Positions 1 through 64,000 of a stretch of DNA of 64,000 bases are shown one piece after another. The stretch's first letter is position 1. Each line of letters opens with the position of its first letter. The notes under the pieces were generated by a model, which saw only the letters and a list, made by a program, of their open reading frames with translations, was not told the DNA's origin and did no database searches. The DNA comes from Macrostomum lignano (taxonomy: Eukaryota). Location: the NCBI GenBank assembly GCA_002269645.1, contig NIVC01003539.1, positions 1 through 64,000 of the forward strand. Direction: 5' to 3'. The position numbers and the translations under genes are program-made.

Positions 1-39
1 CATAGGGAGTTGGGGAGGTCACTGAGTCTGGAAGAAGGT

Positions 40-930
40 CAGTGTCCAAGAGGGAGGTCAATGACGACAATGGGTCTGAGAGGGAATTTGAGAGGGAGGT
101 CAATGTTTCTGAGGGAGGTCAAGGAATCTGAGTCAGAGGTCAATGAGTCTGAGAGGGAGGTCAATGTGTCTGAGAGGGAGGTCAATGAGTCTGAGAGGGA
201 GGTCAAGGAATCTGAGTCAGAGGTCAATGAGTCTGAGAGGGAGGTCAAGGAATCTGAGTCAGAGGTCAATGAGTCTGAGAGGGAGGTCAATGTGTCTGAG
301 AGGCAGGTCAATGAGTCTGAGAGGGAGGTCAAGGAATCTGAGTCAGAGGTCAATGAGTCTGAGAGGGAGGTCATGTGTCTGAGAGGGAGGTCAATGAGTC
401 TGAGAGGGAGGTCAATGAATCTGAGAGGGAGTCAATGTGTCTGAGAGGGAGGTCAAGGAATCTGAGAGGGAGGTCAATGAGTCTGAGAGGGAGGTCAATG
501 TGTCTGAGAGGGAGGTCAATGAGTCTGAGAGGGAGGTCAATGAATCTGAGAGGAGGTCAATGAGTCTGAGAGGGAGGTCAATGTGTCTGAGAGGAGGTCA
601 ATGAATCTGAGAGGGAGGTCAATGAGTCTGAGAGGGAGGTCAATGTGTCTGAGAGGGAGGTCAATGAGTCTGAGAGGGAGGTCAATGAGTCTGAGAGTGA
701 GGTCAATGTTTCTGAGGGAGGTCAAGGAATCTGAGAGGGAGGTCAATGAGTCTGAGAGGGAGGTCAATGAGTCTGAGAGGGAGGTCAATGTTTCTGAGGG
801 AGGTCAAGGAATCTGAGAGGGAGGTCAATGTGTCTGAGAGGGAGGTCAATGAGTCTGAGAGGGAGGTCAATGTTTCTGAGGGAGGTCAAGGAATCTGAGA
901 GGGAGGTCCATGAGTCTGAGAGGAAGATGT
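40..930. repeat. Degenerate ~21-bp minisatellite (gagggaggtcaatgagtctga)n
   Basis: Directly visible; it explains the low-complexity ORFs at 10-1025. Confidence 0.9.
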
Positions 931-1671
931 CCATAAGTCTAAGAGGGAGGTCTGGGAAAAGAGTTCAAAGAGTCACAGAGGGAGTCGATTGTGAAATAAA
1001 AGTTAGAAGATCGGTTCAATCCTAGGAAAAGGCAAGCCAGGCAGGCGAGGCGCATCTGCTGTCCCTAAGGTCGCCAGACGGTGCCCAAAAGTCTGCCTTG
1101 TGTTATCGCACTGGCCGGAGAAAAGTAAAAGGCAATTGTCTAATAGTCTGTCGCCCGGAGACGGAGAGGCTGGAAGCGAATCAGTTGGCAACAGAGAGAC
1201 CACTTGGCCAAGAACGTGCCTTGCCGTGTTTTGGCACCGGAAAGTCGACTAGCGTTGGCCTCGGAAATCTTCGCGAAATGTTCGCCATTCGACTGAAAAT
1301 GAAAGGCCGATCAAAATATGGCTCCCTGCTGCCGAAATCTGCCCTGGGCCCATGTTGATGAATTGGGTCCAGTCCCGTCTGATGCCTGCTGAAATCTGCC
1401 TCTCTCAGATTTGCTGGTTGATCAATGCATTTTTGCTGGGCCCAGTTTTCCAAAGTCTCTATATAGGGGGCATTTTTTCAATTAGTTTCCAAGGGCCGCG
1501 CGTGTTGTCGGTCAGAAAATCTCTTGACTTCAGGGTTGGCAAGCACAGGAACTTTTTTGTCTCAGAGGCGGCTCTAGAACGTTTTAAATGTCCTTGACTG
1601 TAAATTTGCTTGCCTCAAATTTTAATTGGCACCACAAATCGTTTGAAAATTTGGCTCAATTTGAATTTTCC

Positions 1672-1810
1672 TGACACAAAACTATGACTCCCCTGACACA
1701 AAACTATGACTCCCCTGACACAAAACTATGACTCCCCTTACACAAAACTATGACTCCCCTTACACAAAACTATGACACCCTCTGACACAAACTTATGACT
1801 CCCTGACACA
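1672..1810. repeat. 23-bp tandem repeat (ctgacacaaaactatgactcccc), about 6 copies
   Basis: Directly visible, just upstream of the DDR acceptor at 1860. Confidence 0.9.
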
Positions 1811-1860
1811 AAGAACGGAACGAGAAGAACACAGAATCCGCCTCTCCATCGCCCCTCCAG

Positions 1861-4067
1861 AAGTGCTGACCAACCCGCCGCCAGCGGAGACCTCGGAGAC
1901 GAGCGGCGGCAGCGGCCAGCAGCCGCGGCCGGGCCCGGATACCCCGACCCCGCTGTCGCCTTCGGATCCGCCATCTCTGCCCGGCAAAATCGATCGAGGC
2001 GAGCGCGTCGACCTGCCCGGAGCCGGCGGCAGAGGCAGCCAGATGCCCAGCCGCGACAACGAGCTGATGTACATCGCCATCATCGTGGCGATCTTGCTGG
2101 GCGCTCTGGCCCTCATGATAGTCATCGGAGTCCTGTGCGTCCGGCGGGGCCAGCTGCGCAAGAAGCAGCAGGACCAGTTCTCGCAGCAGTACCAGCAGCA
2201 GCAGTTCCTCCACCCCGGCCAGTACAATGGCTCCGAGAACATCCACCTGGACTTCAGCAACGGCAGGCCAGCAGTGCTGTTCGGTGGCGGCTTATCGACC
2301 GCAGGCGGGGGCGGCCATCTTGGGCCGTCGGCCTCCTACAAGACGCTCAACAATAACGACGAGGACACGATGGCAGGCGGCGAGGACACTCGCAGCTGCG
2401 GCACTGACGCTTACACTTACGCTGCCGCCTCGTTCTCGCCTCTGATTCAGCCGTCCGGTGATGCCAACGCCTACGCCAGCACCACCCTATGCGGGCCTCA
2501 GCTGCTCCAGCAGCAGCAGCAGCAGCAGATGTACCTAACTGGCCTGGGTACCTATGCCAGGCCCAGGGGCTCTGTTACCAACGGGATGATGTCGCTTCAG
2601 CAGCAGCAACAGCAGCCTCATCATCAGCATCAGCAGCCGCCGCCTCCGCCGCATACTTTGATGATGCGACAGCTGCCGCCTTCGCCGGTGCCGCCTCCCG
2701 TGCCGAGATTCCCGTCCGATCTGAATCTGCAAGGTGAGGCCTTCTGGTAATCTTTTATATCTACCTGCCAATCCATCTACCTGCCAATCCATCTACTTGC
2801 CAATCCATCTACCTGCCAATCCATCTACCTGCCAATCCATCTACCTGCCAATTCATCTACCTGCCAATCCATCTACCTGCCAATCCATCTACCTGCCAAT
2901 CCATCTACCTGCCAATCCATCTATCTGCCAATCCATCTACCTGCCAATCCATCTGTATCTACCTGCCTATCCATCTACTTACCAATCCATCTGCCTGCCA
3001 ATCCATCTACTTGCCAATCCATCTACCTGCCAATCCATCTACCTGCCAATCCATCTACCTGCCAATCCATCTACCTGCCAATCCATCTACCTGCCAATCC
3101 ATCTATCTGCCAATCCATCTACCTGCCAATCCATCTGTATCTACCTGCCTATCCATCTACTTACCAATCCATCTGCCTGCCAATCCATCTACTTGCCAAT
3201 CCATCTACCTGCCAATCCATCTACCTGCCAATCCATCTACCTGCCAATCCATCTACCTGCCAATCCATCTACCTGCCAATCCATCTGTATCTACCTGCCT
3301 ATCCATCTGCATCTACCTGCCTATCCGTCTGCATCTACCTGCCTATCCGTCTGCATCTACCTGCCTATCCATCTGCATCTACCTGCCTATCCATCTGCAT
3401 CTACCTGCCTATCCATCTGCAGTCTTGAAAGCACCAATAACTGCGATGAACATGAACTGCAAGCAGACTGGGTTACATTTTATTGCAACTTACAAACTTT
3501 GCGTGTTCCTCCCTTCCCTGCTGCCTCCCCCACTGCTCTTCCCTGCCTTCAAGCTCCCCAAAGCCGGAAACGTGAGCCTGAATTAAAAACGTGTCATCAC
3601 TTGGGTGACCCGCATCCGCTGCTCTCTCCATCCTTCTTACCTTTGCCTTCCCCCTGCGCCTTCATGGCATCTTGAATTCTCCCTGCCGGACAGTTACGTA
3701 ACCTGTCCGTCATCGGCTGGAAGGACAGGCAGGTATTTAAGCATTGGGGGATTCTGGAATCTGATGAAGCCACTTGGCCGGTGCCTGCAGCGGTGCTGGT
3801 CTTTTTCATTATTATTGTTATTATCTTTTTTGTGGCAGCTTGGCCACCAGAATGCTCAGCGGTATAAAGTGGAAATCCCCAAGCTTATCCAGTGTCACGT
3901 GATCTGAATGGCTTAGTTTTAGAGACCACTTCTGACTAGGGCAGAATTATGCAATACATGCTGCATTGCCAAGCACACTAGCTAAATGTTGTGTCCACTT
4001 TACTGACGGGGCATCCGAAGTGTACAACAGACTGCCTGTCTCTGTGAAACTTCCATTAACAACAGCA

Positions 4068-4109
<42 letters not shown>

Positions 4110-6484
4110 CTTACCCAATGCCCGATTTTATATCTATTCAAAATATCTGTAAGATGGCAACCTACGCAAATATCGCATTTCATCTTTGAACATCTGAGCT
4201 CCTGGATCACACTTTTTTATGTGTAACCATTAGAAAACTAAAAATCTCCCGCATGTAAATACCCAAGCCTAAACATCCCAAACCTAAACGTCCCACAGCC
4301 TAAACACCCGCACCTAAACGTCCCACAATCTAAACACCCGCACCTAAACGTCCCACAATCTAAACACCCGCACCTAAACGTCCCACAATCTAAACACCCG
4401 CACCTAAACGTCCCACAATCTAACCACCCGCACCTAAACGTCCCACAGCCTAAACACCCGCACCTAAACGTCCCACAATCTAAAGACCCGCACCTAAACG
4501 TCCCACAACCTAAACACCCGCACCTAAACGTCCCACAACCTAAACACCCGCACCTAAACGTCCCACAACCTAACCACCCGCACCTAAACGTCCCACAATC
4601 TAAACACCCGCACCTAAACGTCCCACAATCTAAACACCCGCACCTAAACGTCCCACAATCTAACCACCCGCACCTAAACGTCCCACAATCTAAACACCCG
4701 CACCTAAACGTCCCACAATCTAAACACCCGCACCTAAACGTCCCACAATCTAAACACCCGCACCTAAACGTCCCACAATCTAAACACCCGCATCTAAACG
4801 TCCCACAGCCTAAACACCCGCACCTAAACGTCCCACAACCTAAACACCCGCACCTAAACGTCCCACAATCTAAACACCCGCACCTAAACGTCCAAAAATC
4901 TAAACACCCGCACCTAAACGTCCCACAATCTAACCACCCGCACCTAAACGTCCCACAATCTAAACACCCGCATCTAAACGTCCCACAGCCTAAACACCCG
5001 CACCTAAACGTCCCATAACAAAAAAACCACAAAACTACTAGCCTCGAAACTCCAGCAGACTCAAGCCTCATCCATCTGCCTCCCACCTCCGCAGGCTGCT
5101 CGGCGGCACCGTGTACGCCTGTCCCGTGACGCAGCCGCAGCGCCAGCCGTCACCCAGCGGCTCCGCTGCCCCGGCCGACGGCAGCCCCCGCCAACTCGAA
5201 GCCGCCCTGGCCTCGCTGGAAGTGCCCGCCACCTCCGTGGTCCTCAAGGAGCGCCTCGGCGGCGGCAAATTCGGCGAAGTCCGCCTGGCCGAGTGGACGC
5301 CGGCGCCCGCTGCCGACTCGCCGGCGCCGCCCGGCCAGCCGCTGCTCGTGGCCGCCAAGACTCTCCGCAATCCGGGTGCCAATCCGCAGGCGGCCGAGGA
5401 TTTCCGACGCGAGACTCGAACCCTGGCCCGGCTGCGTGATCCCAACATTGTCCGAGTGCTTGGCGTCGTGTCCGGGTCGGACCTGTGCGCCGTGCTAGTT
5501 GAGTACATGCAGCACGGGGACCTGCACCAGTTCCTGCGGTCCCTGGGCACCGGCGGCGGCCCGGAGCCGCCCCTGAGCTACGGCTGCCTGATGCACATGG
5601 CCGCTCAGGTGGCCAGCGGCATGGCCTACCTGGAGTCCGCGCAGCTGGTCCACCGCGACCTGGCCGCCCGCAACTGCCTGCTAGGCGAGGCGTTCTGCGT
5701 CAAAATCTGCGACTTTGGCATGTCGCGGCCCATCTACTCTGCAGACTATTACCGGCTGGACGGCTGTGCTGGGCCCCTCCCCGTGCGCTGGATGGCCTGG
5801 GAGGCCCTGCTGCACGGCCGCTTCACCATCGCCAGCGATGTCTGGAGCTTTGCCGTCACCGTCTGGGAGCTGCTCACCCTGTGCAGGGAGCAGCCGTTTG
5901 CCGGCCTCACCGATGAGCAGGTTTGTTGCTATGGGAAGCTGGATGCGCGCTCGAGCTTGCCGAACTCGATATTCACCACATCACCAATTCATTTGCCTCC
6001 TCATCACTCCCATCTCCCTTCTCTACCCCCCTCTCTCTCCATCTCTCCCCTCTCTCAATCTCCATCTCAATCTCCCCCTCTCCCCCTCTGTATCTCATCG
6101 GTTGTCCTCTTTAATCGTTTTTTATTTCTTTCGGTCCTTAACTACTTTTTCCGTCCAAAATCCAGCGCTTGAAAGCACTACTCTCTCTTGCTACCGTTAG
6201 TAGGAATGCCAGCAAATTTGAAGTATTTCTTTAATTGCATCAAAAACCCGCCACGAACTCAAGGTGGTTGACAACTGCCATCACATTCTGCTCTGCGACG
6301 GGGCCGCTCAGCCGCTGCCCTGCCCGCCGCTGTGCCGCGCGAGCTGTACGACCTGCTGTGCCAGTGCTGGCAGCGGGACGAGGGCTGCCGGCCGCGGTTC
6401 CGCGACATCCGCGCCTTCCTGCAGAGCCGCGACTGCGGCTACACCGCCAAGGATGCCAGCCTGCTGAGACGGCGTCGCTCTTGA
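1861..6484 (+). CDS. DDR: Discoidin domain receptor-type tyrosine kinase, 3' part (TM, juxtamembrane and kinase); extracellular exons lie upstream of the window
   Basis: Exons 1861-2733 (acceptor ccctccag; TM helix YIAIIVAILLGALALMIVIGVLCV then RR; donor AAG|gtgagg), 5095-5920 and 6264-6484. Motifs [38 protein letters not shown] and SDVWSF; the DYYR...P(I/V)RWMAWE pattern and the junction NLQ-G-(CSGG)TVYACP are DDR-like. Needs +1 nt near 5101-5103 and near 6335. Confidence 0.88.
2757..3420. repeat. 16-bp minisatellite (ccatctacctgccaat)n, DDR intron
   Basis: Directly visible; starts about 25 nt after the donor. Confidence 0.92.
4262..5015. repeat. 30-bp minisatellite (cacccgcacctaaacgtcccacaatctaaa)n, DDR intron
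   Basis: About 25 near-identical units. Confidence 0.95.
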
Positions 6485-7234
6485 CTTTTGCTAGGGGCCG
6501 TTCGTTTCTAAGGACGCTAGTGGCTAGATGCTATATCCCTTGCCAACCGTTGCTAGGGGCACGGCTGTTACTAGGGAAACTACGAGTGTTAAGAGTCTAT
6601 AGATATTGCTTCCGAATTCCACTGCATTCTTAAACGGCTTCAGTATAAAAGTGTTTTTTTTCGGGGCAACTGCAATAAAAAAGCATTTATTGCTTTTTGC
6701 AGTCTGAATGTATTTTCTGTAGCAAAGCAGCTCTGCATTGACGTCGTGAGAAGTGCGGGGCTTTTAGCATCTTTCTTAATTTTTTTATCGTCTAGCCTCT
6801 ATTCCGCATCTGCATTCCCTGCTATCGCTACTCAATTACTAGCAGTAGTAGGAGTTGCGTTTTTATTAACTTTTTGGCTAGGGACGGAAATCTGCGACTT
6901 AAATTTGTTTACTGTGGATGACTTTTGCTGGCAATAATAATATATTTTATGCAAATAATAATATGCTGTTTTGCAGTTTTTATCAATCTTGTCTTTTTTC
7001 AATTGATACTATCGCAATTTTACTTGTCAGTAAATTGTATGTACTAATCCGCATATACATATATATATTCAAAATAATATTCTATTTTTGCCTGCAAATT
7101 TTGCGTTCCGCTCTGTACATATTATTTAGCGCAATCTGTCAATGTTAAATTTAGTCCTTTTTCGGTTTGTACGAATTTCAAAAAGCAGTGTTAATAAGCG
7201 CTTTTGAGGCTTTCTAACTGACTTAGCTGGACTG

Positions 7235-7430
7235 CATGTCTTGCGTGGGTGTGCGGAGTGAGGAGGGTGAGCGGAGTGAGGTGGGTGTGCAGAGTAAGGT
7301 GGGTGGGCGGAGTGAGGTGGATGTGCGGATTGAGGTGGGTGTGCGGAGTGAGGTGGATGTGGGGAGTGAGGTTGGTGTGCGGAGTGAGGTGGGTGTGCGG
7401 AGTGAGGTATGTGCGCGAGTGAGGTGGGTG
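7235..7430. repeat. 18-bp G-rich tandem repeat (gtgcggagtgaggtgggt)n
   Basis: Directly visible. Confidence 0.85.
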
Positions 7431-8032
7431 TAGAGATCGGCCCAGTTGGCGAGTCCCATGCACAGTTAGAGTCCGGCTAAAAAGATATTTACTCGCATTT
7501 ACGCAACGCGGTTATTCTATGAAACTCCTTTGTTTGGCTACGACCGATTCGACGGTCCCAGATTGCCCTCCATGCGGCCCCGTGTAAAATCTGTGCGATC
7601 AGTTTGCTTGGCAATATATTATACTGTATCGCTATGCTATAAAACAGTTCAACATAAAAGTGCTCCAAATGCAGTATTTGTATCTTTCGCCGATTAGGTC
7701 TGACCATCCGTTTAATGTTGTAACTATTTTGGACAGCAATCGTTCATGCTAAAATGATTCTGTTGTCCATCACTGTTTGCGCCATTTACCTTTCCCGTGT
7801 TTATTGATTTGCAATCTGCTGAACATTGCTACTGATAGCCCATGAAATCGCTCTCTGTGTAAATGCATATATGACCATACTGACCAGTACAGAATTCATT
7901 CTTATATATATTAATAATACTATATAAAGTACAACTGACGACAGTGACTGAATCTGGCAATTGCCTTCTGTTACGAATTCTCTTGAAATTCTTGGCTATT
8001 ATGTTTTTTATGACCGTCATTTGAAAATGACG

Positions 8033-8990
8033 TCAAATCGATTTAGTTTCAAGTCGGGGTCAGGTAAGGTCAAATCGATTTAGTTTCTATTCGGGGTCAG
8101 GTAAGGTCAAATCGATTAATTTTTAAGTCGGGGTCAGGTAAGGTCAAATCGATTAGTTTCAAGTCGGGTCAGTAAAGGTCAAAATAGATTTAGTTTCTAT
8201 TTTAGTATATTGGATTCGGGGTCAAGTAAGGTCAATTACATTTAGTTTCTATTCGGGGTCAGGTAAGGTCACATCGATTTAGTTTCTATTCGGGTCAGGT
8301 AAGGTCACATCGATTTAGTTTCTATTCGGGGTCAAGTAAGGTCAAATCGATTTAGTTTCAAGTCTGGGTCAATTAAGGTCAAATCAAATTAGTTTTTATT
8401 CGGGGTCAGTTAAGGTCAAATCGATTTAGTTTCTTTTCGGGGTCAGGTAAGGTCAAATCGATGTAGTTTCTATTCGGGGTCAGGTAAGGTCAAATCGATG
8501 TAGTTTCTATTCGGGGTCAGTTAAGGTCAAATCGTTTTAGTTTCTTTTCGGGGTCAGGTAAGGTCAAATCGTTTTAGTTTCTATTCAGGGTCAGGTAAGG
8601 TCACATCGATTTAGTTTCAAGTCTGGGTCAAGTAAGGTCAAATCGATTTAGTTTCAATTCTGGGTCAAGTAAGGTCAAATCAAATTAGTTTTTATTCGGG
8701 GTCAGTTAAGGTCAAATCGTTTTAGTTTCTTTTCGGGGTCAGGTAAGGTCAAATCGATGTAGTTTCTATTCGGGGTCAGGTAAGGTCAAATCGATTTAGT
8801 TTCTAGTCGGGGTCAGGTAAGGTCAAATCGATTAATTTTTAAGTCGGGGTCAGGTAAGGTCACATCGATTTAGTTTCAAGTCGGGTCAGTAAAGGTCAAA
8901 ATAGATTTAGTTTCTATTCGGGGTCAGGTAAGGTCAAATCGATTTAGTTTCAAGTCTGGGTCAAGTAAGGTCAAATTGATTCGGTTTCAA
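8033..8990. repeat. ~35-bp minisatellite (gtcaaatcgatttagtttctattcggggtcaggtaag)n
   Basis: About 27 degenerate units between the convergent DDR and TDH genes. Confidence 0.92.
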
Positions 8991-9542
8991 GACTGGCTGA
9001 TTCGTGTCACAAAATCGTTCCCAATGAGGCTCGCACCGCTTCATCGCAATCCCGAGTCAAGCAAATGTGCCAAACATGCCAAATGTTGAAGCAGAAAATT
9101 CCGTTTAAAACCATGATAGACCCTCGCTCAAGTAAACCATTATGGAGACAGGCTGTAAAGGCACGGTTTATTATAGGGGCAGTGAAACAATAAATTAGAT
9201 CGGGTGAGATTTCAGTCACTTGCAGAAAATTTAGCGGCAAAGGTGAGCGACAAATAATGTTACCTGCAGGTACGTAACATGCATGCAGGTAACATGCATG
9301 CAGGTAACATGCAAATAAACAACAAATGGAGTCAATTAGGGAGAATTTGAGGAGAGGCGCGTGCAGTGCGGTGCTAAGTAAGATCACGTGATCCCAGTAA
9401 TGGTATTTCTTCTTAGCACGTATTGAGCTAAGGGGAAAGCGTTTGTAAAATTTGCATTGATAATAATAAGTTCACTAAGGCTAACGTGCAGCAGATCTTA
9501 ATAAAATCTATAGCATACTACTTAGTAAGTAGTTTTGAATAC

Positions 9543-10065
9543 CAGGAGTGACAGATGAGGGCAGGGGAATCACAGGAGTGACAGATGAGGGCAGGGGAAT
9601 CACAGGAGTGACAGATGAGGCCAGGGGAATCACGGGTGTGACAGATGAGGGCAGGGTAATCACGGGTGTGACAGATGAGGCCAGGGGAATCACAGGTGTG
9701 ACAGATGAGGGTAGGGGAATCACAGGAGTGACAGATGAGGGCAGGGGAATCACAGGAGTGACAAATGAGGGCAGGGGAATCACAGGAGTGACAGATGAGG
9801 GCAGGGGAATCACAGGAGTGACAAATGAGGGCAGGGGAATCACAGGAGTGACAGATGAGGGTAGGGGAATCACAGGTGTGACAGATGAGGGCAGGGGAAT
9901 CACAGGAGTGACAAATGAGGGCAGGGGAATCACAGGAGTGACAGATGAGGGTAGGGGAATCACAGGAGTGACAGATGAGGGCAGGGGAATCACAGGAGTG
10001 ACAGATGAGGGCAGGGGAATCACAGGTGTGACAGATGAGGGCAGGGGAATCACAGGAGTGACAGA
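9543..10065. repeat. 30-bp minisatellite (cacaggagtgacagatgagggcaggggaat)n
   Basis: About 17 units, just downstream of the TDH stop. Confidence 0.95.
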
Positions 10066-10191
10066 GAAAGACGGCAGGCCAGAACTGGGTACAGCAGCTG
10101 CGCTCTCACGGGAGCAGGAAACGAGGCCACAGTCGGCAGCAAGCCTGCATAGTCTATGGCCCAAAGCCTGAGAGTGGGGCTGGCCGAAGAA

Positions 10192-11689
<1,498 letters not shown>

Positions 11690-12219
11690 TCATTTCAATC
11701 CAGTCTTCGGAAACCGGCTGGCTGCCCCCCCCCCGCCGCGGTAAATGCGGCGTGCCAGCGGTACTGCGGGACCCACCCTCCCCTCGAGTACCCGATCTGC
11801 CGACATGCGCTCCCCCCAGAGAACAGAGAAGAAAGGTAAGAGCAGCTCCTACACAGAGAGGTGAGACGGGACACACCCCCAATTCAAACTGTTCCTGCTC
11901 AAACTTTCAATAATGATTTTGTGCAGCCAGCCGCCTCCCAGCCAGTCTGCGCTGTCAGTCTTCTTTTCTTCTCTGTCCTGCTCCGTGCGCTGCGCGAGTT
12001 TTGAATAATGGGGAGGCGGGTGGGGCGACGGCTGCAGGGGGGGGGCTCCTACCCGCGAATTGATTATTTCTCTGCCCGTCTCTGATTTGGGGTGCAGCGG
12101 CAACGAGAGAGACGCCACAGGGTGATCGCGGAGTTGAGAAAGTGACGCGATTTGGTAACTGGTAAAATTGTTATTAGTGTTAATGAGAGTTGGTCTACTA
12201 TAAGTAGGCGCAATGGGTA

Positions 12220-16055
<3,836 letters not shown>

Positions 16056-16760
16056 TCTAGAAAAATTCAGTGGAAGTAGAATTCAAGATTAGCTACATTT
16101 ATAAGTACACTATGTGGTTTGGGTGAGCTGCAGCGTTCATTAGGTAAGTGGCCTGTTTTCTTATTCCACTGAGTGATAAGTGGCTATTTTTGGATGAAGC
16201 TGCAGAGGCTGCAACAGCTGGGGCTGAGCTACATTGAGGTGAGATGCGTTTTTAAAGGTAAGATTCCTGTTTGCGGGTACAGTCTGCAGCTGGGTCAGGC
16301 TCCCAGTGTACTCACAGCTCAGCCTTGCCACCAAATGCATTGAGTCCTCTCCGTACACCGTGAGCTGAATGACCAAACATAGAGAAACTGCTTGCACATT
16401 CATTTCAGCCTTCATCACTTTTGGTTGGATGCTGGACAATGAGAGAGCCGAGGTGGAGGTGGCGGGGGCAAAGAGACGGGCAGAGCCGGTGGAGCAGAGA
16501 GCATACAGAGGCGCATAGCAACTTCCCAGCGCTGCAGCTCAGCCTTGGCTGCTTTTTAATTCCACTCTGAACTTGCATCCGCACGGAAGCCACTGGTGGG
16601 TTAATTTTGCAGATCGCCAACCAGACAGGACGGCTCTACAGAGATAAGGAGGATTGTCAAGACAAGAGTTCAGAATTTAATGGATTCGAATAAGCCAGCG
16701 GTTGCAAACTGAGCAGCCAAGCAACCGGGTGTTAACTGGACTCTGAGCTTTGGAGAGCGG

Positions 16761-19700
16761 ATGGGTTCCTCGCCTACAAAGCATGTGGATGTGAAAACAG
16801 GTGAGAATGCACTCCCGTTTCTAAGAATGCACCCCAGTTTCTAAGAATGCACTCCAGTTTCTAAGAATACACCCCCGTTTCTAAGAATGCGCACCAGTTT
16901 CTAAGAATGCGCACCAGTTTCTAAGAATGCACCCCAGTTTCTAAGAATGCACCCCTGTTTCTAAGAATGCGCACCAGTTTCTAAGAATGCACCCCAGTTT
17001 CTAAGAATGCACCCCAGTTTCTAAGAATGCACTCCAGTTTCTAAGAATACACCCCCGTTTCTAAGAATGCGTACCAGTTTCTAAGAATGCACCCCTGTTT
17101 CTAAGAATGCGCACCAGTTTCTAAGAATGCACCCCAGTTTCTAAGAATGCACTCCGATTTCTAAGAATACACCCCCGTTTCTAAGAATGCACCCCCGTTT
17201 CTAAGAAATCGCACCAGTTTCTAAGAATGCACCCCCGTTTCTAAGAATGCACTCCGATTTCTAAGAATACACCCCCGTTTCTAAGAATGCACCCCCGTTT
17301 CTAAGAATGCACCCCAGTTTCTAAGAATGCACCCCCGTTTCTAAGAATGCACCCCCGTTTCTAAGAATGCACCCCAGTTTCTAAGAATGCACCCCAATTT
17401 CTAAGAACGCTCTCCAGTCTCTAAGAATGAACTCCAGTTTCTAAGAACGCACTCCAGGCTCTAAGAACGCACTCCTATTTTCAATATCGCCGGCAAGCAG
17501 CCGATCCCCATCGCATCCCCACCCGTCCTGTCAGACCTCAGCTCCGCATTCGCCGACGGCTCGCCAGCGCAGCCGAACGGAGCCGACTCGCCGTCACCGG
17601 CGACCGCCGAATCGGACGAGGCCGGCTGGATCGCCTGCCCGCGCTGCCTGCAGCTGCTGGACGATCCCCGACAATCGCCCGGCTGCCGACATCCGGTCTG
17701 CCGCGGCTGCTACCAGCCCGGCGCCGAGTGCCCCGTGTGCGGCGAGGTCGGCCGCCAACCGCCGGAGCTTCTGGCGCCAGACGAAGACGCCGCTAGACGG
17801 TTGGCGCGGTGGCGCGAGGCGCCGGTTGTTGCTGCGTCGACATCGAAGAAACCGGCGAAACCGGCGACGAGATCGGCAACAGCCAACGGCGATGGTCCGG
17901 ACTCTGACGACACAACATCGAGCGATGAGGAGAAATCCGAGGGCGACGGAGACGACGCTGGCAAAGTCGCCGTGGAGGTCGACGGCGAGTCGCCGCCGTC
18001 GCCTCTGCAGTTGGCGCCGAGCAAATCGCAGCTGACGGAGGCGGAAAAAATTCTGATGCGCAATGGCGACCTGCTGCGGCGGCAGCTGCGGCGCTGGGCT
18101 GATGAAGCGCAGAGGCTGGACGCGTTCGTTGCCGAGTGTCATCGGGCCATAGAGCAGGAGGTGAGCGCCGGAATTCTGGGAATCGCACCTGTGGACGGGC
18201 ATGCATTTTTGGACCATTCTGGAGTCTCGAACAATATTTGTGTTGTCTGACCTGACCTGACCTGATCTGACCTGACCTGACCTGACCTGACCTGACCTGA
18301 CCTGACCTGACCTGACCTGACCTGACCTGACCTGACCTGACCTGACCTGACATGACCTGACCTGACATGACCTGACCTGACCTGACCTGACCTGACCTGA
18401 CCTGACCTGACCTGACCTGACCTCACTAGACTTGAACTAAACGGATAAAAGCCGGCATTAGAAAATCCCGGCCGAACTCCACTGACCCACAGGCGGACAG
18501 CCTTCGTGCCGTTCAACGCAGCCGCCGCCTCCGTGCGCAGCAGCAGTCGCTGGAGCAGGCCGACGCGCTCCACAAGCTCCGGCTTGGTGCTGCACGCCTC
18601 CGCGTCGCGGCGCAACTCGGCTCGGCAGCCTCCTCATCTTCGACGCTGCTCGTATCGACTGCGCGCGGGCTTCAACACCGCGTAGAGTCGGCGCGCCAAG
18701 GCGCCCTGGCCTGGGACGCCGGCGAGGCCGACAGCGACCCGGACGGCGACGCCGAGAGCCGCCTGGCGCGCTTGCGGGAATTCGCCAGCGCTGCCGCTGC
18801 CGACCTTCTGCAGGCGCCGCCAGAGCCGGCGGCTTCGCGGCTCCGGCCGGCCGCCTCCACGCCGGCCACGGCCAGTCGGCGGAGCCTCCGAGTTGTCGGC
18901 GGCGGCAAGCGGCGACGCCAGCCCACCAACTTGACGCCGACCCGCGAACTGCCCGGAGTCCACGTCTGGGACGTCGCCATTGTGCGGCACACCGGGTCGC
19001 TGTGCTATCGTGCCGACGGCGGCTCCTCCTCGGAGGCCGACGGCAGCGACGTTCGCTACTGCCCGGCCGGCGGGAAGTGGCGGCCGCTGCCCAACCCGAG
19101 CCTTTACTGCCTGCTGCCAGCCTCGTCCGGCCTGCTGGCGGTCTCGCCGGACGGTGCCACCCTGGGGAGCTGCGACTGTCGCCTCGGCGGCCCCGCGGCA
19201 ACCTGGAGCGGCTGCGCTGCCTCGGCGACCGGCTGTACACCTCTGAGCCGGAGTTCGTCTACGTGACCGACTTGTCCGGCCTCTGCCTGCACGTGCTGTC
19301 CGGTTTCAGCTGGGCGATGGGCCTGTGGCCGGACCCGGACAGGCGGCGTCTGCTGGTTGTCAATGGCGACCGGCGCTGCGTGGAAATTTTTAGCCTGGAC
19401 AGCTTCAGCCACGAGGGTGCGGGGGACATCGGGGGATATGTATGGAATAGGCTTGTGTCGGCTACTGGTGTAGGATCGAGAGTGACACATTTGGAATCGA
19501 GAGTGACACATCTAGAATCGAGAGTGACACATCTAGGATCGAGAGTGACACATCTAGGATCGAGAGTGACACATCTAGTATCAAGAGTGACACATCTAGA
19601 ATCGAGAGTGACACATCTAGGATCGAGAGTGACCCATCTAGGATCGAGAGTGACACATCTAGGATTGAGAGTGACACATCTAGGATCGAGAGTGACACAT

Positions 19701-20959
19701 CTAGAATCGAGAGTGACACATCTAGGATTGAGAGTGACACATCTAGGATTGAGAGCGACACATCTAGGATCGAGAGTGACACATCTAGAATCGAGAGTGA
19801 CACATCTAGGATCGAGAGTGACACATCTAAGATCGAGAGTGACACATCTAGGATCGAGAGTGACACATTTGGAATCGAGAGTAACACATCTAAGATCGAG
19901 AGTGAAACATCTAGGATCGAGAGTGACACATCTAGGATCAAGAGTGACACATTTGGAATCGAGAGTAACACATCTAGGATCGAGAGTGACACATCTAGGA
20001 TCAAGAGTGACACATTTGGAATCGAGAGAGACGCATTTGGAATCGAGAGTGACACATTTGGAATCGAGAGTGACGCATTTGGAATCGAGAGTGACACATC
20101 CAGGATAGAGAGTGATCTACTTAAGTCTATAATGATCAGTATTGAGGAAGCTAGTACAGCGAACCTAATTCCACATCTCTATCTAACATCCCAAACACCC
20201 TTTCCTTTAGGCAGTCTATGTGACGACGAGTTCACAGACGACCTGACAGGTGTCTGCGTCTTGGGCAACAGGATCCTGGTGGCTGATCACACAGCCTATC
20301 AGCTGCACATCTACCGCGCGGATAATCTGCAATTTGTTGGCAGACTGCAGGTGTCTTCGCCCAGGTTTCTCGTTGTGGATTCCGCAGGTGTTGTGTACAT
20401 CACGGGCGACCAGACCGAGTATCACCAGGTCAGTTGTACATGTAGTACCAGGGGCGTCACCACTGCAACAGGGGAGACAAGGAGAACTTTTATTGGCTGG
20501 CCGCCAAGGTCAGTCACGTGATAAAATCGAAGGCCATGGAGTCAAGTGAGCTAGGATACTTTACAGTTGAATTGTACCAGTTGGAAATAATCGCATGATA
20601 AGATAAGCCGCATAGATAAGTTTGGGGGTTTGAAAATCGGCAGTCACGTGCTAAGATCGAAGGCCACAGTAGTCATTCGGAAGAAAAGGTCACATGATAA
20701 GAGTTTGAGGGTTCGAAAATGGACAGTCACGTGATTCGGGGCCGAGGGAGACTTCTAAAAATAGTAACACGCGTGTACACCCACTGCGCAGGTCACCGTG
20801 CTGGACCCAGCCAACGGGCGGCAATTCTCCTGCGGCTACGAGGGCAGCAGATTCGGCGAGTTTCGCTCGCCAAGCGGCCTGGCAGTCGACGAAGTGGCTG
20901 GCGAGATCTACGTGTCCGACTTTGACAACGAGCGGGTGCAGGTGTTCTCCCTGACCTAG
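16761..20959 (+). CDS. RING finger / coiled-coil / NHL-repeat protein (TRIM-NHL-like E3 ligase)
   Basis: Phase-compatible exons 16761-16800, 17535-18160, 18493-19416, 20211-20428, 20792-20959. C3HC4 RING CPRC...GCRHPVCRGC...CPVC; NHL repeats (GVCVLGNRILVAD; GEFRSPSGLAVDEVAGEIYVSDFDNERVQVF). Needs +1 nt near 19191-19194. Exon 1 is less certain. Confidence 0.8.
16805..17475. repeat. 20-bp minisatellite (gtttctaagaatgcacccca)n, RING-NHL intron 1
   Basis: About 33 units starting immediately after the donor at 16801. Confidence 0.95.
18245..18423. repeat. (CCTGA)n pentanucleotide, RING-NHL intron 2
   Basis: Directly visible. Confidence 0.95.
19473..20100. repeat. 21-bp minisatellite (gagtgacacatctaggatcga)n, RING-NHL intron 3
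   Basis: About 30 units. Confidence 0.95.
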
Positions 20960-21139
20960 ATAGTGCTACACTGAAGTACATGTAACAGTGTCTGTCTACC
21001 GGTAGATTATTCAAGACTTCAATGAGGTTGTAATTTAAGGAAGCTTTACAGAAATTGCTCAGTCACTGGGCTGGAGAAACTCAAGTTAAAAAATATTCAC
21101 ACATAAGTCAGATCAGTCAATTTCAAGCTCGTTGATGCA

Positions 21140-21530
21140 TACCAGTTAAAAACGATAACCGGCGACAAGAATCTCTAAAAAGTCGTTCCAAACAACTCCC
21201 TAGTGACTCTGGCGACTTTTTAACGACTCAAACGCGTCTAAACTCAATCTGTTGCGTCACGTGAGTTGTAGCATCGTAAAAGTGTCGCTATAGATAGTCG
21301 TCTAAGAATAGTTGTATTGGCGCTTAACTGTCTACTAACTCAGTAGGCTAGTTAGAGCGCTTCAAACGCAACTTAGTGAACTCTTAGCACGCCTCAAAAA
21401 CGACTCTAGGGTCGTCATATCGTCACCCCGGAGTCACTAACAATCGCGCCAGAGTCGCAGGCAATAAAACGCCTCCAAATGGACTCTTAGGCGACTTGAA
21501 CAGTGACATCTCGTAGTTTTAGAGTCACTT
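21140..21530 (-). mobile_element. Dispersed interspersed repeat, copy A (inverted relative to B-D)
   Basis: Its reverse complement shares aagtcgcctaag...ttttattg(c/t)ctgcgactctg, cactaagttgcgt and tagtagacagttaagcgc with the copies at 47.2, 52.8 and 58.8 kb. Confidence 0.6.
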
Positions 21531-22374
21531 CTTTCATATTTTATTTGTAAAGCCTGCAAAGACTCTTCTTGGCATCGGTACTTGTAGTTCGATTGTATTC
21601 GATATCAAAATTAAAAAATTCCATTTCGGCTGATTAAATTGTAGTTTCTACTTTCAGTAATATGAACCCCAGTTAAAAGTTAAATCCTGACTGTGATTAC
21701 AATATTTAAAGGTCTACATGTACTCTCTAAACCCAGACAATTTTTACAGTTGACATGCTCCTTTTTCTCTTTGATTTCCTGTGAGTTTTTTCACTGATTT
21801 TCTCTTCAATGGAAGTTTCTTTTGCTGCTTTGATTGCAATTTTCTTAAAACACAACTACCTGCACTGATGACCTGATGTTGTCAACCTCTGCTTATTAAA
21901 TTCTGTCAATTTAAATAATTATTACTGGCTGGCTGGACAATAAGCCAATTTGAGAGAGGTGATTAATTACAGAAACTGATTTTTATTATCATCAAAAATA
22001 GCCTGTTGAAAGCAAACAAATAATAGCGGCTTTCTCTTGGGCAAGCAACAGGACAGTTGAAAGGAAAAACGTGCTTTAGAGATTTTGCCAGCGCTCAACT
22101 CGTCCGCGCAAAAGTTTGGACAAGTGTTTCGCAAATACAGAAAAATGCCCCCTAGGCAAATCGGAACATGCAACCATTAGTAAGTGATGGAAAACATGGG
22201 TACGCGTTGTTCTTTATTAAAGTTTTTCAATATTCGGGATGCAGTTCCGAATTTGATTGAGTGCGAGTTTCTGCGCAAATGAGACTGATCAGTTTACTTG
22301 AATTGCATTCACCGGCATTAAAATGCGACACAAAAAATGTCTACCAGACAGCATGATTTAGTGACAGCAAGATT

Positions 22375-22900
22375 GAGGTTTCGGGGTGGCTGTATGGGGT
22401 AGGGGTTTTGGGGTGGCTGTATGGGGTAGGGGTTTTGGGGTGGCTGTATGGGGTAGTGGTTTTGGGGTGGCTGTATGGGGTAGGGGTTTTGGGGTGGCTG
22501 TATGGGGTAGGGGTTTTGGGGTGGCTGTATGGGTAGGGGTTTTGGGGTGGCTGTATGGGGTAGGGGTTTTGGGGTGGCTGTATGGGGTAGGGTTTTGGGG
22601 TGGCTGTATGGGGTAGGGGTTTTGGGTGGCTGTATAGGTAGGGGTTTTGGGGTGGCTGTATAGGTAGGGGTTTTGGGGTGGCTGTATAGGTAGGGGTTTT
22701 GGGGTGGCTGTATAGGTAGGGGTGTTGGGGTGGCTGTATAGGTAGGGGCTTTGGGTAGCTGTATAGGTAGGGTTTTGGGTTGGCTGTATGGGGTAGTGGT
22801 TTTGGGGTGGCTGTATGGGGTAGTGGTTTTGGGGTGGCTGTATGGGTTGGGGGTTTGCGGGTGGCTGTATGGGCGGTTGGGGTTTTGTGGTGGTTGTACG
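22375..22900. repeat. ~27-bp G-run minisatellite (atggggtaggggttttggggtggctgt)n
   Basis: Directly visible. Confidence 0.92.
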
Positions 22901-23439
22901 GGGTGGGGGTTTGGCTTTGGCCTTCTGGGAGTGGCTGTATGGATACGAGTATACGAGTATTAGGACACGAGTACATTCATGCGCATCCCTCAAACATAAA
23001 TTTCGTATAACCATACTTGTCAGAATTGTGAAATCGAGTTTCGAAATTCGCAGAAAGACAATATCTGCATTGGTTGTTAAATAATTCCAACGGTGCTACA
23101 TTTAAACAGTGGCATACAGTAAATAGAAACTAGAGAGCTTAAATAAAATAAGTCGATTCGGTTCAAACGAGCTGAATATGCGTGCTTTTATCATGCCCCT
23201 GCATACTGTAGCAGTTAGACTGCCAAAGTTGGCGCACCTTTGCACAATGAGATCTCTGTCAATCAATGGCTATTGAACGATAAATTATGAGTTCGGTGCA
23301 TCTGGATGAAATCAATTTCTCTAGTAGAAGCTGGCGCTCTGGAGTAGCATTTTGGGACTCAGACGATCTGGAGAAAAAGTTTAGGAGACGCGATTCGTTA
23401 GGCAGGTGCTGTCGCTCACGAAAATTCAATAATAAAAAG

Positions 23440-36677
<13,238 letters not shown>

Positions 36678-38233
36678 CCTGCGCGATGATGCCTTCTAGC
36701 CGAAGTGTTGCGTTGCTGAATGAATCCTTCCTGGACAAAGCAGCGTCAAGTTGTTTAAAGGAAACTAGGAAAATGCCTGCCTGGTGAGTGGCAATGGCAG
36801 AGTGCCAATGAGGTGGGTAAGAGAACTACAGATGAGTAGAGCCTTAACCAAATAGCTTATATAGCTCTCTAAATACAACACGTCTTGTTCTTAAGCGCGA
36901 TATTAAGAGCGAAGTCTGTCTGGTAGTTCCTGTCAAGGGGGGGAATAATTTAAATTGTAATGCACCCCACAGCCGGGGTGGCGGTGTGGCCAATGGAGGA
37001 GGTTTGAAAGGCGTGGGTGGCGCCGGTAAGGACAGACAGGAGGGGCCCTGAAGCGAGTTTCAAGCGAGCCGGGTTTTTACTCGCATTTAACGGAAGGCCC
37101 TATGGGGGTCTGTCTGGGTGCCGGCATTTAAGATCGATAAATTATATGGGGGCCCGGCCCCGGAGGGGGGTGGGGGTGGCCCGGCCGGGCTGAGGAAGGA
37201 GGGGTCTGAGTTGCAAGGCTAGGGCGGGTGGGGTGGGGTGAGAATTAGAACAGGGCAGGGGGTGGAAGAGGGGGGTTGGTTCCCAGCAAGGCCTGTCTGT
37301 GCGTAGGAGTTTTAAATGGGGCGTGGAACTGGCAATGCGGATTGTTGTAATAAGGCCAAACCAAACTCATTCCCAGCCAATAGCAGGCTAGGGCAAGGCG
37401 ATGCGCAAATAATCCTACTGTTAGTAGGTGACTTTAGACGCTAAGGAAAAACAGCTCAATGGCGGATTAAAGAGTGACGCCCAAGTTCGTCATGTCTATA
37501 AATAATCGAATAGTATGCGCCAGCCAATGCAAAAACTGGCACGCTTTGCACTTAGCGCGTTGTTGCTTATAGTTAAAAAAACAGCGCGCAGTTTAGAGGG
37601 AGCTGAAATAAAAGAACATTAGAAGACAGGCGGTCACATGCTGTATCCCCGAGATATAGATAGAACTTACGACATTTTCAAGCCCTTATTATAGTTTGAG
37701 AGAGAGCGAGAGAGAGAGAAGCTGCCTTCCCCCACTAATCCCATGCAGTACAGGCGTGCACAGTGCACAGCAGATTGCAAGATGGTGACTAAGTGACTAA
37801 TAATAAAAAATAGCGCACAGTTTCAGCCCGGAAAGGAAACCGAATCAAATTAGTTCAGGTCTTAGCCTTGGCAATAGGGGCAAAACAAACAGGCCGAGGA
37901 ACTGAGGAGACAACGTGGAACAAATTTAAAAATAGACATTACGACAGAAATCAGCTCGCAGTTGTTTATAACGCGGCATGGCTGCACGTGATTTCATAAA
38001 TTACAAGTTTATGAATTGCACTTTTAAACACAGGAAATGAGGAAAGAAACAACATCATCCAGATTCATCTTCACAGATCGGCAATTCATATTTTCAACAA
38101 TGAGCTGATTGTGTGTGTGTTACAGGCACAATGTATTTATTTGGTATTCAAGTTTATAATTACTTGATATTTGATACAGGCAGCCTGTTACATGATAGTT
38201 CTGCGTATCGAGCTAACAGACAGGTAAACTAAC

Positions 38234-38521
38234 AAGGGCTGCTCAAGTAGGAGGACGGGAAGCTACGTTTCTAGGGATTTTTTAGGAGGCCGGTTTTACC
38301 AAAGAAATACATTATTACGGAGAATGGAGGTTTTCATTTTTCCAGCGCCTAATTTAGAACCCTACTAACTTTCTAAATGAAAAGCTTTATGAAAATCAAT
38401 AGAACTATAAGCAAGGCAAGACATATCAAAAGATAAACATTGGGTCTTATTTACATTAAAATCAATAACCTCCTAAAATCCAAGAAACGTAGTCCTCCGT
38501 CCTAGTACTTGAGCAGGCCTT
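38234..38521. mobile_element. MITE-like element of about 290 bp with roughly 48-bp imperfect terminal inverted repeats
   Basis: AAGGGCTGCTCAAGTAGGAGGACGGGAAGCTACGTTTCTAGGGATTTT (from 38234) is nearly the reverse complement of AAAATCCAAGAAACGTAGTCCTCCGTCCTAGTACTTGAGCAGGCCTT (38475-38521); AT-rich non-coding interior. Confidence 0.7.
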
Positions 38522-38647
38522 AGTAACTAACTTCTCAGTTAACTACATTAACTCACAGCTGATATTGTAAAAGCACAAATTAATTTGGTAAAAAACACGC
38601 GCGCTATATACTACTTACTTTTAGCACTGCTAACTGTATCGCTAAAT

Positions 38648-39270
38648 CAGGGGTTGCAAACTTTTTAACTCAAGGGCTGGCCCAGAGGAAGGGAAAGAGA
38701 GGAGGGAATAGATGGTAGAATGCACAAGAGGGAAGGGAGAGAAGAAGGGAGAGGAGAGAAGGGAGAGACGAAGAGAGAGAAGAGAAGGGAGAGAAGGGAG
38801 AGGAGAGAAGGGAGAGAAGAAGGGAGAGAAGAGAAGGGAGAGAAGAGAAGGGAGAGAAGGGAGAGAAGAAGGGAGAGAAGAGAAGGGAGAGAAGAGAAGG
38901 GAGAGAAGGGAGAGGAGAGAAGGGAGAGAAGAGAAGGGAGAGAAGAGAAGGGAGAGAAGGGAGAGGAGAGAAGGGAGAGGAGAGAAGGGAGAGGAGAGAA
39001 GGGAGAGGAGAGAAGGGAGAGGAGAGAAGGGAGAGGAGAGAAGGGAGAGGAGAGAAGGGAGAGGAGAGAAGGGAGAGGAGAGAAGGGAGAGGAGAGAAGG
39101 GAGAGGAGAGAAGGGAGAGGAGAGAAGGGAGAGGAGAGAAGGGAGAGGAGAGAAGGCTGAGAGAGCTTAGAAGAGCCACAAACCTTAGGCGGGGCCGGAT
39201 TGCAATGGTGAAGTTTCAAAGGACCCCAAAGGCCGCATATGGCACGCGGGCTGGAGTTTGCTAACCCCTA
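38648..39270. mobile_element. Non-autonomous hAT (Charlie/Buster-like) element with an internal GA-rich expansion
   Basis: Terminal inverted repeats CAGGGGTTGCAAACT (38648-38662) and AGTTTGCTAACCCCTA (39255-39270); subterminal GGCCGCATATGGCACGCGGGC. The 8-bp flanks cgctaaat/tcctacag are degenerate but both have TA at positions 4-5. Confidence 0.65.
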
Positions 39271-39342
39271 TCCTACAGCATTACTATTCCCCTCTAGCTA
39301 CCAGGCGTAGAGCTAACTAAAATATCCCCCCATGAATAAAAA

Positions 39343-41403
39343 TCAAATATAGGTGCACTTCTCGGCCGGAATGTGACCCGAGTTGCCAACGTATCGAACT
39401 GCCACCCGGCCATTTGGCCGAATAGTTATCCAGGTGATGGAGCCGTGGTCTAGGCTGAACCGGAGCCAAGCCTCCGGCGGCAGCTGCAACGCCCGGCAGA
39501 CGAAATAGCGAATAACGTTGGCGTGACAGACCAGCAATTCGTAGCTGTCCTCGGCTTGGCTGGCCGACGCCCGATGGAAGAAGCGGCGAAATGCGGACTC
39601 GATACGGGCTCCGTCCTGCGGGGGAGACCCCAGATAAGCAAAGCTAGCGAATTCTTTCGATTTTTTATTTGGCGATATTCGCGTGTTTCTCTACTGACAG
39701 TAGAAAATAAGGCATTTGAAATTGATAAAATTCTACAAAACTAGCTTGAATTTATGAGCAAATTATCAAATAGAGAGGCCGATGATCAATGAGAGGGGCG
39801 GATGATCTAAGTGAGGGGCGGATGCTCAAGGAGAGGGGCGGATGATCTAAGTGAGGGGCGGATGATCTAAGTGAGGGGCGGATGCTCAAGGAGAAGGGCG
39901 GTGATCAAGAAGAGGGGCGGATGATCAGAGAGGCGGATGATCAATGAGAGGAGGGGTAGATGATCAATGCGAGGAGGGGCGGATGATCAAGGAGAGGGGC
40001 GGATGATTAATGAGAGAACGGATGATCAGTGGGCGGATGATCAATGAGTGAACGGATGATCAGAGGGGCGGATGATCAATGAGAGGAGGGGTGGATGATC
40101 AAGGAGAGGGGCGGTTGATCAATGAGAGGGGCGGATGATCTAAGTGAGGGGCGGATGCTCAAGGAGAGGGGCGGATGATCTAAGTGAGGGCGGATGATCA
40201 ATGAGAGGCGTGGTGGATGATCAATGAGAGGAGGGGCGGATGATCAAGGAGAGGGGCGGATGATCAATGAGAGGAGGGGCGGATGATCAAGGATAGGGGC
40301 GGATGATCAGAGGGGCGGATGATCAATGAGAGGAGTGGTGGATGATCAAGGATAGGGGCGGATGATAAATGAGAGGGGCGGATGATCCAGGAACCAAGTG
40401 GCATATGAAAACAGTAGGAAAAAATAAATAAAATACACAGCAGCAGCGAGCAGACCTGATGAAATGTGTCCGGGCTGGGCTGATAGTGCGGCGCCGGTGG
40501 CTCAGGCGGCACAGGTGCGCCCTCCTCAAGCAAGGAGCAGGGCTCAGCGCTCAGGCTGCTCGGCAGATGACGGCGAATTGCTTCAGCTGTTTGCCTGCAG
40601 ACACGGATTGAATGAAAGCGGCGAATACACAAATAAGGTTAAACAAAAAGGGCGACAGATGACCAAGGGGCGGATGACCTAAGGGGGGAGAGGAAGACAC
40701 AAGACAGGATGCGGATAAGCAACAGGTGAGATGAGTGACTTAAGGCGGCAGCTAAAGGCGGATACTGAAGGGGCAGATGACCCAGGGCAGACAACTGAAG
40801 GGGCGGATGGCCCAGGGCGGATAAAGGGCGGATAACTGAAGGGACAGGTGACCCAGGGGTGGATAGTATCCATGGAGGCCAACAAAAGGCCCTAAAAGTG
40901 GTTAAACAAAGCATGCAGGCCCCTCACTTGGCCCTAGTCATGGTGGAGAAGTGCAGCTTAATCAGCGGCAAGTTCAGCTCTTTGAGCCGCTGGCCAGTGA
41001 GCTCAGCCTGTTGCCAGCCGAGCTCAGTGAGACACCTGGCCGCGTCGGTGTCGCCGTCGCAGTACTGGGCGTGCCGCACCAGGATGAGGTGCCTGGACGA
41101 TTTCGGCACAGCCTCCTCGAGAGCTTTCTCATAGGCTGCCCTTTCTTCATCATTACGCGGCGGCCGGACCAGACTCTTGGGATCTCGCCTATCCCAATTG
41201 TTATCCCAGCGTACGGACGGTTCGAAATTATTGGTGAAGGAGGCCAAAGCCTGGCTAGAGTGCAGGAACCGGGCGGCCAGGCCGGTGCCGCCGTAGGTTC
41301 CGCCAGCTCCGCTGCCGTCCTCAAAGCGCTGATAGTAACGATAGGCGCCTATTGCGGCCGCTGTGCCGAACAGGGCGGCGCATTTGCGTAGCACGCCGGA
41401 CAT
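39343..41403 (-). CDS. PGAM5: Mitochondrial Ser/Thr protein phosphatase PGAM5, about 295 aa, intact
   Basis: Exons 41403-40928, 40594-40456, 39615-39343. N-terminal hydrophobic anchor, WDNNWDRR (WDxNWD) motif, LVRHAQY histidine-phosphatase motif, [40 protein letters not shown]. Confidence 0.95.
39780..40385. repeat. Degenerate ~20-bp repeat (ggatgatcaatgagaggggc)n, PGAM5 intron 2
   Basis: Directly visible. Confidence 0.88.
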
Positions 41404-41464
41404 TCTGGCATGACAGATAGGGGGGGGGGGCAATTTTAATGGCTGACTGGCTGGAGATGAAATG

Positions 41465-42090
41465 TAGTGCTGCTCGCTATCTACCCTATGGTGTGCTCGC
41501 TATCTACCCTATGGGGTGCTCGCTATCTACCCTATGGTGTGCTCACTATCTACCCTATGGTGTGCTCGCTATCTACCCTATGGGGTGCTTGCTATCTACC
41601 CTATGGTGTGCTCGCTATCTACCCTATGGGGTGCTTGCTATCTACCCTATGGTGTGCTCGCTATCTACCCTATGGGGTGCTTGCTATCTACCCTATGGTG
41701 TGCTCGCTATCTACCCTATGGGGTGCTCGCTATCTACCCTATGGTGTGCTCACTATCTAATCTATGGTGTGCTCGCTATCTACCCTATAGTTTATTCGCT
41801 ATCTACCCTATGGAGTGCTTGCTATGTACTCTATGGTGTGCTCACTATCTACCCTATGGTTTATTTGCTATTTACCCTATGGTGTGCTCGCTATCTACCC
41901 TATGGTGTGCTCACTATCTAATCTATGTTGTGTTCGCTATCTACCCTATGGTTTATTCGCTATTTACCCTATGGTGTGCTCGCTATCTACCCTATGGTGT
42001 GCTCACTATCTAATCTATGTTGTGTTCGCTATCTACCCTATGGTTTATTCGCTATTTACCCTATGGTGTGCTCGCTATCTACCCTAGCAT
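41465..42090. repeat. 23-bp minisatellite (gctatctaccctatggtgtgctc)n between PRELID1 and PGAM5
   Basis: Directly visible. Confidence 0.93.
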
Positions 42091-42587
42091 ACTCCTACCT
42101 AAACACAAATAAAGACGCGCATTAAATTTACAAAACAAATCATAACAGTTTTACACTTTTAATTAATATAATTAAACTATGCATTCAAACTTGCGCCACT
42201 GTGAAACAATCTTCGGTAGAAATCCAGTTGGTTCTCATATCCTTGAACTAAGCTTTTCGTTTATTAGTTAGTTATTTATTTATTTGTTGCAACAAACGTT
42301 GAACTCTACTAATAGTAGGCTAGTTAGCTGGGGAGAGATTGAGTTTAAAAGTAAAAAAACCCACAGAAAGTAATATATTAAAAATATGAGTATGCAAAAT
42401 ATTGCATAGGTTACAATTAAATCCAGCAAATAGAAATATGTTATGAAGAAATTATTAATATATAGTCGGTACAATAAACTATAGACATGGGAGTTGTCCG
42501 GGTAGTTTTCATATTTGATTTTCCTCACGAGTCGATCTCGTAACTTTGAAGACCATAAAAAATCAGCAATTTAGCAGAGAACTCGGG

Positions 42588-43690
42588 TCAATCATTTATC
42601 TGATTTTGCGCAGACCGGCAGAGGCAGCGAATTCTGCGACTGGCCAACAGGCCGCCCGGCCCGGCGCCAACATGGTTGAGCTTGTCGCGCAGAGACTGCC
42701 TGGCAGATCTGGCCAGCTCTTGGCCGGCTTTGTAGTTGCCGCGGGCCTTCTCAACAACGTTGGGAAACATCTGGCTGAGCACGTGCATGAAGCCGCGGTT
42801 CGTGTCCTCCACCCGCTTGGCGTAGCTGCTAATGAAGAAATTGTTTGCCTTGCGCTGGAGCCAGTCTGACACGCGGACAGTGTGCCGGATGCGGACGGTT
42901 TTCAGCACCTGGCGCAGGTGGAGTGGGACAGACAAATAAAGCTTATGACTGAATTTATTGAGAAACGGTGTGCGATAAGCAGAGTGTAAAGGGGGTGGGT
43001 CAGAGGATCGGGGGTGGGTGATAAGCAGAGTGTAAAGGGGTGGGTCAGAGGATCGGGGGTGGGTGATAAGCAGAGTGTACATATGGCTGGGGCAGGGGAT
43101 TGTGGGGTGGGTGATAAGCAGAGTGTACATATGGCTGGGGCAGGGGATTGGGGTGGGTGATAAGCAGAGTGTACATGGGGCTGGGGCAGGGGATTGTGGG
43201 GTGGGTGATAAGCAGAGTGTACATATGGCTGGGGCAGGGAATTTGGGGGTATTTGATAAGCCAAGTGTACATGGGGCTGGGTCAGGAGATTGTGGGGTGG
43301 GTGGATGGACATAGAGCTCACCCGAGTCTCATCCCCACACGGAGTGTAGTGCACGGTCTCGGTGAAAACGCCCAGCCGAGTGAGCAGTCCGATATTCCTT
43401 GTGGTTGTGACAATAGACTTGGCAGCCGGATCGATAACCGAGTCTTCAACAATGTACTCGCACATGCTGGTCAGGGATTTCAAATACCAGGGCAGCGCGC
43501 CGGGGGATCTCTGTTTAACTAACAGTCGGCGGGTGTGCAAACAGCCGTCCACAATGCGCCTGTCGACAACGTCCTCTGCGACAATATGCTTAGCGTAGGG
43601 ATTAGGATAGCGCCGCCAAAACGCCAGACAGACCCGTTCCCAGCTGAATGGCAGGCGCTGCGTCACTGATAGATGGCCGCTGTCCGCCAT
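42588..43690 (-). CDS. PRELID1: PRELI/MSF1-domain mitochondrial lipid-transfer protein (PRELID1/Ups1-like)
   Basis: Exons 43690-43322 and 42908-42588, phase 0. WERVCLAFWRRYPNPYAKHIVAEDVVDRRI, YIVEDSVIDP and TTTRNI match the PRELI-domain consensus. The exact paralog is uncertain. Confidence 0.85.
42975..43300. repeat. ~48-bp tandem repeat, PRELID1 intron
   Basis: (ataagcagagtgtacatatggctggggcaggggattgtggggtgggtg)n. Confidence 0.88.
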
Positions 43691-43819
43691 GCTTAGACAG
43701 GGCAGTCGCCTCTCACTGCAATGCAATAATTAGGGTTTGTGACGGCAGTAAAGTTTAACCCAAATCCATTGTTTTGCAAAATATACTCCTAATCTACCTT
43801 AATCCTATCCCCTCCAATA

Positions 43820-44280
43820 TACACACCACACTCTTTAACCACCTCAACACCCCCAATGTACACCACACTGCTTAACCGACTAAAACTGCCCCCGATGTAC
43901 ACACCACACTGCTTAACCGACTCAAAACTGCACCCAATGTACACACCACACTCCTTAACCGACTCAAAGCTGCCCCCAATGTACACCACACTCCTTAACC
44001 GCCTCAACACTTCTCTAATGTACACACCACACTCCTTAACCGCCTCAACACCCCTAATGTACACACCACACTCCTTAACCGACTCAAAACTGCCTCCAAT
44101 GTACACCACACTCCTTAACAGACTCAAAACTGCCTCCAATGTACACCACACTCCTTAACCGACTCAAAACTGCCTCCAATGTACACCACACTAATTAACC
44201 GACTCAAAACTGCCTCCAATGTACACCACACTAATTAACCGACTCAAAACTGCCTCCAATGTACACCACACTCCTAAACC
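43820..44280. repeat. ~40-bp tandem repeat (aatgtacaccacactccttaaccgactcaaaactgcctcc)n
   Basis: Directly visible, upstream of PRELID1. Confidence 0.9.
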
Positions 44281-44934
44281 GCCTTTACTCTAATAGTGCA
44301 AATGTATGATACTGCAATCAGACACTAGAACTAGAACCAACTGTTTAGAAGAGTAAATAAGTAAAGCAAAACAGTGTTACATATCTCACAAAATAGGATA
44401 AAATTTCTTTCACCGAGAGCGATTGTGCAGACATGAATAGTACACAATGCACTTTCTGTTTGAAAATAGCAAACTAATTAAATCATGCGACTAAAATTAA
44501 AAGCCACAATTAGGTTGACAAATTCTAATTGGGCAAGCGCTTTAATAATATTTGACAGGCCAATAAGCTACTTGAACAATAATTTGATACTTGCTTAAAA
44601 TTATGAATATACGAGCGTAAAATCACAGTGGCTGAAACTACTTTCAATTTGGAATAAAATATGTTATCAATAGTTGCAAAAAGTCTTTCCCATGACAAAA
44701 TATCGAAAAAAAACTTTTTGCTATTGTCAATGGTCGCCCTTCAAATGGTTTCGAAGCTAAAGAAAAACTGCATTGCTTTAAAAACAGGGAATGAAAACAC
44801 ATTAGCATAATTCGTAAGTTATTATTAAAGTAAATTGCACGTAAATTGCACGCACTAACCTAATCAGGAAAGCCGAATAGTCGATATTTTATCAGACACA
44901 AGAAACAAGGGTAAGCCGCGACAGGCGAGGGTTT

Positions 44935-45900
44935 GCCGGGAGCGAGTGTACGCTGGGGATAGAGTGGAGTGAAATTGATGGGTGGGAGCGAGAGTACACT
45001 GGGATAGAGTAAAGTGAAATTGAGGGGTGGGAGCGAGTGTACACTAGGGATAGAGTAAAGTGAAATTGAGGGTGGGAGCGAGTGTACACTAGGGGATAGA
45101 GTGAAGTGAAATTGAGGGTGGGAGCAAGTGCACGCTGACGATAGAGTGGAGTGAAATTGAGGGTTGGAGCGACTGTATGCTGGGGATAGGTAAAATTGAG
45201 GGGTTGGAGCGAGTGTACACTGGGGATAGAGTGGCGTGAAATTGAGGGGTTGGAGCGAGTGTACACTGGGGATAGAGTGGGGTGAAATTGAGGGGTTGGA
45301 GCGAGTGTACACTGGGGATAGAGTGGCGTGAAATTGAGGGGTTGGAGCGAGTGTACACTGGGGATAGAGTAAAGTGAAATTGAGGGGTTGGAGCGACTGT
45401 ACGCTGGGGATAGAGTAAAGTGAAATTGAGGGGTTGGAGCGAGTGTACACTGGGGATAGAGTGGGGTGAAATTGAGGGGTTGGAGCGAGTGTACACTGGG
45501 GATAGAGTGGCGTGAAATTGAGGGGTTGGAGCGAGAGTACGCTGGGGATAGAGTGGGGTGAAATTGAGGGGTTGGAGCGAGTGTACACTGGGGATAGAGT
45601 GGGGTGAAATTGAGGGGTTGGAGCGAGTGTACACTGAGGATAGAGTGGCGTGAAATAGCGACTGTACGCTGGGGATAGAGTAAAGTGAAATTGAGGGGTG
45701 GAGCGAGAGTACACTGGGGATAGAGTGGGGTGAAATTGAGGGGTTGGAGCGAGTGTACACTGGGGATAGAGTGGGGTGAAATTGAGGGGTTGGAGCGAGT
45801 GTACACTGGGGATAGAGTGGGGTGAAATTGAGGGGTTGGAGCGAGTGTACACTGAGGATAGAGTGAAGGAAATTGAGGGGTACACTGCGAAAGGGTACAC
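44935..45900. repeat. 46-bp minisatellite (gagcgagtgtacactggggatagagtggggtgaaattgaggggttg)n
   Basis: About 21 units. Confidence 0.95.
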
Positions 45901-46404
45901 AAACAATGTAGTGAAGAAAATGAAAACTAGATTCTTGCAGAGGCCTTAGACTTCAGTTAGGATTTCATGGCAATTATTAAGTAGCGGTTAAATGGTTAAA
46001 TGAGTTGTTGAAAGATTCGATATAATTTTAAAAGTAAAAGTTGACTATGCTATTTTTTCAAAATCGAACATAGCCGAACAAAAAGCATAATAAATGTTTA
46101 TCAAATTTGCGGAAAAAATAAAACTAATTATCAATAAATTTGGCAGATACAATCAGGGTAAGTGAAACACGTGTCATCTTTGCATTTTCTTCAAATTCTG
46201 CGCAACAAAAAATCATAACTAAGTAGCGAATTAAATAGCTACACGTCGCAATTACAAATACAAAGCGAGGAGAAAAAACAGGCATTACAATTAGACGCAA
46301 AGCGAACCAGTTGAAAGTCCCATCTTTCGACAGGTAAAAAACGACAGTTTAAAAATCCTCATTGAAAGGAAAGCACAGCAGACTAAGGCCCAGCCGCCGC
46401 CAGT

Positions 46405-49400
46405 TCACAGCGATCCCCGAATCAGGTTGCCATCATCGAAGCTGAACTGCACCGCCTTCTTGCCGCCTTCAGCCACGGCAGCGACAGCCGCCGACGTGGC
46501 CGCGGTGGCCAGACGAACGCCGCCGACTCGGCGACGCCGCCTAACCGAGGAACCGGCACGGCGGGGCACGTCGACGCCCAACTGATCGTCGCCCGATTCG
46601 TCATCGGCGGCGCCGGCATCCATGTCGTCGTCAACGCCGCCGAATAGCTCGGGATCGCTAAAGTGCTGCGGCTCATCCTGCAACGCACCGTCGCCACCGA
46701 CACCGCTGCCGATGATGCCGTTGTCGACAGCGTCGTTCTGCTGGCTGCCAGCCGGTATTTTATCGCCATTTTCACCGACATTATCGTCGTAATCTTCGTC
46801 GGAGTTGCTCGTCGAACTGCTGGAATCGTCGTCAAGGCAACCGTCCGACCACACTACCGGGCTTCTCCGTCCGAGTCGTTTAGCGCCAGCCGGGCACCTC
46901 GGCCGCCGCTGCCGCCTCCGCCGCCGCCAGCGGGGTTGTCAATGCGGCAGAGCATCTCGGCCAGGTCGGTGAAGCGCAGAGAAGGCGGCGCCTGCTCCTC
47001 CGGCGCGGTGGCGGCCACGGCTGCGGCGGCGGCCGCTGCGGCGGTGGCAGCAGCATTGGGATTGGTTGAGGATGCCAGGGATCGGACTGTTGGCGGCTGA
47101 TCTGCAATGGCCGAAGTCGGGATGTTCGGTAATTCGGGAGGATGTTCGGGAGGTTGCAGGTAACACAGGTAGAATAGGAAAGAATTTACTCGCCAAAAAG
47201 TCATCAAAAAGTCGCCTAAGATTAAATTTCAAGGGTTTTTATTGTGTGCGACTCTGAAACAACTCCGGGGACCGTAGACTCGTGTCTGGAGTCGCTAAAG
47301 AATCGCTGAGTTGCGTCTAAAGCGCATCTGCGTCACTTTAATGAATCAGAATCGCATTTCAGATTTTTAACAACTCAATGGTAGAAAGTTGAGCGCTAAT
47401 ACGACTTTTGGACGACTTTTTAGGCACTCTTACGATTCTGCAACTCACACGATGCCCTAGTGACTCAACAGTCGCCTCTCAGTCGCATTGCAGTCGCCCA
47501 TCCTCGCATATATTTGCCCACACCAATCATTAGCAATCTGAAGTTACCAACAAGCCGCACAAAAGGTTGAAAAGAACACATTACCAGTCAGAGTAGCCAC
47601 AAACTTGGGGCCTGTTGCAATGCTTGCTTGCTCCCAAGGTACAGCTTGTGTTAAGCACAATATCATGAAAACTCACCTGTCGTTTAAACACCGGCAGCTT
47701 TTTAGATCGGCTCCACTTGGTAATGGCGTCCAATGCGTAGCGATAGCCGACCTGGTAGATTTCTTCAAACGAGCCGAATTGCAGAGTGGCGTATCGTTCA
47801 ATTGGCGGCCGCAGGTATTCGCACAGGCCGTCAGATTTCACGCGCTCCAATTGGCGAACGCAGGACACGTACGCCAGACGGGACTGGATCTCGGTCAGGT
47901 TCGGCACGTTCACCTGATTGGGCGAAGTGATGCATTACACAACCTGATTGCGAAACTTAGCTAAGACAATGGAACAACTGCTGTCCTAAATAAGCTAATT
48001 GAGCTCCAGTGTGACATAGATAAGCTAATTGAGCTCCAGTACAGGTAAGCTAATAGAGCTCCAGTACAGGTAAGCTAACTGAGCTCCAGTGTGACATAGA
48101 TAAGCTAATTGAGCTCCAGTACAGGTAAGCTAATAGAGCTCCAGTACAGGTAAGCTAACTGAGCTCCAGTGTGACATAGATAAGCTAATTGAGCTCCAGT
48201 ACAGGTAAGCTAACTGAGCTCCAGTGTGACATAGATAAGCTAATTGAGCTCCAGTACAGGTAAGCTAATTGAGCTTCAGTGTAACACAGGTAAGCTAATT
48301 GAGCTCCAGTGTCACACAGGCAAGCTAATTGAGCTCCAGTATCATACAGGTAAGCTAATTGAGCTCCAGTGTCACACAGGTAAGCTAATTGAGCTCCAGT
48401 GTCACACAGGCAAGCTAATTGAGCTCCAGTGTCACACAGGCAAGCTAATTGAGCTCCAGTATCATACAGGTAAGCTAATTGAGCTCCAGTGTCACACAGG
48501 TAAGCTAATTGAGCTTCAGTGTCACACAGGCAAGCTAATTGAGCTCCAGTATCATACAGGTAAGCTAATTGAGCTCCAGTGTCACACAGGTAAGCTAATT
48601 GAGCTCCAGTGTCACACAGTCAAGCTAATTGAGCTCCAGTGTCATATAGATAAGCTAATTAAGCTCCAGTGTCATATAGATAAGCTAATTAAGCTCCAGT
48701 GTCATATAGATAAGCTAATTGAGCTCCAGTGTCACACAGATAAGCCAATCAAGCGGGTGTCACGGGTGAGCTAATTAAACAACAGTCGCATATAGCCATG
48801 CATCAAACTAAATAGACGGAGAAGGTCGCACCTTGGCGGCAAACGGATTAATCCGCTTGTACAGCAGCCACCAGCCGGACAGCTCGTCTCCATAATTAGT
48901 CAAATTAGTCTCATCCTGCGACCCGACATCCACAGCGAAGATAGTAGACGGGGCAAACTTAGTTTTCATCACATCGGCCGGCAGGTTGTTGACGTAGCCG
49001 CCGTCTAGGAGCAAGTTGCCGCTGGCCGGGTCGCACAGGGGCGGCAGGTAGCCGCTCAGAGACATGCTGGCTCGAACGTAGCGCCACAACGAGCCGCTGG
49101 TGTGAACTCGCATCTGCGATTTAGTAATATCAGTAGTGATGCAGAAATATGGCAGCCACAGGTCCTCGATGCAACGATCGCCAAACACAGATTCGATGCC
49201 GCGGTTGAATGCCCGGCCAGTGAACATTGCAGTCTGAGGATAGGTGAGATCCACCAGCTTGTTCCACAGCGAGCTCATCTCTTTAGAGAACTGCCGAGCC
49301 CTGGCTTCGAAGCCTTCTAGACGGGTCTCCTCAGCCCACAGGGCGCCCATGAACGAGCCGATGCTGGTGCCGCCAACCATGTCGATGGGATGCCGTGCTC

Positions 49401-51228
49401 AGTGAGTGCGCGCACAATGCCAACGTGAGCGATGCCTCTGGCGCCGCCGCCGCCCAGTACCAGGCCTACCGCTGTGTTGGTGACCACTCGGGCCAGACGG
49501 GAAATGTCCGACATCGGGTCTGGCGGCTCGGCGAATACGCGTCTGCGGAGGCGAGATTGCTGCTCATTGTTGGGGCTGATCAGAATCATGAGCAAATGGC
49601 ATTTTGGGGGCAGAGGCTGGGGTAGTTGATGTACATTTGTGGGCAGAGACTGGGGTAGGTGTTAATACATTTGGGGGCAGAGGATGGGGTAGGGGTTAAT
49701 GCACATTTGGGGGCAGAGGCTGGGGTAGGGGTTAATGTACATTTGGGGGCAGAGGCTGGGGTAGGGGTTAATGTACATTTGGGGGCAGAGGCTGGAGTAG
49801 GGGTTAATGTACATTTGGGGCAGAGGCAGGGGTAGTTAATGTACATTTGGGGCAGAGGCTGGGGTAGGGGTCAATGTACATTTGGGGGCAGAGGCTGGGG
49901 TAGGGGTCAATGTACATTTGGGGGCAGAGGCTGGGGTAGTTAATGTACATTTGGGGCAGAGGCTAGGTAGGAGTAAGTGTACACCCGGGGTAGGAGTTCA
50001 AGGAAAGGAAAGGCGGTAGAGTCGCATCTTAGTCGCCCCCCCCCCCAGAAGGCAAACTCAGAGCAAACCGAGAACAGCAATGTAGACAAGGCGATCACCT
50101 GTAAACCTCGAGCAGCCGGCTGGAGCTGGCACAGGCTCCGGCGCCGCGCCTACGGCTAAACATTCGACGCGGGGCGCGCACGTGCAGGTGCTGTTGAATC
50201 ACCAGACGATTGTCACCGAGGGGCTCGGAGGCGCGACTTAAAAACTCGCCAGTTTTTCCTGCAGTGGGCGCGTCGTTATGTCAATGTCTCAATGATCCGT
50301 TCATTAAAATGCACTACTGACTGTCTGTCTGCCTGTCTATCTATTTAGGTCAAAAAGTCCACTGTGACTGCAGGAATGTGGTGTATGCCATTATGTGCAA
50401 GACTTGCAATGACCGCTGTATCTACGTAGGTGAGAGAGGAGGCGCTCTTAAAGTCAGACTTTAAGCTCACCTGAGCGACATCAGACTGGCTAAGGACACC
50501 CCAATCTCCAGACACTTTCGGTCACCAAACCACAGTATTCACGACCTCCGCTTTATGGGTCTGTGGTACCTCAGTACTGAGTGCCTGGCCACTAAAGAGG
50601 GCGCTCAACGCAGGCGAGGAATATGGAGCAGAAGCTCATCGCTTTACTACAGACTCAGACTCCGGCAGGTTTAAACACCGTCATCATTGAAAAAGACGCC
50701 TGCATCCCAATAGTGATCTGTTTCACGGACCACTCTGGGCGAGTTGTTCATCAAATTCGCACGGCCATTTCGAACCACGCTGCAGAGCTGGATACAGTGG
50801 CTGCCTATACTCGCTCTCGCTCATTAAAGGACATTCTATGTCCATCCAATCTGCCCGCCGGAACTAATGGTCAGTCTCGAAACTCAAACCTCTTTTCTGA
50901 TGAGCACTAGATGTACAGGTGTACACACGCATTGCAACGTAACGCTCCAACCATATTGATCATTTTATTTTACACGTGGTTTTTTATATACTCACTATAA
51001 ATACTCAACTCTGTTTTAATTTACCCACTTTCACTGATTTTTATTTACAATATACCCTGACGAAGACCCGGTTCGGGTCGAAAATTTGTTTTTTTTCTTG
51101 GAATTTAATTGGAGAAATTGTGACTTTGCTTCAACTGTATGCGTGGTTTCCTTTCGCCTTATCTATTTATCTATCTATCTATCTATCTATCTATCCATCT
51201 ATCTATCTATCTACAGTGTATCTATCCA

Positions 51229-51267
<39 letters not shown>

Positions 51268-54200
51268 GTCTGCCCGCCAGTCTCACCAGGCGTGGGATAG
51301 AGCGTGCTCTCCTTATGCAGCAGAATGAGCATGTTGAGCACTCGGCAAGAATCGGGCAGCACTACCTGCCGCACGTGATCCATAGTTTCAACTCTATCGC
51401 TGGCCAGGGCCACAATTAGCACACAATCGGCCTGCCGAATGCACCGCTTAGTCCAGGCGGTCTTGTCCAGGTCGCAGAGGTACAGCAGCAACCGGTGATC
51501 GTCCTCCTGCTGAGCCAGCCAGCTGGTGACCCGGTACTCCTGGTCGCGATCGAATGCTCTGCGACCGAATCGTTTGAGCATGATGCGGGAGTTGAGGCGC
51601 AGACTGGCCCCGATGGTTGACATGGCGTGCTGCAGCTCCAGGGAGAATGCTTCTAGGGGCACCTGGGGAGAATTGCAGATGAGAAATTTGAATGATTGAA
51701 TCGGTATCGAAATAACCTCACTCATTCAGCAGCCTCTCAAATAGCTTGGCTTCCATAGCTACCTCACTCATTCAGCAGCCTCTCAACCAGCTTGGCTTCC
51801 ATAGCTACCTCACTCACTCAGCAGCCTCTCAATCAGCTTGGATTCCATAGCTATCTCACTCACTCAGCAGCCTCTCAATCAGCTTGGCTTCCATAGCTAC
51901 CTCACTCATTCAGCAGCCTCTCAACTACTAGCTTGGATTCCATAGCTACCTCACTCATTCAGCAGCCTCTCAACTACTAGCTTGGATTCCATAGCTACCT
52001 CACTCATTCAGCAGCCTCTCAACCAGCTTGGCTTCCATAGCTACCTCACTCATTCAGCAGCCTCTCAACCAGCTTGGATTCCATAGCTACCTCACTCATT
52101 CAGCAGCCTCTCAACTACTAGCTTGGATTCCATAGCTACCTCACTCATTCAGCAGCCTCTCAACCAGCTTGGCTTCCATAGCTACCTCACTCATTCAGCA
52201 GCCTCTCAAATAGCTTTGATTTTATAGCTACCTCACTCATTCAGCAGCCTCTCAAATAGCTTGAGCTATTTACCTTAGTGCTAGCTGGGAACAGGGCCAC
52301 AGAACGCAGGTTGGACATTGGCAAACGGTACAGCTCGAACTCTCGCCCAGTCCTAGACTCAGGATTGTCAACAATATTGCCAAGAAGCCATTGCGACACC
52401 AGAGTGGTGAGTCGGGTCACTATATACGGATGACGCCGCTTGATGTTGTCCAGCAGGTCAACCGGGATGGCGGCCAGTTCGCTGTCCCGTACGGCCAGCA
52501 CGGTGGTGGCTCTGGGCCTGGCGGTGAACACTTCTAAGAAACCAACCAGATCGCCCCTGCCCAGCTCGGCTGTGAGCTCCTTGTGACCCTGAGGAGTTGT
52601 GTGTGCCTGGCGAAGGCGGCCGTGCAACAGCAAGTAGACAGCGTTGGCGATGTCGCCCTGCAAGGCGGAGAATAGCCAGATAGCAGTTGTGTACTTTTAA
52701 ATAGACTGGACTTCAGCTTAGATAATAGTTATTAGCTGAATACTAACCGCAATCAACTCTGCTTAACTTGGAGGTGCTAACTCGTGTCTAGAGTCGGCTG
52801 TAGAATCACTGAGTTGCGTCTAACTAAAGCACATCTGCGTCGCTTAATGAAGAAGAATCGCATTTCACATTTATAGCAACTCTATTTAGTCTACTTGAGT
52901 AAGTAGAAAGTTAAGCGCTAGCACAACGACTCTTAAACGACTTTTTCTACGGTCTTAAAGCTCACGTGATGCCCTAGTGACTCAACAATCGCCTCTCAGT
53001 CGCATTGCAGTCGTTTGAGTCAGTCAAAAAAGTCACAAGAGCCGGCCCAGAGTTGCCTGAGTCACTACTGAGCTGTTTTCAACGGGATATGCTTTTACAC
53101 TACTGTCAGTAGTTTTAGCCAGGGAAAATATTTCTGGTAGGGCTAGATCGCAAATTTTGGGCTTCCTTATAATTATCGAGCAGTTGAAGCTCTGGGTAAA
53201 GAAAAGTTGCCAGTCTTGGAACTTTGTAAGCCGAACTAAGGCAGTTAGAAGAAGTAAGGTAAGACTGGTGAAAAGGCTAGGGAATGCGTAAAACTGTTAA
53301 GGGTAGTCTATGCCTAATTTATATTGCACAACTAAGAGTTAACTATTGTAAGAACTATTGCATGCTTAAATCCTACATTTTTTCCGTTTTACATCTTTGG
53401 GTGTCCTGACTCAATTCTTTGATCTCTAAGTATCTAGGATTAGAGAAATCACGAGCCTGGTAGAAGCAATCTACCAAAACTCAAACCAGTTATAATCCAT
53501 TAAGCATAACAATAACAAGCAGTAGCCTAAGCCGCAAACCACACTTTTCCATAAATATTTCCAAGAGCCTAACCTGCTTATAGAGCGGCTTGCCAGACTC
53601 CAGGCAGAGCCAGTCCAGCACAAAGTCCACCTGTCTGAGAAACGGCGACAGTCGTCTAACAATTAAACTGGCCAGCGGCAGCACCAGACTGGGCTGGGCC
53701 CGCATCAGGGCGTAGAAATTCCGGCTGCTGATGGCGGCCACGCAGGCGTCGGCTTCGCAGCGGACGGTGAAGAGCGACGCCTCGCCAGTGAGAATAGCGA
53801 TCATGCCGCAGAGCTCGCCAGGACCGGCCGAGTAGAGCAGTCTGGAGCCCTGGTAGCCCTGGAGCGCGGGATGAAAAATCATATGGAAGGCTAGCAGGGG
53901 TCAGTGGCAACGTGATTCAAGGGGTCAACAGGGTTCAATGATAGATGGAGTAACGGAGTTCAATGGGAAACGCTGATCAATTGGTTATGGGTAATGGTAA
54001 TGGGCTCAATGGAACAAAAGGAGCTAAGGGGTTAACGGGGGTCGAAGACAAAAAAGGTCAAAGGGATAACGGGGGTTAAGGGGACAAAGGAGCCAAGGAT
54101 TTAACGGGGGTCCAAGACAAAGAAGGTCAAGGGGGGTAACGGGGGTCAAGGGGGACAAAAAGGGTCAAAGGGGTAAGAGGTCAAGAGGACAAGAGGTCAA

Positions 54201-55772
54201 GGGGGTAGGGGTCAAAGACGTCCCGTTCATGGGCTCATGGGTAACGTCAGTCAAGCAATGCTCAAGAAAGGATGACTCTGATAGGGAGAGCGAATGCTGA
54301 GGTCACTCATAATCACAAATGTAATTGAGACCCGTGTCCAGACAGTTCGCAGAGGAACAGCCCACCTGCTGCGTCACAGCCAGCCTGCCAGTGACAACAT
54401 AGAACAGCGTAGGCAAATGCTCGCCCTGCTTGGCCAGCTTGGCACCGGCGTGCACATTCGCCAGGCTGACCCGACCGTCCAGCAGGCTGGCATCGGACAG
54501 GCCAAACAGCTCGGCTAGGTCAGCCTGGGCAGCGGACAGCAGCTGCTCCTGACGGGCCGCCTCCGAGTCTTCTGGGCCTGCGAAAATAAAAAAACAGTTG
54601 GGTAATTGACTGTCTATGGACACACCCGGTTCCGACACTGCCCACAAACTCGACATTCCAAAACTAGCTTTCGACACACGACACTCCGACATTATCCGAC
54701 ACACTCAACATTTCGACATTCCGACAAAATCTATCGGCACATTCGACATGATCAATCGACACACAAAACAATCCGACACTCGACATTCCGACACTATCCA
54801 TCGACACTCGAGATTCCGACATTATCCATCGACACTCGACATACCGACGCTATACATCGACACTCGACATACCGACACTATCCATGGACACACTCGACAT
54901 TCCTACACTATCCATGGACACACTGATTCTGATTCTGATCCCCGCGCAACAAATGTAGATGAGGGAAATCCTTACCATCCTGATCCTGTCGCGGTCTTCG
55001 CTGCTTCCGAAGTCGTTGAAAAGTGACAGGCGTGCCATCACGTCCGGCTCGCTGCTGCTGCTGCTGCTGATGCCGCAGGCGGTGCTGGTGATGCCCGACT
55101 CCGCCGCCACCGCTGCCAACAATGCGCGGCGCCTCGCCCATAGCCAGCAGTGACCGGTCGCCCGAGCTTGCTCCGGCGCCGCCCTTTCCGTTGCCGTCCA
55201 ATTCGCTGTCGGAGTCCTCGCTATCCTCGCTAGTGAAGATGACACCCGGTCGGCCTTCGGTTCTATCCAAGTTTGTCGACGAAGCGCTGGCGGTCCGTCG
55301 GTGATGCTTCGACGTCCAGCGTCGGTCGTTGCGCCGCCTCCGCATGGCGGTCTCCTCGGCGGCGTCGAAGTCGGTGGGATCGCCTCGATCTGCCAGGCCC
55401 GAGTCGGAGCCGGCGGAATCCGCTGAGGCGGCGGTGGCAGACGGCGACTTCGACCGGGAGCGGCGGAACACCCGGATGGGAATGGCTGCCGACGGTGTGG
55501 GCGTCAGGACCGGTGGCGGCTTTGATGCCATCGGCACCGGCTGGGGCGCTGGAGTGCTGGAGCCGGGGGGGACGCCGGTTGCCGCTGCAGCCGAGGAGGC
55601 CAGGCTCAGCACCCGACAGCCGGATGGCGCATGGGAGTCTGAGCTGACCAGCTCGCTAGTGAGTCCTAGGTAGCCGTTAAGCGCCTGTTTTGTGCAAGTT
55701 ATACAGGCTGTAATAAGATACGGATGGCAGACAGACAGACCGACACAAAGACAGAGACACACAGACACAGAC

Positions 55773-55835
<63 letters not shown>

Positions 55836-55860
55836 CACAGACAGACAGACAGACAGACAG

Positions 55861-55894
<34 letters not shown>

Positions 55895-55904
55895 AGAGAG
55901 ACAC

Positions 55905-55951
<47 letters not shown>

Positions 55952-56000
55952 CACAGACAGACACACAGACAGACACACAGACAGACAGACAGACAGACAC

Positions 56001-56066
<66 letters not shown>

Positions 56067-56076
56067 AGAGAGACAC

Positions 56077-56155
<79 letters not shown>

Positions 56156-56200
56156 CACAGACAGACACACAGACACACAGACAGACACACAGACAGACAC

Positions 56201-56259
<59 letters not shown>

Positions 56260-57177
56260 CACGCAGGGCAAACTCACCTGAAAGGTGACCCGCTGCAGCC
56301 GGATGACAATAAGCTGCACCAGCCGCACCATGGTGAGCCGGTGCTGCGGCTTGGCCAGCAACTCGGCCAGCCGGCCGGCGGGAATTCGCAGCACGCGGCA
56401 CTCGGACGAAGCCACAACGGCGCGCAAAGATTTGAGCTTAGGCGAAGAACCAGTGAGAACTTCTAAGAAGCTGAGCAGAGAACAGATTGAGTGATGCTCG
56501 CCAAACTCGTGAAACTGCTGCTGTTGCTGCTGCTCCAGCAGGAGGAGTCGAACCCGGCCCCGCTGCACAATGTACAGATCCCCGTCGGCGTCGCCCAAAT
56601 CAAAGAGAGTCTCGCCGTGGCGCAGCTGCACAATCTCCAGGCATTTGCACATCTCCAATAGAAACGATTTCTCCAATCCGTCGAATATCCTGAGCGACCG
56701 CACGGCCAGGTAAAACTCGTTCAGCATTGGCGGCGGCCAGGCGGAGTCGTCGTCGGCATCCGTTGGCTCCAGGAAATAGTCCGGTATGCCGTCCATCAGC
56801 GATTGCCGCTGCCTCAGCTGCTGCTGCTGCTGCTGCTGCTGGTACCGCTGGCCGGGCCTGAGCAGCTGCATCAACTCAGCGCCCTGCGGCAGGCGCGGCA
56901 TTGTGGGCAAGTTTGGCGCCGCCTGCCGCATCACGCGGCGCAGCCAGTAGCTCAGACGGTCGCGCTTGCGAAACGCCGACCTGGACGGCTGCTGCGTCAG
57001 CGACGGATTGCGAAGCCTCGACCGGCCAGCCAGCTGCGGCCGGCCAGAAGCCGGTGCCCCTCGCTGCGCCAGCGGCCGACCGGTCGACCAGTAGCGCCGA
57101 TAAAAGTACAGCAGCAGCAGGGCGCCGGACAGGGTCAGCAGAGCGGTGAGCACCAGGGCGTCCTGGCCCTGCCCCAG
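46405..57177 (-). CDS. PNPLA6: Neuropathy target esterase / swiss cheese (PNPLA6/7): N-terminal TM, three cNMP-binding domains and a patatin domain
   Basis: Exons 57177-56278, 55684-54976, 54577-54366, 53858-53574, 52657-52274, 51662-51287, 50258-50099, 49542-48832, 47913-47677, 47096-46405. Motifs [27 protein letters not shown] (GxSxG), [18 protein letters not shown]. Needs +1 nt near 49388 and near 46860. No in-frame ATG at the 5' end. Confidence 0.92.
47190..47500 (+). mobile_element. Dispersed interspersed repeat, copy B (NTE intron 9)
   Basis: Shares ctcgtgtct, ctgagttgcgtcta, gaatcgcatttca, gtagaaagtt and gatgccctagtgactcaaca...cgcctctcagtcgcattgcagtcg with copy C. Confidence 0.65.
47990..48750. 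repeat. 30-bp minisatellite (gtaagctaattgagctccagtgtcacacag)n, NTE intron 8
   Basis: Directly visible. Confidence 0.93.
49600..49975. repeat. ~36-bp G-rich repeat (ggggcagaggctggggtaggggttaatgtacatttg)n, NTE intron 7
   Basis: Directly visible. Confidence 0.9.
50347..51160 (+). mobile_element. Penelope-like retroelement (PLE) remnant: decayed GIY-YIG endonuclease, RT-thumb/linker-like peptide and hammerhead-bearing 3' region, in NTE intron 6 (antisense to host)
   Basis: Frame from 50345 reads [25 protein letters not shown]...[32 protein letters not shown]; after a frameshift, [18 protein letters not shown]. This follows the PLE GIY-YIG pattern NVVY-x-I-x-C-x2-C...YVGE...R...H...HF...H...E...GLN. 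One TAA stop (50462) and one frameshift. Confidence 0.85.
51050..51090 (+). ncRNA. Minimal hammerhead ribozyme core (PLE-associated, type I-like)
   Basis: CTGACGA (51057-51063), A, then a perfect 6-bp stem II GACCCG-gtt-CGGGTC (51065-51079), then GAAA (51080-51083). Stems I/III and the NUH site could not be established by eye. Confidence 0.65.
51712..52265. repeat. 46-bp minisatellite (cctcactcattcagcagcctctcaaccagcttggcttccatagcta)n, NTE intron 5
   Basis: About 12 units filling the intron. Confidence 0.93.
52780..53090 (+). mobile_element. Dispersed interspersed repeat, copy C (NTE intron 4)
   Basis: Near-collinear with copy B; ends in GTTTTCAACGGG, resembling the reverse complement of the copy A start (ccagttaaaaac). 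Confidence 0.65.
55727..56262. repeat. (CAGA)n microsatellite, NTE intron 1
   Basis: Directly visible. Confidence 0.95.
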
Positions 57178-57299
57178 CTGGGGAATCAGCCGGATTGGGA
57201 ACGGCTGCAGTTGTTGGGGCGGGGCTGCGGAGTCTGCGTGGATTCAGTTTGCCTAGCAACTAAATCTAATCTTAATTAGACAACCTTATCTTAACTTGA

Positions 57300-58400
57300 T
57301 AGAGTAAGTGGAACACAAATCTCACCCCCATAGAGTAAGCGGAGCTGAAATCTAAGCCTCATAGAGTAAGCGCAACTGAAATCTAAACATCATAGAGTAA
57401 GCGGAACTGAAATCTCACCCCATAAGAGTAAGCGGAACTGAAATCTCACCCCTATAGAGTAAGCGGAACTGAAATCTCACCCCTATAGAGTAAGCGGAAC
57501 TGAAATCTCACCCCATAAGAGTAAGCGGAACTGAAATCTCACCCCTATAGAGCAAGTGGAACTGAAATCTCACCCCCATAGAGTAAGCGGAACTGAAATC
57601 TCACCCCTATAGAGTAAGCGGAACTGAAATCTAAACCTCATAGAGTAAGCGGAACTGAAATCTAAACCTCATAGAGTAAGCGGAACTGAAATCTAAACAT
57701 CATAGAGTAAGCGGAACTGAAATCTCACCTCATAAGAGTAAGCGGAACTGAAATCTCACCCCTATAGAGTAAGCGGAACTGAAATCTCACCCCCATAGAG
57801 TAAGCGGAACTGAAATCTAAACCTCATAGAGTAAGCGGAACTGAAATCTCACTCCCATAGAGTAAGCGGAACTGAAATCTCAACTCGATAGAGGAAGCGG
57901 GACTGAAATCTCAACCCGATAGAGTCAGCGAAAATGAAATCTTACCTCATAGAGTAAGCGGAACTGAAATCTCAACTCGATAGAGTAAGCGGAACTGAAA
58001 TCTCAACTCGATAGAGAAGCGGGACTGAAATCTCAACTCGATAGAGTAAGCGGGACTGAAATCTCAACTCGATAGAGTAAGCGGGACTGAAATCTCAACT
58101 CGATAGAGTAAGCGGGACTGAAACCTCAACCCCATAGAGTAAGCGGAACTGAAATCTCAACTCGATAGAGTAAGCGGAACTGAAATCTCAACTCGATAGA
58201 GTAAGCGGGACTGAAATCTCAACTCGATAGAGTAAGCGGGACTGAAATCTCAACTCGATAGAGTAAGCGGGACTGAAATCTCAACTCGATAGAGTAAGCG
58301 GGACTGAAACCTCAACTCGATAGAGTAAGCGGGACTGAAATCTCAACTCGATAGAGTAAGCGGGACTGAAACCTCAACCCCATAGAGTAAGCGGAACTCA
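57300..58400. repeat. ~31-bp minisatellite (catagagtaagcggaactgaaatctcacccc)n upstream of NTE
   Basis: Directly visible. Confidence 0.95.
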
Positions 58401-58784
58401 ACAATTTAGTACACAGGAACTACAGCAGTTAATAAAGATTTATTTAGTTAAAAAAAACAAAATTTTGAAACACAGCTAAAAATTTTCTGACAATTTCAAT
58501 AGGTAGTGGAAAAGCTTTGAAAAAAGTTGAGTAAAATATATATAAGAAGCTAAATGAACCACATTATGGAATGTATAACACACACACACACACGCACACA
58601 CACACACACACACACACATACACACATACACACGATATTACGAGTACAATACAATAGGAAGCACATACGCGATATAAGAATTAGGTTAGTTGATTGAGAT
58701 TATAACATTTTACTCGCCATTTAAGCTTATGGTTGTCTACTCGCATCTCAATTGATCCAGTAAGCAATGACAACTGCTTACGGG

Positions 58785-59005
58785 GAAAAGTCTATTTGAG
58801 GCGTTTTATTGTCTGCGACTCTGCAATGCCTCTGGGACGCTTCTTTAATGCCTCTGGGGCGCTTCTATAATGACTCTGGGGCGCTTCTATAATGCCTCTG
58901 GGGCGCTTCTATAATGACTCTGGGGCGCTTCTATAATGCCTCTGGGGCCGTAGAGTCCTAGCTTCCTAGCTGAAGCCTGCCAGAGTCGCTGTAGAATCAC
59001 TGAGA
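58785..59005 (+). mobile_element. Dispersed interspersed repeat, copy D (partial, with an internal 22-bp tandem expansion)
   Basis: gaggcgttttattgtctgcgactctg and gagtcgctgtagaatcactgagatgcgtcta match copies A-C; internal (ctctggggcgcttctataatg)n. Confidence 0.55.
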
Positions 59006-59529
59006 TGCGTCTAAAGGGAACTTTTTGAAGCACTTTATGAAGATGATCGATGAAAAAGCAGTTTAGTTGTGGATGCCCATGTTCGGTACCATGCTGCAGG
59101 ATCTACAAGTAACCACTGGACTAGCGAAAGCAGTTGCCATTGAGTGCTGTGTTTTGCCGCAGTGCATCAAGTGAGATGAACCTGCATAAGCTTAAACGGG
59201 ACGCAAAAGGCTAAATTATTATTTTGTGAAAGACAGGCCCAGCAAAGCAAAGGAAAATTCACTGGGAATCCAAGTCTCTGAAGAGAACGCCATTTTTGAT
59301 TGGCGAAAACAACGTGAACTGCGTGAGAAAACTGTAAATAAAAATGACAAGATGCTATGGTAAGAACTGACATAGGCAGAGCTGGAAACCGAAGTCAGGA
59401 CACTACGCATTAATACAATGGAGATGGAAAATTTGAATGATTGAGATTTTTTGGATAGAAAGTGCAAAAGGTTAAGAATAGACAATGTTGGGAAGCTAAA
59501 AATTGGGATTCATGAATAGGGAAGACGGT

Positions 59530-59955
59530 AGGATCTGTGGGTGGGGAACAGCAGAATGGGATCTGTGAGTGGGGAATAGAATGGGATCTGTGAGTGGGGA
59601 ACAGAATGGGATCTGTGAGTGGGGAACAGAATGGGATCTGTGAGTGGGGAACAGAATGGGATTTGAGTGGGGAACAGAATGGGATCAGTGACTGGGGAAC
59701 AGAGTGGGATCTGTGAGTGGGGAATAGAATGAGATCTGTGAGTGGGGAACAGAATGGGATCTGTGAGTGGGGAACAGAATGGGATCTGTGAGTGGGGAAC
59801 AGAATGGGATCTGTGAGTAGGGAACAGAATGGGATCTGAGTGGGGAACAGAATGGGATCAGTGAGTGGGGAACACAATGGGATCTGTGAGTGGGGAACAC
59901 AATGGGATCTGAGTGATCTGAGAATGGGATCTGAGTGGGGAACAGAATGGGATCT
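59530..59955. repeat. 25-bp minisatellite (agaatgggatctgtgagtggggaac)n
   Basis: Directly visible, downstream of the USP stop. Confidence 0.92.
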
Positions 59956-60040
59956 TAATGTAAGAATAATGGGGTGTGTATAGAATTAGCTAGCGGAGGA
60001 CATTGTCACCAACAAAAGCAGCTCATGCAGTCACACCCAG

Positions 60041-63000
60041 TTACTCCCCAGCAACCAAGGCGGCGGCAGGCCTCCGACCGTAGACCAGCACGCACGGTAC
60101 AGCGAAGGCGGCCTCGTCAAAGACCCGACTATCAGCCGACAGGCAGTCGACTCTGCCGTCTTCCAAACGGTGCCATCGACAGGCGCCGGCGTCGCCATGG
60201 CGACTGCGAACGTAAACAACGTATTGCTGCTGAAAGCATCGATAGCGCCAGGCAACGGCCAGCAGATCGTAGCAGTCAGAAGCAGAAGCAGCAGAACCTT
60301 CTTCTCCGCTGATTAACGGCGAAAATCCTCGAATTGGGAAGTCCAAAACGGCTGCCCGATGGTGGCGGCAGTCTGCAAGGCGAATCAGCAGGACTGGCGG
60401 CAGCGGAGGCCGCAGCCGCTGGCGTCGGATGGCCCGCTGGCCGAAAGCGCCGCAGGACGGGCACAGCCAGGCCTGGCGCCGGTCCAAGCCGCTGCCCGGC
60501 CGCCACAGCTCGGACAGGCAGTCGGACAGGCGGACGCGGTTGCGGCTACGGACGGGGCCGGACTGGCACCGACTGGCATCCCAGTTGAAGTCTTGGGCGG
60601 ACTGCAGTTGGCGGTTGGAATAGGGGCTGCGCTATTTATTGAGTTGGGAGCTTAAACAGCCCAAATGATAATCCATGAACTATCAATAGTGGAGCTTGGA
60701 CTGGAGTCCCAGATTCCTAACTCACAGACATGGACTATCAATAGTGGAGCTTGGACTGGAGTCCCAGATTCCTAACTCACAGACATGGACTATCAATAGT
60801 GGAGCTTGGACTGGAGTCCCAGATTCCTAACTCACAGACATGGACTATCAATAGTGGAGCTTGGACTGGAGTCCCAGATTCCTAACTCACAGACATGGAC
60901 TATCAATAGTGGAGCTTGGACTGGAGTCCCAGATTCCTAACTCACAGACATGGACTATCAATAGTGGAGCTTGGACTGGAGTCCCAGATTCCTAACTCAT
61001 GGACTATCAATAGTAGAGCTTGGACTGGAATCCCAGATTACCAATCCATGGACTATCAATAGTAGAGCTTGGATTGGAGCCCCCGATATCTCCGATATCT
61101 TAAATAAGTTAAATCAAGGTAAGGATCCAAAAATGACCCCCATGACAGATGAGTCGACACAAACTCACCCAGGACCGAACCTGAAACCATTCAGGCCTGG
61201 GCGGCGGCGGCGGCGGCGGCACCAGCAGGTCGTCGGCATCTTCGGTGGCAGCCCTCGGCACCGCGGCGAAATACTCTATAGCAGCCGGGCCGCCGCTCGA
61301 TTCCCAGGTGTCGTTGAGATTTGAAAACGTGACAGCCCGACAGTCTGTCTGATAGAAATCGAACTGGCAGTGCTCAAACAGATTAGCTAGCTCAGTTTTC
61401 AAGCTATTTAACCTGTCATTTAGGCTGGACAAGCTCACAGCCAATGGAAAGCTGGCAGGCTTCCTACAGCACTGTACGCTGCTGATGCCATGTACACAAT
61501 AGCGAGAATGTGGTCGCGAGTTCGAATGCAAAACTGGACTGGTTGGACCAGCTCGTAACAGTACATAGAATCCTCCTGGTGCGGTAGGCCTAAAAAGTAC
61601 AGGGATAGAGTTTAAACGTGATTTGATCAATTATGATCCCCGCAACAAAATCGGGGATTCTGATCCCAGCAGCACTATTTGGGATTTTGATCCCAGCAAA
61701 ATTATTAGGAATTTTGATTCCAGCGAAATTATTAAGGGATTTTGATCCCAGAAAAACTGGGGATTTTGATCCCAAACACTATTTACTGGGGATTTTAATT
61801 CCAACAAAACTACTGGGGATTTGAGCCCAACAAAACTACTGGGGATTTTGATCCCAACAAAACTACTGGGGATTTTGATCCCAACAAAACTACTGGGGCT
61901 GGGGATTTTGATTCCAACAAAACTACTGGGGCTGGGGATTTTGATTCCAACAAAACTACTGGGATTTTGATCCCAACAAAACTATTGGGGATTTTGATCC
62001 CGACAAAACTACTGGGGATTTTGATCCCAACAAAACTATTGGGGATTTTGATCCCGACAAAACTACTGGGGATTTTGATCCCAACAAAACTACTGGGGAT
62101 TTTGATCCCAACAAAACTACTGAGGGATTTTGATCCCAACAAAACTACTGAGGGATTTTGATCCCAACAAAACTACTGAGGGATTTTGATCCCAACAAAA
62201 CTACTGGGGATTTTGATCCCAACAAAACTACTGGGGATTTTGATCCCAACAAAACTACTGGGGATTTTGATCCCAACAAAACTACTGAGGGATTTTGATC
62301 CCAACAAAACTACTGGGGATTTTGATCCCAACAAAACTACTGGGGATTTTGATCCCAACAAAACTACTGGGGATTTTGATCCCAACAAAACTACTGGGGA
62401 TTTTGATCCCAACAAAACTACTGGGGATTTTGATCCCAACAAAACTACTGAGGGATTTTGATCCCGACAAAACTACTGGGGATTTTGATCCCAACGAAAC
62501 TACTGGGGATTTTGATCCCAACAAAACTACTGAGGGATTTTGATCCCAACAAAACTACTGAGGGATTTTGATCCCAACAAAACTACTGAGGGATTTTGAT
62601 CCCAACAAAACTACTGGGGATTTTGATCCCAACAAAACTACTGGGGATTTTGATCCCAACAAAACTACTGGGGATTTTGATCCCAGCAACAATTTGAAAA
62701 CAAAATAAAGTCTGCATTACCAGCATCTCACCATAGTCTGTGTACCAATCGTCCGCAGAGAACACCCTAGCCACTTTGCCGTCAGTCAGTTGAGCCAACA
62801 GCAGACAGTCGGAACGAATCTGGATAAGTGTACAAAAATCTCAGTTTTCTATTGGCAGTCAGTATATCAACTAATCTCATAACGCAACAGCTACTGACCT
62901 CAAATTTTGCCCCAATCAGGGCGCACAGATCGCCTGCTTGGCCAGCAGTCGGAGCGTCGATTCGACAGCGCGTCGGCTGATAGCGTCGCCCGGTTGCCAA

Positions 63001-63288
63001 TGGCAACGCCGGCACCAGACAGAAATGAAACGGATGCAGATTGGCAGATGGCAACAGTGAGTCGGTCGGAGAGTTCAGGCTGAGCTGCACAAACGGCTGG
63101 CAAGCATCGGACTGGTGGCCGCACTCACAGCATTCGGTGACGCACTGCAGCTGACCTGTGAACAGATCCGACACCAGTGTGACCGCCGCCGCTTCAGCGT
63201 CTGCCTCTCTGGGCGGCTGTTTCTTGGAAGCCGAGTGTCCGGCGGCCAGCTCCACATGGAGGCCATTCAGCAGGCAAGCCAGGTAATC
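60041..63288 (-). CDS. Ubiquitin-specific protease-fold protein, 3' part; probably catalytically inactive
   Basis: Exons 63288-62899, 62819-62732, 61589-61169, 60601-60041. DYLACLLNGLHVEL (QDAxEFL...LHEEL box), VSDLFTGQLQCVTECCECGH, QPFVQLSL, LSDCL...WLCPSC, LPPVLLIRL, DFP, YDLLAV, WHRLEDGRV, CVLVY. Frameshift near 61463. The Cys-box exon lies beyond the window. Confidence 0.8.
60675..61080. repeat. 55-bp tandem repeat, last USP intron
   Basis: (catggactatcaatagtggagcttggactggagtcccagattcctaactcacaga)n. Confidence 0.93.
61635..62690. repeat. 27-bp minisatellite (ggggattttgatcccaacaaaactact)n, USP intron
   Basis: About 38 units, each with an internal GGGAT/ATCCC dyad. Confidence 0.95.
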
Positions 63289-63469
63289 CTTTTTGGTAGT
63301 AATTACAGTTTGAAACTTTATAAGCTCGAAAGTCTTGTCTGCAACTCTCACTAGAGCAGAGGTTCACATTGTTTTAAATATTTAAACTGTCCGTTATATA
63401 CAGATCAAGGTAGATCTTGTGAAGGGTAGATCCGTGAAGGTTAGATCTTGTAAAGTTTCTATATTGTAA

Positions 63470-64000
63470 AGGTTAGATCCTGAGAAGATCAGATCTTGTG
63501 AAGGTTAGATCCTGTGAAGTAGGATGGATCCTGTAAAGCGTAGATCCTGTGAAGGATAGATCCTGTGAAGGATAGATCCTGTGAAGGATAGATCCTGTGA
63601 AGGATAGATCCTGTGAAGGATAGATCCTGTGAAGGATAGATCCTGTGAAGGATAGATCCTGTGAAGGATAGATCCTGTGAAGTAGGATGGATCCTGTAAA
63701 GCGTAGATCCTGTGAATGATAGATCCTGTGAAGTAGGATGGATCCTGTAAAGCGTAGATCCTGTGAAGGATAGATCCTGTGAATGATAGATCCTGTGAAT
63801 GATAGATCCTGTGAAGGATAGATCCTGTGAATGATAGATCCTGTGAAGGATAGATCCTGTGAAGGATAGATCCTGTGAAGAATAGATCCTGTGAAGCATA
63901 GATCCTGTGAAGGATAGATCCTGTGAAGGATAGATCCTGTGAAGAATAGATCCTGTGAAGAATAGATCCTGTGAAGCATAGATCCTGTGAAGAACTTATG
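63470..64000. repeat. 16-bp minisatellite (tagatcctgtgaagga)n, USP intron, running off the window
   Basis: Directly visible. Confidence 0.93.

What the first reader, a model, noticed from the sequence alone, without database searches (positions are those of the whole stretch)
57150..57260. NTE has no start codon: the ORF opens at an in-frame (phase-0) acceptor, a candidate for spliced-leader-donated AUG
Seen: upstream of the TM helix the frame has no ATG before a TGA near 57245. Two CAG acceptors (ttccccAG, exon start 57177; ctgcAG, exon start 57204) are both phase 0, and no convincing upstream coding exon was found. Knowledge: flatworm spliced-leader exons end in AUG, which can act as the initiator Met. 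Inference: SL trans-splicing would give [29 protein letters not shown], a plausible NTE N-terminal anchor.
Basis: partly seen in the sequence, partly recalled or inferred. Interest (0 to 1): 0.7.

Follow-up and report, generated by a model that had tools for sequence, protein, structure and literature searches.

The report
Flatworm NTE gene lacking its own AUG
A Macrostomum lignano (flatworm) neuropathy-target-esterase gene has no start codon of its own ahead of its membrane anchor and most likely borrows the AUG that ends this species' spliced leader, a mechanism already known in flatworms but not shown here by any transcript.

Summary
On the minus strand the NTE/PNPLA6 reading frame opens after a TGA (57246-57244). 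It runs through a TM helix and the conserved FRKRD motif with no in-frame ATG. No ATG occurs in any frame for 400 nt (57331 to 56931). CTGCAG| (exon base 57204) and CCCCAG| (57177) are both phase 0.

The organism is Macrostomum lignano. Its single 35-nt spliced leader ends in ATG, and about 30-39% of its genes are trans-spliced. CTGCAG| fits the published trans-splice motif [T/C]TNCAG exactly.

The gene lies in a same-strand run (UCH, NTE, PRELI, phosphatase). Three of its genes have a satellite array, then a motif acceptor, then the ORF start. The only public model of the gene is a chimeric UCH-NTE fusion joined at 57177, a typical mis-annotation of flatworm operon genes.

An SL-donated initiator Met is therefore the best explanation (about 0.6). 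No SL-joined read or cDNA could be reached. The statistics are modest (P about 0.03 and 0.08). A cis mini-exon remains possible: the satellite carries ATG GGG|GTGAGA in phase.

The mechanism is known from Schistosoma mansoni (Cheng et al. 2006). If confirmed, this is a new member of a known kind, with modest interest.

The parts
57244..57246 (-). In-frame TGA that closes the NTE reading frame upstream
   Evidence: Translation; codon list
57205..57210 (-). CTGCAG| candidate trans-splice acceptor. Exon first base 57204, phase 0. Exact match to the M. lignano SL-acceptor motif [T/C]TNCAG. Would give [24 protein letters not shown]...
   Evidence: motif from PMC8629364. Near-twin of the gene's own intron-6 acceptor cactgcag|
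57178..57183 (-). CCCCAG| candidate acceptor. Exon first base 57177, phase 0. Would give [15 protein letters not shown]... Used as the fusion point in the public chimeric model
   Evidence: Near-twin of the intron-5 acceptor ttctccccag|. Misses the published motif at one position
57100..57159 (-). N-terminal transmembrane helix [20 protein letters not shown], followed by RR
   Evidence: Kyte-Doolittle 19-residue mean 2.25. Aligns with the TM helices of NTE homologs
56278..57204 (-). NTE exon 1: TM anchor, FRKRD motif and first cyclic-nucleotide-binding domain. Donor TTTCAG|gtgagt at 56278/56277
   Evidence: Pfam PF00027 hit, E=2.4e-9; junctions
56932..57330 (-). ATG-free stretch in all three frames of the mRNA strand
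   Evidence: P about 0.025 by Markov-1 simulation
56929..56931 (-). First ATG downstream of the acceptors. In frame (MRQAAP...) but after the TM helix and inside the conserved FRKRD...RRVM motif
   Evidence: alignment
57299..58398 (.). 31-bp satellite, about 35 copies, directly upstream of the exon. Four units carry ATG GG[G/A]|GTGAGA on the gene strand (ATG at 57331, 57579, 57796, 57858). This is the rival cis mini-exon
   Evidence: TRF; ATG and donor scan
60041..63351 (-). Upstream same-strand UCH/USP-family gene (partial in window). Stop codon TAA at 60043-60041, 2.8 kb from the NTE acceptor, of which about 1.7 kb is tandem repeat
   Evidence: Pfam UCH PF00443, 26.2 bits against a 23.9 cutoff. 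Repeats
47677..57204 (-). Modelled part of the NTE/PNPLA6 gene. Nine exons, eight GT..AG introns of 398-1028 nt, 1080+264 codons without a stop, one 1-nt frame break at 49386/49387. The acidic C-terminal tail continues to about 46.4 kb
   Evidence: Patatin PF01734, E=2.2e-28
43716..43721 (-). TTGCAG| motif acceptor 25 nt upstream of the ATG (43690) of the next same-strand gene (PRELI family). A satellite array lies just upstream
41451..41456 (-). CTCCAG| motif acceptor 47 nt upstream of the ATG (41403) of the following same-strand gene (histidine-phosphatase/PGAM-like, marginal Pfam hit). A satellite array lies just upstream

Best explanation
The NTE (PNPLA6/Swiss-cheese) gene of Macrostomum lignano is SL trans-spliced at an acceptor immediately upstream of its membrane-anchor codons. 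The most likely acceptor is CTGCAG| (exon base 57204); CCCCAG| (57177) is an alternative or second site. The 35-nt spliced leader ends in AUG. Joined in phase 0, that AUG becomes the first AUG of the mRNA and the initiator Met. The product is [38 protein letters not shown]... (or M-LGQGQD...): a short lumenal tail, a TM helix, then the cytoplasmic cNMP-binding and patatin domains. The pre-mRNA upstream of the acceptor, including the 31-bp satellite, is an outron. It may be the intercistronic part of a polycistronic transcript shared with the upstream UCH gene. Shown: the sequence features, the organism, the nature of its SL, and the locus architecture. Inferred: that trans-splicing happens at this gene, at which AG, and that the SL AUG is used for initiation.
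For: 1. No own start. The frame is closed by TGA at 57246-44. There is no in-frame ATG before the TM helix and the conserved FRKRD motif, and no ATG in any frame for 400 nt.
2. The headless N-terminus is real coding sequence. HMMER aligns homologs from query residues 6-15 onward. The TM helix scores KD 2.25. The TM+RR and FRKRD elements align with homologs whose native Met lies 1 to about 70 residues before the helix.
3. Organism. The closest relative, P0136, is UniRef100_A0A1I8FDS5 of Macrostomum lignano. It matches the window even in out-of-frame stretches at 95-97%.
4. M. lignano biology. It has one SL, CGGTCTCTTACTGCGAAGACTCAATTTATTGCATG. About 30-39% of genes are trans-spliced, and 70% of trans-spliced genes are conserved with human. 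The trans-splice acceptor motif is [T/C]TNCAG (PMC8629364; PMC5730564). [quoted passage not shown]
5. Acceptors. CTGCAG| at 57204 is an exact motif match in phase 0. Both candidate sites are near-twins of proven cis acceptors in the same gene.
6. Context. UCH, NTE, PRELI, phosphatase and SH3 genes all lie on one strand. NTE, PRELI and the phosphatase gene each show a satellite array, then a motif acceptor, then the ORF start. This matches the published repeat-inflated operons. The repeat-adjusted distance from the UCH stop to the NTE acceptor is about 1.1 kb before subtracting the UCH 3'UTR.
7. Public model. The only public model fuses UCH to NTE exactly at 57177 through a weak donor G|GTCGGA. 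Fused chimeras with an SL acceptor at the joint are a known mis-annotation of flatworm operon genes (PMC12582326).
8. Precedent. In S. mansoni the SL AUG is in frame with 28% of trans-spliced transcripts, and more than 40 cDNAs need it (Cheng et al. 2006, as cited in PMC9851317).
Against: No SL-containing read, cDNA or annotation for this locus could be retrieved, so trans-splicing of this gene is not shown. The statistics are weak: P about 0.08 for a phase-0 motif acceptor and about 0.025 for the ATG-free stretch. The phase-0 AGs are simply CAG codons if the stretch is coding. A cis alternative exists in sequence: ATG GGG|GTGAGA in the satellite at 57331, phase-compatible with both acceptors. 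Homolog N-terminal extensions vary from 1 to about 70 residues, so a short upstream coding exon is not excluded. The other gene copy (P0136) shows an apparent 2-nt difference between the 57177-equivalent acceptor and the TM helix. If real, it would put the SL AUG out of frame there, but that model has at least ten such frame hops. The repeat-adjusted distance to the UCH stop (about 1.1 kb) is at, not clearly under, the published 1-kb operon threshold.
Confidence: 0.6

Rival explanations
1. Ordinary cis-splicing. A short 5' exon carrying the ATG lies upstream and is spliced to the 57204 or 57177 acceptor. It could be in the 57.3-60.0 kb interval, possibly within the satellite, or beyond. The window's first recognisable exon would then be exon 2.
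For: The 31-bp satellite carries ATG GGG|GTGAGA, with a donor identical to the gene's own intron-6 donor and in phase 0. Copies have their ATG at 57331, 57579, 57796 and 57858. ATG CGA|gtagac and ...CGA|gtaaaa occur at 58746-58714. Homolog N-terminal extensions are variable. More than half of M. lignano genes are not trans-spliced. Flatworm SL acceptors are often shared with cis-splicing (PMC12582326).
Against: The promoter and first exon would have to sit inside or between satellite arrays. The nearest candidate implies a 121-148 nt intron, against 398-1028 nt for all eight introns of this gene. Unique-sequence ATGs upstream mostly have poor or no in-phase donors. The public gene predictor found no such exon and fused the gene to its neighbour instead.
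Confidence: 0.22
2. No AUG is supplied at all. Translation starts at a near-cognate codon in the open stretch (for example CUG 57156 in a GCC-CUG-G context, CUG 57177 or GUG 57153). Alternatively it starts at the first real AUG (56931), giving a soluble NTE without a membrane anchor.
For: Several in-frame CUG/GUG codons lie just before the helix. The 400-nt ATG-free leader would let scanning ribosomes reach Met 56931, which is in frame with a purine at -3.
Against: Initiation at 56931 would discard the TM helix and most of the conserved FRKRD motif, which align with homologs. Near-cognate initiation is normally inefficient and is not needed in an organism whose SL supplies an AUG.
Confidence: 0.08
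3. The headless 5' end is an artefact. Either this copy is a decaying duplicate in a hidden-polyploid genome, or the assembly has an error near the start.
For: There is a 1-nt frame break in the patatin exon at 49386/49387 and a possible second one near 46.86 kb. M. lignano carries many duplicated genes (PMC10468722).
Against: Apart from that single break, 1,344 codons over nine exons are open, with canonical splice sites and intact GXSXG and DGG motifs. No ATG exists in any frame within about 150 nt upstream of the helix, so a local indel would not restore a start.
Confidence: 0.05

Closest known systems
[quoted passage not shown]
   Same: A flatworm whose SL ends in AUG. The acceptor is in phase with an ORF that has no AUG of its own upstream of conserved N-terminal residues.
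   Different: That system was shown with cDNAs and translation assays in Schistosoma mansoni. Here it is inferred from genomic sequence in the free-living Macrostomum lignano, and the acceptor actually used is unknown.
M. lignano SL trans-splicing and repeat-inflated operons (Wudarski et al. 2017, PMC5730564; Ustyantsev & Berezikov 2021, PMC8629364)
   Same: Same species and SL. The acceptor motif [T/C]TNCAG is present. The gene is conserved. It lies in a same-strand gene run with tandem repeats filling the intergenic spaces.
   Different: Those studies did not address use of the SL AUG for initiation. Whether this particular gene is in their trans-spliced set could not be checked here.
Chimeric gene models of operonic flatworm genes with an SL acceptor at the fusion point (Calvelo et al. 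2025, PMC12582326)
   Same: UniProt A0A1I8FDS5 joins a UCH-family gene to NTE at the 57177 acceptor.
   Different: That work covered parasitic flatworms and used SL-read evidence. Here the chimera is recognised from domain content and from the out-of-frame junction in the window sequence.
Neuropathy target esterase / PNPLA6 / Drosophila Swiss cheese
   Same: N-terminal TM anchor followed by basic residues, the FRKRD motif, cyclic-nucleotide-binding domains, and a patatin domain with GTSIG and DGG.
   Different: The N-terminal third is very divergent (about 30% identity to non-flatworm homologs), with polyQ runs and a long low-complexity linker. There is no genomically encoded initiator Met before the anchor.

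Membership tests
SL-AUG-dependent ORF (flatworm slORF, sensu Cheng et al. 2006) | The organism has an SL whose last three bases are AUG | tested here: met
   The organism was identified as Macrostomum lignano. Its SL is ...TTGCATG (PMC8629364; PMC10468722).
SL-AUG-dependent ORF (flatworm slORF, sensu Cheng et al. 2006) | The mRNA of this gene is SL trans-spliced at a defined acceptor | not testable with these tools
   No M. lignano transcripts, reads or annotation were reachable. Only motif and context support exist.
SL-AUG-dependent ORF (flatworm slORF, sensu Cheng et al. 2006) | The SL AUG falls in frame with the main ORF at that acceptor | tested here: met
   Exon first bases 57204 and 57177 (also 57168 and 57162) are phase 0. 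This is conditional on one of them being the site used.
SL-AUG-dependent ORF (flatworm slORF, sensu Cheng et al. 2006) | No genomically encoded in-frame AUG upstream of conserved N-terminal residues | tested here: met
   TGA lies at 57246-44 and the first ATG in any frame is at 56931, after the TM helix and inside the FRKRD motif. An AUG on a separate upstream exon is not excluded.
SL-AUG-dependent ORF (flatworm slORF, sensu Cheng et al. 2006) | Translation actually initiates at the SL AUG | not testable with these tools
   Needs Ribo-seq, N-terminal proteomics or reporter assays.
NTE / PNPLA6 family | Patatin domain with a GXSXG serine and a DG[A/G] aspartate | tested here: met
   PF01734, E=2.2e-28. 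GTSIG and LLDGGY are present. One 1-nt frame break lies at 49386/7.
NTE / PNPLA6 family | N-terminal TM anchor plus cyclic-nucleotide-binding domains | tested here: met
   KD19 of 2.25 for [19 protein letters not shown]. PF00027 hit in exon 1. Homologs align from the TM helix onward.
Downstream gene of an M. lignano operon | Same-strand upstream gene within 1 kb repeat-adjusted distance | tested here: inconclusive
   The UCH stop at 60041 is 2836 nt from the acceptor at 57204. About 1710 nt of this is tandem repeat, leaving about 1.1 kb before subtracting the unknown 3'UTR.
Downstream gene of an M. lignano operon | A polycistronic precursor transcript spans both genes | not testable with these tools
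   No RNA data were available.

The most novel reading that the evidence does not exclude
Trans-splicing acts as a topology switch. Only SL-capped mRNA carries an AUG ahead of the anchor and makes ER-membrane NTE. Any transcript that escapes trans-splicing, or is spliced at an out-of-phase AG, presents a 270-400 nt AUG-free leader, so ribosomes start at the in-frame Met 56931 and make a soluble, anchor-less NTE. On this reading the ATG-free stretch is maintained for that purpose, and the amount of membrane-bound versus soluble enzyme is set by SL usage.
Probability: 0.08. Interest if true: 0.6.

Novelty: new member of a known kind. Interest (0 to 1): 0.3.

Why it matters
If confirmed, this would be a clear example outside the parasitic flatworms of a conserved, disease-relevant enzyme (the PNPLA6/NTE orthologue) whose N-terminal membrane anchor can only be translated because the spliced leader supplies the start codon.

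The practical consequence is for annotation. Such genes are systematically mis-modelled, either truncated at an internal Met or fused to the upstream gene. UniProt A0A1I8FDS5 is an example of the latter: it is a UCH-NTE chimera. Gene finders for Macrostomum and other flatworms need to allow 'SL AUG + phase-0 acceptor' as a start.

The mechanism itself has been known since 2006, so this does not change our understanding of trans-splicing.

Tried and rejected
1. Word-indexed homology searches with exon 1, the patatin exon and the polyQ-free N-terminus returned no Macrostomum sequence. Even P0136 was missing, so that database evidently lacks the species.
The unspliced exon-1 ORF is not on record.
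3. Exact look-ups of three spliced NTE variants (starting at 57204, at 57177 and at Met 56931) failed. So did the PRELI positive control, so the absence is uninformative.
4. The supplements of Wudarski 2017 have no PNPLA6 entry. The PNPLA6 entries in the Grudniewska 2016 supplements are a weakly similar germline paralogue (e=2e-32), not this gene.
5. I suspected that 'EDSIYC' at the N-terminus of P0136 was a translated SL. I rejected this: the window DNA there encodes EDSMYC with unrelated codons, and no SL-like sequence occurs in the window at up to 3 mismatches.
6. Rfam found nothing in the window, so there is no SL RNA gene here.
7. A real UCH-NTE fusion protein is rejected. In the window sequence the 60079-to-57177 junction reads NTE exon 1 in frame +2 and terminates near 56879.
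8. Phase-0 enrichment of AGs was considered as evidence and set aside, because these AGs are CAG codons if the stretch is coding.

Full report
**What is there.** The finding lies on the minus strand, at the 5' end of a multi-exon gene spanning about 46.4-57.2 kb. Translating window:56250-57300:- gives [55 protein letters not shown]...[22 protein letters not shown]... The frame is closed by TGA at 57246-57244.

The stretch [19 protein letters not shown] has a Kyte-Doolittle 19-residue mean of 2.25 and is followed by RR. Exon 1 hits Pfam cNMP_binding. A downstream exon hits Patatin at E=2.2e-28 and carries GTSIG and DGG. Full-length NTE/PNPLA6 homologs align from the helix onward. The gene is an NTE/PNPLA6/Swiss-cheese orthologue.

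I modelled nine exons with eight canonical GT..AG introns of 398-1028 nt. They give 1080+264 codons without a stop. The only interruption is a 1-nt frame break in a C-run at 49386/49387. The gene is therefore not a decayed pseudogene.

**Checking the observation.** One search lists every AG between the TGA and the helix. The exon first bases are 57233 and 57224 (phase 1) and 57204, 57177, 57168 and 57162 (phase 0).

strengthens the 'no ATG' statement. On the mRNA strand there is no ATG in any frame between 57331 (inside the satellite) and 56931. The ATG at 56931 is in frame, but it lies after the TM helix and inside the conserved FRKRD...RRVM motif. The gene's own sequence therefore cannot initiate the conserved N-terminus at an AUG.

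The chance levels are only moderate: P about 0.025 for the ATG-free stretch and about 0.08 for a phase-0 motif acceptor in the 94-nt open stretch. The phase-0 AGs are CAG codons if the stretch is coding, so I do not count their phase as independent evidence.

**Which organism.** The word-indexed protein database gave nothing closer than 30% identity for exon 1. For the patatin core it gave 65-78% identity to metazoan PNPLA6/7.

The exhaustive HMMER search found one much closer protein, P0136 (E=5e-120). It is UniRef100_A0A1I8FDS5, 'Cyclic nucleotide-binding domain-containing protein', from Macrostomum lignano. Mapped back by tblastn, it follows the window exon by exon. This includes stretches translated in the wrong frame, which still match at 95-97%. 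The window is therefore M. lignano or a very close relative, and P0136 is a gene model from an error-rich earlier assembly or a homeologous copy.

**What is known for this species.**
- M. lignano has a single 35-nt SL, CGGTCTCTTACTGCGAAGACTCAATTTATTGCATG.
- 30% (PMC8629364) to 38.8% (PMC5730564) of its genes are trans-spliced.
- 70% of trans-spliced genes are conserved with human.
- The top motif at trans-splice acceptors is [T/C]TNCAG.
- About 15% of genes are in operons whose intergenic distances are inflated by repeats, with a peak near 100 bp once repeats are subtracted.
- All reported flatworm SLs end in ATG. [quoted passage not shown] 2006, as cited).

**How the locus fits.** CTGCAG| at 57210-57205 is an exact match to the motif. 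CCCCAG| at 57183-57178 misses it at one position. Both are near-twins of cis acceptors used within the same gene: cactgcag| in intron 6 and ttctccccag| in intron 5.

Directly upstream lies a 1.1-kb array of a 31-bp satellite (57299-58398), followed by further arrays. At 60043-60041 sits the stop codon of a same-strand gene that passes the Pfam UCH threshold (26.2 bits against 23.9). The distance from the UCH stop to the acceptor is 2836 nt, of which about 1710 nt is tandem repeat. That leaves about 1.1 kb before any 3'UTR is subtracted. AATAAA occurs at 58810 and 58444.

Downstream on the same strand are a PRELI-family gene and a histidine-phosphatase-like gene. Each has the same layout: a satellite array, then a motif acceptor, then the start codon. 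TTGCAG| lies 25 nt before the PRELI ATG at 43690. CTCCAG| lies 47 nt before the phosphatase ATG at 41403. The background motif frequency is 0.0025 per base, so each case is individually weak. Three consecutive genes with one architecture do fit the published description of M. lignano trans-spliced clusters.

**The public model.** P0136 starts in the UCH gene. It leaves that gene through a poor donor (TACG|GTCGGA) 33 nt before the UCH stop codon and enters NTE exactly at CAG|CTGGGG (57177). In the window's cleaner sequence this junction reads exon 1 in frame +2 and terminates near 56879. The fusion is therefore an annotation artefact rather than a real fusion protein.

Calvelo et al. (PMC12582326) report that operonic flatworm genes are commonly fused into chimeric models with an SL acceptor at the joint. 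P0136 looks like such a case, produced because NTE offers no ATG of its own.

**Where the Met should be.** Homologs with a native Met place it 1, 1, 6 and 26 residues before the helix, and up to about 70 residues in a wider set. An SL Met would lie 17 residues (57204) or 8 residues (57177) before it, which is normal in both cases. The same variability means homology cannot exclude a short upstream coding exon.

**Rivals.**
- *Cis mini-exon.* This is the main rival. Four units of the satellite read ATG GG[G/A]|GTGAGA, with a consensus donor in phase 0. The nearest has its ATG at 57331. Spliced to 57204 or 57177 it would give MG-PFPIRL... or MG-LGQGQ... Against it: the implied intron is 121-148 nt, while this gene's introns are 398-1028 nt; transcription would have to start inside a satellite; and the predictor behind P0136 did not find it.
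- *Near-cognate or internal-Met initiation.* Starting at a near-cognate codon, or at Met 56931, is possible. Starting at 56931 would discard conserved residues.
- *Artefact or pseudogene.* This is unlikely. The gene is otherwise intact, and no frame within about 150 nt upstream of the helix holds an ATG.

**What could not be done.** No M. lignano transcript, read or current annotation was reachable. The defining feature, an SL joined to this exon, remains untested.

**Verdict.** The SL-donated-AUG interpretation is the best-supported explanation, at about 0.6, with 57204 slightly favoured over 57177, but it is not proven. The cis mini-exon stands at about 0.2. The mechanism has been known in flatworms since 2006. 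If confirmed, this is a new member of a known kind, and its main value is as an annotation lesson. Interest is about 0.3.

Noticed in passing
window 49386-49387 (minus strand): There is a 1-nt frame break inside the patatin exon (...ALTEHGIP | [10 protein letters not shown]...) at a run of C. The rest of the 1,344-codon model is open, so this is probably a homopolymer assembly error rather than decay.
   Followed up: partly
window about 46850-46900 (minus strand): The acidic C-terminal tail may contain a second frame change. Frame 1 ends ...[20 protein letters not shown]...LNDSDGEAR*. Frame 0 continues with [22 protein letters not shown]..., which resembles the acidic NTE C-terminus.
   Followed up: no
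window 55728-56259: Intron 1 of the NTE gene is almost entirely a (CAGA)n microsatellite of about 133 units. Most introns and intergenic spaces of this locus are filled with different tandem arrays (periods 4, 16, 22, 25, 27, 31 and 55 bp).
   Followed up: no
window 36.2-63.4 kb, minus strand: Five consecutive genes share one orientation: SH3-domain gene, histidine-phosphatase/PGAM-like, PRELI-family, NTE and UCH-family. Three of them (NTE, PRELI, phosphatase-like) have a satellite array followed by a [T/C]TNCAG acceptor just before the ORF start. This may be one or more repeat-inflated operons.
   Followed up: partly
UniProt A0A1I8FDS5 (P0136) versus window 50170-61587: The public M. lignano protein is a chimera of the UCH-family gene and NTE. 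It has at least ten frame hops relative to the window and lacks the patatin domain, so it should not be used as a reference NTE sequence.
   Followed up: yes
window 60041-60625 (minus strand): In the last exon of the upstream UCH-family gene, the position where USPs carry the catalytic His box (GHY) reads QQY. The Pfam match is only just above threshold. This may be a catalytically inactive USP-like protein, but the judgement was made by eye only.
   Followed up: no
window 12200-16100: A block of about 3.9 kb has 25-28% GC, a GC skew of -0.7 to -1.0 and no ATG on either strand. It is probably a long simple-sequence array.
   Followed up: no
window 41403-41450 (minus strand): Between the CTCCAG| acceptor and the main ATG of the phosphatase-like gene there is an out-of-frame upstream ATG (ctgtcATGccagaATG). 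It would remain in the mRNA if that acceptor is the trans-splice site.
   Followed up: no
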